Origin: an uncultured bacterium
GTDB lineage: Bacteria > Aquificota > Aquificia > Desulfurobacteriales > Desulfurobacteriaceae
NCBI GenBank assembly: GCA_964545225.1
Contig: CAZJFY010000001.1
Span: 1-49,053, forward strand
DNA length: 49,053 bases
Direction of reading: 5' to 3'
The notes under the pieces: model-generated
The model's input: only the letters and a program-made list of their open reading frames with translations
What the model was told of the DNA's origin: nothing
The model's database searches: none
Translations under genes and position numbers: made by a program
Shown here: positions 1 through 49,053 of the stretch, in pieces
How positions within the stretch are numbered: the first letter of the stretch is position 1
Layout: the number at the start of each line of letters is the position of its first letter

Positions 1-423
1 TCTATCCTAGGAGGAAGGAAAACATTCGTTAATCTTGTAAAACCTTCTCTTACTACTAAGGTTTCTAACAGAGGTTTTGTTTCTAAAGTTAAAGGTTTCT
101 TTAGCAATATATGGCATACGGTTTCACCTTTTTTACAAACCTACTTACAGTACAAGCTAGCTCAACAGCAGTTAAAATGGCAGGCAAAACTAATGCAAAT
201 GGGAGGTCCTAGCTTTTTAACTACACAACCTCCTTCAACTCCTCCTCCTCCGCCGCCTTCCCCTTCATCTTCATCTTTACCATCATCACCCCCATCTTCT
301 TCCGTTCAATCAGCATTAGTTTCAACCTCATATTCTTCTTCTTTTAGTGATAAAAAATACTTGTTGTTAGGAGGAGGGGTTCTTTTACTCGTATTGCTTT
401 TAACGATGATGCGCAGGGAGTGA
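1..423 (+). CDS. C-terminal part of a tail-anchored membrane protein (5' part lies at the window 3' end or outside the window)
   Basis: Frame 1 is open from nt 1 to TGA 421-423, so the ATG at 193 in the ORF track is internal. Pro/Ser-rich linker, then C-terminal TM 'KKYLLLGGGVLLLVLLLTMM' + RRE. 'GFFSNIWHTV' and 'LQYKLAQQQL' are paralogous to 28582..29193. Confidence 0.75.
   Translation, partial: SILGGRKTFVNLVKPSLTTKVSNRGFVSKVKGFFSNIWHTVSPFLQTYLQYKLAQQQLKWQAKLMQMGGPSFLTTQPPSTPPPPPPSPSSSSLPSSPPSSSVQSALVSTSYSSSFSDKKYLLLGGGVLLLVLLLTMMRRE
220..303 (+). repeat. Pro/Ser-rich low-complexity coding tract
   Basis: 'TTQPPSTPPPPPPSPSSSSLPSSPPSSS'. Confidence 0.8.
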
Positions 424-425
424 AC

Positions 426-1076
426 ATGAGAAAGTTGCTTGTGGTTTCTTCTTTTGCTCTTATAGGATATTTTTTGTATAAGGCTTTTGGCGAATCTAGT
501 TATGCTAGTGTCGGACCAGGAGTAAGGGTTTCTCGTCCTTCGTTAATTGAAAGGATTTTATTAGATTCTTATCCTTTTGATCCTGAAAGATTTATACGCT
601 ACAGATGTATCCGTCCAGTTGATACAGTGCTGCGTAACTTTAGCTCTGGAGCTAGGCGGGTGCTTAGATACAAAAAACTGGCTCAAAGGTGGGGAGATTA
701 CTGGGGTGTTCCTTGGGTCTTAGTGTTAGCTATTATTGGAACCGAGAGCGGTGGCGATCCTTATGTTGATAGGAGAGAAGTCGCTGTTGGTGATGTTAGT
801 AGAGGGCTTATGCAATTATTGCTTAGGACAGCCAGATTCATGGGATATAAAGGTAGCCCCTCCGGGTTGTATGATCCCTCGACAAATATTTACTACGGAA
901 CTAAGTATCTAAGATACCTCTATAACAAATATCACAACTGGTTGGATGTTATAGCAGCTTATAATGCTGGCAAACCAAGGGGAGAGGGAAATGGGTGTTA
1001 CTACAATCAACGGTATGTTAATAAAGTTGTTTCTTGGCTTTATGGGTTTAAGAAAATAATGGGAATAGGAGGTTAA
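426..1076 (+). CDS. Lytic transglycosylase (SLT domain) with N-terminal TM/signal anchor
   Basis: Family-1 SLT motifs 'IIGTESGGDP' (catalytic Glu-Ser), 'SRGLMQLL', 'YYGTKYLRYL', 'AAYNAGKP'. N-terminal hydrophobic 'KLLVVSSFALIGYFLYKAF'. ATG 426 lies 5 nt after GGGAG; the track start GTG 420 is less likely. Confidence 0.9.
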   Translation: MRKLLVVSSFALIGYFLYKAFGESSYASVGPGVRVSRPSLIERILLDSYPFDPERFIRYRCIRPVDTVLRNFSSGARRVLRYKKLAQRWGDYWGVPWVLVLAIIGTESGGDPYVDRREVAVGDVSRGLMQLLLRTARFMGYKGSPSGLYDPSTNIYYGTKYLRYLYNKYHNWLDVIAAYNAGKPRGEGNGCYYNQRYVNKVVSWLYGFKKIMGIGG

Positions 1077-1078
1077 AT

Positions 1079-1648
1079 ATGCTGCCGGTGGTTGCTGCTT
1101 TGGCTTCTGCGGGGTTGAATTTATTAGCTGATGCGGTGAAAGCTAAGGGCAAAAAGATAGTGGAGAAAAAGCTAGGCATCAAGTTACCTGAGAAGCCGGA
1201 AGAGCTTACGCCTGAGAAAGTTGAAGAGCTGCATAGAATTGAGATTGATCACGAAATAGATTTGATGACGATGATAAGAGATTCTATTGAAAGTATTTCG
1301 GATTATAAGAAGTTTGAAGTTGCAGATAGGATTAGTGCTAGGCAGCATGAGGTTGCTCTAGCTACTAGTGGACAAGTCCCTGCTCTATTAAAGTATGTAA
1401 AACCTTTATTAGCTTTATTAATCACATTTCTTTGTGGAGGGTTGGTGTTTATTTTACTATTTGTTGGTGTTCCTCAAAATAAAAAGGAAATTGTTATGTT
1501 TGCTTTAGGCTCTGCTTTATCAATGTGGGGGATGGTAGTTTCGTATTATTTCGGTACATCTGAAAGCTCTTCTTATAAAGATAAAGTTTTTGAACTTCTT
1601 TTAAAAACAACAAAGCAAGAGGGCGAGAATTATGGTTCTAGAGCCTAA
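1079..1648 (+). CDS. Holin-like membrane protein (2-3 TM)
   Basis: GGAGG SD before ATG 1079. N-terminal Ala/Leu-rich segment, charged coiled region, then two TM helices 'KPLLALLITFLCGGLVFILLFVGV' and 'IVMFALGSALSMWGMVVSYYF'. The architecture resembles the 3-TM phage/GTA holin family, and the gene sits directly after the SLT gene. Confidence 0.4.
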   Translation: MLPVVAALASAGLNLLADAVKAKGKKIVEKKLGIKLPEKPEELTPEKVEELHRIEIDHEIDLMTMIRDSIESISDYKKFEVADRISARQHEVALATSGQVPALLKYVKPLLALLITFLCGGLVFILLFVGVPQNKKEIVMFALGSALSMWGMVVSYYFGTSESSSYKDKVFELLLKTTKQEGENYGSRA

Positions 1649-2084
1649 ACTTGTTATGAAGGGCAACAGGTTTTTTATAGAACCTGTTGAAGATGGGTCA
1701 TTGTTTTCTTATGATTACGGCATAGTCGAAAAGATTCTAGAGAAGGTTAAAGAGGTTCTTAGGAACTTTGAGCTTGGTTCTTTTGTTCCTGATTGTAGTT
1801 TATCTTTTAGATTGCTTAAAATTCACGGCAGTCGAGGAGATTTTTTAGTTAAACCTGATGATAGATATAAGCTTTGTATTGTTCCTGTATCTTCAAACAA
1901 AGTTCTTATATTGTCGTTTCCTAGCGATTGTCGCATCTTTTTGGACAGAAAAGAAGGAGTTTTAAATAGAGTTGTTGTTGATGCAGTTAATGGTTTGAAA
2001 GGTAGTGTTTGTGCTGTTGGTTTAGGCAAGTTTACTGAAGATGAGCTTTTGTCTCTTGTTAAGATTATACACGGGGGTAAGTGA
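1632..2084 (+). CDS. Hypothetical protein (150 aa)
   Basis: ORF overlaps both neighbours (17 nt upstream; TGATG downstream). GAGGG lies upstream of the ATG. Confidence 0.65.
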   Translation: MVLEPKLVMKGNRFFIEPVEDGSLFSYDYGIVEKILEKVKEVLRNFELGSFVPDCSLSFRLLKIHGSRGDFLVKPDDRYKLCIVPVSSNKVLILSFPSDCRIFLDRKEGVLNRVVVDAVNGLKGSVCAVGLGKFTEDELLSLVKIIHGGK

Positions 2085-3823
2085 TGGCGATACTTGGAAA
2101 TATACGAGATTCTTGGACAAATAGGCCCCCTGGGCATGGATATCGTAGCTACCCTGTTGTAGTTATTAGGGAATATGAATATCACATAAGTATATTGGAT
2201 TGTCCTTGTAAGAAGTCAACTTTAGAGCCTGTTCCGTTCGCTCATTTTGATACTTACGATCTTTCGTACTTTTATTTTGCTCAGGAGCAGAATTTAATTA
2301 GAGCTTTTACTAGAAACGCGGTTTCTCCTTTTGCTCAGAACGGTAAAAAGTCAGATAATACTTGGCTATTAGCAAGACATGTTGGAACTGTTGATTTCAA
2401 CTCGTTGTTTTATGATAAACATTCAATAGTCTGGTATCACGATTTCCGATCAGGAACCACGTACTTTCCTCATTTGTTTACTTCAACTTATAGATGTTTT
2501 ACAACTAATTGGATAATTGAGGCCTTTGAACCATCAGAAGGAGTTATGAATCTTAAGTTGTGTTCGACAGGAGCATGTTTTACTAAACAACTTAGAGACC
2601 AGTCGCTTCTAGCTGCTTTTATTGATAATGAAGGTACCACTTATTGGATAAGCGAGGGCGTTGATAGTTATTACCAGCAGCGACCTTCTAGCGATCTTCT
2701 AATTTCTCGAATTGATACATTAGGTAGACCGGGTGGCGATATTTCAAAAGATATTAGCGGTCCTCTTGGGGTTATTGTTGACTTTGATCCTGAGCTTAAA
2801 ACACTATTGTGGACGCGGCAAAGATATTTAGAAGTTAACAACTCACTTCAAGTTAATGTTTACGAGTCTATTACTAATTCTTCACGCACGGTGGATGTAC
2901 CAATTCGCTGGCCTATTTTTATTTCTCACTGGTGTAAGGTTAGCGACAGTAATACGGATGCGGTGTTTTTGACTTGCGGTTTTGATCCGAATTCTGGGTA
3001 TGTTAGCTTTTATACCATTCCATTTAATAAAGCATCTCTTACTTTTGGCTCTCCGTCCCGGATTTACGACGCTTTTTATGTCTCATCAGATCCTCAGTCT
3101 GCAGGATTTTTAAACGGACATGACATTTCTTATGAAATTGTTAAAATGCAGCCCTTTAAAGTTAACGACACCCTCTTTATCATAGCTTGGATGGAGATAA
3201 AAAAAGGGTTTGATAGAGGGTACAGAATTAACCATTTCAGTGATGCTAACGGTCGTTCCCTTTCAAGGGTTATATTGTTTAAATATTCTAACGGCTCGCT
3301 CCAAGTTGTTGACGATAAAAATGTTCCCCTTGAGCCGGTTTCCGGAGGTATTTTTGTTGAAGGGGGGTATGGCAAGCTTTTTAATGATAAAGCATCTGTT
3401 GATGTTTTTATTGATTTTACTAACGAGAGGGTATTTTTCTCAGATCCTATCTATACCGGGTATCTTGTATTATGCCTTGATGAGTGTGGTAGATTTTGGG
3501 GAGTAACGAGGGATTATAACTTAGAGCTTTTTGGCCCTAGGCTGCCGTATAGGTTTGAATTTAAAATTGAAGTTGACGAGCATCAACCATCCTCGTTCCC
3601 GGTTGATGGAAGGATTAAGATGGACATTTTTGATTATAGGGGACAAAGAATTGAAGCTGATGTCTTATTGGTTATTACTACTCCTGAAGTTTGTGAGTTT
3701 GCAGATGGTGGTTATAAGAAGCTGGTGACAACTTCTACCGAGGGTGTAACAGAGGTTCCTATAAAGGTAAAGAGGGGAGGATTGATTGTCGTTGATAGGA
3801 TAATCAAAAGACTAGGAGGGTAA
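2084..3823 (+). CDS. Large beta-rich protein with C-terminal Ig-like domain, paralog A
   Basis: ATG 2084 overlaps the upstream stop (TGATG), with GGGGG 7 nt upstream. C-terminus 'FDYRGQRIEADVLLVITTPEVCEFADGGYKKLVTTSTEGVTEVPIKVKRGGLIVV' aligns with four paralogs. Pre-domain motif 'CGRFWGVTRDYNLELF'. Confidence 0.8.
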   Translation: MAILGNIRDSWTNRPPGHGYRSYPVVVIREYEYHISILDCPCKKSTLEPVPFAHFDTYDLSYFYFAQEQNLIRAFTRNAVSPFAQNGKKSDNTWLLARHVGTVDFNSLFYDKHSIVWYHDFRSGTTYFPHLFTSTYRCFTTNWIIEAFEPSEGVMNLKLCSTGACFTKQLRDQSLLAAFIDNEGTTYWISEGVDSYYQQRPSSDLLISRIDTLGRPGGDISKDISGPLGVIVDFDPELKTLLWTRQRYLEVNNSLQVNVYESITNSSRTVDVPIRWPIFISHWCKVSDSNTDAVFLTCGFDPNSGYVSFYTIPFNKASLTFGSPSRIYDAFYVSSDPQSAGFLNGHDISYEIVKMQPFKVNDTLFIIAWMEIKKGFDRGYRINHFSDANGRSLSRVILFKYSNGSLQVVDDKNVPLEPVSGGIFVEGGYGKLFNDKASVDVFIDFTNERVFFSDPIYTGYLVLCLDECGRFWGVTRDYNLELFGPRLPYRFEFKIEVDEHQPSSFPVDGRIKMDIFDYRGQRIEADVLLVITTPEVCEFADGGYKKLVTTSTEGVTEVPIKVKRGGLIVVDRIIKRLGG

Positions 3824-3827
3824 TGTT

Positions 3828-5693
3828 ATGCCTAGGATTTTTGTTTCTACTGCTGTCTATGATAGATATACAAATCGGTATTCTTTGCCGGGAAATGAAG
3901 GTAGAATTCTTTCTTCACATTTAACTGCTTATCGTATAAAGGACTACTTAATAGTCAACGGTAGGGTTTACGATGTAAAGAAGGGCTTTAGAATGGTTCA
4001 TCCGCCGTGGGAGGCTTCTAGTATACCCGTTAGATGTGAAGATAGGTTTCTCTACCCTATTGTTTTTAGAGAGTTGTTTCATTTTGCGGTCCCGAAGGAT
4101 AGGATGAATCTTAATAATGCTATTTCTGCTATGACAGGTTTTAATCTTCCTTTTAAGTGCAAGCTTCCAAGTAGATTTTCTACTACTGTTGTATGGAATG
4201 AAGGGAAATATTACTACTATCATGTCACAAATCGAAGTAATCAGACTAGTAATAGGGTGCGTGTGGTTAAGGTTAAATGGTCTGACTTAGAGAAAAAAGT
4301 TGTTTCTCCAGAGCTTTTAAGTTTTACTAGTGGTGGACAGTATAGATTGTTTGAGATTATTCATTATCTCTTGGACGAGACGGGTACTTTTTCTGGGCTT
4401 CCGGTTAGCTATACCAACGATCAATGCGCTAACTTTTATTGTGCCCACATTCTAGGTTGGAGTTTTAAAGTGCAATATGCTATCGCTGGCAATTCACCTT
4501 TTGGATTGTATTCTTCTGCGTTAGATTGGCCTTTGCGAATAGTTAGGGTGCCAATTTTTATTGGTGTTGTTGGTGACTATGTTTACTTTTATACTTCATC
4601 CTGTGCCGTTAAGCAGCCTGCTATTAGGAGGGTCAAGTATGACGGCACGACCGATGAGCCTGTTAGATATTCTACTTTAAGCTTCCCGTATAATATTACT
4701 TCTGTTCCCACAGCTTCTTTTGCACAAGACGGAGGTTTTAGATGGTATAAGTTTGTTTATGACAATAATAACCCTGAGATCTGTTTGTGTTCTTATGATC
4801 CGAACAACAATCCTACTTCTGTATCCTATCAACCTTGTTCCATTGATACACTTCCTGAAGAGATGAATTTTAAGAATTACATTCCTAATGGCACTTTAGC
4901 TCATGGCAATGTTATTAATGCTGAGCTCGTAGAAAAAGATGGCAAAAAATACATTGTTCTCATGCCAATGAACTTTGTAGGCATGGTTGGGAGCGGCTTC
5001 GATCAGTCTAAGAATGTTTTTAACTCTAATCTTCACTTTAACCCAGCTTGTATGAAAATGTATTTGTTTGAGATTGTTAGCGATACTGAGCTCAGATTTG
5101 TTGGTAGTAAGAACATTCCTTGGAATACGCTATACATTGCCCCTCCTAGGGAAAGAGGAGATTGGACGAAGTGTTTTGTAATTTGGACACCTGAAAAAGC
5201 TTACTTCTGCAGACTAACCTGCGACGAGAGGGTTTATGAAATATATTACACTCTGTCGTTTGTAACTAGATCAGATTATCCTGAACACTTGTATTGTTTG
5301 ACATACGATGACGATCTTATAGGTATTGGCACTTTAAGTTCTTATTATCTTAGAAATACCGATTATCAGATCTGGCTTCCTACTCACCTTTATCTACTTA
5401 GTGAAAACTTACCTGAGATAATTGATGTTATCCCTGAGCGTGATTATTATGACTATCAAGGACAACCTATTAACTCCTACTTACTTCTTGATATTAAAAA
5501 TTACCTTGGTGACAGGATACGCTCTGTTGTTAGGCTTAGGATAACCACTTCAAACGCAGTATTTGAAAATGGCAGTAGGGTGATTGAGGTTACTTCCTCG
5601 ACTGAACAACCTACTAGAGTTAACTTTACTGTTAACGGTAGGGGCTCTATTGAAATAGTTGTTGAATATGTAAAGCCTATCTTTGAGCAGTAA
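3828..5693 (+). CDS. Large beta-rich protein with C-terminal Ig-like domain, paralog B
   Basis: AGGAGGG SD 3814-3820. C-terminus 'KNYLGDRIRSVVRLRITTSNAVFENGSRVIEVTSSTEQPTRVNFTVNGRGSIEIVV'. Confidence 0.8.
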   Translation: MPRIFVSTAVYDRYTNRYSLPGNEGRILSSHLTAYRIKDYLIVNGRVYDVKKGFRMVHPPWEASSIPVRCEDRFLYPIVFRELFHFAVPKDRMNLNNAISAMTGFNLPFKCKLPSRFSTTVVWNEGKYYYYHVTNRSNQTSNRVRVVKVKWSDLEKKVVSPELLSFTSGGQYRLFEIIHYLLDETGTFSGLPVSYTNDQCANFYCAHILGWSFKVQYAIAGNSPFGLYSSALDWPLRIVRVPIFIGVVGDYVYFYTSSCAVKQPAIRRVKYDGTTDEPVRYSTLSFPYNITSVPTASFAQDGGFRWYKFVYDNNNPEICLCSYDPNNNPTSVSYQPCSIDTLPEEMNFKNYIPNGTLAHGNVINAELVEKDGKKYIVLMPMNFVGMVGSGFDQSKNVFNSNLHFNPACMKMYLFEIVSDTELRFVGSKNIPWNTLYIAPPRERGDWTKCFVIWTPEKAYFCRLTCDERVYEIYYTLSFVTRSDYPEHLYCLTYDDDLIGIGTLSSYYLRNTDYQIWLPTHLYLLSENLPEIIDVIPERDYYDYQGQPINSYLLLDIKNYLGDRIRSVVRLRITTSNAVFENGSRVIEVTSSTEQPTRVNFTVNGRGSIEIVVEYVKPIFEQ

Positions 5694-6736
5694 TGGCCTG
5701 GGTAGAAATCAAAACGGAAAGTTTTACTTTTTGTGTAGAGCCTGATATTAATAAGATTGGCGACCTTAATGCCGGTTCGCTAGATTCATCTTCTAATTTT
5801 ATTGCTCATTCTGAGTGCGTTTTACAGGTGTCTTCTAAGGTTACTATTGATGGCTTTCAATCATCTGGTCCTATTTGGAAGCTATCTCAGGGCAACAATA
5901 GGGTTATGTTTGCCAAGTGTTCTTATATCCCAGTGCCCGAAACAAATTCATTCAAACCTTCCTCTTCTTACAGCCAGATGATGAATGCTCAGGGACTTAC
6001 TTGGGCAGTAGGAGAAAAGCTTGTTTTTAAAGGAACCCAAGTCTCTTCTTTTCCTTCTCTGTTTGTCGGTGAGTTTGAATTCGCTGGGAGTGGTGAGGTA
6101 GAGAATGCTGAGAATGGTGTTTGTCAGAGCGTTCCTCCCCAATATGTATTGGATTCCCAACTTTATTCAAAAGAGTATTGGGAAGTAGTGAATTCTAAGT
6201 CTGAGACTCTTTTTGTTCCTTCTTGTTCTCCTGTTATGGTTGTGTCTGAGGGGGTTAGCTTTTTGCATAATAGAAGTAATAAATTTTACTCCTTTAATCT
6301 TGTTTCTTGCCCTACTTTAGATCTTAAACTACAAAACTTCTATACTTACAAGGTTATTGATAAGATAAATACTATTGAAGGTGGAGTTTGTAAAGCAAGC
6401 CGCGAAGCTGTTTTTGTTTCTTCTCCTGATGTTTTTGAGCCTGTTGATCGACTTGGGGATATGGTTGTGGTTAGGGGAACAGATCAGTTTAATGTGTATG
6501 TAATAGTTTTTAATCCTATTTTGGATATAGAAATTGATTTACCAGATGCAAATTATAAGGTTGATGGTGTAGAAATTCCTGCCAATATTGAAGTTGATTT
6601 TGAGAACAAGAAGTTGAGGATAAAGTATCTGATTAATGAGAACCAAACTATTGTTTTAAAGGATAACGAAAACAACTCTTATTATGTTAGAATAGTACCG
6701 ATGTTTATAAATAACTTCCTCAAACCTGAAGGGTAA
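5693..6736 (+). CDS. Hypothetical structural-like protein (347 aa)
   Basis: TAATG start-stop overlap with the upstream gene. Long ORF in the operon frame pattern. Confidence 0.7.
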   Translation: MAWVEIKTESFTFCVEPDINKIGDLNAGSLDSSSNFIAHSECVLQVSSKVTIDGFQSSGPIWKLSQGNNRVMFAKCSYIPVPETNSFKPSSSYSQMMNAQGLTWAVGEKLVFKGTQVSSFPSLFVGEFEFAGSGEVENAENGVCQSVPPQYVLDSQLYSKEYWEVVNSKSETLFVPSCSPVMVVSEGVSFLHNRSNKFYSFNLVSCPTLDLKLQNFYTYKVIDKINTIEGGVCKASREAVFVSSPDVFEPVDRLGDMVVVRGTDQFNVYVIVFNPILDIEIDLPDANYKVDGVEIPANIEVDFENKKLRIKYLINENQTIVLKDNENNSYYVRIVPMFINNFLKPEG

Positions 6737-6746
6737 TGGAGGAGCG

Positions 6747-8369
6747 ATGGCGCTGGTTAGTTGTTATGCTCCTGAGTACGAAGGTTTTGTAGAATTTGAT
6801 AAAACTGTAAGTTTAAATGGTTTTTTGTTTGATAAGGTTTCCTTGTTTCCTACTATGTATTCTACAAATTTAGAAAAGCGAATTTTGTTTGCTCCTATTA
6901 GTTATGTTAGCCCTAATATTTGTTCTTATTCTGCTGCTTTTAATAACAAAACTTTTAGCTTTCCTGTTGCTGCGGATGAAAGATTCAATTTACTTAAGAC
7001 CTGTTTAGTAAGGACATTGGATAGCGGTAATAAAAAGTTTGCTTTTGTTGCTGCTGCTTCTTCAGGTGATCCTTGTTTTGTTGTAAGGCTGTATTCTGGA
7101 ACTGATACACAAATTTCTTTTGAAAAAGAGGTTAGTTTTGATGGATGCCCTGTGTTGATGTATCTTGCGGATGTTTTTCCTTCTAATCAAGATTTTATGG
7201 TTGTATATGTTGGTGGAGATGATAAAATTAGATTTGCGAGGGTTCCACCATCTGGTGATTCTTATTCTCTCCTTTTAAGTGACGATACCGGTTATATCAC
7301 TCACACCTTTCCTTCGGCTATTAAGTATCTTGGATGGATAAACAGCAATCATTATTTTGCCACAATTGCTACAACTAGCAATGTTAATGAAAGAGTGGTC
7401 AGGATTTACAAGGTAGATGTTTCGACACAAACAGCTTCACTTGAACATGAGGCGAGTTTAAGCGGATATGACATTGATTCTACTGTTGACGCGGCTTTGG
7501 TTTCTTTAAAGAGAGAAGATGGAGCAATTTATACCTTTTGTTTCTATCCGGGCGCGGCAAGTGAGTTGAAGATTAGGGGATTACTTATAGAGACTGGAGG
7601 TAATATTAATGAAATAGATGTTTCTCTTGATTTTGGAGAACATCAACCTTCTTACATACTTGCCGGATTACAAGGTTCTTTACAAGGTGTTGGAATGGTT
7701 AATGGCGAAAAAGCGGTTTTATTATCTCTTTCTCATACTTATAGGATAGTGAAGAATGCCAACAACATTCCGTGCGCATATTTCGGATACGCTTCTAGTT
7801 GGTTTAAAAGTATGTTTTCTACTTGGCAATTTGACGAAGGCCAGTCAAAGATGGTTTTAAAGGATCTTGTTAAAACTGATCTTAGGCCTGTTAACTTTCT
7901 TTTACCTCTTGATAACTCTATGAGCAAGTTTTATGTTCACTATGTTTATGGGCTAGGCAAGCTAAGTGTTAATAGTGAATTTGGAATTAAACTTGTTCCT
8001 GTTGTAACTGATAACAGGTACATGTTTGTTGGTTTTACTTCTGATGGAAAAATGTGGGGTGTTACTTCTGACAGCATAGAGCTTCTTCCTTTTTACAGAG
8101 TTGCTAAGGCGGTAAATATTACTTGGGAGAGGGAAGATTATAACTTTCAGGGTGAAGAGATAAATACTCACATAACTGTTTCTGTTGCAGATGAAGATGG
8201 AAACGCAATTTCTGGAAGGGTGAGGCTTTCTGTTTTAACTTCTAACGCTATCTTTTCCGATAGTTCTTCTTATGAGCTTACTGTTGATGTTCCGGAAGAT
8301 GGCGCTACCATACCTGTTAAAATTACGGGTCCGGGACTGATTGTCTTAGAAAGCACGATACTAGAATAG
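6747..8369 (+). CDS. Large beta-rich protein with C-terminal Ig-like domain, paralog C
   Basis: GGAGGA SD. C-terminus 'ADEDGNAISGRVRLSVLTSNAIFSDSSSYELTVDVPEDGATIPVKITGPGLIVLE' (invasin/Big-like pattern). Motif 'DGKMWGVTSDSIELLPF'. Confidence 0.8.
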   Translation: MALVSCYAPEYEGFVEFDKTVSLNGFLFDKVSLFPTMYSTNLEKRILFAPISYVSPNICSYSAAFNNKTFSFPVAADERFNLLKTCLVRTLDSGNKKFAFVAAASSGDPCFVVRLYSGTDTQISFEKEVSFDGCPVLMYLADVFPSNQDFMVVYVGGDDKIRFARVPPSGDSYSLLLSDDTGYITHTFPSAIKYLGWINSNHYFATIATTSNVNERVVRIYKVDVSTQTASLEHEASLSGYDIDSTVDAALVSLKREDGAIYTFCFYPGAASELKIRGLLIETGGNINEIDVSLDFGEHQPSYILAGLQGSLQGVGMVNGEKAVLLSLSHTYRIVKNANNIPCAYFGYASSWFKSMFSTWQFDEGQSKMVLKDLVKTDLRPVNFLLPLDNSMSKFYVHYVYGLGKLSVNSEFGIKLVPVVTDNRYMFVGFTSDGKMWGVTSDSIELLPFYRVAKAVNITWEREDYNFQGEEINTHITVSVADEDGNAISGRVRLSVLTSNAIFSDSSSYELTVDVPEDGATIPVKITGPGLIVLESTILE

Positions 8370-8380
8370 CGGGGTTGTGT

Positions 8381-10153
8381 ATGATAGCTACACGGAGTGA
8401 TTTTGTAGTGATTGATGGTATCTATTGGTTGACTTATAAAGCCACTTTTGATGTTTCTAGGAATTTGCCGGTTAAAGTGCGTGGATGCGACCAAGAAGAA
8501 ACGCAGGTTTTCCCTATTGCTATTAATGGAAAGGAGTTTGTTTCCAGTGTTGAACTAAGAAACGCACACTGGTCATGGAGGAATAGTTGGGGTCTGTATG
8601 ATATTGTGGATATATTTTTACCTGTTTTTACGCCCCTACCTTCTCCTATGGGCAATAGATATCTTTGTGGTCTTAAAAGTAGTGATGAGTGTGTTCTATT
8701 AAGAAGTAGTGTATATAACAGAACAAGGCGAGAGATTAATTATGTTAGTAATTTACATACCCGTGATGATCAGATTTTTATAGACACTTCCAATGATTGG
8801 GGGCTTGTCTTAACACCCTATCATACTACTAGCGGATCCACCCTTATGAAAGGCGGAATGATAGGGGTGCTCGAATATCAGAATGGAGAATACTCGGTTA
8901 GATACTATGGGGAGGGCGGAGGACATTATATTTTCACCCATAATGTTGTTTTTTTACCTCCTGATAGATTTTTGTGTGCTATGTCTGATTGGACGCGGCA
9001 GGATCCCTGGAAGTTTATATTTAGGTTAACTGCTTACGATCGGTCCTTTAATGTATATGGTAGTCCTGTTTGGACGAGTTTTACTGGTAAGATAACTTAT
9101 ACAATAGGTTCGTATGCTTCACGTTTTTGTGAGTTTGGTCTTCAGTTTTGTGGTTGTCCTTATGATGGCGAAGAAGTTCTATGTTATGATAAACATAGAG
9201 GTTCGTTTTTTGTGGTTTCCCGGTTTAATGTGGATGGTGATGCTGTTCAGATTGTTCCTTATTATCATCCTTCTTTTTTTGATTTCTGTACCTACTTCAG
9301 CTGCCAAAGGCCTAGGTGGAGACATACAGAATATTACTACTTTATTCTTCCTTTTAGATTTTTAATGTTTTTTGATTGGTTTGAGGATGTTCCAGTTTTA
9401 TTTTTCTTTTCTTTTGTTCCTAGTGTTGTTAATAGAACGAGTTCACTGTTATTATTCTCTATCTGGTATAAACATAGAGGGGAAGAAGTAAGTCATCTGT
9501 TAGGTGTTTGTAGTTCTTCCTGGAGCTCTGATAGATATTTCAATAACCCGACTTTTTTATTAGTGTATTTATTTGATCGCGCTCAGAGGCAGCTTACTCT
9601 ACTTGATTCTATTATGACTCTCGGCACTTCTAAATTTCTTACGGCTTTTCTAAGAATAGAAACTGGTAGATACCTGGCTTCGTTCTATGATTACTCTCGT
9701 CATAAAACTATAATTGAGGAAATTACCTTTGATCCTGGTGAGGGTAAGCTACACAGAAGACCTTTGTTTGAAGTTAACGAGTATCCAGTGGGTTATCTTG
9801 CAGTAGCTAATGTTGGAGGAAGAGAAAAGATTCTGTATCAGATAGATCATAACCATCCTTTGGTTGTATTAGGCGAAGGCACTACTTCGTTTTTGAATAT
9901 AAACTTAGTTCCTGCCCATTCACCAACATTCCCGTTTAATGCGGTTTTAAAAGTTTCTGCCTTAGATGCCTTCGGAAATAGATCGTTTGCTAGAGTGTTG
10001 CTGAGATGTGAAACATCTAATATTAAGTTTGCCGATGGGTTTACTCAAAAGGTAGTAACGATATATCCGAATGAGGACTTAGAAATACCAGTGATTGTAT
10101 CATCTCCCGGTAAAACAGTTGTTACTGGTAGGATTCTGGAGGCCTTGCTGTGA
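8381..10153 (+). CDS. Large protein with C-terminal Ig-like domain, paralog D, carrying a Phe-rich hydrophobic insert
   Basis: ATG 8381 lies 6 nt after GCGGGG (the track start is TTG 8375). C-terminus 'ALDAFGNRSFARVLLRCETSNIKFADGFTQKVVTIYPNEDLEIPVIVSSPGKTVVTG'. Confidence 0.75.
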   Translation: MIATRSDFVVIDGIYWLTYKATFDVSRNLPVKVRGCDQEETQVFPIAINGKEFVSSVELRNAHWSWRNSWGLYDIVDIFLPVFTPLPSPMGNRYLCGLKSSDECVLLRSSVYNRTRREINYVSNLHTRDDQIFIDTSNDWGLVLTPYHTTSGSTLMKGGMIGVLEYQNGEYSVRYYGEGGGHYIFTHNVVFLPPDRFLCAMSDWTRQDPWKFIFRLTAYDRSFNVYGSPVWTSFTGKITYTIGSYASRFCEFGLQFCGCPYDGEEVLCYDKHRGSFFVVSRFNVDGDAVQIVPYYHPSFFDFCTYFSCQRPRWRHTEYYYFILPFRFLMFFDWFEDVPVLFFFSFVPSVVNRTSSLLLFSIWYKHRGEEVSHLLGVCSSSWSSDRYFNNPTFLLVYLFDRAQRQLTLLDSIMTLGTSKFLTAFLRIETGRYLASFYDYSRHKTIIEEITFDPGEGKLHRRPLFEVNEYPVGYLAVANVGGREKILYQIDHNHPLVVLGEGTTSFLNINLVPAHSPTFPFNAVLKVSALDAFGNRSFARVLLRCETSNIKFADGFTQKVVTIYPNEDLEIPVIVSSPGKTVVTGRILEALL

Positions 10154-11958
10154 TACTCAAGGGTTATTCTGTTAAGAGCCGGCTTTTTAGAGACGGGCAT
10201 AATCTAAGAACCGCAGGTAGAGATAGGTACGATACTAAGTGCGTTTCGTTCCCGGCTTATCCGTCTGACTGTTTGGTTGATTTAGTGCTCCCTGATTCAC
10301 CTTTATTTCATCCATCTTATTTGCCCGGAACTGTGGTGTTAGATGATGTTAGTAAACATGTTTGGGTGGTTGGTCATCCTTACATTTTTAAAGTAACTGT
10401 TGAGCCTAAAGAAGGATTTGAGGAGCATGATAGATTTTTGCTTATAGATTTATTTAAGGAAGTTTTGGCTTGGACGAGCAATGTTCCAAATGTCCCTGGT
10501 TTTTATAGACAATCTCAAATTAGGGTTTTATTATGCCTTTTTTCTAGGCTAGTTCCAGTAAAGCAAGACGGAACTCCATTGAGATATTGTTTTGCCGATC
10601 TTTTTGGAAGGATTTTTTATCCAGAACAAGATTACCCTAAGCTTGTTAGGAGTATTTATGTTGAAATCCCTAATGATGTGTCTTTTCCTTTTTCTTTTTA
10701 TCTCCAATTAAAACCTTCTGATTTAGAGGTTAGCTACATCAACAAGCAAGAGTTTATTTTTTTTAACGAAGATTTTGATTATTCATCTGTCGACGAGTTT
10801 GCTCAGAACTGGGATGTCCTATCAGGAGATATTAATGTTGAAGATTCCTGCGTTGTTTCTCTTACGGCGAACACCTCGATTAGAACGAAGGAAGTTATAG
10901 GAGAGTTTTCTGTTACTGAAGGACATGGCGTTTTAATAGATGTTGAGGCCAAAAACACTGATTGGCCTAGTGATCTTTCCGTGGATTACGGTCCTGGCAG
11001 ACTTAGGTTTCGGTTTAGTGGGGACATGGTTTTTAGCTACAAAGTGGAAAGAGGCTTTAGTGGAGGATACGCACCCTATTCGTTTAATTGTAAACATCCT
11101 AGATATGGCTTACCCCAGAAAGCAGTGTTTTGTAGAACTTTTATTGGAATACTAGATTGCTATGATGGCACTGGCTCCCGTGAGCCTCCTTTTGGTTACA
11201 TAGAGGGTTATTACAACGAGGATAGATTTTTCCCCGCAATGCGGTGTAGCACTAAGGCTTATGGATATCCTTGTAGCGAGGGATTGCGGAATTGGTTCTA
11301 TTTTATAACTAACCATCCTAATACTCCTTATGGTCCTTCTCGGCTTTTGCTTTGGATTAATGGGGCTGCAAAGATCGATAGGATCACAGTGTATAAAGTA
11401 ATGATGGGGCACGGGTTAAGCTATTCGTTTGAATTTAACGAAGATGTTTTTAGGACCGTTTTGTCTCATTTATCTTTGCTTTATAGAAACGAACATACTG
11501 TTTCTTATGTCACTGTAAGCAAAGAAAGTGAAGACGAGGGTGGAACTGAAGAAGAGAGCAAATGGGATAAGATTATGCCAAAACCTTTTAATTTTCCGAA
11601 CAAGTGGTTTGAAAAGAGGGATGTTACTTTTTCGTCTTGTGTGGTAGTCAAATCTAGCTCTGATGAGATGTTGAGGTATACTGCTGATAGGGAACAAATA
11701 ATTGTTGAACATAGGGGCAGGGATAGTATAGAACTTTCTTATGTTGTTACACCTGGTAAATTCTACTCATTTGTTTTTAAGTGTGCCTTCTTATCAATAG
11801 TTTCTGCACCTAAGAATTTTAAAGTGGTTAATGGGAACAAACTTGAGGGATGGTTTGTTTATAACGAGCCAACTACGGTTGAATTAATTGACGAAAACGG
11901 GTGTAGATATGTTTTAAATTTGATTCCAGAGAGATTTGTTCCTTTTGTTTCTTCTTAG
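10150..11958 (+). CDS. Hypothetical large protein (602 aa)
   Basis: GTG start overlaps the upstream TGA (GTGA), with CTGGAGG 7 nt upstream. Last gene before the strand switch. Confidence 0.7.
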   Translation: MILKGYSVKSRLFRDGHNLRTAGRDRYDTKCVSFPAYPSDCLVDLVLPDSPLFHPSYLPGTVVLDDVSKHVWVVGHPYIFKVTVEPKEGFEEHDRFLLIDLFKEVLAWTSNVPNVPGFYRQSQIRVLLCLFSRLVPVKQDGTPLRYCFADLFGRIFYPEQDYPKLVRSIYVEIPNDVSFPFSFYLQLKPSDLEVSYINKQEFIFFNEDFDYSSVDEFAQNWDVLSGDINVEDSCVVSLTANTSIRTKEVIGEFSVTEGHGVLIDVEAKNTDWPSDLSVDYGPGRLRFRFSGDMVFSYKVERGFSGGYAPYSFNCKHPRYGLPQKAVFCRTFIGILDCYDGTGSREPPFGYIEGYYNEDRFFPAMRCSTKAYGYPCSEGLRNWFYFITNHPNTPYGPSRLLLWINGAAKIDRITVYKVMMGHGLSYSFEFNEDVFRTVLSHLSLLYRNEHTVSYVTVSKESEDEGGTEEESKWDKIMPKPFNFPNKWFEKRDVTFSSCVVVKSSSDEMLRYTADREQIIVEHRGRDSIELSYVVTPGKFYSFVFKCAFLSIVSAPKNFKVVNGNKLEGWFVYNEPTTVELIDENGCRYVLNLIPERFVPFVSS

Positions 11959-11988
11959 TTAGTGCCAGTCTTGTTCGCTTGGCACTAA
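11959..11988. terminator. Hairpin at a convergent gene junction (possible bidirectional terminator)
   Basis: Perfect 9-bp arms TTAGTGCCA / TGGCACTAA with a 12-nt loop, starting right after the plus-strand stop. No T-tract on either side. Confidence 0.3.
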
Positions 11989-12291
11989 GACTACCCCGTA
12001 TCTTGCAAGCATGGTTATCAAGTCTAGTTCGGGTGTTTTCAGCTTGTAATCTAGGTCATGTATGGGATCTCTAATCCAAATTTTTTCTTCCTTTTCTTCA
12101 ATTTTAAACCCGTTGTCCACTAAGAACTCTATTAATGCTTGTTTAAATTTAGGAGAAGGCGCAAATTGTCTGGGGGCAACTCTTATTGTTATAGACCTGC
12201 CGTAGTCATCAACCTCGCCCCAAAAAGTAAATCCTTCGATAGTTTCTTTAGTTAGTGGCGATACCTTCTTCTTGCGCCACAACCCTAACAT
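11959..12291 (-). CDS. Hypothetical protein (110 aa), reverse-oriented insert
   Basis: GGGAGGG SD before the ATG (minus strand). Own TGTTATAAT promoter at 12315-12323 (minus). Confidence 0.7.
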   Translation of the reverse strand: MLGLWRKKKVSPLTKETIEGFTFWGEVDDYGRSITIRVAPRQFAPSPKFKQALIEFLVDNGFKIEEKEEKIWIRDPIHDLDYKLKTPELDLITMLARYGVVLVPSEQDWH

Positions 12292-12314
12292 TTCTACCCT
12301 CCCTTTCGGATTAA

Positions 12315-12323
12315 ATTATAACA
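12315..12323 (-). promoter_or_regulatory. Extended -10 promoter TGTTATAAT (minus strand)
   Basis: The reverse complement of attataaca is TGTTATAAT. Lies 24 nt upstream of the minus-strand ATG at 12291, back-to-back with the plus promoter. Confidence 0.55.
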
Positions 12324-12338
12324 CACTTTGTTCTTAGG

Positions 12339-12349
12339 TTTGTTATAAT
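12339..12349 (+). promoter_or_regulatory. Extended -10 promoter TTTGTTATAAT
   Basis: The TGnTATAAT consensus is exact. Intergenic, 23 nt upstream of GTG 12372. The same 11-mer occurs at three other gene boundaries. Confidence 0.6.
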
Positions 12350-12371
12350 TTCTTTTGGACGGGAGGTAGTT

Positions 12372-12719
12372 GTGATTGAGTTAGGTTCTTGGAGCTTATG
12401 TAGAACATTTAGTTTGTTTGAGGATACTGTTAGCTTTTCTGACGACTCAGAGTTTAGGGAGATTTATGACATAGCGGCTCGCATTCCTGCCGGAACATAT
12501 CCTTTTAACACTTTGTTCACGCTAAAGAATCAAAGTTCTCAGGAAAGCTTTTTTCAGTTTAAGGATGCAAACGATGTTTTGTATGCTGACATAGTTATTG
12601 AAGCAGGGAAGACTGGCGTTATTAGTTTTCCTCCTATGAAAAGCATAAAGGTGTTGCATAAAGGTGGCGCTGGTAAAATAACATTGACGGCGTTCTTGGG
12701 CAGCTTAGAGCCTGGTTAG
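12372..12719 (+). CDS. Hypothetical small beta-rich protein (115 aa)
   Basis: GTG start 5 nt after GGGAGG (12361-12366). First gene downstream of the promoter at 12339-12349. Confidence 0.65.
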   Translation: MIELGSWSLCRTFSLFEDTVSFSDDSEFREIYDIAARIPAGTYPFNTLFTLKNQSSQESFFQFKDANDVLYADIVIEAGKTGVISFPPMKSIKVLHKGGAGKITLTAFLGSLEPG

Positions 12720-12738
12720 GTCAAGGAGGAGGCAATAA

Positions 12739-14523
12739 ATGGAGCTTCAGAAGTGCAAAGCTGTGGCTACTGCTTTTTTAAATACTAGGTTCAAGCTTGG
12801 CGAAGCAGTTAATTATGATAGCTCTGCGGAGATTAATAGATTTTGGTCAGCTCTTGTTTCTTGCGTTCAATCGGTTTATCCCGAAGATAAAAGAATTATC
12901 TCAGATAACGAGATTGTTGTTAAATTTGCCGATTACTTTTCTGTTTCATTTTTTAGAAATAACGAAGGAGTGTTTTATAAAGTAAGACACCCGTTTATGA
13001 TTTCTACCGTTCCAGCATCCCTAATTAAGGGAGAATCTTCTCAGATTTTGTGTCCAAACATATCTGTATCTGATACCTTTGATACAATATGTTTGTGGTT
13101 TGATTACCCATTTTTCGCAAAGGCATGGGAGGACGATAATTTTTATAGGTTTTTAGCGATACTACTCTATCTTGGCAGGACCGTTCCTCTTTCTTACAAT
13201 CCTTCCTCGAATTCGTCTGAAGCTAGTTTAACTAACGCTGCTATTCCTGTTGACGAAATTCCTAATGAGATTTCCGGACATTCTATATCTTTTCCTCAAA
13301 ATGTGGCCTATTTCGTTGTAGATTATCAGGCGAGAATTCAGCTGGAAGGGGATTTCTTAAGGAATTACAGGGTTGACTTTAATTTTAAGAATACTGTCTC
13401 ATTTTACGATAATGGTATTGTTGTTGAGCCGATTATTTCTCTTTTATCAACAACTGGTTCTGCTGTTGTGCCTTACCACTTGCTCGACTTTTCGCTGACT
13501 GTTAGATCGTATAATGCTGATGATGACTTAATAGGAACAGGACACATACATTTGTACGCCCCTGAAGCGTCAGCGGGGTCGTCGGCGTTAACTATGGGTT
13601 CGAGCCTTTCTCGAAGATTTCATAGATTTATAGTTAAGATGGTTGAAGACGAAACGGTAGCTAGATTAACTGAATTGGCCTCTGACAATCAACCTTCTTT
13701 TTCCTATTCGGGAGCACTTGATGTAGAAGTTGGAGATGTTGTTGTAGTGTTCAACATGGATAATTACGCTTACAGAACTGTCGTCCAAATAGACGATAAT
13801 ACCATAACGCTTGATTCAGACATACCTTTTGACTTGGATAGTGAACAAGTGTTTATAAGCAATACTGTCCCGTTAGGATTTTTCGCGGATTTTGGTGTAA
13901 AAGATTATAAGTCGGATAGATTTAACTCTGTGCCAATAAAATTTACCAGGGCTGATTATACCGATTTCTTTGATCAAGGTAGCTCCCATACACTTTCGTC
14001 TAAGTATTTCGTTGTCGGTTTCAAGTTAAGAATAGACACCCATTTCTTTCTGCCTTCCGTTTATGCTTTTGCTTCTACTTCTAGCGAGCGTTCCGTTGCA
14101 GAGTTTTTGGCTAGCGTTTTACAGCGGTCTTCTCAACCGTTTCCTGATGATGCTAGGGTAAATATCGCACTCCCTAAGATACCTGTGGCAGATGGAGAAC
14201 TTGATAGTTCTTTCTTGCAAACAATTAAATTCCTCAAGCCCTCCAATGTACTGCCTTCTGATTACTTACGGAATACAGCCATTCCCCTTACTTTAGTACA
14301 GGAAAACCAAGAAGGAAAGTTTGATTTTATTGGCTTTGTTCCCATGATTGCAGCTTTTTCTATGAAGCCCTTTTTTTCTTCTAAAGGGTTTGTAAACAAT
14401 TCTCCTTTACGAAATGATAGTGCTAGTGCATTTGTTGTTGAGGAAATAGAAGCAAATCAAGATTTGTATCTCTATAAAGTAGGGCCACTTGTACATTCTA
14501 ATAAAGGTTTTCTAGCGGGGTAA
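12739..14523 (+). CDS. Hypothetical large protein (594 aa)
   Basis: AAGGAGGAGG SD. Sits upstream of the fibre-like genes. A baseplate-like role is only positional speculation. Confidence 0.75.
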   Translation: MELQKCKAVATAFLNTRFKLGEAVNYDSSAEINRFWSALVSCVQSVYPEDKRIISDNEIVVKFADYFSVSFFRNNEGVFYKVRHPFMISTVPASLIKGESSQILCPNISVSDTFDTICLWFDYPFFAKAWEDDNFYRFLAILLYLGRTVPLSYNPSSNSSEASLTNAAIPVDEIPNEISGHSISFPQNVAYFVVDYQARIQLEGDFLRNYRVDFNFKNTVSFYDNGIVVEPIISLLSTTGSAVVPYHLLDFSLTVRSYNADDDLIGTGHIHLYAPEASAGSSALTMGSSLSRRFHRFIVKMVEDETVARLTELASDNQPSFSYSGALDVEVGDVVVVFNMDNYAYRTVVQIDDNTITLDSDIPFDLDSEQVFISNTVPLGFFADFGVKDYKSDRFNSVPIKFTRADYTDFFDQGSSHTLSSKYFVVGFKLRIDTHFFLPSVYAFASTSSERSVAEFLASVLQRSSQPFPDDARVNIALPKIPVADGELDSSFLQTIKFLKPSNVLPSDYLRNTAIPLTLVQENQEGKFDFIGFVPMIAAFSMKPFFSSKGFVNNSPLRNDSASAFVVEEIEANQDLYLYKVGPLVHSNKGFLAG

Positions 14524-14526
14524 AAC

Positions 14527-16263
14527 ATGAGAGAGCTACTGGGGCAGTATAGCGTGGTTTGGGACGGTGAGATTACTTGGTCACTGGAAAATAACCAAAT
14601 ATCTTTTCCTGACACAACTTCAGATGTTAACAATCATTACAATGCTATTAAAAACATGCTTTATGAGATATACGGCGACACAGTTTCTGAGACTTCAGGA
14701 GATGATTATGAAGAGGTTGTATTTAGATACAGTGATGAAGGTTCTACTTATAGGTTTAGAAAAGATGGAAAAGGACTAACTTTTATTATAGAGCAGCCTT
14801 TTTATCACCCTCAGGTCCAAAAGTTTTCGAAAAGAGAATACTTGCTGGTTCCTTTATTTAGGGGAGAAACATTGTCGTTGTCATCTTTAGTCATCCCTGC
14901 GGAGTTTTCTGTACAGGGCAGTAGTGATATTGTGTGTTACAGATATAAAGAATCGGAATATTACTACTACATTTCTGGTTGGCCCAGCACTGCTCATATT
15001 GAACCGGATGTTCTATCTAGCAACTGGTACGCGCTTCCTGGTTTGCGTGGTGAAATAAGATGCTCTCATGGAATGACTCATGTTGAGGACATTTCTTTTT
15101 GGATTAGATTCAGCCCCAGTTTATTGCTTTGGAAAATCTTACTTAGAGTATCTTCTGCTTTTTCGTTTTTTGATGAGCTGCTAATTATGTCTTATAGCAG
15201 GTCCGGCACCAATAGGATAGAATCTCGGACCACCCTTACTTTTATAGAAACTTATGCTAGCAGATTTGAGGAAATAGATAGATACAATTCTTGTTACTTT
15301 ACAAAAGAAGATGTATCTTGCGTTTCTGTGGCATCGGCCAATTTAGACATACTCGAACTTGATGGTAATCTTGATTTATTAAAGCCTTACGCTAGAGCTA
15401 GAATAGTCCAGCTTGCATCTTCTATTCTTCCGAAATATTTGGTGGAGACAGAACATGATCTAGCAGAATTTGTTGGCCAGATTGGTTTTGTCCTTGACAA
15501 AAAGACATCAAGATACAATGTGATATCTTTAGTCAATGTTGAGCAAGAAGATGATCAAATATTTATTCAATTAGACAACTTTTTAGATTTTCCTATTACC
15601 GATGAAACCTACCTGGTTATGGGTGTAATGCCCGATTTCACTGCTAGGGTGTCACAAAAAAACTTTTACCAGGAGTCTCCAAATTGGTTTTATTTTGGCC
15701 AGGAAGGAGAAGACTTATGTTTCTGGAGAAATTATATTTCCCACATTACTTTTGGCTTTACTTTTATCGCCAAGCCTAGTGTAATGTTTGAGCAAACCAT
15801 TACCCAGGATGGAGATAGTATTGATACACTTTTCCCTGCCTTGAAGATGTTTTTCGTCGGAGCAGATAGCTATCCTAATAAAGTTATTTTGCCTCTTCCT
15901 CTTGTGCCCGTATCTCAACGGGATTTTGCTAGTCAGCCTCCGGGTACTAGTTTCTTGAGCTATGACGCCATTGATGATCTTGGTAAGGTTGGTATGCTCA
16001 AACCCACTTTGTTGGCGTATCCCCATCCTTCTGGGAATGGTAACATTATTCCAGCTCAACTTCCTAATTATTATGCGCTTAAAATTAGAGATAAGATTGG
16101 ATACGCTCCTTCGAAAATCTTCATTATGGACAAACCCGCTATGGCTACCAGCAAGGGGGCTTATATAGCCTCGTGGACGGATAGACAAGGCCCTTATGAT
16201 GTTTACATTGTTCTCGGTAAAGTTAAAAAATCTCCTAAACCCTTCAAGCTAGTTTCGTTTTAA
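14527..16263 (+). CDS. Hypothetical large protein (578 aa)
   Basis: ATG lies 3 nt after the upstream stop, with GCGGGG upstream. Confidence 0.75.
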   Translation: MRELLGQYSVVWDGEITWSLENNQISFPDTTSDVNNHYNAIKNMLYEIYGDTVSETSGDDYEEVVFRYSDEGSTYRFRKDGKGLTFIIEQPFYHPQVQKFSKREYLLVPLFRGETLSLSSLVIPAEFSVQGSSDIVCYRYKESEYYYYISGWPSTAHIEPDVLSSNWYALPGLRGEIRCSHGMTHVEDISFWIRFSPSLLLWKILLRVSSAFSFFDELLIMSYSRSGTNRIESRTTLTFIETYASRFEEIDRYNSCYFTKEDVSCVSVASANLDILELDGNLDLLKPYARARIVQLASSILPKYLVETEHDLAEFVGQIGFVLDKKTSRYNVISLVNVEQEDDQIFIQLDNFLDFPITDETYLVMGVMPDFTARVSQKNFYQESPNWFYFGQEGEDLCFWRNYISHITFGFTFIAKPSVMFEQTITQDGDSIDTLFPALKMFFVGADSYPNKVILPLPLVPVSQRDFASQPPGTSFLSYDAIDDLGKVGMLKPTLLAYPHPSGNGNIIPAQLPNYYALKIRDKIGYAPSKIFIMDKPAMATSKGAYIASWTDRQGPYDVYIVLGKVKKSPKPFKLVSF

Positions 16264-16272
16264 TGGTGCGGT

Positions 16273-17073
16273 ATGATTGAAACAGTTGTGGCTCATGTTA
16301 CAAAAGCAGGATACGATTTAATAGCTAGAAAGTTGGGCGGCGAAATAGAGGAGCTTAGGATAACATCAGTTGCTTTTGGAGGAGGACTTAGCCCTCGCTC
16401 TTTGGCTCCGTATAAGCCTTCAATATACGACACCTCGATTCCTAATGAGCTTTTTAGGGTTGAGGGTGATAAGATTCAAACTTTGTATGATCCTGAAGAT
16501 GGTTTAATGGTTGTAAGGGTAACTGTTGATAGAGAGCTTGCTGGAAATTATTATTTGAATGCTGTTGGTATTTATGCCAACGAAACCACTCTTTTTGCGT
16601 CTAATTCTCTTGCTCTTTTGAAAGTTGATTATGGTTCAGAGCTTGTTTTACATATCAAAATACCTTTTTTGCCCGATACTGCGTATCAGGTAATTGATGT
16701 AACACCCCCCTCTCCAGAGTCGTCGGTTTTTTGCTTAGAGACCTTTAGAGATGTTAGGACTAGTCAGCTTGTACCGGCAGGTTATTCCGGCCTAATTTAC
16801 GAAATTCAACTTTCGCAACCAGCTGTTCACTGTTACTTCACATTAGAGGTGGGGAGTGTTGTTCCTTTGGTAATAGATCATATATCAATATCCCTTGAAA
16901 CTTCGCAGTATGGTAGTGTGGTTCTGTTTAGCGATATTACTTTAGATATTTCAACCAATCCCAAGCTTTCTGTTAAAATTCCTCAGCCCTTCAGGAAGCT
17001 TGAGGTTTATAATAAACCATCTCAATCTGATGTTGTTTTTTCTGTAAATGTTACAGGTGTTAAGCTGAGGTAA
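16273..17073 (+). CDS. Fibre protein with tail-collar fibre (P2 gpH N-terminal, DUF3751-like) domain
   Basis: The N-terminus 'VVAHVTKAGYDLIARKLGGEIEELRITSVAFGGG...IPNELFRV...VRVTVDRELAGNYYLNAVGIYANETTLFA' follows the gpH pattern T-x-AG..L.A...(I)T..A.G.G ... E..R ... V(I)..E..G ... GLY..(G)TL.A. Confidence 0.6.
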   Translation: MIETVVAHVTKAGYDLIARKLGGEIEELRITSVAFGGGLSPRSLAPYKPSIYDTSIPNELFRVEGDKIQTLYDPEDGLMVVRVTVDRELAGNYYLNAVGIYANETTLFASNSLALLKVDYGSELVLHIKIPFLPDTAYQVIDVTPPSPESSVFCLETFRDVRTSQLVPAGYSGLIYEIQLSQPAVHCYFTLEVGSVVPLVIDHISISLETSQYGSVVLFSDITLDISTNPKLSVKIPQPFRKLEVYNKPSQSDVVFSVNVTGVKLR

Positions 17074-17080
17074 TTTAGTT

Positions 17081-18373
17081 ATGGCTGGTGTTTGGACAGT
17101 TAAGGGGCTAAAGAAAATAAAGGAGGCAATAGCTAATTCTCAACCGATTTCTTTTACGACAGCTAAGCTTAACATTTCCGACGCGCCGGTTGGATCAATA
17201 GAGCTTAACGCTGGGTTAGAAGAACTACCTAATCCCTATGGTGCCCTTGTGCCCAAACTTGAGTACGATGAGCAATCTGGAATACTTACAGCTGAAATTG
17301 TTGTCCCTCCCTACTTTGGTATTCCTCAGGATAAGTTTGTTAACGGGATAGGACTTTATGTTGAAGATGTTTTAGCTTATGTTGAACAAATTATTCCTCG
17401 CAGGATACCGAACAACAGCTATGCTAGATTTAAGGTCAAGATAAACATAGAAAATTATCCTGGTGCTTTTGATATACACCTTGTTTCTTTCAGTTTTAAT
17501 GCTGGACTCTCCGAAAAAGTGCTTATCCAACCAGGTTCTACATATTCTCGTTCTTTTGCTTCTGAAGTTAAAGAAGTCAAGGTATATGTCAAGAAAGAAA
17601 ATGTTTACGCGGAGAATAACGGCGAAGTAAGTGTATCACTGTCTGAAGATTTAAAAACAGTCAACCTCACAAATACTACCGATGGCAATATAGAGGTTGC
17701 AGTATTCTATTTAGTGGGAACGAATCCAATTCCGGAAGGTATCACCTATGATGATGTTAAGAAGGTAGCTTCTCCTATATATGTTGGAAGCCAACCCCCT
17801 GCTCCTAGCGAGGGTTATCTTCTGTTTTACTATACTGAGGCTCGTGATCTTTATTTTGCTAATACCGATCTGAACAGATGGGAATCTATTACTGCTGATA
17901 TTAGAGCCAAAGTAGAATTATTTTGGGATAAAGTGTTAAGAATGCATTCTTTGGAGCTGGCTGGCAGATATGGTTTATATAACTATGTTATTAATAACTG
18001 TAAGGATTGGGAAGGATGGAATAGGTCATTGTCTTCTAATGTTACTCTCGCTCGTAACGCAATATGGTTTGAGGCTTATAAAGGAGATGCAGTTTTGATT
18101 AGTCAGCGATTAAAACCTAAAAACGCAGATTCTTATAATGAAGTTGATATTTTATTTGATGTGTTAGGCATGAGAACAAACTTTATAGAGTGTTATTATG
18201 ATATTGGACAAGGTTGGAATAGGGTGTCTCCGCTTACCAAGCTTTCTTTTTCTGATTTCAGTGGTATTGTTCTAAAGTTTAAAGTTCCTAGCGACGCTGC
18301 CTTGAGATTGTCTCCTTCAATTTTTGGTTTAGTGATAGTTTCCTCTCGTCCTTTGGTTGTTGATTTCGGGTAA
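17081..18373 (+). CDS. Second fibre protein with tail-collar fibre-like N-domain
   Basis: 'VWTVKGLKKIKEAIANSQPISFTTAKLNISDAPVG...LTAEIVVPPYFGIPQDKFVNGIGLYVEDVLAYV' shows the same pattern as 16273..17073. The C-terminal 300 aa are unrelated to it. Confidence 0.5.
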   Translation: MAGVWTVKGLKKIKEAIANSQPISFTTAKLNISDAPVGSIELNAGLEELPNPYGALVPKLEYDEQSGILTAEIVVPPYFGIPQDKFVNGIGLYVEDVLAYVEQIIPRRIPNNSYARFKVKINIENYPGAFDIHLVSFSFNAGLSEKVLIQPGSTYSRSFASEVKEVKVYVKKENVYAENNGEVSVSLSEDLKTVNLTNTTDGNIEVAVFYLVGTNPIPEGITYDDVKKVASPIYVGSQPPAPSEGYLLFYYTEARDLYFANTDLNRWESITADIRAKVELFWDKVLRMHSLELAGRYGLYNYVINNCKDWEGWNRSLSSNVTLARNAIWFEAYKGDAVLISQRLKPKNADSYNEVDILFDVLGMRTNFIECYYDIGQGWNRVSPLTKLSFSDFSGIVLKFKVPSDAALRLSPSIFGLVIVSSRPLVVDFG

Positions 18374-18381
18374 TATCCGGG

Positions 18382-18636
18382 TTAATCTTTGTCTTTAAAG
18401 GTTGATGCTATCCCAGATATTTTTACCATTTTTGTGTTCTCTTGAACTCTCCTTAGATATTCTTCTGGATCAAATTCGTTTTTGATTTTTTCTTGTTTAA
18501 CGCTAAACATTTTCATACCTATTGCTTTTATCATTTCTAATACACCAAGAAACTCCACTAACCCTTCACAATTATGCGTTACATAAACCCTTCCGCTATC
18601 TGCTATTAGCACTTTGAATTCGTATTGTTTAGCCAT
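18382..18636 (-). CDS. Hypothetical small protein (84 aa) co-transcribed with the MTase
   Basis: GGAGGGG SD lies inside the 3' end of the MTase gene, giving a 31-nt overlap. Confidence 0.6.
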   Translation of the reverse strand: MAKQYEFKVLIADSGRVYVTHNCEGLVEFLGVLEMIKAIGMKMFSVKQEKIKNEFDPEEYLRRVQENTKMVKISGIASTFKDKD

Positions 18637-19436
18637 TTTCCCCTCCAGCTAAAAAGAGATAGAGTGTTTGACAAAATTCTATTTTTAATCATTTTACAAT
18701 AGTTTTTTGAGATTTCTATCCCTATCCATTTGCGTTTCAGCTTTTCAGCTACTACCAATGTTGTTCCGCTGCCTGCAAAAGGATCTAGCACTACATCACC
18801 TTCGTAAGTTAGGCATTCTATAACGAGCTTAGCGATTTTCTCAGGGAAAGGTGCTGGGTGGTCTCTGTTTCTTTCTGGTGGAATTTCCCAAATACCTCTT
18901 GTGAATAAGATAAAGTCTTCTTTACTTATAGATGATTTACCCTTCTTCTCCTTTTTCCATTGATCCTTGTATAGTATTAAGAAGCCTTCGAGAGGTGAGT
19001 TGACATAAGGAGCTGAGGGAGATAGCCAACTTCCCCAGGCTGTTGCCTTACTTATTGTTCTATCCATCCAGATTCCTATTCCGTGGTGCTTGAATCCTAT
19101 GTTTCTTGTTGCTATGTAGTTTATGTCCATCAAGGGGGCAAATCTAAACTCTGATGTTCCGCATGACAGATAATGGTTTATTACTATTCTACCGTCTTTC
19201 TTTAGGACTCTAAACGACTCCTTTAGGAACGATTCTATTAGTTGAAGGTACTCGTCATATGGCAGGTTGTCGTTCCACTCGTCGTATTCGATTCCTAAGT
19301 TGTATGGAGGCGAGGTAAGGATTAAATCAATGCTACTTGAAGGAAGTGTTTTGAGGATTTCGCGACAATCTCCACAATACAGTATACCGCTTTCAGCTTC
19401 GAAGTACAGGTGTTCCTTGGGAAAATCTTTGAGCAT
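18606..19436 (-). CDS. DNA methyltransferase, beta class (N4-cytosine or N6-adenine), orphan
   Basis: Motif IV 'DLILTSPPYNLG' is N-terminal and motif I 'VLDPFAGSGTT' is C-terminal (N6_N4_Mtase order). Start ATG 19436 is preceded by GGAGGGG and lies downstream of the predicted TSS. The track start 19484 falls inside the promoter -35. Confidence 0.85.
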   Translation of the reverse strand: MLKDFPKEHLYFEAESGILYCGDCREILKTLPSSSIDLILTSPPYNLGIEYDEWNDNLPYDEYLQLIESFLKESFRVLKKDGRIVINHYLSCGTSEFRFAPLMDINYIATRNIGFKHHGIGIWMDRTISKATAWGSWLSPSAPYVNSPLEGFLILYKDQWKKEKKGKSSISKEDFILFTRGIWEIPPERNRDHPAPFPEKIAKLVIECLTYEGDVVLDPFAGSGTTLVVAEKLKRKWIGIEISKNYCKMIKNRILSNTLSLFSWRGKWLNNTNSKC

Positions 19437-19455
19437 TTCCCCTCCGCTTGCTCTA

Positions 19456-19484
19456 ATTTTACTTAAATAGGGGAGAATAGTCAA
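19456..19484 (-). promoter_or_regulatory. Canonical sigma70-type promoter TTGACT-17 nt-TAAAAT for the MTase operon
   Basis: On the minus strand the -35 TTGACT is at 19484-19479, the spacer is 17 nt and the -10 TAAAAT is at 19461-19456. The SD and ATG 19436 follow immediately. Confidence 0.6.
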
Positions 19485-19573
19485 GGTTGGCTGAGAAGCT
19501 GTTTGAAAATTGCCAAAAGCAAGAAAAGCCTACCCTTCTCGGTATGAAAGCGAAAAGACTAAACTTTCACAAA

Positions 19574-19593
19574 GTTCTTGAACTATCAAGAAC
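19574..19593. promoter_or_regulatory. Perfect inverted repeat GTTCTTGA-acta-TCAAGAAC in a non-coding region
   Basis: 8-bp arms and a 4-nt spacer. No flanking T-tract. Candidate operator or recombination site. Confidence 0.3.
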
Positions 19594-19650
19594 GTACATA
19601 AACCGAAGAGGACAGGCTATACAGAGATATTTACATCCCTTCAAAACAAG

Positions 19651-19690
19651 AAAAGAAAAACCCAATTCAACTTGGGAGTTTTGTTCTTTG
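19651..19690. terminator. A-tract / hairpin / T-tract element (candidate bidirectional terminator)
   Basis: AAAAGAAAAA-CCCAA-ttcaac-TTGGG-AGTTTTGTTCTTT. The stem is only 5 bp. Confidence 0.3.
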
Positions 19691-19730
19691 TCTGGATGAT
19701 TTTTCAAACACTCTCAGATTGGCTTTTGAT

Positions 19731-19741
19731 TTTGTTATAAT
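19731..19741 (+). promoter_or_regulatory. Extended -10 promoter TTTGTTATAAT
   Basis: Exact 11-mer, 31 nt upstream of ATG 19772, at the end of a 335-bp non-coding region. Confidence 0.6.
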
Positions 19742-19771
19742 TTATCGTGAACATCTTAAAGGAGGGATAAA

Positions 19772-20869
19772 ATGGGATACGCAGCCACGACATTTGCCTA
19801 CAATAGTAAGGAGGAGTGTCTTGAACTTCTTAAAAGCAGAATTATAGATGTTTTTGGGTGGAAGCTTATTGATTATGACCAAAACAACTGGTTTGTCGTT
19901 TTGACGAAAGGAGAAAATGATAAGGAAGCATTTTTGTGTAAGGTAGAATTAAAAGCAAGTGATAACGAGATAGTAGTTTTGGGTTATCAATTTTACGATT
20001 CAGCTGACAAAAAGCCTTATAGCTATGGATATGCTGATAGATACTGGGCTATTGGTAGATGGAGTTTAAGAGGTGAGAAAGGTGTGTGCTGGCTTTACGG
20101 AAACAAAGATGCATTGATGATCGTAAATAAAAACTTTATAGAAGGAAACCAGGGAGAAATGGAAACGCAGGTAACTGCCGTTTATTTTGGCAGGTTTGTC
20201 CCTGCGTATGACGATTATTACTCAATTGTTGATTTGGGCGATTCTGGGGAAACGGGAAGTGGAACGAATATGGTTTTAAAGGTAGAGGATGCCTCTAAGT
20301 TTGAGCTTAACAGAGCCTATGTAATAGCTGATGCTGAGCATGCAGAAAAAGTTATTGTGGTCAACAGAGACACTAATACCAATACGATAACCGTTGATAA
20401 GCTAAATTATTCGTACAAGCCTAAAGATGTAGCAACAGCTGAAACTGTTGGTACCGGCGAAACTTATAGATTACCAGTAGTCATAGGCGAAATGCCAAGA
20501 CCCTACATTATACTTGACTGGTGGAAGTCTACTCCCCAAACTCTCTTTTCTAATGTTGGGGAACCTAGTTTTGTTTCCATGTCTGATACAAGAGGGGTTG
20601 GTCAAGTTGTTTCTTTCTACGAGCCCCAAACGCTTGTAGATGCTGCGACTTTCGATCAGCTTAATCAAGACAGATACTTATTTGAAACCTACATTTATAG
20701 CGATAACCCCTCTGGTTTTTACGGCAAGTTTGATATGTTCTATGTCCTTGGAACCACTGGAATACAGCCTGAGATAACCGTTTTAAATGATGCTACTTGG
20801 ATTTACAGGGCTTTTCAAGTCATGGGATTAGGCGATTTGGTTGCTATCAGAGAGTCGAGGGTTTCCTAA
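19772..20869 (+). CDS. Hypothetical protein (365 aa), first gene of a long operon
   Basis: AAGGAGGG SD. Lies 31 nt downstream of the TTTGTTATAAT promoter. Confidence 0.75.
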   Translation: MGYAATTFAYNSKEECLELLKSRIIDVFGWKLIDYDQNNWFVVLTKGENDKEAFLCKVELKASDNEIVVLGYQFYDSADKKPYSYGYADRYWAIGRWSLRGEKGVCWLYGNKDALMIVNKNFIEGNQGEMETQVTAVYFGRFVPAYDDYYSIVDLGDSGETGSGTNMVLKVEDASKFELNRAYVIADAEHAEKVIVVNRDTNTNTITVDKLNYSYKPKDVATAETVGTGETYRLPVVIGEMPRPYIILDWWKSTPQTLFSNVGEPSFVSMSDTRGVGQVVSFYEPQTLVDAATFDQLNQDRYLFETYIYSDNPSGFYGKFDMFYVLGTTGIQPEITVLNDATWIYRAFQVMGLGDLVAIRESRVS

Positions 20870-20884
20870 TACCTGGAGAGGTTA

Positions 20885-21136
20885 ATGCTTTGTGTTATTC
20901 CTATCGTCAAAGCTGTTTCTGGTTTGGAATTTTCTTTCTCTATTTATTCTACTATTCCTCCGTCATCTGTTGAGGGGCTCCCTCCGGGGCTTTCCTATTC
21001 TTATTCCTCAAGTTCAAATACTTTGACCATCTCCGGCGTCCCATATACCGTGGGCGTTTTTCCGGTTGTAATTACTTTTGACGAAGAAGTTGGCGATATA
21101 ACATTTGTAATACAAGTGGGACTGGAGTATGGCTAA
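20885..21136 (+). CDS. Hypothetical small protein (83 aa)
   Basis: GGAGAGG SD. 8-nt overlap with the next gene. Confidence 0.6.
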   Translation: MLCVIPIVKAVSGLEFSFSIYSTIPPSSVEGLPPGLSYSYSSSSNTLTISGVPYTVGVFPVVITFDEEVGDITFVIQVGLEYG

Positions 21137-21437
21137 AATTTATCCTGATACGATGTATACTTACGAGGGGGCATTTTTCTCCATTCTTATTGTTGCTGAT
21201 TACAGGATTTCAAAAGTGGAGGCTTTTACTGGTTTGTCGACAGAAAAAATATCTGATTATGTTTGGAAAGTAGAAGGCTTTGTTGGAGTGACTAGCAGAG
21301 ATGAGCCTTATTACATCACTGTTTACAAATCTCCACTAGAGCTGTCAGAGGAGGTTGAGGACTTTAATATAAAGGTTTATGTTAAAAAGTGTGACATAGA
21401 TTATGATTGGATTTTGAATAATTATTGCGGAGGATAA
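21129..21437 (+). CDS. Hypothetical small protein (102 aa)
   Basis: GGAG lies upstream. Tightly coupled to its neighbours. Confidence 0.6.
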   Translation: MAKIYPDTMYTYEGAFFSILIVADYRISKVEAFTGLSTEKISDYVWKVEGFVGVTSRDEPYYITVYKSPLELSEEVEDFNIKVYVKKCDIDYDWILNNYCGG

Positions 21438-21438
21438 A

Positions 21439-21729
21439 ATGAATTTAGAAGCATTAAGAGATGTTCCTGACCTGTCTCGTATTCTACATTCAAAAAAAGT
21501 AGATATTCCATCTCAGCAGGTTGTAAAGATTACCACAGAAGGTCTATTTGAGAGACAAATAGTTATTATTAGAAATGTCGGGCGCGATACCGTCTATCTT
21601 GGCGATGTTAATGTTTCGCCTGAAACAGGTTTTCCTTTGTTTGTAAATGAAGTTATTGTGTTGCCTACAAAGAAAGACATTTTTGCCTACTCTAAGAAGA
21701 GTGGAGAATTACGAGTTCTTGAAGGTTAA
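21439..21729 (+). CDS. Hypothetical small beta-sandwich-like protein (96 aa)
   Basis: GCGGAGGA SD. 'VIIRNVGRDTVYLGDVNVSPETGFPLFVNEVIVLPTKKDIFAYS' has a generic beta-sandwich signature. Confidence 0.6.
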   Translation: MNLEALRDVPDLSRILHSKKVDIPSQQVVKITTEGLFERQIVIIRNVGRDTVYLGDVNVSPETGFPLFVNEVIVLPTKKDIFAYSKKSGELRVLEG

Positions 21730-21731
21730 AG

Positions 21732-24479
21732 ATGGCGAATGCAAGAAAGGCTAACGGTGCCCCAAAGAGAGCTAGGGTTTATGTCGATCCGATAGGGAGG
21801 GGAGCTCCTACTGTTCCTGAAATACATGAAGATTCCGAAAGATCTTTTTGGCCATATTCTTCTGGTGATAGAAGTTGGTTTTCGTATCCAGTAAGGCCAA
21901 CTAGGTTCCCGGAGTACCGGGACATTGGATTTTTATTTGCTTATCAATTCAGGATAGTTCCTGATTTTAGAAGGCTGAAAAAAGTTTTTAGGTCTCTAAA
22001 AGGAAGATGTAGAGCAAAAATATATGTATCTGGCGAGATGCAACAATCTACTGCTGGACAAGTTTCTTATGAAGATACCCGAAAGACATATCCTCCCGTT
22101 TGTCCATATCGGGGTATTCTCCAGTTGGCTCTTGTTCCGGCCAGAGTTTTATCCCCCTTACTTAAGGTTTTTAGAGAGAAGGAGAATCAATTTTGTAAGA
22201 CTTTTTTACCATTTTCTTTCAATACAGCGTCTCTTGCGGGTAGGATCAGATTTTACAATCAGTTTTGCCTTACGGCTTCTGATAAGTCACTAAGAGATTT
22301 GTATTCGCTTGTGTCAGCTGTTAACACCATAAAGTCTAGTTATGAATGTGTGGGTTATTCGGGTTCAAAGACATTTGGGGAACTACGGCTGCTGAAAGTT
22401 AATTTCAATCAGGGAGCTGCAAAGGCTAAAACCTTGGACTGCGCATTGGCGGATGATGCTATTGGGCGTAGATTGGGTTACTATACGATAACTGGAAAGA
22501 TTGATTTAGCTAGGTTTTTTAAACTTCCGCTTTCGTTAAACATTTCGTCCACCAGGAGGATAAGATTCTGGGCATGGCATGATACAAGAAGATTTTTTGT
22601 TAATCCGTGTGCCTCCACCGGTTTTAAGATTGTGCCTTTGGATAGCTTTCGTTCATTACACTTTGGTTTGGAGTGGAATGTAATACAAACAGACTTGGAG
22701 GGGTCAACACTTAGGCATAATTGGAAGTTGTTGCCCTTCCTTAGAAAGTCTTTTGTTGCTACTAAGGCCTTAAACCCTTTTCTGTCTTCTATCTTATTGG
22801 ATCCAAAAAACAAGATTGAGAAAGTTCGTAAGTTTAAGGTTTTTTACTACGAAGATGATGCTGCGGAAGCAGAAGTGGTGGAGATTGGAACATGCGGGTA
22901 TTCTTGGAAAGATAAAGATGTTACCGAACTTTACCATGGAGGAACTGCTGATGGTTATGCTAGCTTTGCAGTCTTTGGTTGGGACACAATTAGTAGAAAC
23001 CCTAAAAGCCATATCGTTCAGATAAACCGCTCTAGACAAGAAAAACAAACGAGAGATTTTTCGCTTACCCAATTGAATTACATACCAGCTTACGGATTGC
23101 CGGCGAAAATTTCTGCTGCCTTTGTGGGTGAGGGGTTTAAAAGCGTTCTTACTATCGGCGAACCTTCTTATTCAATGTTTCGCGAAATAAATTCTTTTCA
23201 AACGCTTCTTTTTTCGCAATTTGTCGGTTTGAGAGATGTATTAGCTTTTGCTCCCTTGGTGGAGCGAGAAACAACTTCGTTATCGTATTACTTTGATACC
23301 ATTGGCTTCATGCCCTTGGATAATACTGTTATCCAATCTGTTTTCCCGTTTATCTATTCTTCTGTTTCCCTAGACACACTCATTTCAAGTGCTTGGTTTG
23401 ATAGCGTGTTTTCTTTTTCAAATTCGTTTTCCCCATTTTCAGCTCTTATCCACGATGCTCCTTCCTTTAATGAGCCTGATCCTCTTTTGCCGTCTTATTG
23501 TGTAGGATCTAAGTATGGTTCAAAGAGATATCTCTCTGATCTATTTGTTGAGCATGAATACAAAATCTGGTCTTCAAGAGCTGTTTATAAGAATTATTCT
23601 TCATCCAGTTATAGACTACCCTCTTTGTTGTTATTCCAGTCTTACGATAACAGGTTTGTGGGTAATTTACCTTCAGTTAGGTTTTTTTCTACATTTGATA
23701 GACAAACACTTTCTTGGAAACAGGTTTCTAACAACTTGTTTTCTTTTGCTTTTTCCAAGAAACATTATGGATTGTATTCCAGTAGTTATGCTTTAAATGT
23801 TTTTGATGCAGGATATTATGAGGATGAATGGTTCCCTTCACAAACATCTGATGATGTAAGGGGAGAACCTGAGGGTTATTCTTTTACTTTGAGAAAAGAA
23901 GATGTTTCGTTTTTGTGCAAGCTGTTCTACGCTAGACCAATATCTTACATTGACTATTGGAAGCCGTATTATCAAGATGAAGAAGGGAATTTTGTTAATT
24001 TGCCTGAGGAAGAACAAACAACTACTGAAGAGCCATCTGGATTACCAGGGACGAGCTGGGTAAATGATTATGGACAGCGAGTGCTTAATTACAACAAATT
24101 GCTGAATGCAAGAGCGCTGCTGGCTCTTACACAAATTGGATGGGGGTATACCACTCCTCCTTCTGTTAGCATAGATGCACACAAACTTGATAGTTCTATA
24201 CGAGAAGATTACTTATCGATTCCAACTTTTCTTAGCTATGACATTGACTCCGATACTGTTTTTGAAGAAGGTTCTGTTGATACTAGGCTTTATGATGGCC
24301 CAACAATAGACAGAGCCAGGGCTTTTGTACAGCCGTTTAAGGAATGGGTTGAAGAAGAAGGAGAGATATTTGCTTTCATATACGCCATGAGGATGCACTA
24401 TCATATTTTTAACTCAATGAAATTCGAAAAACAGACTTTTATGGGTTGCGCACCGCTAAAAATCATTGGTTCGTTATAA
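21732..24479 (+). CDS. Hypothetical 915-aa Ser/Phe/Tyr-rich protein with basic N-terminal arm
   Basis: Uninterrupted 2.7-kb ORF. N-terminus 'MANARKANGAPKRARVY'. Confidence 0.8.
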   Translation: MANARKANGAPKRARVYVDPIGRGAPTVPEIHEDSERSFWPYSSGDRSWFSYPVRPTRFPEYRDIGFLFAYQFRIVPDFRRLKKVFRSLKGRCRAKIYVSGEMQQSTAGQVSYEDTRKTYPPVCPYRGILQLALVPARVLSPLLKVFREKENQFCKTFLPFSFNTASLAGRIRFYNQFCLTASDKSLRDLYSLVSAVNTIKSSYECVGYSGSKTFGELRLLKVNFNQGAAKAKTLDCALADDAIGRRLGYYTITGKIDLARFFKLPLSLNISSTRRIRFWAWHDTRRFFVNPCASTGFKIVPLDSFRSLHFGLEWNVIQTDLEGSTLRHNWKLLPFLRKSFVATKALNPFLSSILLDPKNKIEKVRKFKVFYYEDDAAEAEVVEIGTCGYSWKDKDVTELYHGGTADGYASFAVFGWDTISRNPKSHIVQINRSRQEKQTRDFSLTQLNYIPAYGLPAKISAAFVGEGFKSVLTIGEPSYSMFREINSFQTLLFSQFVGLRDVLAFAPLVERETTSLSYYFDTIGFMPLDNTVIQSVFPFIYSSVSLDTLISSAWFDSVFSFSNSFSPFSALIHDAPSFNEPDPLLPSYCVGSKYGSKRYLSDLFVEHEYKIWSSRAVYKNYSSSSYRLPSLLLFQSYDNRFVGNLPSVRFFSTFDRQTLSWKQVSNNLFSFAFSKKHYGLYSSSYALNVFDAGYYEDEWFPSQTSDDVRGEPEGYSFTLRKEDVSFLCKLFYARPISYIDYWKPYYQDEEGNFVNLPEEEQTTTEEPSGLPGTSWVNDYGQRVLNYNKLLNARALLALTQIGWGYTTPPSVSIDAHKLDSSIREDYLSIPTFLSYDIDSDTVFEEGSVDTRLYDGPTIDRARAFVQPFKEWVEEEGEIFAFIYAMRMHYHIFNSMKFEKQTFMGCAPLKIIGSL

Positions 24480-24480
24480 T
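24473..24480 (+). promoter_or_regulatory. Candidate -10 (GTTATAAT) overlapping the stop codon of the 915-aa gene
   Basis: tcGTTATAAT has TATAAT at 24475-24480. It lacks the TG of the extended motif. Lies 35 nt upstream of ATG 24515. Confidence 0.3.
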
Positions 24481-24514
24481 TTAACTAGGAAACAAATTAG
24501 AGGGTTGCACTCGC

Positions 24515-25009
24515 ATGGAAATAGAAACTCTATTTTCTATTTGTCAAGTTGGTGAAGGCAGCTCTAGTGGCAGCGGGAGCAGTGGAAGCGGTAACGGCAG
24601 CGGTAGTGGTGGTTCTGGAGGTTCTGGTTCTGTTCAGTGCGAGCAAAAACCTTATTACTACGAGGAACTTGTTTTGCTTCCCTACTCTTCTTTTAATAAT
24701 ATTGATGCCGCTGACTTTGAACTAGTTTTTGATGGTACGCAAGAGTTCAACAGGAAGCCGGTGTTTTTCTTTCAAATGATTGTAGATAACATAGGTAATA
24801 CTGATGCTTTTTTACGCATCAGTTTGGTTTCTTCTGAGAGCGAAGAAGTTTTGGACGAAATTAAAATCCCCCCCAAGATTCGTAAGATTCCATTAAATTT
24901 TGACGGGCTTATATCTTCCCTGAGGATATATGCCAGAGGGAGTTTAAAAATACAGTCTTTAGGCACTTATGGCGATCTAGAGCAAAAGATAGCTCAACCT
25001 GTTTCTTGA
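24515..25009 (+). CDS. Hypothetical protein with N-terminal Gly/Ser linker (164 aa)
   Basis: 'GEGSSSGSGSSGSGNGSGSGGSGGSGS' followed by a beta-rich domain. Weak SD (AGAGGG). Confidence 0.6.
   Translation: MEIETLFSICQVGEGSSSGSGSSGSGNGSGSGGSGGSGSVQCEQKPYYYEELVLLPYSSFNNIDAADFELVFDGTQEFNRKPVFFFQMIVDNIGNTDAFLRISLVSSESEEVLDEIKIPPKIRKIPLNFDGLISSLRIYARGSLKIQSLGTYGDLEQKIAQPVS
24551..24631 (+). repeat. Gly/Ser linker coding tract
   Basis: 'GEGSSSGSGSSGSGNGSGSGGSGGSGS'. Confidence 0.8.
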
Positions 25010-25019
25010 GGAGGGCAGG

Positions 25020-26597
25020 ATGATTAAACCAATAGCTAGGTTCAAAAGTCCAGAAATGTATAGATACGCCGACAATGGGAATAAGGTAATTTTTTATTCT
25101 GGTATTTATGACGCCCGAACATTCGGGGCCGTGATGCCAAATATTTTCTGGGGCGGGTGGAATGTTCGTGATCAAAATGTTGCTATTTTGCCTTATGTAG
25201 GATGCGGGTATGCTTCCACATTGTACGGCGGTAACATCTGTGGATATACTTGTGCATATTACAAAGATTTCTATAAGGGTGATTGGGGTTATGTTTTGCC
25301 GATAGAGAACGATAACTTTGTTGTTGCTCTAAGAGGCACACAAGCTCTTGCTGCTATCGTTGACTCTAATTGGAATACGAAGCAGCTTCCTGGCAATGTT
25401 AATTTCGGAAGTTACTATGGTATTCATAATCTTGTTAGAAAAATGCCCAACAATCAGTATGTTTTTTGTTTTGTGAACAGCTACTACGAGAGGGGAGAGC
25501 TTTTTCTTAAGTTCAACGAGCAGTTTAACATGAAACATGGATCAAAAGTGATAAGTAATTGGTGTATTCCTTACATCCACTGGTCTTCAGATATGTATAT
25601 CCTAGCTTCGAGTAATGGTTTTAACGACACTGGCAGACATATATTGTATCTCTATGACTTTAACACCGAAAGGGTAACAGTATTAACCGACTTTAAAGGT
25701 GGATATGTTAGAATCACTTCCATTCCATCTCAATTAATTGACCTAGATGAACAGACTTGGATTTACTTTATCATTCAACCTAGGGCTCAAGACAGTTTGT
25801 TTTATAGAGCCGTTAGAATTAACAAGAACTCTTTTTCCGCCCAAAGAGAAGATTGGACAGTTGATTACGGTGGTAATTCTGAGAATTCTGTTGTTTTCTT
25901 AAGGAACAATGATAGAAGATGTGGAATTGATTGCTGGGTGATGAAAGACGACGAAGGCAACCATTATCTCAATGTTTTGTTTATTTCTAGAGATGATTAT
26001 CATGCTAATGATGCATACTACAAGATTATTACCTTCAGTATCGACTTCGATAATAGGAAGCTGACCTATGTGTCCCACTACAACTTTAATCAACAAGTAT
26101 GCTCTTTTTTCCCATTGACTTCCCGATTCAATGAAATTTGTGTTCTTGGCATGTCTTCTACATTTTTCCTTGAGTTCAATTTTAATGAAAGTAAATGGAT
26201 AGATTATATCCAACCCTTTAGGTCTTTTTATGTGTTTACTGACAGTCTAGGTAGGCTATGGGCTATCGATGCTGGGCATAGATTGTATCCTATTATGAAA
26301 ACTGTTCCTGATAGTGTTTATCTTAAGCTTGAGAATCCTTATGTTGTTTATTCTGGAGAAGCTGTTGATAACAACATTCTAATAGATGTTTACAACTACC
26401 GTGGAGAGCGTATTTCTGTTGAAGGAGACCTCGTAATTTTGAGTGACAACATGGAATTCCCAGATCACTCTAAAATCAAGCATGTTGTTACAAGTAAAGA
26501 AGCAACGACTGTTGTGCCGGTCAAAATCATAGGTGGTGGTTTTTACAGCGTTGACTTCAGAATTACTTCACTAGCAGAAGGACAAGGTGGTGGATAG
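25020..26597 (+). CDS. Large beta-rich protein with C-terminal Ig-like domain, paralog E
   Basis: GAGGAGGGCA SD. C-terminus 'YNYRGERISVEGDLVILSDNMEFPDHSKIKHVVTSKEATTVVPVKIIGGGFYSVDF'. Motif 'LGRLWAIDAGHRLYPI'. Confidence 0.8.
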   Translation: MIKPIARFKSPEMYRYADNGNKVIFYSGIYDARTFGAVMPNIFWGGWNVRDQNVAILPYVGCGYASTLYGGNICGYTCAYYKDFYKGDWGYVLPIENDNFVVALRGTQALAAIVDSNWNTKQLPGNVNFGSYYGIHNLVRKMPNNQYVFCFVNSYYERGELFLKFNEQFNMKHGSKVISNWCIPYIHWSSDMYILASSNGFNDTGRHILYLYDFNTERVTVLTDFKGGYVRITSIPSQLIDLDEQTWIYFIIQPRAQDSLFYRAVRINKNSFSAQREDWTVDYGGNSENSVVFLRNNDRRCGIDCWVMKDDEGNHYLNVLFISRDDYHANDAYYKIITFSIDFDNRKLTYVSHYNFNQQVCSFFPLTSRFNEICVLGMSSTFFLEFNFNESKWIDYIQPFRSFYVFTDSLGRLWAIDAGHRLYPIMKTVPDSVYLKLENPYVVYSGEAVDNNILIDVYNYRGERISVEGDLVILSDNMEFPDHSKIKHVVTSKEATTVVPVKIIGGGFYSVDFRITSLAEGQGGG

Positions 26598-26599
26598 CT

Positions 26600-27703
26600 G
26601 TGATAGAAGTTTCCGCTGTTTTGGGTTGGGGGGACGATTATTTCCACACTTACAATCCAGTAGTTGTTAACAACCTTGCTTGGGGTATTGGGCGCTCGTC
26701 TAAGATCTTTTCAGTCGTTCACTCTTATCCATTGAATAGATGTATAAGAACAGATGTTTTTACAAACTGGAAAGGACATAAGAAAACTGTTGGTTCCATA
26801 ACAACAAGAAAGTTTGACTTTGATGTTAATATGGTAAAACATACATCTGGAACGATACATTGCGAACCTTTTGGCTTTACGCCCTGTAAGGCCAATCTTC
26901 AGGGGTTAATTAAGGTTGTTCCGCACAACATTAATGAAAAAGCTCGTTTGATAGGGCTTATTGATAAGAAGTTAGTTTATTCATCTCTTACCTTTTGTGT
27001 CGGTAATGCTTATTCGGTTTTTAAAAGTTCTTTTTCTTTTAGTGGCACTATTCGCGAAAAAACCAAAGAGATGACGCGGGAGCTCGGCATAAGTGGAAAT
27101 ATTAGGATATCCCCTGAGCTGGCATACACTGCTCTTAATTTAGCCTTTAGCAATTTAGGTTCTTATAACAACGAACTGGTGGGCGTTATTCGCACTATCG
27201 AGAAAAATACTGAATGGATTAAGCGTAGGAAGCTACTTTGTGGTGTTGTTGGTCTTAAGTTTAAGAAGCTTAAAATGCACGAATTGCTCTCTGGAGTTGT
27301 TTTTCTTCCGCGCACATGGAACGGCGTTAGAACTTCTAGAGCTGTTGGTTTGATCAGAGATGTAATGAGATTTGGCAGAGGTGTTTATGAAGCAAGCATC
27401 TGGGGTTTTATTAGATCTGAAAGTTCTGGTTCAGTACAGAAACAGATTATCGAACTTGAGGTTTTTGCCGAAATAGGGAAATTCAATGTCATTTGTAGGT
27501 TTGAACAGGGAGAAAAAGTTATAGCTTTTTCTGGTGGTGATTGGGACGATTTTGTTTCAAAGGATAGAAGAACTATAGCCGGTTTTATTTCGTTTGATCA
27601 CGAAAAATTGTTTATAATAGAGACGAATAGAGCGGTTTATAAGATGAGGGTTAAACCCTTCTGGCCTTGGCGGCGTGGATTGTTTGAAAGGGGGATTGTA
27701 TGA
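26600..27703 (+). CDS. Hypothetical basic protein (367 aa)
   Basis: GTG start 2 nt after the upstream stop, with GGTGGTGGA upstream. Confidence 0.65.
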   Translation: MIEVSAVLGWGDDYFHTYNPVVVNNLAWGIGRSSKIFSVVHSYPLNRCIRTDVFTNWKGHKKTVGSITTRKFDFDVNMVKHTSGTIHCEPFGFTPCKANLQGLIKVVPHNINEKARLIGLIDKKLVYSSLTFCVGNAYSVFKSSFSFSGTIREKTKEMTRELGISGNIRISPELAYTALNLAFSNLGSYNNELVGVIRTIEKNTEWIKRRKLLCGVVGLKFKKLKMHELLSGVVFLPRTWNGVRTSRAVGLIRDVMRFGRGVYEASIWGFIRSESSGSVQKQIIELEVFAEIGKFNVICRFEQGEKVIAFSGGDWDDFVSKDRRTIAGFISFDHEKLFIIETNRAVYKMRVKPFWPWRRGLFERGIV

Positions 27704-27960
27704 TGAAGAAGGAGATTAGATACGAAAATGGTAGATATGTTGTTGTTATCATGAGGGACAACGGAGAGGAGCTTGTTTATCAGCCCTTTAATCCTAAAAC
27801 GGGAAAAAACTTTACTGATGAAGAAGAAGCTAGACTTTGGGCTAATGAGATGATGGAAATCATTGTTGCTTTTGAGCAGTCGACTCCTGAAGCATCTAGT
27901 GATGAGACTGTTGAAAGCGCTGAAAGATCAACAAAAGAAATGAAGCCTAATGAGGAATAG
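27700..27960 (+). CDS. Hypothetical small acidic protein (86 aa)
   Basis: ATGA overlap with the upstream gene, with AGGGGG upstream. Confidence 0.6.
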   Translation: MMKKEIRYENGRYVVVIMRDNGEELVYQPFNPKTGKNFTDEEEARLWANEMMEIIVAFEQSTPEASSDETVESAERSTKEMKPNEE

Positions 27961-27977
27961 ATATCTGGGGGTAAGCC

Positions 27978-28571
27978 ATGGGCTTGATGTATGAAACGCA
28001 AGAATATGTTCAGCGTGGGTATTCTCCTGAAAGAAGAATATACACGATGAATGCTGATGATTATCAGCCTGATATTTATTACGGTCTTTATGCCTCTGGA
28101 GGTAGCGTAAGGCGGCTTCAAGAATGGCTTAATCTTACAGTTTTTAGATTTGGTAATAAGATAAGGGTTGATGGGCTTTACGGCGAACAAACTAGAAGAG
28201 CAGTTAAAAAATTACAGAAGTTTCTAAACTTGACATTTGGAGAACATTTAAAAGTTGATGGGCTTTATGGATGTAGAACGTACTTAGCTGCTCTGAGGCA
28301 CTATAAACAAGCTGGATGGTTGCCTCCGCCCCCTCCCATTCCAAAGTGGGCAAAAGGGTGTGGGGGACTTGCAGTAGGAAAACCTCAACAACTTCCTGTT
28401 AAACCTGTTTATGTTAAGAAGGACTCTAGCGTTAAAACTGGATCTGCTAGCGTTGCTTCTGTATCTGAATCTCAGCCTCAGAGCGGCATCGACAAAAAAA
28501 CTTTATACATCGGTGGTGGAATTTTGGCAGGTTTAATAGCGTTAATGTTAATCGGGAATCCTAAGGAATAG
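27978..28571 (+). CDS. Tail-anchored peptidoglycan-binding (PG_binding_1) protein
   Basis: 'LQEWLNLTVFRFGNKIRVDGLYGEQTRRAVKKLQKFLNL..LKVDGLYGCRTYLAAL' (PG_binding_1 pattern). PPPPP linker. C-terminal TM 'KKTLYIGGGILAGLIALMLIG'. Confidence 0.75.
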   Translation: MGLMYETQEYVQRGYSPERRIYTMNADDYQPDIYYGLYASGGSVRRLQEWLNLTVFRFGNKIRVDGLYGEQTRRAVKKLQKFLNLTFGEHLKVDGLYGCRTYLAALRHYKQAGWLPPPPPIPKWAKGCGGLAVGKPQQLPVKPVYVKKDSSVKTGSASVASVSESQPQSGIDKKTLYIGGGILAGLIALMLIGNPKE

Positions 28572-28581
28572 GGGTTAGGCG

Positions 28582-29193
28582 ATGGCTACGGTTATGCCGT
28601 TGAGTTATGAGCGAACTTATGTAGAATTTCCATCCTTCTACGGCTATGGATATGGTGGTATTAAGAGCTTTTTCACATCCATATGGAAGGGGGCTAAAAA
28701 GGTAGTTACTTCTACTCCTGTTAAGGTAGCTGCTGGGGTTGCTCTTATAGGTGCAGCTCTTCCTGTAGTTTCTAGTGCTATTGGAGGTGCAGCGGGAGCA
28801 GCAGGGGCTGCTGCCACGGCTGGTAAGGTAGGTACTGCGCTGATTGTTGGCAAGACCATAGCTGACACCGCTATGCAGTATCAGTTGGGCAAAAAACAAG
28901 CTGAGCTTATAGAGGCGCAGAAACAAGCAATTCAGTCTGAATCTGTGTTGTATCAGCAAGCACTAGCACAACAATTACAGGCGCAACAATTACAAGCACA
29001 ACAGATGCAGGCCCAACAGGCATTAGCCCAACAACTCACCCAACAGCAAATGCCAGTTCAACAACAAGTACTAGCCCAGCAACCCATCCAACAACAAATG
29101 TATGCTCAGCCGCATAAGAAGGATAACTGGGTTAAATATGCTGCTATTGGCGGTGGTATTTTACTTTTAACGATGTTGCTACTCAACAGATAA
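28582..29193 (+). CDS. Tail-anchored membrane protein with Gly/Ala-rich hydrophobic core and Gln-rich repeat
   Basis: 'GYGYGGIKSFFTSIWKGAKKVV', Gly/Ala-rich hydrophobic stretch, (QQLQA)n tract, C-terminal TM 'VKYAAIGGGILLLTMLLLNR'. Paralog of the junction gene. Confidence 0.75.
   Translation: MATVMPLSYERTYVEFPSFYGYGYGGIKSFFTSIWKGAKKVVTSTPVKVAAGVALIGAALPVVSSAIGGAAGAAGAAATAGKVGTALIVGKTIADTAMQYQLGKKQAELIEAQKQAIQSESVLYQQALAQQLQAQQLQAQQMQAQQALAQQLTQQQMPVQQQVLAQQPIQQQMYAQPHKKDNWVKYAAIGGGILLLTMLLLNR
28954..29109 (+). repeat. Gln-rich low-complexity coding tract (QQLQA-type repeats)
   Basis: 'YQQALAQQLQAQQLQAQQMQAQQALAQQLTQQQMPVQQQVLAQQPIQQQMYAQ'. Confidence 0.8.
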
Positions 29194-29219
29194 ACTTATG
29201 AGTCTTGATGGAGGTGGAT

Positions 29220-29963
29220 ATGAGACTTGTAGTTGAGGAGCAGAAGGATCAAATGGAAGGCTATGGTTCTATTTGGACTAGGGTGAAAGGATATAAGAGA
29301 TGGTTGAACTTCAAGAGATATTTTGCCTCTCCCGTCTATACTAGAGCTCCGTTTTACTCTGCTTTACCTCATGATGTCGTTAATCTTCTTCGGACAACTC
29401 TAGGCGTGAAAGATGGGTACGAAGCTGCTAGATTTACGGCAATAGCTTGTGTAGTAGCTGCGCATCGTATTATCACTCTCCTCGATCAGCTCAGAAATGA
29501 TTTTGGTAAGAGAGGTACTCTGGCAAGAATTAGGCTTTACTTTAGAACAGCTATGTCTAAGTTTTACAGCGGTTCTCACTCTGAGTCTGGATTAGCTTTA
29601 GTTACATCTCTCTATAAGACATTAGAAGCATTTCATGCCTATCTCAAGGCTTCTCTTCCCTACTTTTCTAGTGTGGCACAAAACCAGATCAGAGCTTATT
29701 TACAAGCTACTCCTGCTGACATTTTCCGAGCAGCTGCTAGAGCATATATACGCATTTTCGGAACCAGCGCTTTCAAGCGTTACTCTCAGAGAGCAAATTA
29801 TTACCGTTTTTGCCAATTGGCTGCAAAGGCTATTAAATACCTCGATGCGGTTGCTCATTCTAGGTATTTAACGAATCATCAGAAAAAGATTTTAAGAAGA
29901 CGATATATCTATCCGCTCTTTAAATTACTGCTAGCTAGAAAAGGATGTCTTCATAGACTATAA
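29220..29963 (+). CDS. Hypothetical basic helical protein (247 aa)
   Basis: ATG 29220 follows GGAGGTGG (29211-29218). The track start TTG 29205 is less likely. Arg/Tyr/Ala-rich. Confidence 0.65.
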   Translation: MRLVVEEQKDQMEGYGSIWTRVKGYKRWLNFKRYFASPVYTRAPFYSALPHDVVNLLRTTLGVKDGYEAARFTAIACVVAAHRIITLLDQLRNDFGKRGTLARIRLYFRTAMSKFYSGSHSESGLALVTSLYKTLEAFHAYLKASLPYFSSVAQNQIRAYLQATPADIFRAAARAYIRIFGTSAFKRYSQRANYYRFCQLAAKAIKYLDAVAHSRYLTNHQKKILRRRYIYPLFKLLLARKGCLHRL

Positions 29964-29964
29964 T
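29959..29964 (+). promoter_or_regulatory. Candidate -10 TATAAT overlapping a stop codon
   Basis: In cTATAAT the TAA at 29961-29963 is the stop of the upstream gene. Lies 23 nt upstream of ATG 29987. No TG extension. Confidence 0.25.
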
Positions 29965-29986
29965 ACCACGACACGGGAGGTGAAGC

Positions 29987-30298
29987 ATGGGTGGAAAATT
30001 TAGAGCTTTGGTGGTTAACGGAAAAGTTTGGAGTAAAAAGACTGGTAATTCTGATCCTCAGACACTGGTAAATTTACTGCAGCCCCAATGTTTTACGCTC
30101 GTTTATGTTCACAAAGACGAAAAGAACCCAACTAAATGGGCGGTAGTTGCACTTTTTGACAGTACTTCCGATGATTGTAAGAAAGTTATTGATGATGTAG
30201 CTAAGAAGCTTGGATACACAGAAGGAATACTTGATCCAAGGTTTGTTAGAAAGTATATAAAGGATAATCCTCTTGTTCGTTTGGCTAGGAGTTTCTAA
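29987..30298 (+). CDS. Hypothetical protein (103 aa)
   Basis: GGGAGGTG SD. Confidence 0.65.
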   Translation: MGGKFRALVVNGKVWSKKTGNSDPQTLVNLLQPQCFTLVYVHKDEKNPTKWAVVALFDSTSDDCKKVIDDVAKKLGYTEGILDPRFVRKYIKDNPLVRLARSF

Positions 30299-30720
30299 TG
30301 CTGTTACCCATTCTAATTGGAGGCGTTGCTGCAGCGGGTTTAGTAGGCGGCTTTTTGTTGGGGCGCAAGCATCCATCTTTTACTCTTGAAGACTGTTTAG
30401 AGCAGTACAAAAAGATGGGGTATACTAATGAGCAGGCTTATCGGATTTGTCTGGAAAAGGCGAGAGCCAGTAGTAGTGGAGATGTTTTAGGCAGCATTCT
30501 TCCTCTTGCTGCTTTAGGGGTGGTAGGGATTTTGGCTTTTAGGTTTATGAGAGATTCAGAGCAAGGTTCTTTTAGGACGATATTGCTTACTCCGAAAATA
30601 GTAAGCTCAGGACAGAGTGTGAATAGTAAAGAACAGGAGATTAAAAATGCTAGTGGTGGAGCAGTGCCTAAGCAAGGAATGCATGAAGGATTACCCTTTA
30701 CACCACACCCAATTAGGTAG
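30298..30720 (+). CDS. Hypothetical 2-TM membrane protein (140 aa)
   Basis: TAATG coupling. TMs 'LLPILIGGVAAAGLVGGFLLG' and 'VLGSILPLAALGVVGILAFRF'. Confidence 0.6.
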   Translation: MLLPILIGGVAAAGLVGGFLLGRKHPSFTLEDCLEQYKKMGYTNEQAYRICLEKARASSSGDVLGSILPLAALGVVGILAFRFMRDSEQGSFRTILLTPKIVSSGQSVNSKEQEIKNASGGAVPKQGMHEGLPFTPHPIR

Positions 30721-31207
30721 CTTTTGGCATGATATTTTTCATCCTGTTGAAACGACAGAGTGGCTTTACTACAAGTGGAGGGATTCAAAAAAGATAGAGA
30801 GAGCATTTGTTTCTGTCTTTGGTAGGCGGCCTACCGATAAGGAAGTTGCTAACATTATAGAGGCTTACATCAGAAATAAAAGCGAGTATGGAGATGTCTT
30901 AAAAAGAAGAGGGTTTGTTCTTGAGCTACAAAAAAGTTTGAATAGGGTTTTGCCGAATAAGATAGCTGAGGATGGTATATTTTATTGGCAGACAGTTGCT
31001 GGTATCATGAAATTTCAGGAATTAAGAGGATTAAAACCGACTGGAATTCTAAACAAAGCTACTTGGCGAGAAATTATAACCCTTGATGTTGGTAGCGATG
31101 CTATTAGAAGATTTTATGAAACCAGGTTTAAAAAGATATCTGTTAAAAAGTTACTTATTGCTGGAATGATTGCTATACTTTTAATAGGTTTTTTAATGAG
31201 GAGGTGA
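30647..31207 (+). CDS. Tail-anchored peptidoglycan-binding (PG_binding_1) protein
   Basis: AGGAG lies 7 nt before the ATG. 'LQKSLNRVLPNKIAEDGIFYWQTVAGIMKFQELRGLKPTGILNKATWREI'. C-terminal TM 'KKLLIAGMIAILLIGFLMRR'. Clear paralog of 36108..36638. The start is uncertain because of a 74-nt overlap with the upstream ORF. Confidence 0.7.
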   Translation: MLVVEQCLSKECMKDYPLHHTQLGSFWHDIFHPVETTEWLYYKWRDSKKIERAFVSVFGRRPTDKEVANIIEAYIRNKSEYGDVLKRRGFVLELQKSLNRVLPNKIAEDGIFYWQTVAGIMKFQELRGLKPTGILNKATWREIITLDVGSDAIRRFYETRFKKISVKKLLIAGMIAILLIGFLMRR

Positions 31208-31210
31208 GCC

Positions 31211-31594
31211 ATGAGCTTCTATGCCGAGATACCAGAACAAGAAGGGCTGTATGAAGAAAATTCTTTGAGTGGAGCAAATGAAGCCACGAAGAGCGAAATT
31301 ACTACTGGTGGAGAAGAAGTTGGGGAATCAAGTATTCCTGAGAAGGTAGAGAAAAAAGATATGGGGAACAAATCTGAAAACAGAAATCCCGATATGTTGC
31401 AAAGCAGAAAGAACTTGATGCCGCATAGATATGCAGCTAGAAGAAAGAAACCTGTTATCAAGGTGGTTAAAACAAAGGAAGAACATTTCGATGCCAATTC
31501 TTTTGTTGCAGGATTAATAGGTGGTATAATTATTTACTGGGGATTAACTAAAATATTTGGTAAGAAAAAACAGGGAGAACAAGGAGAGAGGTAA
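31211..31594 (+). CDS. Tail-anchored small protein (127 aa)
   Basis: GAGGAGGTG SD. Acidic/basic N-terminal part. C-terminal TM 'FVAGLIGGIIIYWGLTKIF' + KKKQ. Confidence 0.65.
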   Translation: MSFYAEIPEQEGLYEENSLSGANEATKSEITTGGEEVGESSIPEKVEKKDMGNKSENRNPDMLQSRKNLMPHRYAARRKKPVIKVVKTKEEHFDANSFVAGLIGGIIIYWGLTKIFGKKKQGEQGER

Positions 31595-31601
31595 GGAAGA
31601 G

Positions 31602-32465
31602 GTGATATTTGATAAAGGATATGACAAAAGTTCTTTTTTGATAGATAGTATTAGGATGCCTCCCTTTTTTGTTCGTGCCTTGCCTATGAGCGGATACAAT
31701 CAAGCAGTTGATTGCGCTTATTCACTACACCCTGCGTTTTTCTCTAGAACCTTCCATACAGATGTTGAGCTTAAGAAGATTATAGTAAAACCTCCAGTTT
31801 ACAACATTGTTAATTTCTTTAAGGCAATTCCTTTAGATGTTACCGGCGCAGATTCAGAATATGCTACTGCTTGTGTCTTAAAAGATACGGGTTATAAAAT
31901 ACCAGATAGCGCTGAAGCATATGTTTACCTCAGAGTTCGGCTTAACAATAAAGACCTTCTGGGTCAAGAAGGATTGTTTTATGTAACTAACAAGAGAAAA
32001 CTTCTGGTTTCTTTTGAGGATTTTGAAGGTAAAGGGTTGTTAATCCCAGCAGGTTCGGAAATGAATATAGAAATTTTAGTAATAGATGTTTCCTTTATAA
32101 GGTCTTTTAGAACGGTAGGCTTTCAGCTGTTGTTCGCTAACGGTAACGCAAGAAGTAAAGAAAACACAATGTTGTCTATTGAATCTACAAGATTATCTTG
32201 CGATTCGTGTAACGGAAGTGCACAGGAAGCTCCTGAAAAAATAGAAGTTCCCCTTGGATATATAGCCGCTACAGGCCCTGGCTTGTTATACTTCCTGCCA
32301 GCACTCAAGAGTATAGATAGTGATGCAGGTATCCCAAGAATCGTTGAGCCTGGCACTTCGACTCCACCTCCTAAGCCTATTCCTGGTGATTGGTACCCCG
32401 TGGACATTATTTTCCTTGGTTTTTATGCTAAAAAAACAAAGTGTGTTTTTGGGGCTGGATCATGA
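31602..32465 (+). CDS. Hypothetical beta-rich protein (about 287 aa)
   Basis: The ORF is open from 31557. GTG 31602 after AAGGAAGAGG avoids the overlap with the upstream gene. Contains 'LIPAGSEMNIEILVIDVSF' and 'CDSCNGS'. Start uncertain. Confidence 0.6.
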   Translation: MIFDKGYDKSSFLIDSIRMPPFFVRALPMSGYNQAVDCAYSLHPAFFSRTFHTDVELKKIIVKPPVYNIVNFFKAIPLDVTGADSEYATACVLKDTGYKIPDSAEAYVYLRVRLNNKDLLGQEGLFYVTNKRKLLVSFEDFEGKGLLIPAGSEMNIEILVIDVSFIRSFRTVGFQLLFANGNARSKENTMLSIESTRLSCDSCNGSAQEAPEKIEVPLGYIAATGPGLLYFLPALKSIDSDAGIPRIVEPGTSTPPPKPIPGDWYPVDIIFLGFYAKKTKCVFGAGS

Positions 32466-34012
32466 ATTACGGCAGGTGTGACATACTAATGGAGGACAGG
32501 AGTTTTGATTTTGCAGATTACACGCTGATATCTTACAACTTTCAAATCGGAGATCTACTTGGAAATGAAACTCAAATGGATTTACCGAAAGATGTTTCTT
32601 TTATTTGCAACACTATAAGTGTCTTTCCTTCCAAAGAACCTATCAATGACGGAGAAGGATTGATTCAAGACATAGCCTTTTCTTTGTTACGCGCTCTTAG
32701 CTTAACTGTAAAAGTTAGGAGTAAAGACCAGGTTGTTGTAACGCCAATAGCTGATCTTCCACTCGATTTGTTTTATTCGAATGATAGAGTTAATTCCGTA
32801 ACTTCTGCTGAAGTGTTTAGTATTTCTGATTTGCTTGGTTCCGGCATAGTTTTTTCTCCAGATGAAGACAATTTATTAGTTGTTTATTGGAATACTGAAG
32901 ATCCGTTTACTGAAGTTGTAAAGAGCATGTTTCCTTGTGTGGATGGGACCACGCTTTACTCCTGGTACGAATCGGCCCTGAGATATCTAAATAGCTTACA
33001 AATTTGCCTAAATGGCGTTTTTGTAAAAAATACCTCAGTAAAAAAGGTATCTGAGAAAATAGCGAAAGCCCAGAGTGGTGAAAGAATTTCTTTGTCTTAC
33101 AGGGTTAACATAGTCAATAAATATGAAAGAAATAAAGATGAAAACACTGGCAATATTTCGTCTTATACTGTTAGACAACTTGTTAGCTGTTCTGAAGGTG
33201 TGTCTGTGGAATTCGGAGAATATCTAATCAGCAACGATCAACCGCCTGTTAAAGCTATTAAGTTTTCTGTAACACTACCCAAGTATCCTCAAACAATGCT
33301 CGTGAAGGATGTAGGTGCTGTTTTCTTTCCTTTTCCTGAGGAAATTGGTGTTGGCGCTGGTAATTCTGATTACGGTTCAGATAATTTTGAGTGGAAGTTC
33401 TGGTTACATGCTGATGGCGATTCTTCTCATTCTTTATCTGTCCCTACTATGAGAGCTCCTGCTAGGATAACTGTATTTACCGAAGAAAAGCAGTACGATT
33501 ATTGGGTTAACATAGTTCACTTGTTGGGCGATGATTTGTACCAAGCAGTGGGCGAGCTAGATAAAATTATGTTTAGCTATGGTGCTGGCAGCGTAAATAA
33601 CCGAGTTGTCGGTATCAGAGACATGTCTGGCTCTGTTCCTTCTATTAGCGAGCTCTTTAGGCAGAGCAATCTACTTGAAAACAAGTTAATGATTCAGATA
33701 GATTCCTTAGCCTTTAGAGCTATTAGAACGATGGAACAGAATAACATCAAATACGATATTCCAAAGGACAGATGGGATTTTGATCAGACAATGACTAATG
33801 GTTTCAGCTTCGTCTTTACCAAGCGCAGTGATAGTGGTTGGTTGTTTGTTTTGCCTCCCATGTCAACAGTCAGGATAGAAGTATTCGTTCCTCTTAGAGA
33901 GATTGCGTTTGCACCCGTTTGCGGTAATTGTACAGATTCAGGAGTTGCTTTATGGCAGCAGGGTAGAATATTTTTGATTGGTTATCTTGTTGGAGGAAAC
34001 AGTAATGCTTAG
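32462..34012 (+). CDS. Hypothetical protein (516 aa)
   Basis: ATGA overlap with the upstream stop. 'LPPMSTVRIEVFVPLREIAFAPVCGNCTDSG'. Confidence 0.7.
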   Translation: MNYGRCDILMEDRSFDFADYTLISYNFQIGDLLGNETQMDLPKDVSFICNTISVFPSKEPINDGEGLIQDIAFSLLRALSLTVKVRSKDQVVVTPIADLPLDLFYSNDRVNSVTSAEVFSISDLLGSGIVFSPDEDNLLVVYWNTEDPFTEVVKSMFPCVDGTTLYSWYESALRYLNSLQICLNGVFVKNTSVKKVSEKIAKAQSGERISLSYRVNIVNKYERNKDENTGNISSYTVRQLVSCSEGVSVEFGEYLISNDQPPVKAIKFSVTLPKYPQTMLVKDVGAVFFPFPEEIGVGAGNSDYGSDNFEWKFWLHADGDSSHSLSVPTMRAPARITVFTEEKQYDYWVNIVHLLGDDLYQAVGELDKIMFSYGAGSVNNRVVGIRDMSGSVPSISELFRQSNLLENKLMIQIDSLAFRAIRTMEQNNIKYDIPKDRWDFDQTMTNGFSFVFTKRSDSGWLFVLPPMSTVRIEVFVPLREIAFAPVCGNCTDSGVALWQQGRIFLIGYLVGGNSNA

Positions 34013-34868
34013 GCTGAAGAAAGAGTGTTTTATACCTAGTCTAGATTCGAATGTGGTTGATAAGATTAGGCTTTTTGTCTTTCAGAGCCTGAAGTCAGAA
34101 AATTGGGGAATTGATGATGCGGTAGCTGCTGATGTTTCTGTTGTCTTTCCTGACTGTACACTTGTCGAACGCTATAAATCGGACAATAAGCTGGTTCTTG
34201 AAAGCGAGACTCCTATCTTGATCAACAATTGCGAGAAACTGCAGATAACCAGATTTATTACTGTTATTTCTACCTCTAATGTTATATTGAAACCGGTTGA
34301 AAAGGAAGATGATACCGAAGTTGGCCCAGCTTTTGTTGCTAGAAACTTTGAGGAGAGAAAGAGGTTGTTAAAAGATGAGCGGTTTATACGATTTAATTTA
34401 GTGACTAGAGCTGGCTCGGTTTATCCTTTCACCTTACCCTTCCTGGGCTTCAAGAAGTACTATGCTCTTGTAGATACTAACAGGATGTACAGCCACATCT
34501 ATAGCGAAGTTGGAGCTGGTTTCAGCTATAATGCTGCTAATTCTAATTTACGAAATGCCCATGCACTAGATTTCAACTTTTCCGGTTTGGTAACATCCGA
34601 TCAAACGGCTTTTTTCTATAAACCATTTGAGGGTTTTGATACACTGAAGATTCGGCTTGAGATAAACTATAGCTTGTTAAAAATGAGAGCGATAGAGTTA
34701 CAAAATGATCCCTCTTACGAACCTATTCCAGGATTAGATACCGCGTCTTCAATAGATCCTTTTGTTCCTGTTGTTTCTGTTTCTTCTGACGGACATTATT
34801 TGTCCTTGACTTCGTTGTATCTTGTTATTACTTATAATTTGGCTAAGGGAAGTGAGGTTGGAGGGTAA
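34005..34868 (+). CDS. Hypothetical protein (287 aa)
   Basis: GGAGG (33992-33996) before ATG 34005. 8-nt overlap with the upstream gene. Confidence 0.65.
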   Translation: MLRLKKECFIPSLDSNVVDKIRLFVFQSLKSENWGIDDAVAADVSVVFPDCTLVERYKSDNKLVLESETPILINNCEKLQITRFITVISTSNVILKPVEKEDDTEVGPAFVARNFEERKRLLKDERFIRFNLVTRAGSVYPFTLPFLGFKKYYALVDTNRMYSHIYSEVGAGFSYNAANSNLRNAHALDFNFSGLVTSDQTAFFYKPFEGFDTLKIRLEINYSLLKMRAIELQNDPSYEPIPGLDTASSIDPFVPVVSVSSDGHYLSLTSLYLVITYNLAKGSEVGG

Positions 34869-34870
34869 TC

Positions 34871-35407
34871 ATGAAGCCATATCAAGGACAATTTTATAAA
34901 CTTGCTGAGTATGGAGACGGAACAAATCTGGGGTACTATCTAGAAACTAAGACAAAGGAAAGTATTTTCCCTGTTGTTCATTCGTTTCTAGTAAAGTCCT
35001 TTACAGCCCCTGGTGTTTCTTTTGAAGATTTTGTGATTCCCGGAAAAACAAGCTTTCAGGAATATCAGGTGGGAACTATATTTAGGAAGCTTGGAGGGGA
35101 ACAATCTTTTACTGCTGCTTTTACCTTCCCCACTCATAAAGACAAGTTTTATCTCTGGTATATTTTTTTTGATTCTATACCCGTTAACACTCTCATGAAT
35201 ATAGCTTATGGCAAAAGTTCTAATAGAATTTCGTTTAATGCTTTTTTAATACAGAGAAAGTTCTATTCAACCACACTTGTAGTTGATTTCCCGAAGATCT
35301 TTGGCGTTCCAATGGAGATAAAAGCCAACGACGCTGTATTGTTTGAGTTTTATCTCCCTAATGATTACAAAGAAGAATATCTGAGTGCATTTATAATCTT
35401 TTCCTAG
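34871..35407 (+). CDS. Hypothetical protein (178 aa)
   Basis: GGAGGG SD. Last plus-strand gene before a strand switch. Confidence 0.65.
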   Translation: MKPYQGQFYKLAEYGDGTNLGYYLETKTKESIFPVVHSFLVKSFTAPGVSFEDFVIPGKTSFQEYQVGTIFRKLGGEQSFTAAFTFPTHKDKFYLWYIFFDSIPVNTLMNIAYGKSSNRISFNAFLIQRKFYSTTLVVDFPKIFGVPMEIKANDAVLFEFYLPNDYKEEYLSAFIIFS

Positions 35408-36040
35408 TTATCTTTTCCTCATGCCAAAAATAGTTTGTGTTGTTTCTGCTTTATTATCAAATGCGTAAAAGTGTATCACGAAGTTATGGCTAGGCGGAAT
35501 ACTGAAGGTATATCCCGTTATCTCACCAAGAGTGCCTCCTGTGAGGGTGGCTTCGCGTTTGAATGTATTAAAACTTGGAATAAGATTGGGGAGTCCTAGT
35601 AATTTTCCAGGGGGTATTTCTAGTTCTATTGAGAATACATTGGAAGTAAACGATACACTATGTATCACCAGTGTTTTGTCGGATGGATTTTTGAGTGTTA
35701 CTTTGTAGTATGAGCAGTAAAGGATAGAGCCTGTTGTTACTCCGATTGTGAAGAACTTAGTGTTTTGTGTATTGTCTTTTTTGCCTTGGTCATCTTCTGG
35801 GTAGAAGATTATTGGAAAAACTGGAATGTTGGATTGTTTAGCTATTGGCAAGCCTAGATGGATACTCCTCTCTACCGAAATTATCTCTGGTGCTCCTACA
35901 ACGCTTTCGCCAGCATTAAACATCATCGGCTCAGAGCCTGGAATGGTATACTCGTTTACTTTAAAGTCGTACTCAATACTGACTTTTGTTCCTTTTTTTA
36001 TTTCTACTGACAAGGTCTTTAGTGATACCTTTTTTCCCAT
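35408..36040 (-). CDS. Hypothetical beta-rich protein (210 aa), reverse-oriented
   Basis: GGAGGA SD (minus strand). Own TGCTATAAT promoter in the palindrome 36058-36079. Confidence 0.7.
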   Translation of the reverse strand: MGKKVSLKTLSVEIKKGTKVSIEYDFKVNEYTIPGSEPMMFNAGESVVGAPEIISVERSIHLGLPIAKQSNIPVFPIIFYPEDDQGKKDNTQNTKFFTIGVTTGSILYCSYYKVTLKNPSDKTLVIHSVSFTSNVFSIELEIPPGKLLGLPNLIPSFNTFKREATLTGGTLGEITGYTFSIPPSHNFVIHFYAFDNKAETTQTIFGMRKR

Positions 36041-36057
36041 CTTATCCTCCGATACTT

Positions 36058-36079
36058 TTGCTATAATAAATTATAGCAA
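36058..36079. promoter_or_regulatory. Perfect 10+2+10 palindrome TTGCTATAAT-AA-ATTATAGCAA holding two overlapping divergent extended -10 promoters
   Basis: TGCTATAAT reads on the plus strand at 36059-36067 (towards 36108) and on the minus strand at 36078-36070 (towards 36040). Confidence 0.6.
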
Positions 36080-36107
36080 GACACATTAGAATCTAGAAGA
36101 GGCGGGG

Positions 36108-36638
36108 ATGATTGTGGTTGAGGAAATTAAAGAACATAAAGAACAAAGACTTGATCCTGAGTATGGATTTTTTATGGAGGCTATAAGGGCCATAAAACAC
36201 TCGGCAGAAATTTCTAGGGCTTATGAAAAGTTTTTTGGAAGAAAGCCTTCCTTGTCTGAAAAGTACCATGTCGCTTCAGCATACGAAAAGAATAGATCTC
36301 TCTTTGGTATTAGATTGAAAAACAAAAAATTTGTTAAGTGGATACAGGAGGCTATTAATCAAGTTGTACCAAATAAAATTACTGTTGACGGGATTTTTGG
36401 TTACGAAACAGTTGTTGGCATCATGGCCGCCCAACGAGCTCTTGGTCTTAGGCCTACTGGAGTTCTTGACCAAGTAACATTTGCTAAGTTTAGAGACATA
36501 ATGCAGGGCAAGGCTATTGAAACAGGAGTTCCTTCGTTCTTTACACATGAAACTACCTCTTCTTTATGGCTTTGGTTTGTAGCTGGAGGTATTGCCCTTG
36601 CTGTCTTAGTTTACTTTATAATGAGGAGGGGGCAATGA
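36108..36638 (+). CDS. Tail-anchored peptidoglycan-binding (PG_binding_1) protein
   Basis: 'IQEAINQVVPNKITVDGIFGYETVVGIMAAQRALGLRPTGVLDQVTFAKF'. C-terminal TM 'LWLWFVAGGIALAVLVYFIMRR'. Confidence 0.75.
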   Translation: MIVVEEIKEHKEQRLDPEYGFFMEAIRAIKHSAEISRAYEKFFGRKPSLSEKYHVASAYEKNRSLFGIRLKNKKFVKWIQEAINQVVPNKITVDGIFGYETVVGIMAAQRALGLRPTGVLDQVTFAKFRDIMQGKAIETGVPSFFTHETTSSLWLWFVAGGIALAVLVYFIMRRGQ

Positions 36639-37207
36639 TCCTTTCCGAATTTCATACAAACATTAAAAATGACGATGAAATGGTGAAGTTAATAGCAGAT
36701 AAAATAGAAGAGGGGGCTCTTGATCCAAAGGTTAGAAAGCTGGCTTTTGAAATAGTTAGGAAAGCCGGATGCCCTAGCAAAGATTGGTATTGCGAGATAA
36801 GAGCAATATATGATTATGTCAAGAAAAATATCCGGTATTTTTACGATATAAGAGGTATAGATACTTACCATTCAGCTAGAGCTATACTCTTTGAGCTCAA
36901 GGGAGGGGATTGTGATGACTTTTCTATTGTACTTGGTTCCTTACTGGCGGCTATTGGGTATCCAATTAAGCTCAGAATTATTGCCAAGACTAAGCAAGGT
37001 AGGTATATTCATATATATCCTCTTGTTGGTGTTCCTCCGCACGGCAAGGTGGAAAAATGGATACCGCTTGAGCTGACAGATCCTAGAATTCCCTTTGGAA
37101 AAGAGTTTCCTCACGCTAAACACAGGGATTATCTTGTTGTATTCGAGCCTGAAAGGTTTCCTGAGATAATGCGCAAGATTCGGGAAATGGATGCTAAGGA
37201 GGGGTAG
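36635..37207 (+). CDS. Transglutaminase-like cysteine protease (190 aa)
   Basis: ATGA overlap with the upstream gene after GAGGAGGGGG. Cys-His-Asp core: 'KGGDCDDFSIVLGSLLAAIGYP', 'RYIHIYP', 'WIPLELTDP'. Confidence 0.75.
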   Translation: MILSEFHTNIKNDDEMVKLIADKIEEGALDPKVRKLAFEIVRKAGCPSKDWYCEIRAIYDYVKKNIRYFYDIRGIDTYHSARAILFELKGGDCDDFSIVLGSLLAAIGYPIKLRIIAKTKQGRYIHIYPLVGVPPHGKVEKWIPLELTDPRIPFGKEFPHAKHRDYLVVFEPERFPEIMRKIREMDAKEG

Positions 37208-37672
37208 ATGCGGAGTACTCAGATTATGTTGATTTCAGGCAAGCCTTATAGGATAAATACTGAGGACATCAGACAACTAGTGAGGTCGTTTAAACCTATC
37301 TTAGAGATTCGAGTGACTAGAGATGGCTGGGTGATTAAAGGTCCTAAAGATATTTTGTCTAACAGAAAGATGCTTACAGCTGCTTTAGAGCACGATAAAC
37401 TGGTGGAGAAGGCACAAAGATTGGCGCATAGGGTTGTTTCTCCTAGTCTCTTGTCTCTTTATGACAATAAGATAGTTTTCGAATTACAATCTGTTGCGGA
37501 GAGAATTAAGACGCTTTATAATTTACTCGCTAAATGTTTAAACAGGTGTAAGGAGAAAAAAGTGTTGGTAAGAAAGAAATATCTTCAAGGAGCTGTTCCT
37601 GTGAGAGAGGCTCTTGTTGTAGCTTCTAGCCCTGAGTTCGTTCAGATAGCTTTACAAGTATTGTCTTCATAG
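37208..37672 (+). CDS. Hypothetical helical protein (154 aa)
   Basis: AAGGAGGGG SD. The ATG directly abuts the upstream stop. Confidence 0.65.
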   Translation: MRSTQIMLISGKPYRINTEDIRQLVRSFKPILEIRVTRDGWVIKGPKDILSNRKMLTAALEHDKLVEKAQRLAHRVVSPSLLSLYDNKIVFELQSVAERIKTLYNLLAKCLNRCKEKKVLVRKKYLQGAVPVREALVVASSPEFVQIALQVLSS

Positions 37673-37685
37673 GGAGGAGGGCAAC

Positions 37686-37943
37686 ATGGCAGCGGTCAAG
37701 CCGGTAGCGGAAAAAACGATAGGGAGAGTCAGGTTTGTAGGAAGTAGAGGAATAGTGATTGTCGGCGAAAGAAGTAAAGGTGAAATTAAAAAAAATCAAG
37801 CTGCAAAAACTAAAGCTATAAAAGCCCAAAAAGCTTCTTTTACTCCTAAGCGAAAGGGCAAGAAAAAGCCGGGATTACTAACTGCCGTTGCTAGCGTTTT
37901 ATTGCTTACTGTTTTGTCGTACTTCGTTGCGCAAAAAGGGTAA
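37686..37943 (+). CDS. Lys-rich tail-anchored small protein (85 aa)
   Basis: GAGGAGGGCA SD. 'KKNQAAKTKAIKAQKASFTPKRKGKKKP' followed by TM 'GLLTAVASVLLLTVLSYFVA'. Confidence 0.65.
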   Translation: MAAVKPVAEKTIGRVRFVGSRGIVIVGERSKGEIKKNQAAKTKAIKAQKASFTPKRKGKKKPGLLTAVASVLLLTVLSYFVAQKG

Positions 37944-37961
37944 GGTAATAGGGAGGGTGTG

Positions 37962-38303
37962 ATGGAAAAACTGGTAAAGGAAATTTCTAAAATTTTTGAG
38001 CTGGAAGATGAAGAAATAAAAGAAGCTTTGACTGCAGGAGCAATGCTTCTAGCCAGTGCAGGCTTACTTTTTGCTGGTAAAAAGGCTGCTGATTTCGTGG
38101 AAAGAAAGATTAGGGAGATTAGAGAAAATGAAGAACTGTCTAACGACATTCAGACGCTTTTGGCTGGTATGAAGATGATACTTGACAAGCATGAATACAA
38201 AAAGAGATTTCTAACACAAGCTTCAGGAGAAGTTAAGATTAAAGAGGTAGCTCCACCTCCTCCCCCTCCTGTAAATTCTCAGAAGGAGGAAAATGATGTT
38301 TGA
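37962..38303 (+). CDS. Small 1-TM protein (113 aa)
   Basis: GGGAGGG lies 4 nt before ATG 37962. TM 'ALTAGAMLLASAGLLFAG'. PPPPPP near the C-terminus. Confidence 0.6.
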   Translation: MEKLVKEISKIFELEDEEIKEALTAGAMLLASAGLLFAGKKAADFVERKIREIRENEELSNDIQTLLAGMKMILDKHEYKKRFLTQASGEVKIKEVAPPPPPPVNSQKEENDV

Positions 38304-38688
38304 AGTGGAAACTATATCTCAAAAGGTTCTTTCTTTCTTTAGAGAAATTCTAAAATATAGAAAATTTTCATCTTTGGCTACCACTAGGAACGGGTTCTTC
38401 TTTTATGATTTGAATAATGAAGTAGCTGAGTATCACAAAGATCTCTTTGATTTAGCTGGAAGCTATTCGTTTATTCTCGATAGGTACCTAGAAGGATACT
38501 CAATTTTTAGGGAAGCTATCGTTGAAGGATTACAATCTGTTGTTGATGCTTACTTCGAGAAGCATCCTGAGGTTGTTCTTTATACAACTATGGATACTGT
38601 TTTGCTTGCTAACAATGGCAAAATAGAAAAGATAAATGATTTACATACTATCTTTGAGGAAGTGTTGCAATATGAAGGAAGGAAGTGA
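38293..38688 (+). CDS. Hypothetical protein (131 aa)
   Basis: AAGGAGGA SD. Confidence 0.6.
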   Translation: MMFEVETISQKVLSFFREILKYRKFSSLATTRNGFFFYDLNNEVAEYHKDLFDLAGSYSFILDRYLEGYSIFREAIVEGLQSVVDAYFEKHPEVVLYTTMDTVLLANNGKIEKINDLHTIFEEVLQYEGRK

Positions 38689-39094
38689 AAAAAAGAAGAT
38701 ATTATCTGCTTCATATATTCATCATTCGATAAAAAAGAAAATAATTGAAAGGGAGAAAAACGCGATAAAAAAGACTCCTCTTTCTGACATTTTGGACGAG
38801 TACTATTATAGACTTATGGCTACAGTAGAGGAAGGGCTAAGAAGAGGATACACTATACGCGTAAACGGTTTGTTCTCCCTCAGAATGAGAATAGAAAAGC
38901 AAGCAATTGGAGGAAAACGGAGGGTTAAGGGTTATATTAGATTTAGTGATAAGTTCAAGAGAAGCTGTCTTGATGGTTCTCTAACTAGCAATTTTGTAGT
39001 TGAGGTAGTTAATAAAAACACTGGGGAGGTTCTCTTAAATGTTGGTAGTGCAAGAGGTTCCAAAAAAGAAAAAGATAATAAAGGTTCACAATAG
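38672..39094 (+). CDS. Possible HU/IHF-like DNA-binding protein (140 aa)
   Basis: 'TVEEGLRRGYTIRVNGLFSLRMRIEKQAIGGKRRVKGYIRFSDKFKRS' loosely matches the HU pattern (L..G..V.l.GfG.F.vr.R.....k...v.F..gK.lk) with a shortened arm. ATG 38672 follows GAGGA. Confidence 0.3.
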   Translation: MKEGSEKKKILSASYIHHSIKKKIIEREKNAIKKTPLSDILDEYYYRLMATVEEGLRRGYTIRVNGLFSLRMRIEKQAIGGKRRVKGYIRFSDKFKRSCLDGSLTSNFVVEVVNKNTGEVLLNVGSARGSKKEKDNKGSQ

Positions 39095-39791
39095 ACATTA
39101 TCCTGTTTTCCCTACGGCGCGAAAAGTTCTTGAAATGATTACGCTTTGGCATCATAAGTACTGCCCAATTCTCGTTGACGAAGAGTTCAATAAATGGGTT
39201 GAGTATGTTGCTCCCTATATTGTTACTCCCTTTTTAAAGAGATATACCATCAACAACTTTTCTGACATTACATTTAGTCTTATCTTTTATCCTAATGGAG
39301 TTTTAAACCTTGGAAGATTTTATTTGGGCACTATTAATCTTGATCCTGATATTCTGGACAAATTTTATCAACAGCTTTTGCGCTTTGTTGGGGAGAAGGC
39401 ATATAAGTGGGCGAAGAAAAATGCTTCCATAGCTAAGTTAGTTGGTGTTGGAATGGGAGTTGATGTTGGAGCTGGTGAAAAAAGAGTTTATCTCATGTAC
39501 GAAACCAAATGTCCAGCCATAAAGGGGCTTACAACTGATTGGAGAGGTAACATTATAGAGGATAAGACATATTGTATTGATCACAAAGGTAGGGTTATTT
39601 TGAAAGGGTCAAGAGGAACTCGTTTGCAGGTAAATGTTCAGCTGCATGGCAACAGAGCTGCGAGATATATTGCGAGGATGCCATTGCCCGATCAGGTTAA
39701 GATGGTGGCTCTTCAGATTGTGAATGACGGATACGCCCTTGATACTGTCAGTATTTCTGAGACTCGTGGCGTAGCATTGTATTTTGACTAA
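39039..39791 (+). CDS. Hypothetical protein (250 aa)
   Basis: GGGGAGG lies 9 nt before the ATG. The 56-nt overlap with the upstream ORF makes the start uncertain. Confidence 0.55.
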   Translation: MLVVQEVPKKKKIIKVHNRHYPVFPTARKVLEMITLWHHKYCPILVDEEFNKWVEYVAPYIVTPFLKRYTINNFSDITFSLIFYPNGVLNLGRFYLGTINLDPDILDKFYQQLLRFVGEKAYKWAKKNASIAKLVGVGMGVDVGAGEKRVYLMYETKCPAIKGLTTDWRGNIIEDKTYCIDHKGRVILKGSRGTRLQVNVQLHGNRAARYIARMPLPDQVKMVALQIVNDGYALDTVSISETRGVALYFD

Positions 39792-39810
39792 TGTAAAAGG
39801 AGGAGAAATT

Positions 39811-40266
39811 ATGCAGATAGTAACCGAAAATGGTTTTGGATTTAATGACAACAAGACTGCTGATTTGGATTTAAACAAACCTGATGCTATGAGGCTTCTT
39901 CGAGATATGGCCTTTAACCTGCGCAGAATAGTTTTGTGTCTTGGTGGTGGCCAATGGAAGGGAACGAGAACACTAACGATAGAACCACATAGTTCTGTTC
40001 TTGTTAAGTTTGTTGAAGTTAAAGCGGCTGTTATGGTTCATGTGGTCAATATTACTAACGATAAAATTCTCTTGCTTTATAACGACCAGACTTATGCTCA
40101 CGATGAAAAAGTACTAAAAATGAACTCTTTCCCTTTACATCCTGGAAAGATAAGTAAGGTTTTATTGGAATACAAGGAAGTGCTTTATGCTTACAATCCG
40201 TATGATGAACCCGCTCAAATAAAAGTGGATTTGTATGCTGAAAGAACCTGCGCATTAGATCTGTAG
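39811..40266 (+). CDS. Hypothetical beta-rich protein (151 aa)
   Basis: AAAGGAGGAG SD before ATG 39811 (the track start TTG 39784 is less likely). Confidence 0.65.
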   Translation: MQIVTENGFGFNDNKTADLDLNKPDAMRLLRDMAFNLRRIVLCLGGGQWKGTRTLTIEPHSSVLVKFVEVKAAVMVHVVNITNDKILLLYNDQTYAHDEKVLKMNSFPLHPGKISKVLLEYKEVLYAYNPYDEPAQIKVDLYAERTCALDL

Positions 40267-40268
40267 AG

Positions 40269-41102
40269 ATGCCGGATATTGATAGCGTGGTCCAGTACTT
40301 TAGTAAAACATATTTACGGAGATTTAAAAGGCTTAAGCCGCTAACAAGAAAAACATACTTTTCGTACATTTCTTCGTTTCTTAGAAGCTTTGGCCCCAAT
40401 TTTAGTGAAGAGAACATAGAAAGATTTTTGCGTGCGCTACCTAAAACTGTTAGGAACAAAGCCTTTTTTGCACTGAAGCACTTTGCTAAGCACAGCGGGC
40501 ACGAGTTTAATCTTACCCTTCATGACTTTCCAGAAGAATTTTGGTATTCTGAGTGGGACAGAGAATACGCGGAGCGTTTTTCAAGAGACGAGATTAAAAG
40601 GTTTTGTGAAGCAATTAAGCGGGGAGAATACAAACGCAAACAGGATGCAGCTGCATTGGTATTAGCTATTGTTTGGGGATTAAGAAAAGTTGAAATGGTT
40701 AACATGATTCCAGAAAAAGATATTGATCTCGCTAATAAGGTCTTTTTAGTCAGAACAGCTAAAAAAGGAAAGAAAAGACTACACTTGATCCCCACCAAAC
40801 TTTTGCCTTACTTTGCATATCTTAAGAAAAAGAAGATCAGATTTACTTATCTTAATAATTACAACAGCTTCTTTACATTGTCCAGCATTGCAGGGGTACC
40901 TATTAAACCTAGAAGAGCTTGGCACGGCTTCCGCCGGGCACTCGTTACAGATCTGTTACAAACTGGAATTCCAGATGTAGAGATTTATGACTTTATGAGG
41001 TGGAGTAGGAGAGAAGTTATCTATAAGTATTATTCACCGGACCCTCTCGAAGTTGATAAGAAAATATTAGAAAAGCATCCTTATCTTCCTTATTTGTTAT
41101 AA
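40269..41102 (+). CDS. int: Tyrosine recombinase / integrase
   Basis: Catalytic signature: Arg I 'VWGLRKVEMVNM', Lys 'RTAKKGKKRLHLIP', 'AWHGFRRALVTDLL' (H-x-x-R), and C-terminal 'WSRREVIYKYY' (Trp/His and nucleophile Tyr). N-terminal SAM-like core-binding region. Confidence 0.85.
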   Translation: MPDIDSVVQYFSKTYLRRFKRLKPLTRKTYFSYISSFLRSFGPNFSEENIERFLRALPKTVRNKAFFALKHFAKHSGHEFNLTLHDFPEEFWYSEWDREYAERFSRDEIKRFCEAIKRGEYKRKQDAAALVLAIVWGLRKVEMVNMIPEKDIDLANKVFLVRTAKKGKKRLHLIPTKLLPYFAYLKKKKIRFTYLNNYNSFFTLSSIAGVPIKPRRAWHGFRRALVTDLLQTGIPDVEIYDFMRWSRREVIYKYYSPDPLEVDKKILEKHPYLPYLL

Positions 41103-41103
41103 T
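41093..41103 (+). promoter_or_regulatory. Extended -10 promoter TTTGTTATAAT overlapping the integrase stop codon
   Basis: Exact 11-mer. The TAA at 41100-41102 is the integrase stop. Lies 29 nt upstream of ATG 41132 of the giant gene. Confidence 0.55.
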
Positions 41104-41131
41104 TTGTTTGAAATTGAAGGAGGAGGGCAGC

Positions 41132-44100
41132 ATGCTTGCAGGAGTTGTCATGAAAGGGGGCAAGGTTTCTTCTTTTCCTGACCTATTACCATCCGGCTTT
41201 AAAACAATAATTGACAGTGTTTTTGGGACAAGGGCTTTAAGGAAGGTTTATTACTTTATCAGTCCTTTTGCTTCTACCCTAGTTGCTTCCGATGGTTCTA
41301 AAACTTATGTAGAAGTTCTTGCCCCCAATCCTAAAGATGCCCTATTTCGCTTAAATGAAGAGATGCGAGCCAATCCTTATGTTGTATGCTATGAAGTGCC
41401 TAGCGATAAGGCATCGGAATTTATTGATCTTATTAAGAAGCAAAAATCCTTGGCTATCAAGCAAGATATTGTTCAATCCATTATAGGCTTGAAGAAGTGC
41501 AAGGCAAGTGATAATCCATTTTCTATTTTTGCTTATGCCCCTAAGTTTTCAAGCCTTTACTTCTGGCAAAATATAGTAAAACACTATTTATGGGATAGAG
41601 GTTTCTTTAGTGCTAGTATTCCTGAGAATGGACACGGTAGAATAACTTTAACAGAAGATGGTATCTTTTCAGGGCTTTATAACCTTGATGAAGTTATTGT
41701 AGGAGGAGTAAGGTTTAAATTGCTTTACATGACTTTCGATTTGAAAGAGGAGGATCTGGCTAAAGTTAAGGAGAGAATTTATGATAACAAGAGAAAGGTT
41801 GATGCACTTAACAGGTCTGTTTTGAGAATAGCGAAACGCGTAGATTGTGAATATGCTATAAAAGATACGGTAATTTTTCCAGCAAGCGATAAATTGATTA
41901 GTAGAATAAGAAAAAAAATTAAATTCTCTCTGCCCATTGAGAAGTATCCTAGTGATAATGAACAGCAACTTCTTGTGACAAGACTTGCTTTAGACATAAC
42001 TGACGCAGATTCTCCTTATGAGGTTGTCATAGACAAGCTGTTAGCTGTGTCAAAGGCGGTAGTGTCTCCACAGGTGCTCTTTTATCTTATCAAGATCTTC
42101 TACATCCTTGATGGTATTATTTCTTTTGTTTCTGTTACTTCGCAGATACTGGAAGAATCTAAGGCAAACGCTTACCTCTCTTCATTTGACAATCTGTCCT
42201 CGTTTCTAAGAGAAGAGGAAAGGAAACTTGAACAAGCGAGAAGTAAACTTATTTCCATTATTTCCTCCGAGGTTGGTGTAGAACCAAAAGAGCTGAAAGG
42301 CGTGCTTAATCCATTTGCATTCAGGATTTTAACCACACAGGCAATAAACGCGATAAGGTCCCTTATTTTTGGCGTCATTGATAGTACTGATAGGCGAAAA
42401 GCTATTGGTGTTTCTAGTAAGATACAGAATACCTATACTTTCATGATTAACGCCTTCTTGCCACTACTTTCTTCTCTGATTGGTGAGAAGAAAAGTTTCA
42501 CTGAGTTTGATCCTTCTGTTTTTGAGAGTGGAGTCAAGGAACTTGTCAGCTTAGTAAAATCTGGAAGCTATAATGATAAGATAAAACACATAACAGATGC
42601 CCTGGTTGATAAATATGAAAATCTCAAAATAGTCAAGAGGGCTAAAGTTGATGAGATTATTGCCAATGCTATTTTCAGGCTAACGGGAATTGCTTCTCCA
42701 TTTGTTTCCTTTGTTGATATACCTGCGCTCTTTGAAGCGTTTAGGATAGGCGAGAGATTTAAAATCACAGACCTAAAGCGGGCAATCGGTGAGGATCTTA
42801 AAAATCTTTCATTCAACTTGGTCGTTTCTCCCCGCGCTAAGAAATACTTCAAAGACGAAAGTACGCAAGAAACTTTTGCACTGTCTTCTTATCTTGTTAA
42901 CGCCGCCTACAAAGGTGTTAGAAGAAAATATGACCTAATAGCTCGTAATGTAGTTGTTCAGGAAAGCGAAATAATCCAGGAATACAAGGAAGCTGCTACC
43001 GAAGCTGGGATAGGGGAACAAGGAAAGGATCTAGCTGAGCTTCTTGCTTTAACAGAGGAATATTCACGCGAATTTGAAGAGCTCACCGAGGATAAACTGC
43101 TTTCTGTTTATAGCATATACAAAAAAGAAGAAGTAAGTCCTGAGAGAAGATATAGATTTGCCAGATTTGGAGGCTCTCTTAAACATCTTGTTGAGTATTA
43201 CTCTCCTTCTGGAGTTGGGTTGGGTGGAGGAGTAGCAGCCAAAGCTAATCCAATACTAGATGTTTTTACCTCTCTTGAAATGCTTAAGAAGGCCATTAAG
43301 GCGGTTACTGACAGGATGTTTGGAAAAGAGGTTGTGGATGAAAGTGAAATTCCTTCTACCTTCTGGGATGAAGTTTTAAAAGAAATATCATTGATGGAGG
43401 GACAGGGTTTAATCACAAGTGATATAAGAGAATTCTTTGAGCTTTTTGTTTATAACATTATACTTTCAACCCTTGATTATGTTGCTTCCTTTTTCTATCG
43501 CGCACAAGCTGTTGAGCCCGAAAGAAAGAGAGCTGAAGTGCTGTATAGATTTGTCGAGCTTCTTCTAGTCTTCGTTGACGAGATTAAAAGATGGATAGCG
43601 GCTTCATTTATTACCGTTTCTAGTGTTAAACCTTTTACGCCGCAGTGGCTCGGCTTTTTAAAACAAAAAGCTTCTAAGCATTTACAACTGAAAAAAGACT
43701 TTGTCAAAATTTACAAATTGATAAATTCTTCAGATTTAACTTCTTTGCGAGGAAGAGTTATAAAGGTAGTGTCAGAGATACTTGACAAAGAAGTTGGTAA
43801 TGTGTTGCTGCGAACCGAACTTCAACATTTGAAGGCCATCACGATAGAGTTAATGGTTATACTTTCTTATCTCAAAGAAAAAGGAAAGACAGAATATACT
43901 AACAGCGAGATCGCGCTTACCATTGCTAAATTCCTAGCTCTTATCGCTGTACTGTCTTTAGTTAAAGCCAATCATACAAAGTCTAATTTTAAACTTGCCA
44001 AAAAAACTGACAAAGGACTGGATTACTATCAGGACGAATATAGGGTGCTTTCTGGCGAAAAGATAGAACAGCAGCTTTATGGTATCTGTAATGACATTGT

Positions 44101-47100
44101 TAAAGGAGCTAGGGTTGATGCTGTTGCTAGATATTTTGATAATGTTCTAAATCAAATCAAACAACTTGTTTCGCTTTGTGATGACGATTCCGTTTGTCTA
44201 GTTTATTCCATTCCTGAGGTAGAAGAGCCAGCATTAATTCCTTTGAAGGAATTTTTTGCTCAACAGGTTCTCGGAGCTAGGATATATGACCCCGCAGTGG
44301 TGGCCTTAAAAGAGATAATTGCCGGTAAGGTTTTAGATTTACTCCCGCTTTACAAAGCTTACTTTGGCCTTTGCGATGTTATTGAAAAAGAGCAGCTTCC
44401 TGTTTCTGAAGTAGTAGCTAAATATCCCGGTATAAGAAAACCCATCGCTGATTTTCTCCGTGAGGAAGTAGTCATTGGCGTTGAAAGAACGCTGTATCAA
44501 CTTGCTGTGTACTTCTTGGTAATAAACGCTTTGGAATCAGCATCGCGCCCGACAGCTTTGATGATACTGAAGCGTATGCTTCTTGAATATGGGGCGACTC
44601 AACCTGATGTTCTATTGAACCTTATCAATGTTAGCGGAATGACTCTAAATACTTATTTTGCGTATAAGATGCCTATTGCCGATAGTGTGGTTGTAAGAAC
44701 GAGATTTGCTAGATTGGAAGCTCTAAAAAGTATGCAACTTCCTATGCTTAAAGGATACTTAATAGGACAATGGAACTTGGTTGAAGATAGCTTACCCTAC
44801 TACGGTGTTCCAATAGCTGGAATCCCAAGCTGGGCTTATGCATTGCCCTTGATGTTGTTCCAGTGCGTTGATTTAATTCCAGAAGAGGCAGTGAAGAAAG
44901 ATGAGCTTATTTCAAAGGTTTTGGAAATAACTAAAGGGGTGCGATCCTCGGATGTTATAGGTATTGTTCGTAAATCCATTCAAGAAGCTGGAGCTGGAGC
45001 ATCTGTTGTAGCTGGCTCTACTTGTTGTAATGTCTTCCGAGCTTTAGAAGAAAACATTGCAAAGGTGAAAAATGTCAGTGAGGTGGTTTCGTTCTTTAAG
45101 ATACCTAGCACGGAGGTTGAAGGCAAGTACTCGTTTTCAATTTTCGATGACGTACCTAGTGTTTTATCTTCCGTCTCACCTACGCTTCTTGATAGAGTTG
45201 GACCCGATATTAACCTTAACAACTTTTATCACAGTGCTAGAAGCTTTGTAGTAATGCAGGCGTTACTTTCCATTTTGATTAATTTGCCTCCTGCGGACGC
45301 TGAAAGGAAGCTGAATACACTGATTAGGAACATTATGAGCGCTAAAAAATTAGGATCGTCAGCTATAGAGGCAGCTAATGCGATTTACAACAGATATTGC
45401 GATCTTTTACTTAACCAATCTGACAACAAACAAAGGCTTGAGCTAGATGCAGAAAGGCTTATTCGTCTCTCGAAGCTTGTCACAACAATTGCTAATAAGA
45501 CATCCATATACAATGTTGTGCTTTTCATTACACTTATTGATTTCCTTGCTTACATAGCCGAGGCTCCTCGATCCTTCCAAGAGTTTAATGGAAGAATTGG
45601 AGTATTGGGTCCGGTTTCTACAGCTGTTATTGAAACCAAGAAGTTTCTTGAAGCTCTCAAATTTATAGGTCTTGACAAAATTGTGACTGATCAGGCTTAC
45701 GGAATAGAAAGAATTGTCAACTTCCTGCAGGAAATAATGTCTTACTATCGTAATACCATACTGGAACACAGCAAAAGCTATTCATCTCTTGTTGCTTCCT
45801 TTGCTACATTCAGAGAGCAGGTCATCAAACCATTTGTTTTAACAACAATTGGTAAGGAAGGCCTTGAATTGATAGCTCTCTTAAAAACGCTATCTCATAT
45901 TTCTGCTTTTGATTTCGTTCTAACCAAGCAGTCACTTGCAGATGTAAGCGAAGCTAGAGATTTACTTGACACAAAAGACAAGATTATTTCTCAACATGTA
46001 TTCTATGCCACCGCGCTGGCCGAAAGGATAATTTCTGTCCACACCATTAAGCTGCTTGCTATGCAATATGAGGATACATTCACTATGCTTGCTAGACGCG
46101 GAAGAAGTGTGTTTTCTGCTGATGGGCGCAATAGCTACTTTGGTAAAATAAGAGACAAAATATTTACCTCTCTTCCTAAAGACAAAGAAATACTAAGAGG
46201 AGAGGATATAACATTTGCCTTAGCTTACCTACTCGCAGCTTTGAAATCTCATGTATTCCAGCCAATTAATGATGCCATTGAAAACATTGGAGGTTCTACA
46301 GTTCAGTCTGTTATAGACAGCTTTAAGCACGCAATCAGAAATTCTATTGAAAAAGAGATCAAGCAAGAGAAAATAAGAAGTTCAGAACTACCACAAGTTT
46401 TGCCGCTTACTTCTAAGATAGTTAAAGACGCCGTTGCGGGGTTAATGTCTTCAACCCCTGCTTCGAGAATCTATGTTCTGTCTTTACTTATTGAACTCGA
46501 AAATAAAGCGCAAGATATACTCAAACAAGTAGCTGCTAAGCTAACGCTTCTTAAAAGTAAGTACCCACAATCCATTCCTGCCCAACTTGTTCGTGAGATT
46601 GTAATAGAAACCATTGTTCAATATGTAGAAGGGCTTGTCAAGGTTTACACGGATGGAATTAAAAACGAAATGCTCTTATCTCTTGTTAGTTATTACAATG
46701 CTATTATAGACACTATGGTTAGAGAAGACGAGATAACAAAAGGACTTGTACAGCTTATTCTTGCCTATACCTTCCTATCTCATGAACCTGCTGCTCTCGA
46801 AGAAGGGATAAAATACTTAAGCAACAATCAAGTAATTTCTACCTTCAAACAGGAGTACGAAAATCTTAGAACAGAAAAAACTAAATACGCAAGCTTCACA
46901 GAAGCATTCTGCTCTACTATTGCTCGTTTCTGTGAATATGAATCTACACTTATTAAAGTGCCTCACCTAGTATTACTCACTTTGCTGATTTCCAACATTG
47001 TTCCTCGTGCATACAGAACGCAAGTTGATTTGAAAGCTGCTAGCTATGGTAACATTTGGTCTGGTGTAATCGGATCAGTGGTATCTATGGCAGTAGCTCG

Positions 47101-47275
47101 AAGAACAATTGAAAGATTTTCCTTTGTTCTCTCTAAGAAAAAAGTGCGGGAAGAAGTATTCGCGGAAGCAGAAGAACAAAGAGCTATTAACTTTATTGCT
47201 CAGCAGCTTTCCGAGTATGTTGTCCCGCAAGAACAGGTCAAGAAGATGAAACAGTTTTCTCCTTTACTGCTTTAG
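41132..47275 (+). CDS. Giant 2,047-aa predominantly helical protein of unknown function
   Basis: Uninterrupted 6.1-kb ORF. ATG 41132 follows AAGGAGGAGGGCA (the track TTG 41108 is less likely). Leu/Lys/Glu/Ile/Ala-rich with no catalytic motif recognised by eye. Confidence 0.85.
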   Translation: MLAGVVMKGGKVSSFPDLLPSGFKTIIDSVFGTRALRKVYYFISPFASTLVASDGSKTYVEVLAPNPKDALFRLNEEMRANPYVVCYEVPSDKASEFIDLIKKQKSLAIKQDIVQSIIGLKKCKASDNPFSIFAYAPKFSSLYFWQNIVKHYLWDRGFFSASIPENGHGRITLTEDGIFSGLYNLDEVIVGGVRFKLLYMTFDLKEEDLAKVKERIYDNKRKVDALNRSVLRIAKRVDCEYAIKDTVIFPASDKLISRIRKKIKFSLPIEKYPSDNEQQLLVTRLALDITDADSPYEVVIDKLLAVSKAVVSPQVLFYLIKIFYILDGIISFVSVTSQILEESKANAYLSSFDNLSSFLREEERKLEQARSKLISIISSEVGVEPKELKGVLNPFAFRILTTQAINAIRSLIFGVIDSTDRRKAIGVSSKIQNTYTFMINAFLPLLSSLIGEKKSFTEFDPSVFESGVKELVSLVKSGSYNDKIKHITDALVDKYENLKIVKRAKVDEIIANAIFRLTGIASPFVSFVDIPALFEAFRIGERFKITDLKRAIGEDLKNLSFNLVVSPRAKKYFKDESTQETFALSSYLVNAAYKGVRRKYDLIARNVVVQESEIIQEYKEAATEAGIGEQGKDLAELLALTEEYSREFEELTEDKLLSVYSIYKKEEVSPERRYRFARFGGSLKHLVEYYSPSGVGLGGGVAAKANPILDVFTSLEMLKKAIKAVTDRMFGKEVVDESEIPSTFWDEVLKEISLMEGQGLITSDIREFFELFVYNIILSTLDYVASFFYRAQAVEPERKRAEVLYRFVELLLVFVDEIKRWIAASFITVSSVKPFTPQWLGFLKQKASKHLQLKKDFVKIYKLINSSDLTSLRGRVIKVVSEILDKEVGNVLLRTELQHLKAITIELMVILSYLKEKGKTEYTNSEIALTIAKFLALIAVLSLVKANHTKSNFKLAKKTDKGLDYYQDEYRVLSGEKIEQQLYGICNDIVKGARVDAVARYFDNVLNQIKQLVSLCDDDSVCLVYSIPEVEEPALIPLKEFFAQQVLGARIYDPAVVALKEIIAGKVLDLLPLYKAYFGLCDVIEKEQLPVSEVVAKYPGIRKPIADFLREEVVIGVERTLYQLAVYFLVINALESASRPTALMILKRMLLEYGATQPDVLLNLINVSGMTLNTYFAYKMPIADSVVVRTRFARLEALKSMQLPMLKGYLIGQWNLVEDSLPYYGVPIAGIPSWAYALPLMLFQCVDLIPEEAVKKDELISKVLEITKGVRSSDVIGIVRKSIQEAGAGASVVAGSTCCNVFRALEENIAKVKNVSEVVSFFKIPSTEVEGKYSFSIFDDVPSVLSSVSPTLLDRVGPDINLNNFYHSARSFVVMQALLSILINLPPADAERKLNTLIRNIMSAKKLGSSAIEAANAIYNRYCDLLLNQSDNKQRLELDAERLIRLSKLVTTIANKTSIYNVVLFITLIDFLAYIAEAPRSFQEFNGRIGVLGPVSTAVIETKKFLEALKFIGLDKIVTDQAYGIERIVNFLQEIMSYYRNTILEHSKSYSSLVASFATFREQVIKPFVLTTIGKEGLELIALLKTLSHISAFDFVLTKQSLADVSEARDLLDTKDKIISQHVFYATALAERIISVHTIKLLAMQYEDTFTMLARRGRSVFSADGRNSYFGKIRDKIFTSLPKDKEILRGEDITFALAYLLAALKSHVFQPINDAIENIGGSTVQSVIDSFKHAIRNSIEKEIKQEKIRSSELPQVLPLTSKIVKDAVAGLMSSTPASRIYVLSLLIELENKAQDILKQVAAKLTLLKSKYPQSIPAQLVREIVIETIVQYVEGLVKVYTDGIKNEMLLSLVSYYNAIIDTMVREDEITKGLVQLILAYTFLSHEPAALEEGIKYLSNNQVISTFKQEYENLRTEKTKYASFTEAFCSTIARFCEYESTLIKVPHLVLLTLLISNIVPRAYRTQVDLKAASYGNIWSGVIGSVVSMAVARRTIERFSFVLSKKKVREEVFAEAEEQRAINFIAQQLSEYVVPQEQVKKMKQFSPLLL

Positions 47276-47332
47276 TCTTTTACTAGGTGTTAACACTGGA
47301 ATTTACTATCGTTTGTGTCTTTCTTGAGGTAG

Positions 47333-47345
47333 TTGTTTATAAAAT
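47333..47345 (+). promoter_or_regulatory. Degenerate copy of the promoter motif (TTGTTTATAAAAT)
   Basis: Intergenic. The TATAAA hexamer lies 33 nt upstream of ATG 47376, the same spacing as the exact motifs. Confidence 0.3.
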
Positions 47346-47364
47346 AAGTAGAAAAATACAATAG

Positions 47365-47382
47365 GGAGGTGCAAAATGGCAA
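47365..47382 (+). promoter_or_regulatory. Translation-initiation region GGAGGTGCAAAATGGCAA (copy 1)
   Basis: 18 nt identical to 47962-47979. Confidence 0.8.
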
Positions 47383-47921
47383 CCGCTGTAATCTATGATG
47401 GAGTGGCAGGATTTGATAATGTGGGAGAAACCGCAAAGAATGTCATTAAAGGCGGTGCAATCGGAGCCGCAACAGGACTAGCTACCATTTTCGTAACAAA
47501 CAAAATTCCAGTAATTAACAGGATGAACCCTATTATCAAATCCGTAATTGAGCTCGGTATTGTTATTGGAATCACTGCCCTTGCTAAGGACAAACTAGGA
47601 GAAGAAACAGCAACGGCAATGGGAGTTGGTGGTGCTTCAGTAGTTCTTGGTGCAGCTATAAGCAAGTTACTGGCCAAGAAGTTCCACAGCGCACCACAGG
47701 TGGTACCCGGCAAACATGGCTTTGAAGGATATGGAGATGCTGTAGCTCCTATTATTGAAGAAGTGGATGGATACGGAGACGCTGTAGCTCCTGTTGTTGA
47801 AGAAGTGGACGGATACGGAAATGAAGGTGAACTTGAAGAAGAACCGGTAGAAGTAGATGTTGTTGATGGTTATGGCGAAGTTGAAGATGAAGACGAAGGA
47901 GTCGTTGTAACTGTTGAGTGA
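47376..47921 (+). CDS. Multi-TM membrane protein with acidic repeat tail (181 aa), likely abundant
   Basis: GGGAGGTG SD. Gly/Ala/Ile-rich TM segments ('GGAIGAATGLATIFV', 'VIELGIVIGITALA', 'GVGGASVVLGAAISKLL'). C-terminal tail of 14-aa repeats 'GYGDAVAPxxEEVD'. Confidence 0.75.
   Translation: MATAVIYDGVAGFDNVGETAKNVIKGGAIGAATGLATIFVTNKIPVINRMNPIIKSVIELGIVIGITALAKDKLGEETATAMGVGGASVVLGAAISKLLAKKFHSAPQVVPGKHGFEGYGDAVAPIIEEVDGYGDAVAPVVEEVDGYGNEGELEEEPVEVDVVDGYGEVEDEDEGVVVTVE
47727..47819 (+). repeat. 42-bp tandem repeat (2 full copies plus the start of a third) encoding GYGDAVAP(I/V)(I/V)EEVD
   Basis: 47727-47768 and 47769-47810 differ only at a few third positions and at the Ile/Val codons. Confidence 0.85.
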
Positions 47922-47925
47922 GAAA

Positions 47926-47943
47926 AAGGGGCAGCAACCCCTT
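47926..47943 (+). terminator. Short hairpin AAGGGG-cagcaa-CCCCTT without a T-tract (weak attenuator/stabiliser)
   Basis: 6-bp stem lying 5 nt after the stop of 47376..47921. No U-run follows. Confidence 0.25.
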
Positions 47944-47961
47944 AACTAAAACTATTAAAAA

Positions 47962-47979
47962 GGAGGTGCAAAATGGCAA
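47962..47979 (+). promoter_or_regulatory. Translation-initiation region GGAGGTGCAAAATGGCAA (copy 2)
   Basis: 18 nt identical to 47365-47382. Confidence 0.8.
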
Positions 47980-48548
47980 AGGTAAAAGTAAGGCTTCCAA
48001 GCGGAAAGGTTAAAGAAGTTCAAATCTCAGATCTCAGACCTTACTCTTGGTATGATGCTATTCAAATCAAAGCAGACTTGAAGTCAAACAACTATGTACT
48101 CTTTAAGAAGACCGGTAGCCCGCTCATTCTTTCTAACATGAAGACCCCTTCTTCTATTCCAAACGGCTTCCAGTTTGAATTACAAGCTGTTAGGATTTCC
48201 TATGTCGGAGTTGCCAGCGCTGATGACCTCAACAAACTCATTCATAATGCTGTCTTGATTTACAGAAAGGGTGGTTCTGATGAAATCTTTGTCAAGCCGT
48301 TGTGGGAATTCACAACCGGTGGTGGTGTTTGGACACCAAAAGCCGATGTTGATGTACCCTCTTTCGGTTTGCCAACGGTAACCGCAGTAAGCAAGCTTCC
48401 GTTCTCTATCTTCATCGATGGTGGAGATGTTATGGAATGGATTATAGCTGTTGACTTCCAGTTCCCGCCAACGGATGGCAAGTATCTCAGCCAAGACATA
48501 ACGCTTCAAGTTGTTCTTGATGGTGTTCTAAAGAAACCTGCTCTTTAA
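47973..48548 (+). CDS. Beta-rich 191-aa protein, candidate major virion protein
   Basis: Perfect AGGAGGTG SD with the same 18-nt initiation region as the preceding gene. Immediately followed by the strongest intrinsic terminator in the window. Confidence 0.7.
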   Translation: MAKVKVRLPSGKVKEVQISDLRPYSWYDAIQIKADLKSNNYVLFKKTGSPLILSNMKTPSSIPNGFQFELQAVRISYVGVASADDLNKLIHNAVLIYRKGGSDEIFVKPLWEFTTGGGVWTPKADVDVPSFGLPTVTAVSKLPFSIFIDGGDVMEWIIAVDFQFPPTDGKYLSQDITLQVVLDGVLKKPAL

Positions 48549-48567
48549 TTCTTGTTTGGTTTATATC

Positions 48568-48604
48568 AGCCCGCTCTCCACTCACTATGGAGGGCGGGCT
48601 TTTT
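48568..48604 (+). terminator. Rho-independent terminator
   Basis: 12-bp GC-rich stem AGCCCGCTCTCC / GGAGGGCGGGCT (one G-U pair), 9-nt loop, then a TTTTT run. Begins 20 nt after the stop of 47973..48548. Confidence 0.85.
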
Positions 48605-48673
48605 AATTATGAGTAAGGCTAATTAGAAGTTTTATTTTTTGCTCAAAGGTTTCTAAATACTCTTTTTTTTGCG

Positions 48674-48708
48674 TTTGTTAATAATCCAAGACGCGTTTTT
48701 GTTATAAT
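48674..48708 (+). promoter_or_regulatory. Tandem promoter-like duplication: GCGTTTGTTAATAAT then GCGTTTTTGTTATAAT (exact TTTGTTATAAT at 48698-48708)
   Basis: The exact 11-mer lies 31 nt upstream of ATG 48739. A near-copy lies 22 nt upstream of it. Confidence 0.55.
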
Positions 48709-48738
48709 ACTCATAAAGACGAGTAAGGGAGGAAAGCG

Positions 48739-49053
48739 ATGCTTGTTATCGAAGGGCCCCCTCGCGAAGAAGGTTACGGATTCTTCAAAGGAGTGATTAA
48801 AAAGGTTTTTAAGGCAGTTAACAAAGTAAGTCCAGTCCTCACAATAGGTAGTTCATTCCTAACTGGGGGACTTACTACTGGTTTTCTAGCTAAACAAGCT
48901 GGAGCGGCTGCAGCAAAAACTGCCATCAAATCCAGTATCTCCCATAAGCCAACAATTATCACTAAACCTAGTATACCTCATAAGCCAATAATTACTGCTC
49001 CACCTCATAAACCTTCCACACCTCATAAGCTAATAGTTAGTCCACCTCATAAA
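48739..49053 (+). CDS. N-terminal part of a tail-anchored membrane protein (3' truncated by the window end, continues at nt 1 if circular)
   Basis: AAGGGAGG SD. ATG 48739 lies 31 nt after the TTTGTTATAAT promoter. Open for exactly 105 codons to the window end. 'GYGFFKGVIKKVFKAV' is paralogous to 28582..29193. 'PHKP' repeats. Confidence 0.7.
   Translation, partial: MLVIEGPPREEGYGFFKGVIKKVFKAVNKVSPVLTIGSSFLTGGLTTGFLAKQAGAAAAKTAIKSSISHKPTIITKPSIPHKPIITAPPHKPSTPHKLIVSPPHK
48940..49053 (+). repeat. Degenerate PHKP-type octapeptide repeats (coding)
   Basis: 'SHKPTIITKPSIPHKPIITAPPHKPSTPHKLIVSPPHK'. The DNA unit cctcataa(g/a)cc recurs. Confidence 0.7.

What the first reader, a model, noticed from the sequence alone, without database searches (positions are those of the whole stretch)
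2084..10153. Five-member paralog family of 525-621-aa proteins ending in a bacterial Ig-like domain
Seen: the ORFs at 2084, 3828, 6747 and 8381, plus a fifth at 25020..26597, share an alignable C-terminal domain of about 60 aa: (Y/F)xxxG(N/x)xIxxxVxLxxxTSNAxFxDxxx...TxxxGxxxxPVxIxGxGxxVV. Three of them also share a preceding 'G(R/K)xWG(V/I)TxDxxLEL' motif. Their N-terminal 450 aa or so are highly diverged and beta-rich.

Established: the Big/invasin-like pattern 'D..GN.i.g..V.l...s.a.f' is typical of adhesins and phage surface proteins.

Inference: this is a diversified adhesin/spike arsenal occupying roughly 9 kb, unusual for a 49-kb genome. It could mean multi-receptor or multi-host binding, or several distinct vertex or envelope spikes.
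Basis: partly seen in the sequence, partly recalled or inferred. Interest (0 to 1): 0.7.

Follow-up and report, generated by a model that had tools for sequence, protein, structure and literature searches.

The report
Five propeller-plus-Ig phage virion paralogs
Five genes in this hydrothermal-vent phage fragment encode diverged copies of one uncharacterised protein family also found in jumbo phages, and they are probably a fixed set of tail-associated host-binding proteins rather than anything exotic.

Summary
The ORFs at 2084, 3828, 6747, 8381 and 25020 share a C-terminal module of about 125 aa. Leave-one-out profiles recover each member at E 3e-10 to 1.5e-26, against 0.008 or worse for any other ORF.

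The module is one end of a whole-protein family, not a free domain. An exhaustive search found 636 cluster representatives, nearly all 500-700 aa with the module at the extreme C-terminus. AlphaFold2 models ORF 25020 (pLDDT 87.7) as a roughly seven-bladed beta-propeller followed by a 6-7-strand beta-sandwich.

With the C-terminus removed, three more paralogs still match the family's propeller profile; 8381 does not. 'Ig-like' is supported by fold and by weak profile similarity to Big_1-type repeats. No member reaches any Pfam threshold.

The '49-kb genome' premise is wrong: the same sequence lies in an 84-kb contig. Named relatives occur only in jumbo phages (AR9/PBS1, BpSp, RP12/RP31, PaBG), with up to three copies. 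One is annotated 'virion protein', and neighbours are tail-fibre-type genes.

A relative keeps the same array with orthologs only 29-32% identical, so the duplications are old. The likely role, tail or baseplate host binding, is inferred. Interest is moderate.

The parts
2084..3823 (+). Paralog 1 (579 aa from the ATG at 2084): diverged beta-propeller plus the shared C-terminal module
   Evidence: C-terminal module recovered at leave-one-out E 1.5e-26. With the last 135 aa removed, its small family (with P0007 and P0014) matches the main family's propeller profile at 81% probability, E 1.2e-5, over 155 collinear columns. Its ortholog is 29% identical in relative L012. The N-terminus 'MAIL...KSTLEPVPF' fits the family N-terminal motif.
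3828..5693 (+). Paralog 2 (621 aa)
   Evidence: Leave-one-out E 3.5e-18. N-terminus-only hhalign gives 97% probability, E 6e-11, over 186 columns. An independent N-terminal HMM domain hit scores E 1e-6. PHROG 20698 matches at E 6e-11. Ortholog P0011 is 32% identical and sits next to the paralog-1 ortholog in L012.
5693..6736 (+). 347-aa ORF lying inside the array; not a family member, but its position is conserved
   Evidence: No match to either family profile. A homolog (42% identity over 139 aa) occupies the same position in L012.
6747..8369 (+). Paralog 3 (540 aa)
   Evidence: Leave-one-out E 1.2e-20. A single end-to-end alignment to the non-window family profile covers profile positions 13-541. 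N-terminus-only hhalign gives 95% probability, E 4e-8. The N-terminal motif 'GFLFDKVSLFP' matches.
8381..10153 (+). Paralog 4 (590 aa): C-terminal module certain, N-terminal homology not shown
   Evidence: Leave-one-out E 3.4e-10. N-terminus-only hhalign is at background, 0.7% probability. In the AlphaFold2 model only residues ~370-590 are confident; the mean pLDDT is 60. The six best BFVD matches of that model are the same family members. No homolog of its N-terminal region turned up among the 150 best-scoring family representatives examined.
25020..26597 (+). Paralog 5 (525 aa): the canonical family member
   Evidence: Matches the non-window family profile end to end at E 3e-86. Its N-terminal region clusters with those of 112 of the other 138 compared proteins. 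The AlphaFold2 model has pLDDT 87.7 and pTM 0.87: about seven four-stranded blades (residues ~90-425) plus a 6-7-strand sandwich (432-518). Orthologs are 47% (L006), 39% (L014) and 29% (L013) identical.
3446..3820 (+). Shared C-terminal module of paralog 1 (last propeller blade plus Ig-like sandwich). The equivalent segments are about 5316-5690, 7992-8366, 9776-10150 and 26220-26594
   Evidence: Alignment A2. HMM domain envelopes.
24515..25009 (+). Small ORF (164 aa, Gly/Ser-rich N-terminus) directly upstream of paralog 5; conserved upstream partner in relatives
   Evidence: Homologs lie directly upstream of the paralog-5 orthologs in L006 (44% identity) and L014 (29%).
420..1648 (+). Context: SLT lytic transglycosylase (420-1076) and a 189-aa ORF with two hydrophobic stretches that look like membrane segments (1079-1648), just upstream of the array
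   Evidence: Pfam SLT at E 5e-21. PHROG hits include lytic tail and endolysin families. In relative L014 the same block sits directly upstream of the paralog-5 ortholog. The membrane-segment reading comes from inspecting the sequence in alignment A7; no topology prediction was run.
16273..17073 (+). Context: protein with a tail-collar-fibre N-terminal-like domain
   Evidence: Pfam Phage_tail_fib at E 3e-4, 21.2 bits against a cut-off of 23, so just below threshold. PHROG 4618 'tail collar fiber protein' at E 6e-5.

Best explanation
The five genes are old, diverged paralogs of one uncharacterised phage protein family. Each protein (525-621 aa) is predicted to be a roughly seven-bladed beta-propeller. 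A short conserved N-terminal motif, a conserved last blade (D-x-x-G-R-x-W) and a conserved C-terminal Ig-like beta-sandwich flank blades that vary much more.

Proposed mechanism (inferred). The proteins are virion components of the tail or baseplate-fibre region. The conserved 'base' (N-terminal motif, last blade and sandwich) would dock each copy onto a common or similar site on the tail. The variable blades would present different binding surfaces to the host envelope. The phage would then carry five non-redundant binding modules. The set is fixed, in the way phiKZ carries gp131 and its paralogs on its baseplate fibres; it is not a rapidly shuffled arsenal.

Shown: the paralogy, the predicted fold, the family's distribution, and conservation of the array in a relative. 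Inferred: virion location (from one annotated homolog and from gene neighbourhoods), the docking-versus-binding division of labour (from the conservation gradient only), and the ligands (unknown).
For: Paralogy:
- Leave-one-out and non-window profiles.
- N-terminus-only profile comparisons of 97%, 95% and 81% probability for three paralogs against the family of the fourth, with six unrelated neighbouring proteins and all reversed sequences at 2.5% or less.

Fold:
- AlphaFold2 model with pLDDT 87.7 and pTM 0.87, all-beta.
- Foldseek against PDB returns only beta-propeller proteins, including integrin alpha-V, which has a propeller followed by an Ig-like domain.

Family:
- 636 representatives at E <= 1e-3. 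Nearly all of the best 150 are 500-700 aa with the module at the extreme C-terminus.
- 113 of 139 N-terminal regions form one BLAST cluster that contains ORF 25020.

Virion and tail context:
- AR9 g193 is annotated 'virion protein' and lies near a beta-helix protein, other virion proteins, an amidase and the tape-measure gene.
- The RP12 copies ORF148, 149 and 152 abut 'putative tail fiber protein' ORF153.
- Metagenomic locus L096 has two adjacent copies among genes with Mtd_N, He_PIG/Gly_rich and collagen-like domains.
- The window has a tail-collar-fibre-like gene downstream of the array.

Conservation gradient across 60 relatives:
- Sandwich 0.54, last blade 0.46, N-terminal motif 0.42, then blades six to one falling from 0.39 to 0.26.
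- All invariant or nearly invariant positions lie in the N-terminal motif, the last blade or the sandwich.
- Orthologs are 36-60% identical in the C-terminal 125 aa and 26-44% in the rest.

Fixed set:
- L012 keeps the order 189-aa gene, small ORF, paralog 1, paralog 2, 347-aa ORF, paralog 3.
- There are no DNA repeats between the copies.
Against: - No experiment places any member at a particular site in the virion.
- Virion proteomics of RP31 (32 proteins) and BpSp (23 proteins) did not list their family members (PMC4870245). Both lists are short.
- In most phage receptor-binding proteins the conserved anchor is N-terminal and the variable part is C-terminal; here the order is reversed.
- The N-terminal region of ORF 8381 could not be tied to the family.
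- The genes directly upstream (SLT and a 189-aa ORF with two hydrophobic, possibly membrane, stretches) could be a lysis cassette rather than tail genes.
- No tail sheath, tube or baseplate gene was identified in the window.
Confidence: 0.55

Rival explanations
1. The propellers are enzymes, such as glycosidases, lyases or esterases acting as capsule or exopolysaccharide depolymerases. The Ig-like domain would be a carbohydrate-binding or spacer module, and the five copies would cut five different surface polymers.
For: Many beta-propellers are glycoside hydrolases; a GH43 protein is among the Foldseek matches. Two distant family members show sub-threshold similarity to the endosialidase beta-barrel domain, at E 1.5e-6 and 6.5e-3, both below the Pfam cut-off. 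Large phages are known to carry several depolymerases (own knowledge).
Against: No position in blades one to six is invariant or nearly invariant across 60 relatives, so there is no conserved catalytic site. None of the five window proteins or 60 relatives matches any Pfam enzyme family. The structural matches are generic propellers with TM-scores of 0.2-0.37, mostly non-enzymatic scaffolds.
Confidence: 0.12
2. They are capsid or tail decoration proteins. The Ig-like domain would be the exposed adhesin, as in Hoc-type weak adherence to mucus or surfaces, and the propeller would be the anchor.
For: Ig-like domains are common on phage decoration proteins (own knowledge). The C-terminal domain resembles tandem Ig-like repeats of large bacterial surface proteins.
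Against: An exposed adhesin would be expected to vary most, yet the sandwich is the most conserved part. The gene neighbourhoods are of the tail-fibre type, not head genes. Five distinct decoration proteins of 60-70 kDa would be unusual.
Confidence: 0.12
3. The proteins are not structural. They would act inside or on the infected cell, for example in lysis regulation, envelope remodelling, superinfection exclusion or counter-defence, as hinted by the adjacent peptidoglycan hydrolase and 189-aa ORF with two hydrophobic stretches.
For: A peptidoglycan hydrolase, then one to three small ORFs, then a family gene recurs in the window, L014, AR9 and BpSp. The family members were not detected in the RP31 and BpSp virion proteomes.
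Against: AR9 g193 is annotated as a virion protein. The BpSp hydrolase in that block is itself virion-borne and binds a baseplate protein (PMC4870245), so the block may be structural. No signal peptide or membrane segment is obvious in the five sequences by eye, though none was predicted formally. The family genes lie within the same-strand gene block that holds the tail-collar-fibre-like gene.
Confidence: 0.13
4. Only the C-terminal module is shared. It would be a mobile domain grafted onto unrelated proteins, so there is no five-member paralog family.
For: Pairwise BLAST sees only the C-terminus. The N-terminal region of ORF 8381 has no detectable relative.
Against: With the C-terminus removed, three paralogs still match the propeller profile of the fourth paralog's family collinearly. 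All five have similar lengths and carry the module at the extreme C-terminus, as do nearly all of the best 150 relatives. The last propeller blade is part of the shared module.
Confidence: 0.05

Closest known systems
Uncharacterised jumbo-phage proteins: Bacillus phage AR9 g193 / PBS1 gp83, BpSp gp253, Ralstonia phage RP12 ORF148/149/152 (and the RP31 counterparts), three Pseudomonas phage PaBG proteins; PHROGs 20698, 22549 and 38139
   Same: This is the same family. The family profile matches RP12 ORF148 and ORF149 end to end (E 1e-64 to 1e-67), ORF152 over most of its length, and the C-terminal half of AR9 g193 (E 4e-36). These proteins are the best structural matches in BFVD, at E 7e-28 to 3e-18 and TM up to 0.64. 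The PHROG profiles match at their C-terminal ends. RP12 and PaBG also carry several copies.
   Different: The window carries five copies, against one to three elsewhere. Sequence identity to the named phages is below tblastn detection. The source is a hydrothermal-vent contig of at least 84 kb, not a sequenced jumbo phage of over 200 kb. None of these relatives has an assigned function.
phiKZ gp131 and its paralogs gp132-gp135 (baseplate-fibre proteins; gp131 C-terminal domain is a seven-bladed propeller, Sycheva 2012; phiKZ structural atlas PMC13250141)
   Same: Both are tandem paralog sets of tail proteins that contain a beta-propeller, in a large phage. In phiKZ the copies assemble together on the baseplate periphery and are proposed to bind the host. 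This is the best model for how the window's set might work.
   Different: The domain order is reversed. In phiKZ the shared part is an N-terminal region that joins a six-helix bundle, and the propeller is C-terminal. Here the shared part is C-terminal and all-beta, and the propeller is N-terminal. No phage structure appears among the 50 best PDB matches listed.
Beta-propeller receptor-binding proteins of Gram-positive phages (for example Staphylococcus phage phi11 RBP and P68 RBP)
   Same: A propeller serves as the host-binding platform of a baseplate-attached protein (papers listed; details from own knowledge).
   Different: Those proteins are trimers with an N-terminal anchor and stem. Their propellers have a different blade number, and there is no C-terminal Ig-like module. 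No sequence or close structural relationship was found here.
Bacterial Ig-like domains Big_1 / Invasin_D3 (Pfam PF02369, PF09134)
   Same: The C-terminal profile picks up tandem repeats of giant surface proteins that Pfam labels Big_1, Invasin_D3 or CarboxypepD_reg. The motif 'D..G.RI....V.L.I' is shared, and a 6-7-strand sandwich is predicted.
   Different: None of 65 family proteins reaches any Pfam Ig-like model. Per-repeat scores are only 2-14 bits. The domain here is single, terminal and fused to the last propeller blade.
Integrin alpha-chain headpiece (seven-bladed propeller followed by the Ig-like 'thigh' domain)
   Same: Same domain order, and it is among the better PDB matches, with query TM-scores of 0.34-0.37.
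   Different: This is a structural analogy only: 8-9% identity, a eukaryotic protein, and no implied homology.

Membership tests
Propeller-plus-sandwich phage family (PHROG 20698/22549/38139; AR9 g193 / RP12 ORF148 type) | C-terminal module of about 95-125 aa matching the family profile, placed at the extreme C-terminus of a 500-700-aa protein | tested here: met
   All five ORFs match a profile built without any window sequence, at E 2e-10 to 3e-86. The PHROG matches fall at the C-terminal ends of the profiles. Lengths are 525-621 aa.
Propeller-plus-sandwich phage family (PHROG 20698/22549/38139; AR9 g193 / RP12 ORF148 type) | N-terminal region homologous to the family's beta-propeller | tested here: inconclusive
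   Met for 25020 (end-to-end match, confident model). Met for 3828 (97%) and 6747 (95%), and moderately for 2084 (81%), with the C-terminus removed. Not detectable for 8381, where the profile comparison gives 0.7% and the N-terminal model is low-confidence.
Propeller-plus-sandwich phage family (PHROG 20698/22549/38139; AR9 g193 / RP12 ORF148 type) | Conserved N-terminal motif MA...E...G..HDK.TL.P.F | tested here: inconclusive
   Clear in 25020 (E 3e-10) and present in 6747 (E 0.009, at the right position). Only the 'KSTLEPVPF' part is seen in 2084. It is not scored in 3828 or 8381, though by eye similar strings exist.
Pfam bacterial Ig-like domains (Big_1, Big_2, Invasin_D3 and relatives) | Sequence match above the Pfam gathering score | tested here: not met
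   No Ig-like Pfam family matched the five full-length proteins or their C-termini, even at E up to 10. None matched any of the 60 relatives.
Pfam bacterial Ig-like domains (Big_1, Big_2, Invasin_D3 and relatives) | Ig-like beta-sandwich fold | tested here: inconclusive
   The AlphaFold2 model shows six to seven strands in residues 432-518 at pLDDT above 90, and integrin-type propeller-plus-Ig proteins are among the matches. No fold search of the isolated domain was possible. The profile link to Big_1-labelled repeats is weak.
phiKZ gp131-like baseplate-fibre paralogs | Shared N-terminal attachment region that joins a six-helix bundle under the baseplate | tested here: not met
   The region shared here is C-terminal. 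The model has only one short helix. The phiKZ description is taken from PMC13250141.
phiKZ gp131-like baseplate-fibre paralogs | C-terminal seven-bladed propeller related to the gp131 C-terminal domain | tested here: not met
   The propeller here is N-terminal. No phiKZ or other phage structure is among the 50 best PDB matches listed, and the PDB sequence-profile search gives nothing significant.
phiKZ gp131-like baseplate-fibre paralogs | Location at the baseplate periphery or on the fibres | not testable with these tools
   This needs cryo-EM or immuno-labelling of a cultured carrier phage.
Catalytic beta-propellers (sialidase, GH43-type hydrolases, lactonases) | Conserved catalytic residues, or a match to an enzyme family model | tested here: not met
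   There are no invariant or nearly invariant columns in blades one to six and no enzyme Pfam match. The only hints are sub-threshold End_beta_barrel hits in two distant relatives.

The most novel reading that the evidence does not exclude
The family is a previously unrecognised, widespread class of phage host-recognition module with reversed polarity. A conserved C-terminal Ig-like 'plug', with the last propeller blade, would insert into the tail, while a fast-evolving seven-bladed propeller forms the distal ligand-binding head. The five copies in this vent phage would co-assemble into a hetero-oligomeric, multi-ligand baseplate crown, comparable to phiKZ's hetero-hexameric fibre base but built from an unrelated fold arrangement.
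Probability: 0.25. Interest if true: 0.6.

Novelty: new variant of a known kind. Interest (0 to 1): 0.4.

Why it matters
- **An uncharacterised family gets a fold.** Tandem sets of paralogous tail proteins are a known way for large phages to widen or stabilise host recognition. This family has no Pfam model, no solved structure and no assigned function. Yet it has at least 636 sequence clusters in metagenomes and sits in well-studied jumbo phages (AR9/PBS1, RP12, PaBG). A confident fold model and a conservation map turn a block of 'hypothetical proteins' into testable candidates for adsorption proteins.
- **Link to a vent phage.** The family connects a very dark hydrothermal-vent phage, in which almost no window protein has a database match, to the jumbo-phage gene pool.
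- **Caveat.** The five-copy array is the largest seen here but is not different in kind. The biological claim rests on inference from gene context.

Tried and rejected
- **Direct DNA and protein searches in named phages.** Megablast of 25 kb, and tblastn of ORFs 3828, 25020, 41108 and 32441 against 50,697 phage records, found nothing. Only more central family members (P0060, P0099) reached AR9/PBS1 and RP12.
- **Word-indexed homolog searches.** Run with alignments A1 and A3, these returned only the query proteins themselves and two close relatives. The exhaustive HMMER search was what revealed the family.
- **IMG/VR scans.** Scans with ORF 25020, P0060 and P0008 found nothing, and the alignments were too diverged for pattern design.
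- **Copy-number survey through the neighbouring gene.** The single metagenome scan, anchored on the conserved 189-aa neighbour, returned 80 loci, mostly with contig names of the Ga0181xxx series that I take (from memory of JGI project naming, not checked) to be freshwater samples. None carries the family, so that gene is not linked to it. This was a dead end for copy number.
- **GTDB genome scans for a host or prophage.** Nothing found.
- **PDB searches.** Sequence-profile searches gave only insignificant propeller-like hits.
- **phiKZ gp131 membership.** This was my first idea. I rejected it because the domain order is reversed and no structural match was found.
- **Extending the family to ORFs 5693, 10150, 12739 and 14527.** No support.
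- **AlphaFold2 on ORF 8381.** The N-terminal model was low-confidence, so the fifth member's propeller remains unproven.
- **Recent duplication or gene conversion.** No DNA repeats between the copies.

Full report
**1. The observation**

The window has a single-strand run of large ORFs. All-against-all BLASTP of 15 of them links 2081/2084, 3828, 6747, 8375/8381 and 25020 to one another. The links run only through their last 70-125 residues, at 37-59 bits.

I tested this against chance in two ways.
- Profiles built from four C-termini each recovered the fifth, at E 3.4e-10 to 1.5e-26. The best of the other ~100 window ORFs scored E >= 0.008.
- A profile built only from relatives found elsewhere, with no window sequence in it, recovered exactly these five ORFs at E 2e-10 to 3e-86. 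The next ORF scored 0.096.

So the shared module is real. It is about 95-125 aa long rather than 60. ORFs 5693, 10150, 12739 and 14527, which sit in or beside the array, are not members. No DNA-level repeats link the copies.

**2. Where the window comes from**

The window is an ENA metagenome scaffold of exactly 49,053 bp. The same sequence lies inside a JGI contig of 84,187 bp and an ENA contig of 64,885 bp labelled 'hydrothermal vent metagenome'. Beyond the right end of the window the contig continues into a minus-strand replication module with a UvrD-type helicase, a DnaG-type primase, an SNF2 helicase and a methyltransferase. The genome is therefore at least 84 kb, not 49 kb.

The element is a bacteriophage of a peptidoglycan-walled host. 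It encodes an SLT transglycosylase, three PG_binding_1 proteins, a transglutaminase-like protein, a tyrosine integrase and a protein with a tail-collar-fibre-like N-terminus. Almost nothing else matches Pfam, PHROGs or any of 50,697 phage records.

**3. The module belongs to a whole-protein family**

An exhaustive HMMER search with the five C-termini against 1.84 billion cluster representatives gave 636 proteins at E <= 1e-3 and 185 at E <= 1e-10.
- Nearly all of the best 150 are 500-700 aa, with the match at the extreme C-terminus.
- The exceptions are a few giant proteins made of tandem repeats.
- When the last 125 aa were cut off, 113 of 139 N-terminal regions still formed one BLAST cluster, and ORF 25020 belongs to it.

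ORF 25020 is therefore the canonical member. ORFs 2084, 3828 and 6747 each have only one or two close relatives. ORF 8381 has none among the sequences examined.

**4. Fold**

AlphaFold2 on ORF 25020 with a 60-sequence family alignment gave pLDDT 87.7 and pTM 0.87. The chain is all-beta. About seven groups of four strands span residues ~90-425, and a compact 6-7-strand unit spans 432-518.

Foldseek against PDB returned only beta-propeller proteins: the clathrin terminal domain, DDB1, WD40 proteins, and integrin alpha chains whose propeller is followed by an Ig-like domain. TM-scores were 0.2-0.37, and no phage structure appeared.

Against predicted viral structures, the best matches were an uncultured Caudovirales protein, two Ralstonia phage RP12 proteins, a 644-aa protein (A0A141HSE4, which I take to be Bacillus phage BpSp gp253 from its length and accession series; this was not checked), and three Pseudomonas phage PaBG proteins. 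These scored E 7e-28 to 2e-8 and TM up to 0.64, and all those with a name on record are 'uncharacterized'.

The 'GRxW' motif is the last propeller blade. D408 and W414 are invariant and R412 nearly so.

**5. Are all five full-length paralogs?**

I removed the last 135 aa and compared the remaining profiles with hhalign.

| Query (C-terminus removed) | Probability | E-value | Columns |
|---|---|---|---|
| ORF 3828 family | 97% | 6e-11 | 186 collinear |
| ORF 6747 family | 95% | 4e-8 | 192 |
| ORF 2084 family | 81% | 1e-5 | 155 |
| ORF 8381 | 0.7% | background | - |
| Six other window proteins and all reversed sequences | 2.5% or less | - | - |

A family-wide N-terminal motif (MA...E...G..HDK.TL.P.F) is clear in 25020 and 6747 and partial in 2084.

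AlphaFold2 on ORF 8381 gave a confident model only for residues ~370-590, with a mean pLDDT of 60. The six best BFVD matches of that model were again the family. So four of the five are shown to be whole-length paralogs. The fifth certainly has the C-terminal third, and its N-terminus remains open.

**6. Is the C-terminus a 'bacterial Ig-like domain'?**

By fold prediction it is a small beta-sandwich. By sequence, the profile hits tandem repeats of giant surface proteins that Pfam labels Big_1, Invasin_D3 or CarboxypepD_reg. Each repeat scores only 2-14 bits. None of the five proteins or 60 relatives reaches any Pfam model. 'Ig-like' is reasonable. 'Big/invasin family member' was tested and not met.

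**7. Who else has it, and in what context**

Named carriers found by tblastn and fold search are all jumbo phages.
- **Bacillus AR9/PBS1.** g193 is annotated 'virion protein'. It lies near a beta-helix protein, other virion proteins, an amidase and the tape-measure gene.
- **BpSp.** gp253 lies two genes from the virion-borne GH25 gp255, which binds a baseplate protein (PMC4870245).
- **Ralstonia RP12/RP31.** ORF148, 149 and 152 lie next to 'putative tail fiber protein' ORF153.
- **PaBG.** Three proteins match by structure.

A 59.5-kb metagenomic contig has two adjacent copies among genes with Mtd_N, He_PIG/Gly_rich and collagen-like domains. A Tara contig and a 126-kb contig have one copy each in the stretches examined.

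The short virion proteomes of RP31 and BpSp did not list their copies. Copy number elsewhere is therefore one to three, and five is the highest seen here.

**8. Relatives of this phage**

A 7-kb ENA contig (L012) keeps the order 189-aa gene, small ORF, paralog 1, paralog 2, 347-aa ORF, paralog 3. The propeller proteins are 29-32% identical to the window's, against 60% for the 189-aa neighbour.

A 41.5-kb contig (L014) and a 78-kb contig (L006) carry orthologs of paralog 5 at 39% and 47% identity, within conserved gene order.

The duplications therefore predate the split of these phages, and each copy has been kept. The propeller proteins also evolve faster than several neighbours. Within the family, conservation falls from the sandwich (0.54) through the last blade (0.46) and the N-terminal motif (0.42) to the early blades (0.26-0.33). 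Orthologs are 36-60% identical in the C-terminal 125 aa and 26-44% elsewhere.

**9. Mechanism**

The best-supported reading is a fixed set of five tail- or baseplate-associated proteins.
- The conserved parts (N-terminal motif, last blade, sandwich) would dock onto the particle.
- The variable blades would contact host surface structures.

This resembles how phiKZ mounts gp131 and its paralogs on its baseplate fibres (PMC13250141). The domain order is reversed, however, and no homology was detected, so it is a functional analogy and not membership.

The virion location rests on one depositor annotation and on gene neighbourhoods. The division of labour rests only on the conservation gradient. 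Both steps are inferred.

Rival readings are an enzyme, a decoration protein, a non-structural role and domain grafting. They are weighed in their own section. None is excluded by experiment, but each has specific evidence against it.

**10. Verdict**

The finding is a five-copy expansion of a real, widespread, wholly uncharacterised phage family that now has a confident fold model. It is of moderate interest. It is not an anomaly of a small genome.

Noticed in passing
window 1 (left end): The ENA scaffold and the independent 84-kb JGI contig both end at exactly window position 1. This may mark a physical genome end or a repeat that breaks assembly. The truncated first ORF (1-420) matches a 203-aa gene that in relative L014 follows the ortholog of the 915-aa protein.
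   Followed up: partly
window 420-2084 compared with L014 8361-9983: There is a gene-order difference between relatives. In L014 the block SLT, 187-aa gene, 139-aa gene sits directly upstream of the paralog-5 ortholog. In the window, and in L012, the SLT and 189-aa block sits upstream of paralog 1, and paralog 5 is preceded only by the 164-aa ORF. This suggests the array arose or moved by rearrangement around this block.
   Followed up: partly
window 1079-1648: This 189-aa protein has two hydrophobic stretches that look like membrane segments and lies next to the SLT gene. The metagenome scan found 93 relatives (80 kept), most about 30% identical; I take their contig names to be freshwater samples, which was not checked. 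None of the 80 loci carries the propeller family. It matches PHROGs of unknown function.
   Followed up: partly
window 41108-47275: This 2055-aa ORF lies directly after the integrase gene. It has no Pfam, PHROG or phage tblastn match. In another metagenome the same region is called as two genes of 289 and 1766 aa. It could be a tape-measure-like or other giant virion protein, but it is unassigned.
   Followed up: partly
window 27978-28571, 30647-31207, 36108-36638, 36566-37207: This is a second paralog set. Three proteins carry PG_binding_1 domains, and 30647 and 36108 cross-match each other's orthologs. Next to them is a transglutaminase-core protein that is 74-84% identical in relatives, the most conserved gene seen.
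   Followed up: no
window 24515-25009, 1632-2084, 12372-12719; L002 10055-10432; L097 6022-6420; L095 9749-9997; L096 9740-9991: A small ORF of 80-165 aa sits directly upstream of family genes in nearly every locus examined. The versions in the window, L006 and L014 are homologous to one another, and so are the AR9 and BpSp versions, but no similarity across the two groups was detected. ORF 24515 has a Gly/Ser-rich low-complexity N-terminus. It may be an adaptor or chaperone.
   Followed up: partly
window 12739-14523 and 14527-16263: These two adjacent ORFs of about 590 aa show two weak but collinear similarities, at E 0.06 and 0.11 in a single pairwise comparison. They may be another very old tandem duplication. 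Neither has any database match.
   Followed up: partly
window 18606-19484 (- strand): This is an N6/N4 DNA methyltransferase (JGI call 18606-19484; ENA call shorter, about 18606-19436), one of the few minus-strand ORFs in a block otherwise read on the plus strand. No methyltransferase is called at the corresponding position in relative L014, so it may be an insertion.
   Followed up: no
L009 19528-19860 (contig beyond the window): The replication module just outside the window includes a protein with a STIV_B116-like domain, a family first described in an archaeal virus (the origin is from memory), alongside UvrD, DnaG-type and SNF2 genes.
   Followed up: no

What the first reader, a model, noticed from the sequence alone, without database searches (positions are those of the whole stretch)
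27978..31594. Cluster of tail-anchored (C-terminal TM) proteins sharing a K-x-(Y/L)-x-x-GGG-(I/V)-L anchor
Seen: at least seven proteins end in a single TM helix followed by a few basic residues. They are the junction gene 48739../..423 and the ORFs at 27978, 28582, 30647, 31211, 36108 and 37686.

Three share almost the same anchor: 'KKYLLLGGGVLLLVLLL', 'KKTLYIGGGILAGLIAL' and 'VKYAAIGGGILLLTMLL'.

Adding the N-terminally anchored SLT, the holin-like protein, and the ORFs at 30298, 37962 and 47376 gives about 12 membrane proteins.

Inference: by the positive-inside rule, basic residues after the helix predict an N-out topology. Such a density of small membrane proteins recalls internal-membrane or enveloped viruses, and is far more than a normal lysis cassette.
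Basis: partly seen in the sequence, partly recalled or inferred. Interest (0 to 1): 0.7.

Follow-up and report, generated by a model that had tools for sequence, protein, structure and literature searches.

The report
Tail-anchored membrane protein family of vent virus
An uncultivated ~84-kb virus-like genome from deep-sea vents carries about eleven proteins anchored by a membrane helix at their very end, many sharing a second signature at their start; its only phage relative is a lipid-containing tailless phage, so the particle probably contains a membrane.

Summary
The cluster is real and larger than reported. Six complete ORFs (27978, 28582, 30647, 31211, 36108, 37686) end in a single hydrophobic helix. 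The "junction gene" is not a gene. The window is a 49-kb piece of an ~84.2-84.6-kb genome, and its two ends cut two different tail-anchored genes. The whole genome has about 11.

New findings:
- The anchor (K-K-Y-L-L-x-G-G...) recurs in relatives from other vents.
- Most of these proteins also share an N-terminal motif (M-L/I-V-V-E ... G-Y-G-D-Y/F-G), conserved at amino-acid level. Many carry Pro/Gln/Lys-rich stalks.
- Three carry a PG_binding_1 domain. One of these genes is always followed by a transglutaminase-like (papain-fold) gene.
- The only homologue of that enzyme among 50,697 phage records is gp34, an annotated structural protein of the internal-membrane phage SSIP-1. gp34 itself ends "YLLLGGGILL...".

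No terminase, portal, HK97 capsid or tail genes were detected. No packaging ATPase or jelly-roll capsid protein was detected either.

The positive-inside argument for N-out topology fails. The membrane-virion idea is the best explanation (confidence ~0.5), with the tail anchor placing N-domains on the outer face of a vesicle made in the cytoplasm. Everything is computational.

The parts
1..423 (+). 3' fragment (140 aa) of a tail-anchored gene of the 28582/48739 type, ending DKKYLLLGGGVLLLVLLLTMMRRE. Its 5' end lies outside every assembly. About 15 codons are missing, judged by alignment to homologue P0001.
420..1076 (+). Lytic transglycosylase (SLT) with an N-terminal hydrophobic anchor. Gene callers start it at 426.
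   Evidence: Pfam SLT E 5e-21. KD segment at residues 6-24. PHROG lytic tail, internal virion and endolysin families.
1079..1648 (+). Holin-like protein with three hydrophobic segments.
   Evidence: KD scan. phrog_9990 at 1e-9 and phrog_1544 at 3e-8, both small phage membrane proteins of unknown function.
27978..28571 (+). Tail-anchored protein: PG_binding_1 domain (aa 40-86), Pro-rich linker, anchor DKKTLYIGGGILAGLIALMLIGNPKE.
28582..29193 (+). Tail-anchored 'family A' protein. In order: YGYGYG N-motif, amphipathic segment, Gly/Ala-rich hydrophobic segment (aa 49-67), Gln-rich coil, anchor WVKYAAIGGGILLLTMLLLNR.
   Evidence: (homologue L019_1470)
29220..29963 (+). Basic helical protein (pI 10.2) carrying the N-terminal motif MRLVVEEQKDQMEGYGSIW but no transmembrane helix.
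30298..30720 (+). Conserved protein with two hydrophobic segments (aa 2-20 and 63-81).
   Evidence: Homologues in L018 and L019.
30647..31207 (+). Tail-anchored PG_binding_1 protein, paralogue of 36108 (38% identity). The start at 30647 gives MLVVEQ. Gene callers use 30683.
31211..31594 (+). Tail-anchored protein with an acidic N-terminus (MSFYAEIPEQEGLYEE) and a basic tail.
   Evidence: Genes of the same architecture, in the same position in L018 and next to the TA-PG gene in L016: L018_4697 and L016_830.
36108..36638 (+). Tail-anchored PG_binding_1 protein (MIVVEE...EYGFF N-motif). Its stop overlaps the start of the next gene.
   Evidence: Pfam 2e-10. Family members P0004, P0008, P0010, P0013 and P0020. 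AlphaFold model, pLDDT 78. Foldseek matches to PG-binding modules.
36635..37207 (+). Transglutaminase-like (papain-fold) enzyme with conserved Cys (GGDCDDF) and His (HIYP). It always directly follows the tail-anchored PG-binding gene.
   Evidence: Pfam Transglut_core 2e-8. 74% and 60% identity to relatives. Synteny. SSIP-1 gp34 homologue.
37686..37943 (+). Small (85 aa) very basic tail-anchored protein.
41108..47275 (+). Giant (2055 aa) alpha-helical protein with hydrophobic segments. Analogous in position and size to SSIP-1 structural protein gp43, but with no sequence similarity.
47376..47921 (+). Protein with two hydrophobic segments, 71% conserved in a relative.
47973..48548 (+). Most conserved protein of the block (76% identity), beta-rich. 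A capsid role is a guess.
   Evidence: (model too poor to use)
48739..49053 (+). 5' part of a 307-321 aa tail-anchored family A gene: MLVIEG..EEGYGFF, Gly/Ala-rich segment, PPHKP tandem repeats. The anchor lies beyond the window end.

Best explanation
These are membrane proteins of a lipid-containing virion of the SSIP-1 or PRD1 style: an internal membrane, or an envelope made inside the cell.

Proposed mechanism:
1. The proteins are made in the cytoplasm without signal peptides.
2. They are inserted after translation by their C-terminal helix, so the N-terminal domain and its Pro/Gln/Lys-rich stalk stay on the cytoplasmic face of the host membrane.
3. When a virus-specific membrane patch is pinched off into the cytoplasm, that face becomes the outer face of the vesicle.
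4. There the N-domains contact the capsid shell or vertices.
5. During entry they are exposed to the cell wall. The PG_binding_1 proteins, the coupled papain-fold (transglutaminase-like) enzyme and the membrane-anchored SLT would then act as a wall-binding and wall-opening set.
6. The Gly/Ala-rich 'family A' proteins would be membrane-remodelling candidates.
7. The shared N-terminal motif would be a sorting or docking signal, or a substrate site for the papain-fold enzyme.

Shown:
- the architecture, and its conservation in relatives;
- the PG-binding fold;
- the adjacency of the anchored PG-binding gene and the enzyme gene;
- the homology of that enzyme to an SSIP-1 protein annotated as structural;
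- the absence of detectable tailed-phage hallmark genes.

Inferred:
- the topology;
- the presence of these proteins in virions;
- the presence of lipid;
- every functional step.
For: (a) Architecture. There is no N-terminal hydrophobic segment and a single helix at the extreme C-terminus. This is the defining layout of bacterial C-tail-anchored proteins, which were shown for TssL to be N-in (PMC3426401).

(b) PG_binding_1 is present in three of them and confirmed by model and Foldseek. This domain is normally found in cell-wall enzymes and wall-binding proteins that work outside the cytoplasm. Without a signal peptide it most simply reaches peptidoglycan when carried by a particle.

(c) Link to SSIP-1.
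- The gene pair of anchored PG-binding protein followed by Transglut_core is conserved in three lineages.
- The enzyme's only phage homologue is SSIP-1 gp34 (tblastn 3e-9; phmmer 7e-13; profile 4e-15).
- gp34 is annotated as a structural protein, carries Transglut_core, and ends NLPYLLLGGGILLGGGYLIAQSSK.

(d) SSIP-1 has 9.3% tail-anchored ORFs against 11% in the window and 1.4% in lambda.
- gp41 (annotated as structural) is one of them.
- gp53, also annotated as structural, has the same layout as 28582 on reading: Gly/Ala-rich segment, coil and a C-terminal hydrophobic stretch. The KD scan flagged only its N-proximal segment.

(e) Precedents.
- PRD1 P7/P14 is an SLT with a C-proximal transmembrane helix.
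- Sphaerolipovirus VP13 and VP10, and STIV A55, are C-terminally anchored membrane proteins assigned or proposed to contact the capsid: VP13 and A55 under the pentons, VP10 as a capsid-membrane linker candidate (PMC6414509).

(f) Pfam and PHROG scans found no terminase, portal, HK97 capsid protein, sheath, tube or baseplate in the ~84-kb genome. Not every small ORF was scanned.

(g) SSIP-1's own capsid proteins are also invisible to Pfam. Failure to detect a capsid protein here is therefore expected for this kind of virus.
Against: - No jelly-roll capsid protein was identified. The one attempt, an AlphaFold model of 47973, had pLDDT 42.
- There is no packaging ATPase. The only canonical Walker A motif in ~84 kb is in UvrD, and the two SNF2 helicases carry GxGKT motifs. 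SSIP-1's ATPase gp40 is readily detected.
- The SSIP-1 link rests on one significant protein family. A profile of the anchors does not score SSIP-1 anchors significantly. The giant proteins and putative capsid proteins show no similarity.
- 16273 has a borderline tail-collar-fibre N-domain.
- Stalks of 60-100 residues seem too long for the narrow gap between an internal membrane and its capsid, unless they run through the vertices or the membrane is external.
- At 84 kb the genome is about twice the size of the largest membrane-containing phage in the tables consulted (SSIP-1, 44 kb).
Confidence: 0.5

Rival explanations
1. Ejection ('ejectosome') proteins of a very divergent tailed phage. They would be packed in the head through the common N-terminal motif, acting as a capsid-targeting sequence like that of phage T4 internal proteins. 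At infection they would be ejected into the periplasm. There the PG-binding, SLT and papain-fold modules open the wall, the Pro-rich stalks span the periplasm, and the C-terminal helix inserts into the inner membrane from outside (N-out).
For: - The proteins lack signal peptides yet carry cell-wall modules.
- The shared N-terminal motif also occurs on proteins without a transmembrane helix.
- SLT matches PHROG families of internal virion proteins and lytic tail proteins.
- 16273 has a borderline tail-collar-fibre domain.
- There are many fibre-like paralogues.
- A giant helical protein with hydrophobic segments could be a tape measure or an internal protein.
Against: - No terminase, portal, HK97 capsid or tail tube was detected by Pfam or PHROGs in the scanned ORFs.
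- About 11 such proteins per genome is far more than the three or four ejection proteins of T7 or P22 (own knowledge).
- The one phage homologue is from a tailless membrane phage.
Confidence: 0.2
2. Proteins that stay in the membrane of the infected cell and act there. Possible roles are lysis control or spanin-like envelope disruption (next to the SLT and holin-like genes), superinfection exclusion, or a membrane-tethered platform for replication or assembly. They would not be virion components.
For: - The tail-anchored fragment at 1..423 directly precedes an SLT with an N-terminal anchor and a holin-like gene, which looks like a lysis cassette.
- Pro-rich and KP-repeat spacers resemble periplasm-spanning proteins such as TonB (own knowledge; sequences).
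- Two tail-anchored genes lie among metabolic genes (spermidine synthase, AdoMetDC) outside the structural block.
- In relative L018 a ribonucleotide reductase gene sits among the tail-anchored genes.
Against: - No lipobox and no N-terminal type II anchor, so they do not fit i-, o- or u-spanins.
- A cytoplasmic N-domain could not reach peptidoglycan, and export of 150-380 residue N-domains without a signal peptide is unlikely.
- Eleven paralogous or analogous proteins exceed any known lysis or exclusion set (own knowledge).
- SSIP-1 gp34 and gp41, which score as C-terminally anchored, are annotated as structural. So is gp53, whose C-terminal stretch is seen only on reading.
Confidence: 0.2
3. 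The element is not a virus. It would be a plasmid or integrative element whose membrane proteins, SLT and PG-binding proteins form a transfer or vesicle-producing apparatus.
For: - It is not found in IMG/VR with any query tried.
- It encodes a tyrosine integrase, primase, helicases and several methyltransferases.
- A membrane-anchored SLT resembles VirB1 (own knowledge).
Against: - No VirB4- or VirD4-type ATPase and no relaxase (plus the precomputed Pfam hits).
- The best plasmid hit of the enzyme is weaker (5e-5) than the SSIP-1 hit.
- PHROG-specific domains are present: phrog_20698 in five paralogues, a tail-collar-fibre domain, holin-like families and an M15 endolysin.
- Nothing was found in GTDB genomes.
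Confidence: 0.07

Closest known systems
[quoted passage not shown]
   Same: - It is the only phage record with a homologue of the window's transglutaminase-like protein. That homologue, gp34, is annotated as structural.
- gp34 ends in a YLLLGGGILL helix like window 1..423.
- The density of C-terminally anchored proteins is similar.
- gp53 resembles 28582 in layout.
- Both have a giant >2000 aa protein followed by ~200 aa proteins.
- Both encode a sigma-like protein.
- The capsid proteins of both are invisible to Pfam.
   Different: - Only one protein family is demonstrably homologous.
- SSIP-1 has a detectable ATPase, gp40. This genome has none.
- SSIP-1's anchored proteins lack the M-L-V-V-E/GYGDYG N-motif.
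- In SSIP-1 the enzyme itself carries the anchor. Here the neighbouring PG-binding protein does.
- This genome is twice as large, and comes from hydrothermal vents rather than a hypersaline site.
PRD1 P7/P14 and the small membrane proteins of Tectiviridae
   Same: - A virion-membrane lytic transglycosylase with a C-proximal transmembrane helix.
- About ten virus-encoded membrane proteins.
- The membrane serves genome delivery (PMC3782422 abstract).
   Different: - PRD1 membrane proteins are mostly 30-120 aa, with the helix near the N-terminus or in the middle. None meets the tail-anchor criterion used here.
- They have no stalks and no shared terminal motifs.
- No sequence similarity was noted.
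Sphaerolipovirus VP13 and VP10, and STIV A55
   Same: Membrane proteins with a C-terminal transmembrane helix whose N-parts are assigned or proposed to contact the capsid: VP13 and A55 under the pentons, VP10 as a candidate capsid-membrane linker (PMC6414509).
   Different: - They are small (9-18 kDa), few per genome, and from archaeal or Thermus viruses.
- They have no PG-binding domains or stalks.
- No similarity test was run.
[quoted passage not shown]
   Same: A single transmembrane helix at the extreme C-terminus, no signal peptide and a very short tail (PMC3426401 and PMC6389858).
   Different: - Those are rare cellular proteins (~0.2% of E. coli).
- Here they make up ~10% of a viral genome, and they carry domains of cell-wall enzymes and wall-binding proteins.
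C-terminal sorting signals (LPXTG, PEP-CTERM, GlyGly-CTERM)
   Same: - The same order of parts: signature motif, hydrophobic helix, and often basic residues.
- Often preceded by a Pro-rich spacer.
   Different: - No N-terminal Sec signal.
- No sortase, exosortase or rhombosortase in the genome.
- No NCBIfam sorting-signal model matched at E<=1.
Unimolecular spanins (phage T1 gp11 type)
   Same: A C-terminal inner-membrane helix, a periplasm-length spacer, and a position beside lysis genes in the case of window 1..423.
   Different: - No N-terminal lipoprotein signal.
- Far too many copies.
- Diverse N-domains.

Membership tests
Bacterial C-tail-anchored membrane proteins | A single transmembrane helix within ~30 residues of the C-terminus | tested here: met
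   KD scan. Core helices are 16-24 residues and tails 2-14 residues. AlphaFold models a helix at residues 153-175 of 36108.
Bacterial C-tail-anchored membrane proteins | No N-terminal signal or anchor sequence | tested here: met
   No hydrophobic segment in the N-terminal 40 residues of any of the proteins. No dedicated signal-peptide predictor was available.
Bacterial C-tail-anchored membrane proteins | N-terminal domain cytoplasmic, with post-translational insertion (YidC, SRP or DnaK) | not testable with these tools
   The charge balance is ambiguous. Reporter fusions or cysteine-accessibility mapping are needed.
Internal-membrane icosahedral phages (PRD1-adenovirus lineage, SSIP-1-like) | Vertical jelly-roll major capsid protein(s) | tested here: inconclusive
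   No Pfam or PHROG hit. The AlphaFold model of 47973 had pLDDT 42. hhalign against SSIP-1 gp45/46 was negative. SSIP-1's own capsid proteins also have no Pfam hit.
Internal-membrane icosahedral phages (PRD1-adenovirus lineage, SSIP-1-like) | FtsK/HerA-type packaging ATPase | tested here: not met
   The only canonical Walker A motif is in UvrD, and the two SNF2 helicases carry GxGKT motifs. tblastn with SSIP-1 gp40 found nothing.
Internal-membrane icosahedral phages (PRD1-adenovirus lineage, SSIP-1-like) | Set of virus-encoded membrane proteins in the structural gene block | tested here: met
Internal-membrane icosahedral phages (PRD1-adenovirus lineage, SSIP-1-like) | Lipid in the virion | not testable with these tools
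   Particles are needed.
Internal-membrane icosahedral phages (PRD1-adenovirus lineage, SSIP-1-like) | Sequence homology to a structural protein of a member | tested here: met
   Transglut_core protein against SSIP-1 gp34. This holds for one protein only.
Caudoviricetes (tailed phages) | Large terminase, portal and HK97-fold capsid protein | tested here: not met
   No Pfam or PHROG match for any ORF of >=400 aa or for the other ORFs scanned (plus the precomputed Pfam hits). Extreme divergence cannot be excluded.
Caudoviricetes (tailed phages) | Tail proteins | tested here: inconclusive
   Only 16273 has a tail-collar-fibre N-domain. Pfam gives 21.2 bits, below the cut-off of 23. phrog_4618 gives 5.8e-5.
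C-terminal sorting signals (LPXTG, PEP-CTERM, GlyGly-CTERM) | Match to a curated sorting-signal model, an N-terminal Sec signal, and a cognate sorting enzyme | tested here: not met
   NCBIfam scan of 10 anchored proteins at E<=1 found no such model. No signal peptide. No sortase-type gene in the genome (Pfam lists).
Spanins | N-terminal type II anchor (i-spanin) or lipobox (o- and u-spanin) | tested here: not met
   N-termini listed: no lipobox and no N-terminal transmembrane helix.
PG_binding_1 domain proteins | Pfam PF01471 match above the gathering score, and a three-helix fold | tested here: met
   32-46 bits against a cut-off of 23. Model pLDDT >90 over residues 30-130. Foldseek rmsd 1.5-1.9 A to the PG-binding modules of L,D-transpeptidase, SleC and SleB.

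The most novel reading that the evidence does not exclude
The N-terminal M-L/I-V-V-E...GYGDYG motif together with the K-K-Y-L-L-x-G-G C-terminal anchor is a virus-specific two-signal sorting system. It would load a diversifying set of cargo domains (PG-binding, Cys-rich globular, Gly/Ala-rich membrane-active), each held on a Pro-rich stalk, onto a virus-made membrane. It would do so in the largest membrane-containing bacterial virus lineage yet seen (~84 kb). That lineage assembles without any recognisable packaging ATPase, so its morphogenesis would differ from both tailed phages and PRD1-like viruses.
Probability: 0.2. Interest if true: 0.85.

Novelty: new variant of a known kind. Interest (0 to 1): 0.62.

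Why it matters
Membrane-containing phages are few in culture, and their membrane proteins are poorly understood. [quoted passage not shown]

If this reading is right, three things follow:
- A vent-dwelling lineage of ~80-kb genomes, present in at least seven metagenome assemblies from vent or vent-type samples and missing from IMG/VR, INPHARED, PLSDB and GTDB representatives, would extend that group to thermal environments and double its size range.
- Tail-anchoring would be recognised as a Sec-independent way for a virus to decorate the outer face of an intracellular membrane.
- A simple sequence signature (many C-tail-anchored ORFs with a common N-motif) could be used to find lipid-containing phages that current virus-detection pipelines miss.

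The conserved PG-binding and papain-fold gene pair is also a candidate new type of virion-associated wall-degrading module.

Tried and rejected
**Searches that gave little or nothing**
- All three homologous-protein searches were largely wasted.
  - Window 1-420 returned one 45% homologue, P0001.
  - The 307-aa protein returned only itself.
This was a poor idea.
- Megablast and tblastn against phages with the window half, the 621-aa paralogue, the giant protein, 16273 and 36108 gave no match.
- IMG/VR scans with 36108, the 47973 alignment, the enzyme alignment and an exact DNA word found nothing.
- Both GTDB genome scans were negative, so no host was found.
- No tRNAs were found.

**Structure and profile comparisons**
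- The single-sequence AlphaFold model of 47973 had pLDDT 42 and is unusable.
- PDB sequence searches of the giant protein and of 19772 found nothing.
- hhalign of 47973 against SSIP-1 gp45/46, and of the giant protein against gp43, found no similarity.
- A profile of 18 anchors does not score SSIP-1 anchors significantly. The YLLLGGG resemblance is reported as a resemblance only.

**Ideas considered and rejected**
- Circular-genome junction: rejected.
- Type IV pilin-like N-terminus: rejected, because no hydrophobic helix follows the Glu.
- K+ channel filter (GYGD): rejected, because of its position and the lack of a pore architecture.
- Double-glycine bacteriocin leader with a pore-forming segment: there is only a weak microcin E492 hit (E 0.016). 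This is left as speculation.

Full report
**Observation**

A Kyte-Doolittle scan of all ~51 window proteins shows a single hydrophobic helix ending 2-11 residues before the stop in 27978, 28582, 30647, 31211, 36108 and 37686, and in the frame that ends at 423. The three quoted anchors are present as written.

- Seven of the 15 proteins with any hydrophobic segment have it at the extreme C-terminus, against 1.4 expected from random placement (P~1.5e-4).
- The same ORF pipeline gives 11% such proteins in the window and 1.4% in lambda, where the single hit is an unannotated ORF.
- E. coli K-12 is put at 11 such proteins, about 0.2% (PMC3426401).

**The 'junction gene' is not real**

- Exact-protein look-ups show that the window is ENA scaffold FORT21-1_..._scaffold_83.
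- The same genome occurs on contigs of 84,187 bp (JGI 3300041922) and 64,885 bp (a hydrothermal-vent metagenome), and cluster records list one contig of 84,614 bp.
- These contigs read through the window's 3' end. The gene starting at 48739 is 307-321 aa and ends ...LGTLALLGGAALIGLLALSGGEE. It is followed by a 258-aa gene ending WMKYAAIGGLALAAGLLLSQSGD.
- The window stops inside a 42-bp tandem repeat of that gene that varies in copy number between samples.
- There is no sequence overlap between the window's ends, or between the 84-kb genome's right end and window position 1.
- Four assemblies all begin within 28 nt of position 1. Alignment with the one homologue found (P0001) suggests only ~15 codons of the gene ending at 423 are missing. 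Why assemblies stop there is unexplained.

The true count in the genome is about 11, including two more in the region outside the window (L028 11725-12168 and 13607-14026).

**Anatomy**

The proteins are modular.

- **N-terminus.** Most carry M-(L/I/V)-V-(V/I)-E, followed within 5-25 residues by an aromatic-glycine motif whose fullest form is (E/D)-G-Y-G-D-(Y/F)-G-F.
  - Examples: MLVIEGPPREEGYGFF (48739), MIVVEE..DPEYGFF (36108), MIVVEERGYGDFGF and MLVVETKDGYGDYAG (relative L018), MLVVEYEGQESPPPYGDFGFF (relative L009), ILVEENNQRYMYSGYG (L028).
  - Codons differ while amino acids are kept.
  - Aromatic-Gly dipeptides in the first 30 residues average 1.45 in anchored proteins and 0.48 in the others (P 1.4e-5). 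The sequences are not independent.
  - The motif also occurs on a few proteins without an anchor: 29220.. (basic, helical), 39039.., and L018 11125...
- **Middle.** The cargo varies:
  - PG_binding_1 (27978, 30647, 36108; Pfam 32-46 bits);
  - an amphipathic stretch plus a Gly/Ala-rich hydrophobic segment and a Gln-rich coil (28582, 48739, window 1..423);
  - Cys-rich globular domains (L018_113 and L018_2364).
- **Stalk.** Before the anchor there is often a low-complexity stalk: PPHKP repeats (48739), about 90 residues of (PQ)n (L018_113), KP and PVR repeats (L009_17810), or P/S-rich sequence (window 1..423).
- **Anchor.** It reads (D/N)-K-K-(Y/L)-L-L-x-G-G-...-L-L-L, followed by 2-14 residues.

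**Conservation**

An exhaustive HMMER search with 36108 found five further 50%-identity clusters of full-length relatives (P0004, P0008, P0010, P0013, P0020), besides the cluster holding its window paralogue 30647 (P0012). They are 166-186 aa and 31-46% identical to 36108. All have the helical PG-binding core and the C-terminal helix, and most have the N-terminal aromatic-Gly motif. The remaining hits are generic PG-binding repeats.

Their contigs come from the same or similar vent samples. Gene order is kept: anchored PG-binding gene, transglutaminase-like gene, about seven small genes, integrase, giant protein.

An AlphaFold model built on this seven-sequence alignment (pLDDT 78) shows:
- residues 1-16 disordered;
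- an all-alpha domain at 17-139, whose last three helices superpose on the PG-binding modules of L,D-transpeptidases, SleC, SleB, CtpB, EpsAB and phiKZ gp144 (rmsd 1.5-1.9 A);
- a flexible linker;
- a terminal helix at 153-175.

**Topology**

The 15 residues before the helix carry as many or more K/R than the tail in 9 of 11 proteins, and some tails are acidic.
- There is no N-terminal signal.
- For TssL most programs predicted N-out, but experiments showed N-in with YidC-dependent insertion (PMC3426401).
- No known C-terminal sorting signal model matches.
- The layout fits neither spanins nor sortase substrates.

**What kind of element this is**

I walked the rest of the genome through exact-protein look-ups. 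It encodes:
- UvrD helicase, a DnaG-type primase and two SNF2 helicases;
- four or five DNA methyltransferases;
- a STIV_B116-like protein, a sigma-70-like protein and an NrdD fragment;
- SNase and VRR-NUC nucleases;
- spermidine synthase with AdoMet decarboxylase;
- an M15 endolysin.

In the window there are also a tyrosine integrase, an SLT with an N-terminal anchor, and a holin-like protein with three hydrophobic segments.

Pfam and PHROGs recognise no terminase, portal, HK97 capsid, sheath, tube or baseplate. There is only a sub-threshold tail-collar-fibre N-domain in 16273, and a paralogue family (2081, 3828, 6747, 8375, 25020) sharing a C-terminal PHROG domain of unknown function. The only canonical Walker A motif is in UvrD, and the two SNF2 helicases carry GxGKT motifs.

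The lineage is absent from INPHARED phages, IMG/VR and the GTDB representative genomes with every query tried. PLSDB, searched only with the enzyme, holds just weak hits (5e-5) to unrelated transglutaminase-domain proteins.

**The SSIP-1 link**

The transglutaminase-like protein (36635..37207) has conserved catalytic Cys and His and is 60-74% identical among relatives. Among 50,697 phage records it has one homologue: gp34 of Salisaeta icosahedral phage 1 (tblastn 3e-9; phmmer 7e-13; profile 4e-15). The best plasmid hit is 5e-5.

SSIP-1 is a tailless icosahedral phage with an internal membrane, T=49 and a 44-kb circular genome (PMC6356626 and PMC6260650).

Parallels found in the SSIP-1 record:
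- gp34 is annotated as a structural protein, carries Transglut_core, and ends NLPYLLLGGGILLGGGYLIAQSSK.
- gp41 (structural) and gp52 (Gly-rich spacer plus anchor) also score as C-terminally anchored. So does gp50, but it has an N-terminal lipobox and so looks like a u-spanin rather than a signal-less tail-anchored protein.
- gp53 (structural) shows a Gly/Ala-rich segment, a coil and a C-terminal hydrophobic stretch on reading, the layout of 28582. The KD scan flagged only its N-proximal segment.
- The automated count is 9.3% of ORFs, one of them unannotated.
- A 2319-aa structural protein is followed by ~210-aa proteins. This is analogous in position to the window's 2055-aa protein and to 47376 and 47973.

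Limits of the link:
- None of those other pairs shows sequence similarity.
- A profile of the anchors does not pick out SSIP-1 anchors.
- SSIP-1 has an obvious ATPase (gp40, AAA_25), while its putative capsid proteins have no Pfam match. Missing a capsid protein here is therefore uninformative, but the missing ATPase is a real difference.

**Mechanism proposed (confidence ~0.5)**

1. The proteins are inserted from the cytoplasm by their C-terminal helix, which needs no Sec export.
2. Their N-domains and stalks sit on the cytoplasmic face of the host membrane.
3. That face becomes the outer face of a virus vesicle pinched off into the cytoplasm. This is the way PRD1-type phages are thought to make their internal membrane (own knowledge).
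4. From there the N-domains could tie the membrane to the capsid. This has been assigned to the C-terminally anchored VP13, suggested for VP10 of sphaerolipoviruses, and assigned to A55 of STIV (PMC6414509).
5. At entry, the PG-binding modules, the papain-fold enzyme and the SLT would be presented to the wall. PRD1 P7, an SLT with a C-proximal transmembrane helix, is a precedent.
6. The PG-binding protein and the enzyme look like a split version of a modular wall hydrolase. In SSIP-1 the enzyme itself carries the anchor.
7. The N-motif would be a sorting or docking signal, or a processing site for the enzyme.

All of these steps are inference.

**Rivals**

| Rival | Confidence | Main support | Main objection |
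|---|---|---|---|
| Ejection proteins of a very divergent tailed phage | 0.2 | Explains cell-wall modules without signal peptides, the common N-motif and the stalks | No head or tail hallmark genes; too many such proteins |
| Proteins resident in the infected cell's membrane (lysis, exclusion, assembly platform) | 0.2 | The lysis-like trio at 1-1648; two anchored genes among metabolic genes | Cannot bring PG_binding_1 to the wall |
| A non-viral mobile element | 0.07 | Not found in IMG/VR; integrase and replication genes | No transfer ATPases or relaxase; phage-type domains present |

**Verdict**

Its details needed correction: the junction, the basic tails and the topology.

I file the finding as a new variant of a known kind. 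It is a membrane-phage-like lineage with an expanded, doubly tagged tail-anchored protein family, and not as a member of any defined family, because the packaging ATPase test failed and the capsid test is open.

Noticed in passing
window 48739-49053; L004 11003-11213: A 42-bp tandem repeat encoding PPHKP-type units sits inside a tail-anchored gene, and its copy number differs between samples (5.1 copies in L004, one fewer in L005). The window contig ends inside it.
   Followed up: yes
window 1; L012-L015: Four independent assemblies start within 28 nt of window position 1, in the middle of a gene that lacks only ~15 codons. The 84-kb genome's other end shares no sequence with it. Whether the genome is circular or linear is unresolved.
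   Followed up: partly
window 2081-10153 and 25020-26597: Five Cys-rich proteins of 525-621 aa share a ~100-aa C-terminal domain (phrog_20698 and phrog_22549, function unknown). They are likely a diversifying receptor-binding or fibre family.
   Followed up: partly
window 16273-17073: The N-terminal ~110 aa resemble the tail-collar-fibre N-domain (Pfam PF12571 at 21.2 bits, below the cut-off of 23; phrog_4618 at 5.8e-5). This is the only tail-like signal in the genome.
   Followed up: partly
window 41108-47275; L018 15186-: A giant alpha-helical protein (2055 aa; 2642 aa in a relative) with several hydrophobic segments has no Pfam, PHROG or PDB match. SSIP-1 has a 2319-aa structural protein in a comparable position but without sequence similarity.
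   Followed up: partly
window 47973-48548: This is the most conserved protein of the region (76% identity to the L009 relative). It is beta-rich and 191 aa long, with no family match. It could be a capsid protein, but the single-sequence AlphaFold model failed (pLDDT 42).
   Followed up: partly
window 34871-36040; L018 8675-9825: The convergent gene pair 34871(+)/35408(-) is inverted as a unit in relative L018.
   Followed up: no
window 18606-19484 (-) and L004/L023/L028: The genome carries four or five DNA methyltransferases (N6_N4_Mtase x3, plus an N6_Mtase/Eco57I/TaqI_C type). One lies on the opposite strand inside the structural block.
   Followed up: no
L028 12616-14405: Spermidine synthase and AdoMet decarboxylase genes (polyamine synthesis) lie in the viral genome with a tail-anchored gene between them. 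Nearby are a sigma-70-like gene (which also gives a short tblastn match to SSIP-1 gp2, 35% over 49 aa, 1e-5), an NrdD fragment and an M15 endolysin.
   Followed up: no
L018 113-1276 and 2364-3296: In the relative, two paralogous tail-anchored proteins carry Cys-rich globular domains, one with a ~90-residue (PQ)n stalk. A ribonucleotide reductase small-subunit gene sits between them.
   Followed up: no
L033 (SSIP-1) 36467-36997: SSIP-1 gp50 has an N-terminal lipoprotein signal (MRICALLTLLFFSGC) and a C-terminal transmembrane helix. This is the layout of a unimolecular spanin. The record annotates it only as hypothetical.
   Followed up: no
L005 10767-11690 (window 48739-): The Gly/Ala/Ser-rich hydrophobic segment (aa 33-84) gives a weak match to E492-group microcins (NCBIfam E 0.016). 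This hints at a membrane-active, pore-forming type of segment.
   Followed up: no

What the first reader, a model, noticed from the sequence alone, without database searches (positions are those of the whole stretch)
41132..47275. 2,047-aa helical giant protein with its own promoter, about one eighth of the genome
Seen: a single uninterrupted 6.1-kb ORF follows the promoter that overlaps the integrase stop. Composition is dominated by L/K/E/I/A/S/V. I see no P-loop, no polymerase-type D-x-D/NADFDGD motif, no lytic domain and no obvious internal repeats. It is directly followed by the two probably most highly expressed genes.

Inference, candidate roles:
- an internal scaffold or genome-condensing protein
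- an injected protein
- a very divergent tape-measure or virion RNA polymerase

None of these is supported by motifs.
Basis: inference. Interest (0 to 1): 0.7.

Follow-up and report, generated by a model that had tools for sequence, protein, structure and literature searches.

The report
Conserved giant helical virus protein
A real 2,047-residue, mostly helical protein gene of unknown family sits in a roughly 84-kb virus from deep-sea vents; related viruses keep a gene of the same size in the same place, and it is most likely a virion-internal DNA-delivery protein, though that is inferred and not shown.

Summary
The ORF is real: window 41132-47275, + strand, 2,047 aa, 230 kDa. It has a strong ribosome-binding site. 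Its extended -10 promoter, TTTGTTATAAT, overlaps the recombinase stop codon and recurs five times in the window against 0.14 expected by chance.

- The window is a partial contig. The genome is about 84 kb, so the gene is about 7% of it, not one eighth.
- The protein is not an orphan. Walking out from the primase gene found three related vent viruses (contigs of 78-100 kb) with a 2,150-2,208-aa ORF at the same position. Two of these ORFs are 29-30% identical to ours over about 1,500 aa.

No known family matches in Pfam, PHROGs, NCBIfam, PADLOC, PDB, or profile comparison with tape-measure and ejection proteins. Structure prediction failed (pLDDT 35).

The protein is soluble, about two-thirds helical, near neutral, repeat-free and free of catalytic motifs. 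It evolves much faster than its neighbours while keeping its size, its position and a C-terminal hydrophobic helix pair.

Best reading, confidence 0.35: a virion-internal ejection-type protein. A tape measure protein, a non-virion role and a role in a non-tailed membrane virion remain open. RNA polymerase and DNA-condensing roles are disfavoured.

The parts
41093..41103 (+). Extended -10 promoter TTTGTTATAAT of the giant gene. Its TATAAT (41098-41103) overlaps the recombinase stop codon at 41100-41102.
   Evidence: One of 5 exact TTTGYTATAAT sites in the window, all on the + strand and all just upstream of gene starts; 0.14 expected by chance. Sequence read.
41117..41127 (+). Shine-Dalgarno region AAGGAGGAGGG, 4-5 nt before ATG 41132.
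   Evidence: Read directly from the sequence.
41132..47275 (+). Giant gene: 2,047 aa, 230 kDa, pI 8.55.
   Evidence: ORF and translation. Identical protein on at least 5 contigs from several vent metagenomes. Orthologues 29-30% identical over aa 558-2044 in two related viruses.
41132..41731 (+). N-terminal region of about 200 aa with mixed alpha/beta prediction; the only part that is not mainly helical.
   Evidence: DSSP of the AF2 model, which is low confidence. Conservation could not be assessed because the relatives' N-termini lie outside the fetched loci.
43079..43678 (+). Best-conserved block 1 (aa 650-849), with motifs ERRYRF, PILDxFT, FFExFVYNIIL and KPFTPxW.
   Evidence: Three-way identity 40-46% per 50-aa bin against 26% overall.
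44429..44881 (+). Best-conserved block 2 (aa 1100-1250), with motifs NALESAxRPTALxILK, NTYFA and PYYxVPIxGxPSWA.
   Evidence: Three-way identity 44-48% in bins 1100-1149 and 1200-1249.
46946..47101 (+). C-terminal hydrophobic helix pair (aa 1939-1990), followed by a charged helical tail.
   Evidence: This is the only hydrophobic segment kept above KD 1.6 in ours, V2 and V3 (1.82, 1.94, 1.67), about 110 aa from the C-terminus. V4 has an analogous arrangement despite no detectable sequence similarity.
47287..47296 (.). Palindrome GTGTTAACAC just after the giant's stop codon.
   Evidence: The homologous position in V2 and V3 carries CCCTTGTTAACAAGGG. V2 also has a terminator-like hairpin with a T-run after its giant gene. 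Its role as terminator or operator is not tested.
47338..47351 (+). Conserved promoter-like element TATAAA-N-ATAG upstream of the 181-aa gene.
   Evidence: Conserved together with the SD and start context in all four viruses (alignment A4). It is unique in the window.
47376..47921 (+). 181-aa neighbour: three glycine-rich hydrophobic helices and an acidic C-terminal tail with DGYGDAVAPVVEEV repeats.
   Evidence: 74-75% identical in V2 and V3 and 57% in V4, far above the giant. No family hit.
47973..48548 (+). 191-aa neighbour: beta-rich, possibly a jelly-roll.
   Evidence: 76% identical in V2 and V3 and 58% in V4. AF2 pLDDT 42. Foldseek top hits are all jelly-roll proteins, but with E above 1e-3 and TM-scores of 0.2-0.3, so this is a hint only.
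48568..48600 (+). Intrinsic terminator (13-bp stem with 9 GC pairs, then a T-run) that closes the giant/181/191 block.
   Evidence: V2 has an equivalent 14-bp-stem terminator after its 191-aa gene.

Best explanation
The gene encodes a large, soluble, mostly alpha-helical structural protein. It is packaged inside the virion and released at infection to help carry the DNA across the bacterial envelope. In other words, it works like the internal 'ejection' proteins of short-tailed phages (T7 gp15/gp16, P22 gp20/gp16).

Proposed mechanism:
1. The gene is transcribed from its own extended -10 promoter within the rightward block that also holds the fibre-like, peptidoglycan-binding and lytic transglycosylase genes.
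2. A small number of copies are packaged.
3. On adsorption the protein exits partly unfolded and refolds.
4. It inserts its conserved C-terminal hydrophobic helix pair into the cytoplasmic membrane to build or extend the DNA conduit.

What is shown: the gene, its promoter, its helical and soluble character, its conservation of size and position, its fast divergence, and the conserved C-terminal hydrophobic helices.

What is inferred: packaging, ejection and membrane insertion.
For: 1. Conserved size and position with fast sequence divergence. Related viruses found through the primase gene carry ORFs of 2,166, 2,150 and 2,208 aa at the same position, each followed by homologues of the 181-aa and 191-aa genes, then UvrD and the primase.
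2. Identity of ours to V2/V3 by gene: giant 29-30%; primase 39-41%; UvrD 52-53%; SNF2 54%; the two small neighbours 74-76%. In the most distant relative the giant is undetectable by BLAST or hhalign, yet it keeps length, composition and C-terminal architecture.
3. This is the stated signature of ejection proteins. [quoted passage not shown]
4. The protein is about 66% helical, with helices of 4-36 residues separated by loops. Pro-, Gly- and aromatic-rich motifs are conserved. Most hydrophobic helices are not conserved as membrane-grade in the orthologues. Together this points to a folded soluble helical protein, as described for T7 gp16.
5. One hydrophobic helix about 110 aa from the C-terminus, plus a second small-residue helix, is conserved in ours, V2 and V3, with an analogue in V4. 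Putative C-terminal transmembrane helices are reported in all gp16-like proteins.
6. The gene lies in the rightward block with fibre-like, SLT, peptidoglycan-binding and transglutaminase-core genes. The replication and early-type genes lie on the other strand.
7. No enzymatic motif or domain was found in any library.
Against: - No sequence, profile or fold link to any ejection protein. hhalign probability against T7 gp14/15/16 and P22 gp16/20 is below 1%.
- The canonical three-gene order (gp14-like, gp15-like, gp16-like, after the tail genes and before the fibre gene) is not seen. Here the upstream neighbour is a tyrosine recombinase.
- 2,047 aa exceeds the 609-1,337 aa range listed for gp16-like proteins.
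- The virion type is unknown. No capsid, portal, terminase, tube or sheath was recognised in the 76.4 kb examined, so a short tail is not established.
- Hydrophobic helices near a C-terminus are weak evidence. Lambda gpH, a tape measure protein, has one too.
- Late timing is inferred from gene orientation only. The same promoter motif also occurs in front of genes in the other arm of the genome.
Confidence: 0.35

Rival explanations
1. Tape measure protein of a long-tailed phage. The helical protein fills the tail tube lumen, sets tail length (about 2,047 aa x 0.15 nm = about 300 nm), and is expelled first at infection to open the membrane.
For: - It is the only large helical protein in the 76.4 kb of genome examined, so it is the only TMP candidate if the virus has a long tail.
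- Length is conserved within about 4% across four viruses while sequence diverges fast.
- It has hydrophobic C-terminal helices, as lambda gpH does.
- The adjacent 191-aa beta-rich protein is highly conserved and probably abundant, and is in the size range of tail tube proteins. The tube-protein size range is from general knowledge, not tested here.
- Two proteins show weak hits to the tail-collar fibre N-terminal domain (PF12571 E 3e-4; phrog_4618 E 6e-5).
Against: - Synteny is wrong. There is no tube, chaperone pair or frameshift upstream. The overlapping small ORFs upstream are in +1, not -1, frame relation, and the immediate neighbour is a recombinase. No distal tail or hub genes lie downstream, and the fibre-like genes lie 23-39 kb upstream.
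- No hit to any TMP model in Pfam or PHROGs. hhalign probability against lambda H, SPP1 gp18 and Thermus phage P23-45 gp96 is below 1%.
- Predicted helices are short (36 residues at most), with conserved Pro/Gly/aromatic loops. There are no repeats or periodic units.
- Composition is richer in aliphatic and aromatic residues and poorer in Ala/Gly than three reference TMPs, but this comparison is confounded by genome base composition.
Confidence: 0.2
2. A non-virion intracellular protein. Examples: a scaffold for replication or assembly, a host-takeover factor, or a prophage-expressed exclusion or defence protein that sits next to the recombinase under its own constitutive-type promoter.
For: - It lies immediately downstream of a tyrosine recombinase and has its own sigma-70-type extended -10 promoter that needs no phage factor.
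- Fast divergence is also typical of host-interaction and defence genes.
- In V2 the giant gene is insulated by its own terminator from the 172/191-aa pair.
Against: - No hit to any of 5,027 defence-system models.
- There is no NTPase, nuclease or other effector motif.
- The gene is conserved in position and size in all four related viruses, next to their two most conserved genes, which is unlike an accessory 'moron'.
- It lies in the structural-type arm of the genome, not among the replication genes.
Confidence: 0.2
3. An organising protein (matrix-, tegument- or cement-like) of a non-tailed, membrane-containing virion whose shell is built from the 191-aa jelly-roll-like protein and whose membrane carries the 181-aa protein.
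For: - No HK97-type capsid, portal or terminase was recognised in 91% of the genome. The only P-loop-type motifs found in 76.4 kb are in the UvrD and SNF2 helicases.
- The late region holds many membrane-anchored proteins, several anchored at the extreme C-terminus, and three carry PG_binding_1.
- The 181/191-aa pair is the most conserved and probably the most expressed in the region.
- Foldseek top hits of the 191-aa model are all jelly-roll proteins, including capsid proteins and Thermus phage P23-77 VP16.
Against: - The 191-aa model has pLDDT 42, all Foldseek E-values are above 1e-3 and TM-scores are 0.2-0.3, so the fold call is only a hint.
- Fibre-like paralogues and weak tail-collar fibre hits point to a tailed phage.
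- The last 8 kb was not seen and could hold the head genes.
- No packaging ATPase of any type was found.
- There is no direct evidence linking the giant to capsid or membrane.
Confidence: 0.1
4. A virion-packaged RNA polymerase of the N4 or crAss type that is too divergent to recognise.
For: Size class only (about 2,000 aa), plus the absence of any other assignment.
Against: - No D.D.D anywhere in 2,047 residues, and only two DxD occurrences.
- The protein is essentially all-alpha after residue 200, so there is no room for double-psi beta-barrels or a palm domain.
- No profile or PDB hit.
- The virus encodes a sigma-70 region 2 protein (PF04542, E 1.5e-8, above the curated cutoff) and uses sigma-70-type extended -10 promoters, so it evidently uses the host core polymerase.
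Confidence: 0.02

Closest known systems
Podovirus internal virion / ejection proteins (T7 gp15 747 aa and gp16 1,318 aa; P22 gp20 and gp16)
   Same: - Large, largely alpha-helical and soluble despite hydrophobic helices.
- No enzymatic core required.
- Putative membrane helices towards the C-terminus.
- Orthologues are recognisable by size and synteny while sequence decays quickly (PMC8954989; this locus).
- The combined length of T7 gp15 and gp16 (2,065 aa) is close to 2,047 aa. This may be coincidence.
   Different: - No sequence or profile similarity.
- It is a single gene rather than a gp14/15/16 triad.
- The gene neighbourhood differs: recombinase upstream, a membrane-like protein and a beta-rich protein downstream.
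- It is larger than any listed gp16-like protein.
- The lytic transglycosylase is a separate 216-aa protein at window 426-1076.
- Virion location is untested.
Tape measure proteins (lambda gpH 853 aa, SPP1 gp18 1,032 aa, Thermus phage P23-45 gp96 5,002 aa)
   Same: - Giant and helical, with conserved length and fast-evolving sequence.
- Hydrophobic segment near the C-terminus.
- Expelled at infection.
- P23-45 shows that thermophilic phages of about 84 kb can carry very large TMPs.
   Different: - No tube, chaperone or frameshift genes upstream and no distal-tail genes downstream.
- No profile similarity.
- Short helices with conserved loops and no repeat units.
N4-like and crAss-like virion RNA polymerases
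   Same: Giant virion-type ORF of 2,000 aa or more with little sequence conservation.
   Different: No catalytic Asp motif, an all-alpha prediction, and the virus has its own sigma factor.

Membership tests
Tape measure protein | Gene sits after the tail tube gene and a chaperone pair with a programmed -1 frameshift, and before the distal tail / baseplate hub genes. | tested here: not met
   Upstream lie small unknown ORFs in +1 overlap, then a 160-aa ORF and a tyrosine recombinase. Downstream lie the 181-aa membrane-like and 191-aa beta-rich genes. None has a tail-family hit.
Tape measure protein | Sequence or profile similarity to known TMP families. | tested here: not met
   Pfam, PHROGs and NCBIfam give no hit. 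hhalign of alignment A1 against lambda H, SPP1 gp18 and P23-45 gp96 gives probability 0.5% or less.
Tape measure protein | Predominantly alpha-helical, with length proportional to tail length. | tested here: inconclusive
   Helical character is supported and length is conserved at 2,047-2,208 aa. Tail length is unknown, and the helices are short (36 residues at most) in a low-confidence model.
Podovirus ejection proteins (gp14/gp15/gp16-like) | Largely alpha-helical, soluble, large internal protein. | tested here: met
   About 66% helix in the AF2 model, which is low confidence. Most hydrophobic helices are not conserved as membrane-grade in the orthologues. pI is 8.55.
Podovirus ejection proteins (gp14/gp15/gp16-like) | Rapid sequence divergence with conserved size and synteny. 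| tested here: met
   The giant is 29-30% identical against 52-76% for neighbouring genes, and is undetectable in V4 at the same position with a similar size.
Podovirus ejection proteins (gp14/gp15/gp16-like) | Putative transmembrane helices near the C-terminus of the gp16-like protein. | tested here: inconclusive
   A conserved hydrophobic helix (KD 1.67-1.94) lies about 110 aa from the C-terminus in ours, V2 and V3, with a second helix and an analogue in V4. The feature is not specific, because lambda gpH has one too.
Podovirus ejection proteins (gp14/gp15/gp16-like) | Three consecutive genes located after the tail/portal genes in a short-tailed virion. | tested here: not met
   There is a single giant gene. 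The following 181-aa hydrophobic protein could stand in for a gp14-like pore former, but there is no evidence for that. The virion type is unknown.
Podovirus ejection proteins (gp14/gp15/gp16-like) | Present inside the capsid and ejected into the host. | not testable with these tools
   This needs virion proteomics or cryo-EM.
Virion RNA polymerase (N4-like / crAss-like) | Catalytic aspartate motif (DxDGD-type in two-barrel enzymes) and beta-barrel or palm domains. | tested here: not met
   No D.D.D in the whole protein. The prediction is all-alpha after residue 200. There are no profile or PDB hits.
Known anti-phage defence proteins | Match to a defence-system model. | tested here: not met
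   PADLOC gives 0 families at E up to 0.1 for the giant and seven neighbours.

The most novel reading that the evidence does not exclude
The giant protein is not a tape-measure or ejection protein of a tailed phage. Instead it is the organising (matrix- or tegument-like) component of a previously unrecognised, membrane-containing virion type. That virion would belong to a new family of 78-100-kb viruses of thermophilic vent bacteria, with a shell built from the 191-aa jelly-roll-like protein and a membrane carrying the 181-aa protein and the many tail-anchored peptidoglycan-binding proteins.
Probability: 0.08. Interest if true: 0.85.

Novelty: new variant of a known kind. Interest (0 to 1): 0.45.

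Why it matters
- The gene defines a new protein family of about 230 kDa, with no link to any catalogued family. It is conserved in a group of large, almost entirely unannotated viruses from high-temperature hydrothermal vents.
- If it is a genome-delivery protein, it would be the largest single-chain example without an enzymatic domain. It would also show how DNA is carried across the envelope of a thermophilic bacterium.
- The family gives a practical handle on this virus group. The giant gene plus the two highly conserved small genes form a recognisable three-gene signature.
- The session also showed a methodological point. 'No homologue in billions of proteins' was false here: orthologues were found only by walking out from a conserved neighbouring gene.

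Tried and rejected
**Searches with the giant protein**
- Pfam, PHROGs, NCBIfam, PADLOC and PDB sequence searches with the single protein, and with the three-sequence profile where allowed, found nothing.
- tblastn against 50,697 phage records and 72,556 plasmids found nothing.
- The word-indexed search of 5.8 billion protein clusters, with the full protein and with profile A1, returned only the protein itself.
- The exhaustive HMMER search of 1.84 billion representatives with aa 1-1200 returned only a 98%-identical fragment of the same protein.
- These negatives are unreliable. The V2 and V3 orthologues exist as called genes yet were never returned.
- IMG/VR and GTDB scans with the protein and with alignments A1 and A2 found no relatives.
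- The single metagenome scan, spent on a methyltransferase, brought in 80 unrelated loci that share only methyltransferases.

**Structure**
- AF2 on aa 1-1100 gave pLDDT 35, and its Foldseek matches are meaningless.
- The second job went to the 191-aa neighbour and gave pLDDT 42.

**Other tests**
- A composition comparison with three TMPs and four ejection proteins did not discriminate, because it is confounded by genome base composition.
- I guessed that the 152-aa ORF at 38636-39094 is HU/IHF-like. Pfam did not support this, and I dropped it.
- A second shared promoter motif for the 181/191-aa genes was sought elsewhere in the window and not found.
- A literature search found no description of this virus group. 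A 2026 preprint on Thermococcales viruses from the same kind of samples concerns archaeal viruses, whereas this virus has bacterial hallmarks: SLT, PG_binding_1 and sigma-70 region 2.

Full report
**1. The observation**

The window carries one uninterrupted ORF at 41108(TTG)/41132(ATG)..47275 on the + strand. From the ATG it is 2,047 aa. At this base composition a stop codon is expected in 6.8% of codons, so the chance of 2,047 open codons is about 10^-62.

ATG 41132 is the likely start. AAGGAGGAGGG lies at 41117-41127, whereas the TTG at 41108 comes only 5 nt after the -10 element.

- TTTGTTATAAT (a TGnTATAAT extended -10) lies at 41093-41103. Its TATAAT overlaps the recombinase stop codon at 41100-41102.
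- TTTGYTATAAT occurs five times in the window, always on the + strand and always 30-41 nt upstream of a start codon: at 12339, 19731, 36057, 41093 and 48698.
- Only 0.14 occurrences are expected by chance, and none of 100 shuffles reached five.

The other stated features hold.
- Composition matches.
- There is no Walker A motif and no D.D.D motif.
- There are no internal repeats by self-BLAST or chunk-wise phmmer.

**2. Corrections to the framing**

The window is the whole of metagenome contig FORT21-1 scaffold_83, from a hydrothermal vent sample. The identical protein occurs on contigs of 64.9, 84.2 and 84.6 kb. Three assemblies end at exactly window position 1.

I walked the 64.9-kb contig out to genome coordinate 76.4 kb. 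The far arm, mostly on the opposite strand, holds these genes:
- a UvrD-type helicase;
- a DnaG-zinc-ribbon primase;
- two SNF2 helicases;
- several DNA methyltransferases, one with an intein;
- a STIV-B116-like protein;
- an NrdD fragment;
- VRR-NUC and SNase nucleases;
- a sigma-70 region 2 protein (E 1.5e-8).

The genome is therefore about 84 kb and the giant gene is about 7% of it. The last 8 kb or so could not be reached.

The host is bacterial. The evidence is an SLT domain (E 5e-21), three PG_binding_1 proteins and the sigma factor.

**3. It is not an orphan**

Every direct search for relatives of the protein returned only itself.

Searching with the neighbouring primase instead gave three relatives, at 40%, 41% and 31% identity, on contigs of 78.2, 77.9 and 99.9 kb. 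I call these viruses V2, V3 and V4. Their loci show the same gene order:
- SNF2 helicase, then primase, then UvrD;
- one or more variable genes;
- a 191-195-aa gene;
- a 161-173-aa gene;
- an extra 152-aa gene in the most distant relative only;
- an ORF of 2,166, 2,150 or 2,208 aa.

The available C-terminal 1,500-1,600 residues of the V2 and V3 giants align to residues 558-2044 of ours at 29-30% identity with E = 0. V2 and V3 are 74% identical to each other.

The V4 giant (C-terminal 1,054 aa available) shows no detectable similarity by BLAST or hhalign. It does have almost the same composition and the same C-terminal layout.

These orthologues are called genes in the same collection, yet they were not returned even by a profile that contained them.

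**4. What the protein looks like**

- **Secondary structure.** A single-sequence AF2 model of residues 1-1100 is of low confidence (pLDDT 35), so only its secondary structure is used. It has 66% helix and 2.5% strand, helices of 4-36 residues, and a mixed alpha/beta region in the first 200 residues or so.
- **C-terminal half.** Residues 1101-2047 have the same alpha-type amphipathic periodicity as the helical part. The fraction of windows favouring alpha is 0.68 against 0.65, compared with 0.38-0.44 in beta-rich controls from the same genome.
- **Charge.** The protein is 230 kDa, pI 8.55, net charge +13, with no basic segment.
- **Conservation.** It is patchy. Blocks at aa 650-849, 1100-1149 and 1200-1249 reach 40-48% three-way identity against 26% overall. 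They carry Pro-, Gly- and aromatic-rich motifs such as RPTALxILK, NTYFA, PYYxVPIxGxPSWA and KPFTPxW. Indels are short (4-21 aa). This pattern suggests a folded multi-helical protein rather than a featureless coiled coil.
- **Hydrophobic helices.** Of the six hydrophobic windows in our protein, only the one about 110 aa from the C-terminus stays strongly hydrophobic in V2 and V3. It is followed by a second small-residue helix and a charged helical tail, and V4 has the same arrangement.

**5. Neighbourhood**

The two following genes are the most conserved in the region. They are 74-76% identical in V2 and V3 and 56-58% in V4. For comparison, the helicases are 52-54%, the primase 39-41% and the giant 29-30%.

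Their expression signals:
- They share an identical strong initiation context.
- They share a promoter-like element, TATAAA-N-ATAG, that is conserved in all four viruses.
- They end at a strong terminator (V2 equivalent).
- A TGTTAACA-centred palindrome follows the giant's stop codon in ours, V2 and V3. V2 also has a terminator there.

What the two proteins look like:
- The 181-aa protein has three glycine-rich hydrophobic helices and an acidic tail with DGYGDAVAPVVEEV repeats.
- The 191-aa protein is beta-rich. Its low-confidence model (pLDDT 42) draws only jelly-roll proteins as top Foldseek hits, but with E above 1e-3 and TM-scores of 0.2-0.3, so this is a hint only.

The gene upstream of the giant is a 277-aa tyrosine recombinase.

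The rest of the rightward arm holds:
- at least five of eight 525-621-aa fibre-like proteins that share a C-terminal domain;
- weak tail-collar fibre hits;
- an SLT protein;
- a transglutaminase-core protein;
- many membrane-anchored proteins.

No capsid, portal, terminase, tube or sheath family hits any called gene in the 76.4 kb examined. The only P-loop-type motifs found belong to the UvrD and SNF2 helicases.

**6. Interpretation**

Among phage proteins of this size, helical ones without enzyme domains are mainly tape measure proteins or internal ejection proteins. This statement rests on general knowledge.

The features shown here are those a review lists for ejection proteins (PMC8954989):
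- helical and soluble;
- fast divergence with conserved size and synteny;
- a conserved C-terminal hydrophobic helix pair;
- location in the structural-type arm.

The review describes these proteins as largely alpha-helical, matched by size and synteny rather than sequence, and carrying C-terminal putative transmembrane helices. I therefore take a virion-internal genome-delivery protein of the ejection type as the best explanation, with confidence 0.35.

The rivals:
- **Tape measure protein (0.2).** It is the only candidate if the tail is long. Against it stand the synteny, the absence of any TMP profile signal, and the short-helix, conserved-loop pattern.
- **Non-virion role (0.2).** The recombinase neighbour and the host-type promoter fit this. 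The conserved position next to the two most conserved genes, and the lack of any defence or effector signature, do not.
- **Organiser of a non-tailed membrane-containing virion (0.1).** This rests on missing hallmark genes, many membrane proteins and a weak jelly-roll hint.
- **Virion RNA polymerase (0.02) and DNA condensation.** Both are disfavoured.

The confidences sum to less than 1. The remainder is for roles not considered here.

**7. Known or new**

The protein cannot be filed in any known family. Every sequence or profile test was negative, and for both the TMP and the ejection-protein class the synteny criterion was tested and not met.

What it most likely works like is a known kind of protein, so I rate it a new variant of a known kind. 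About 8% is reserved for a categorically new virion component.

Interest is moderate. Giant uncharacterised phage proteins are not rare. This one, however, is conserved, defines a signature for a dark group of thermophilic vent viruses, and is directly testable by virion proteomics and by alignment-based structure prediction.

Noticed in passing
window 12339, 19731, 36057, 41093, 48698 (+ strand); also L090 851-860 and 4469-4478: The extended -10 promoter motif TTTG(T/C)TATAAT recurs upstream of gene starts: 5 exact sites in the window against 0.14 expected. It probably marks the transcription units of this virus. No exact copy was found in the fetched parts of the relatives.
   Followed up: partly
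window 47376-48548 and L092 16173-17325, L095 16359-17512, L098 17355-18485: The 181-aa protein (glycine-rich hydrophobic helices plus acidic DGYGDAVAPVVEEV repeats) and the 191-aa beta-rich protein are by far the most conserved genes of the region (74-76% and 56-58% identity). They share a conserved promoter-like element and identical start contexts. They are probably abundant structural proteins of unknown type. The 191-aa model hints at a jelly-roll fold.
   Followed up: partly
whole genome, coordinates 1-76.4 kb (window plus L001, L088, L090): No capsid, portal, terminase, tail tube or sheath family hits any called gene in 91% of an 84-kb virus genome. The only P-loop-type motifs found are in the UvrD and SNF2 helicases. 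Either the head genes are in the unseen 8 kb or the virion proteins are of unrecognised types.
   Followed up: partly
window 193-423, 27978-28571, 28582-29193, 30647-31207, 31211-31594, 36108-36638; L001 17608-19346: The late region holds an unusually large number of small proteins with a membrane anchor at the extreme C-terminus. Three of them carry a PG_binding_1 domain just before the anchor, and two (321 and 258 aa) carry PHKPS-type proline-rich repeats.
   Followed up: partly
window 2081-16263 and 25020-26597: The window holds eight proteins of 525-621 aa. At least five of them (at 2081, 3828, 6747, 8375 and 25020) share a C-terminal domain of about 90-120 aa, which in four of them matches PHROG families of unknown function (20698, 22549, 38139). 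They look like a large set of alternative fibre or receptor-binding proteins.
   Followed up: partly
window position 1: Contigs from three assemblies (49.1, 19.8 and 84.2 kb) all end at exactly this base, inside an open reading frame. This suggests a physical genome end or a terminal repeat. Contigs of the relative V3 break at a different place, which would fit circular permutation there.
   Followed up: no
L090 4470-6344 (- strand of the locus); genome about 70.1-72.0 kb: A 624-aa N6/N4 DNA methyltransferase appears to be interrupted by an intein. The Intein_splicing match covers residues 170-433 at E 8e-5, which is below the Pfam cutoff.
   Followed up: no
L090 9108-9968 and 10001-10519: The virus encodes a 286-aa sigma-70 region 2 protein next to a 172-aa fragment-sized NrdD homologue. 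A STIV-B116-like protein, typical of archaeal viruses, lies nearby at L090 18583-18915.
   Followed up: no
protein searches: The orthologous giants of V2 and V3 are called genes on ENA, JGI and Logan contigs. They were never returned by either protein database search, not even by a profile built from them. Negative homologue searches for this family are therefore not evidence of absence.
   Followed up: yes
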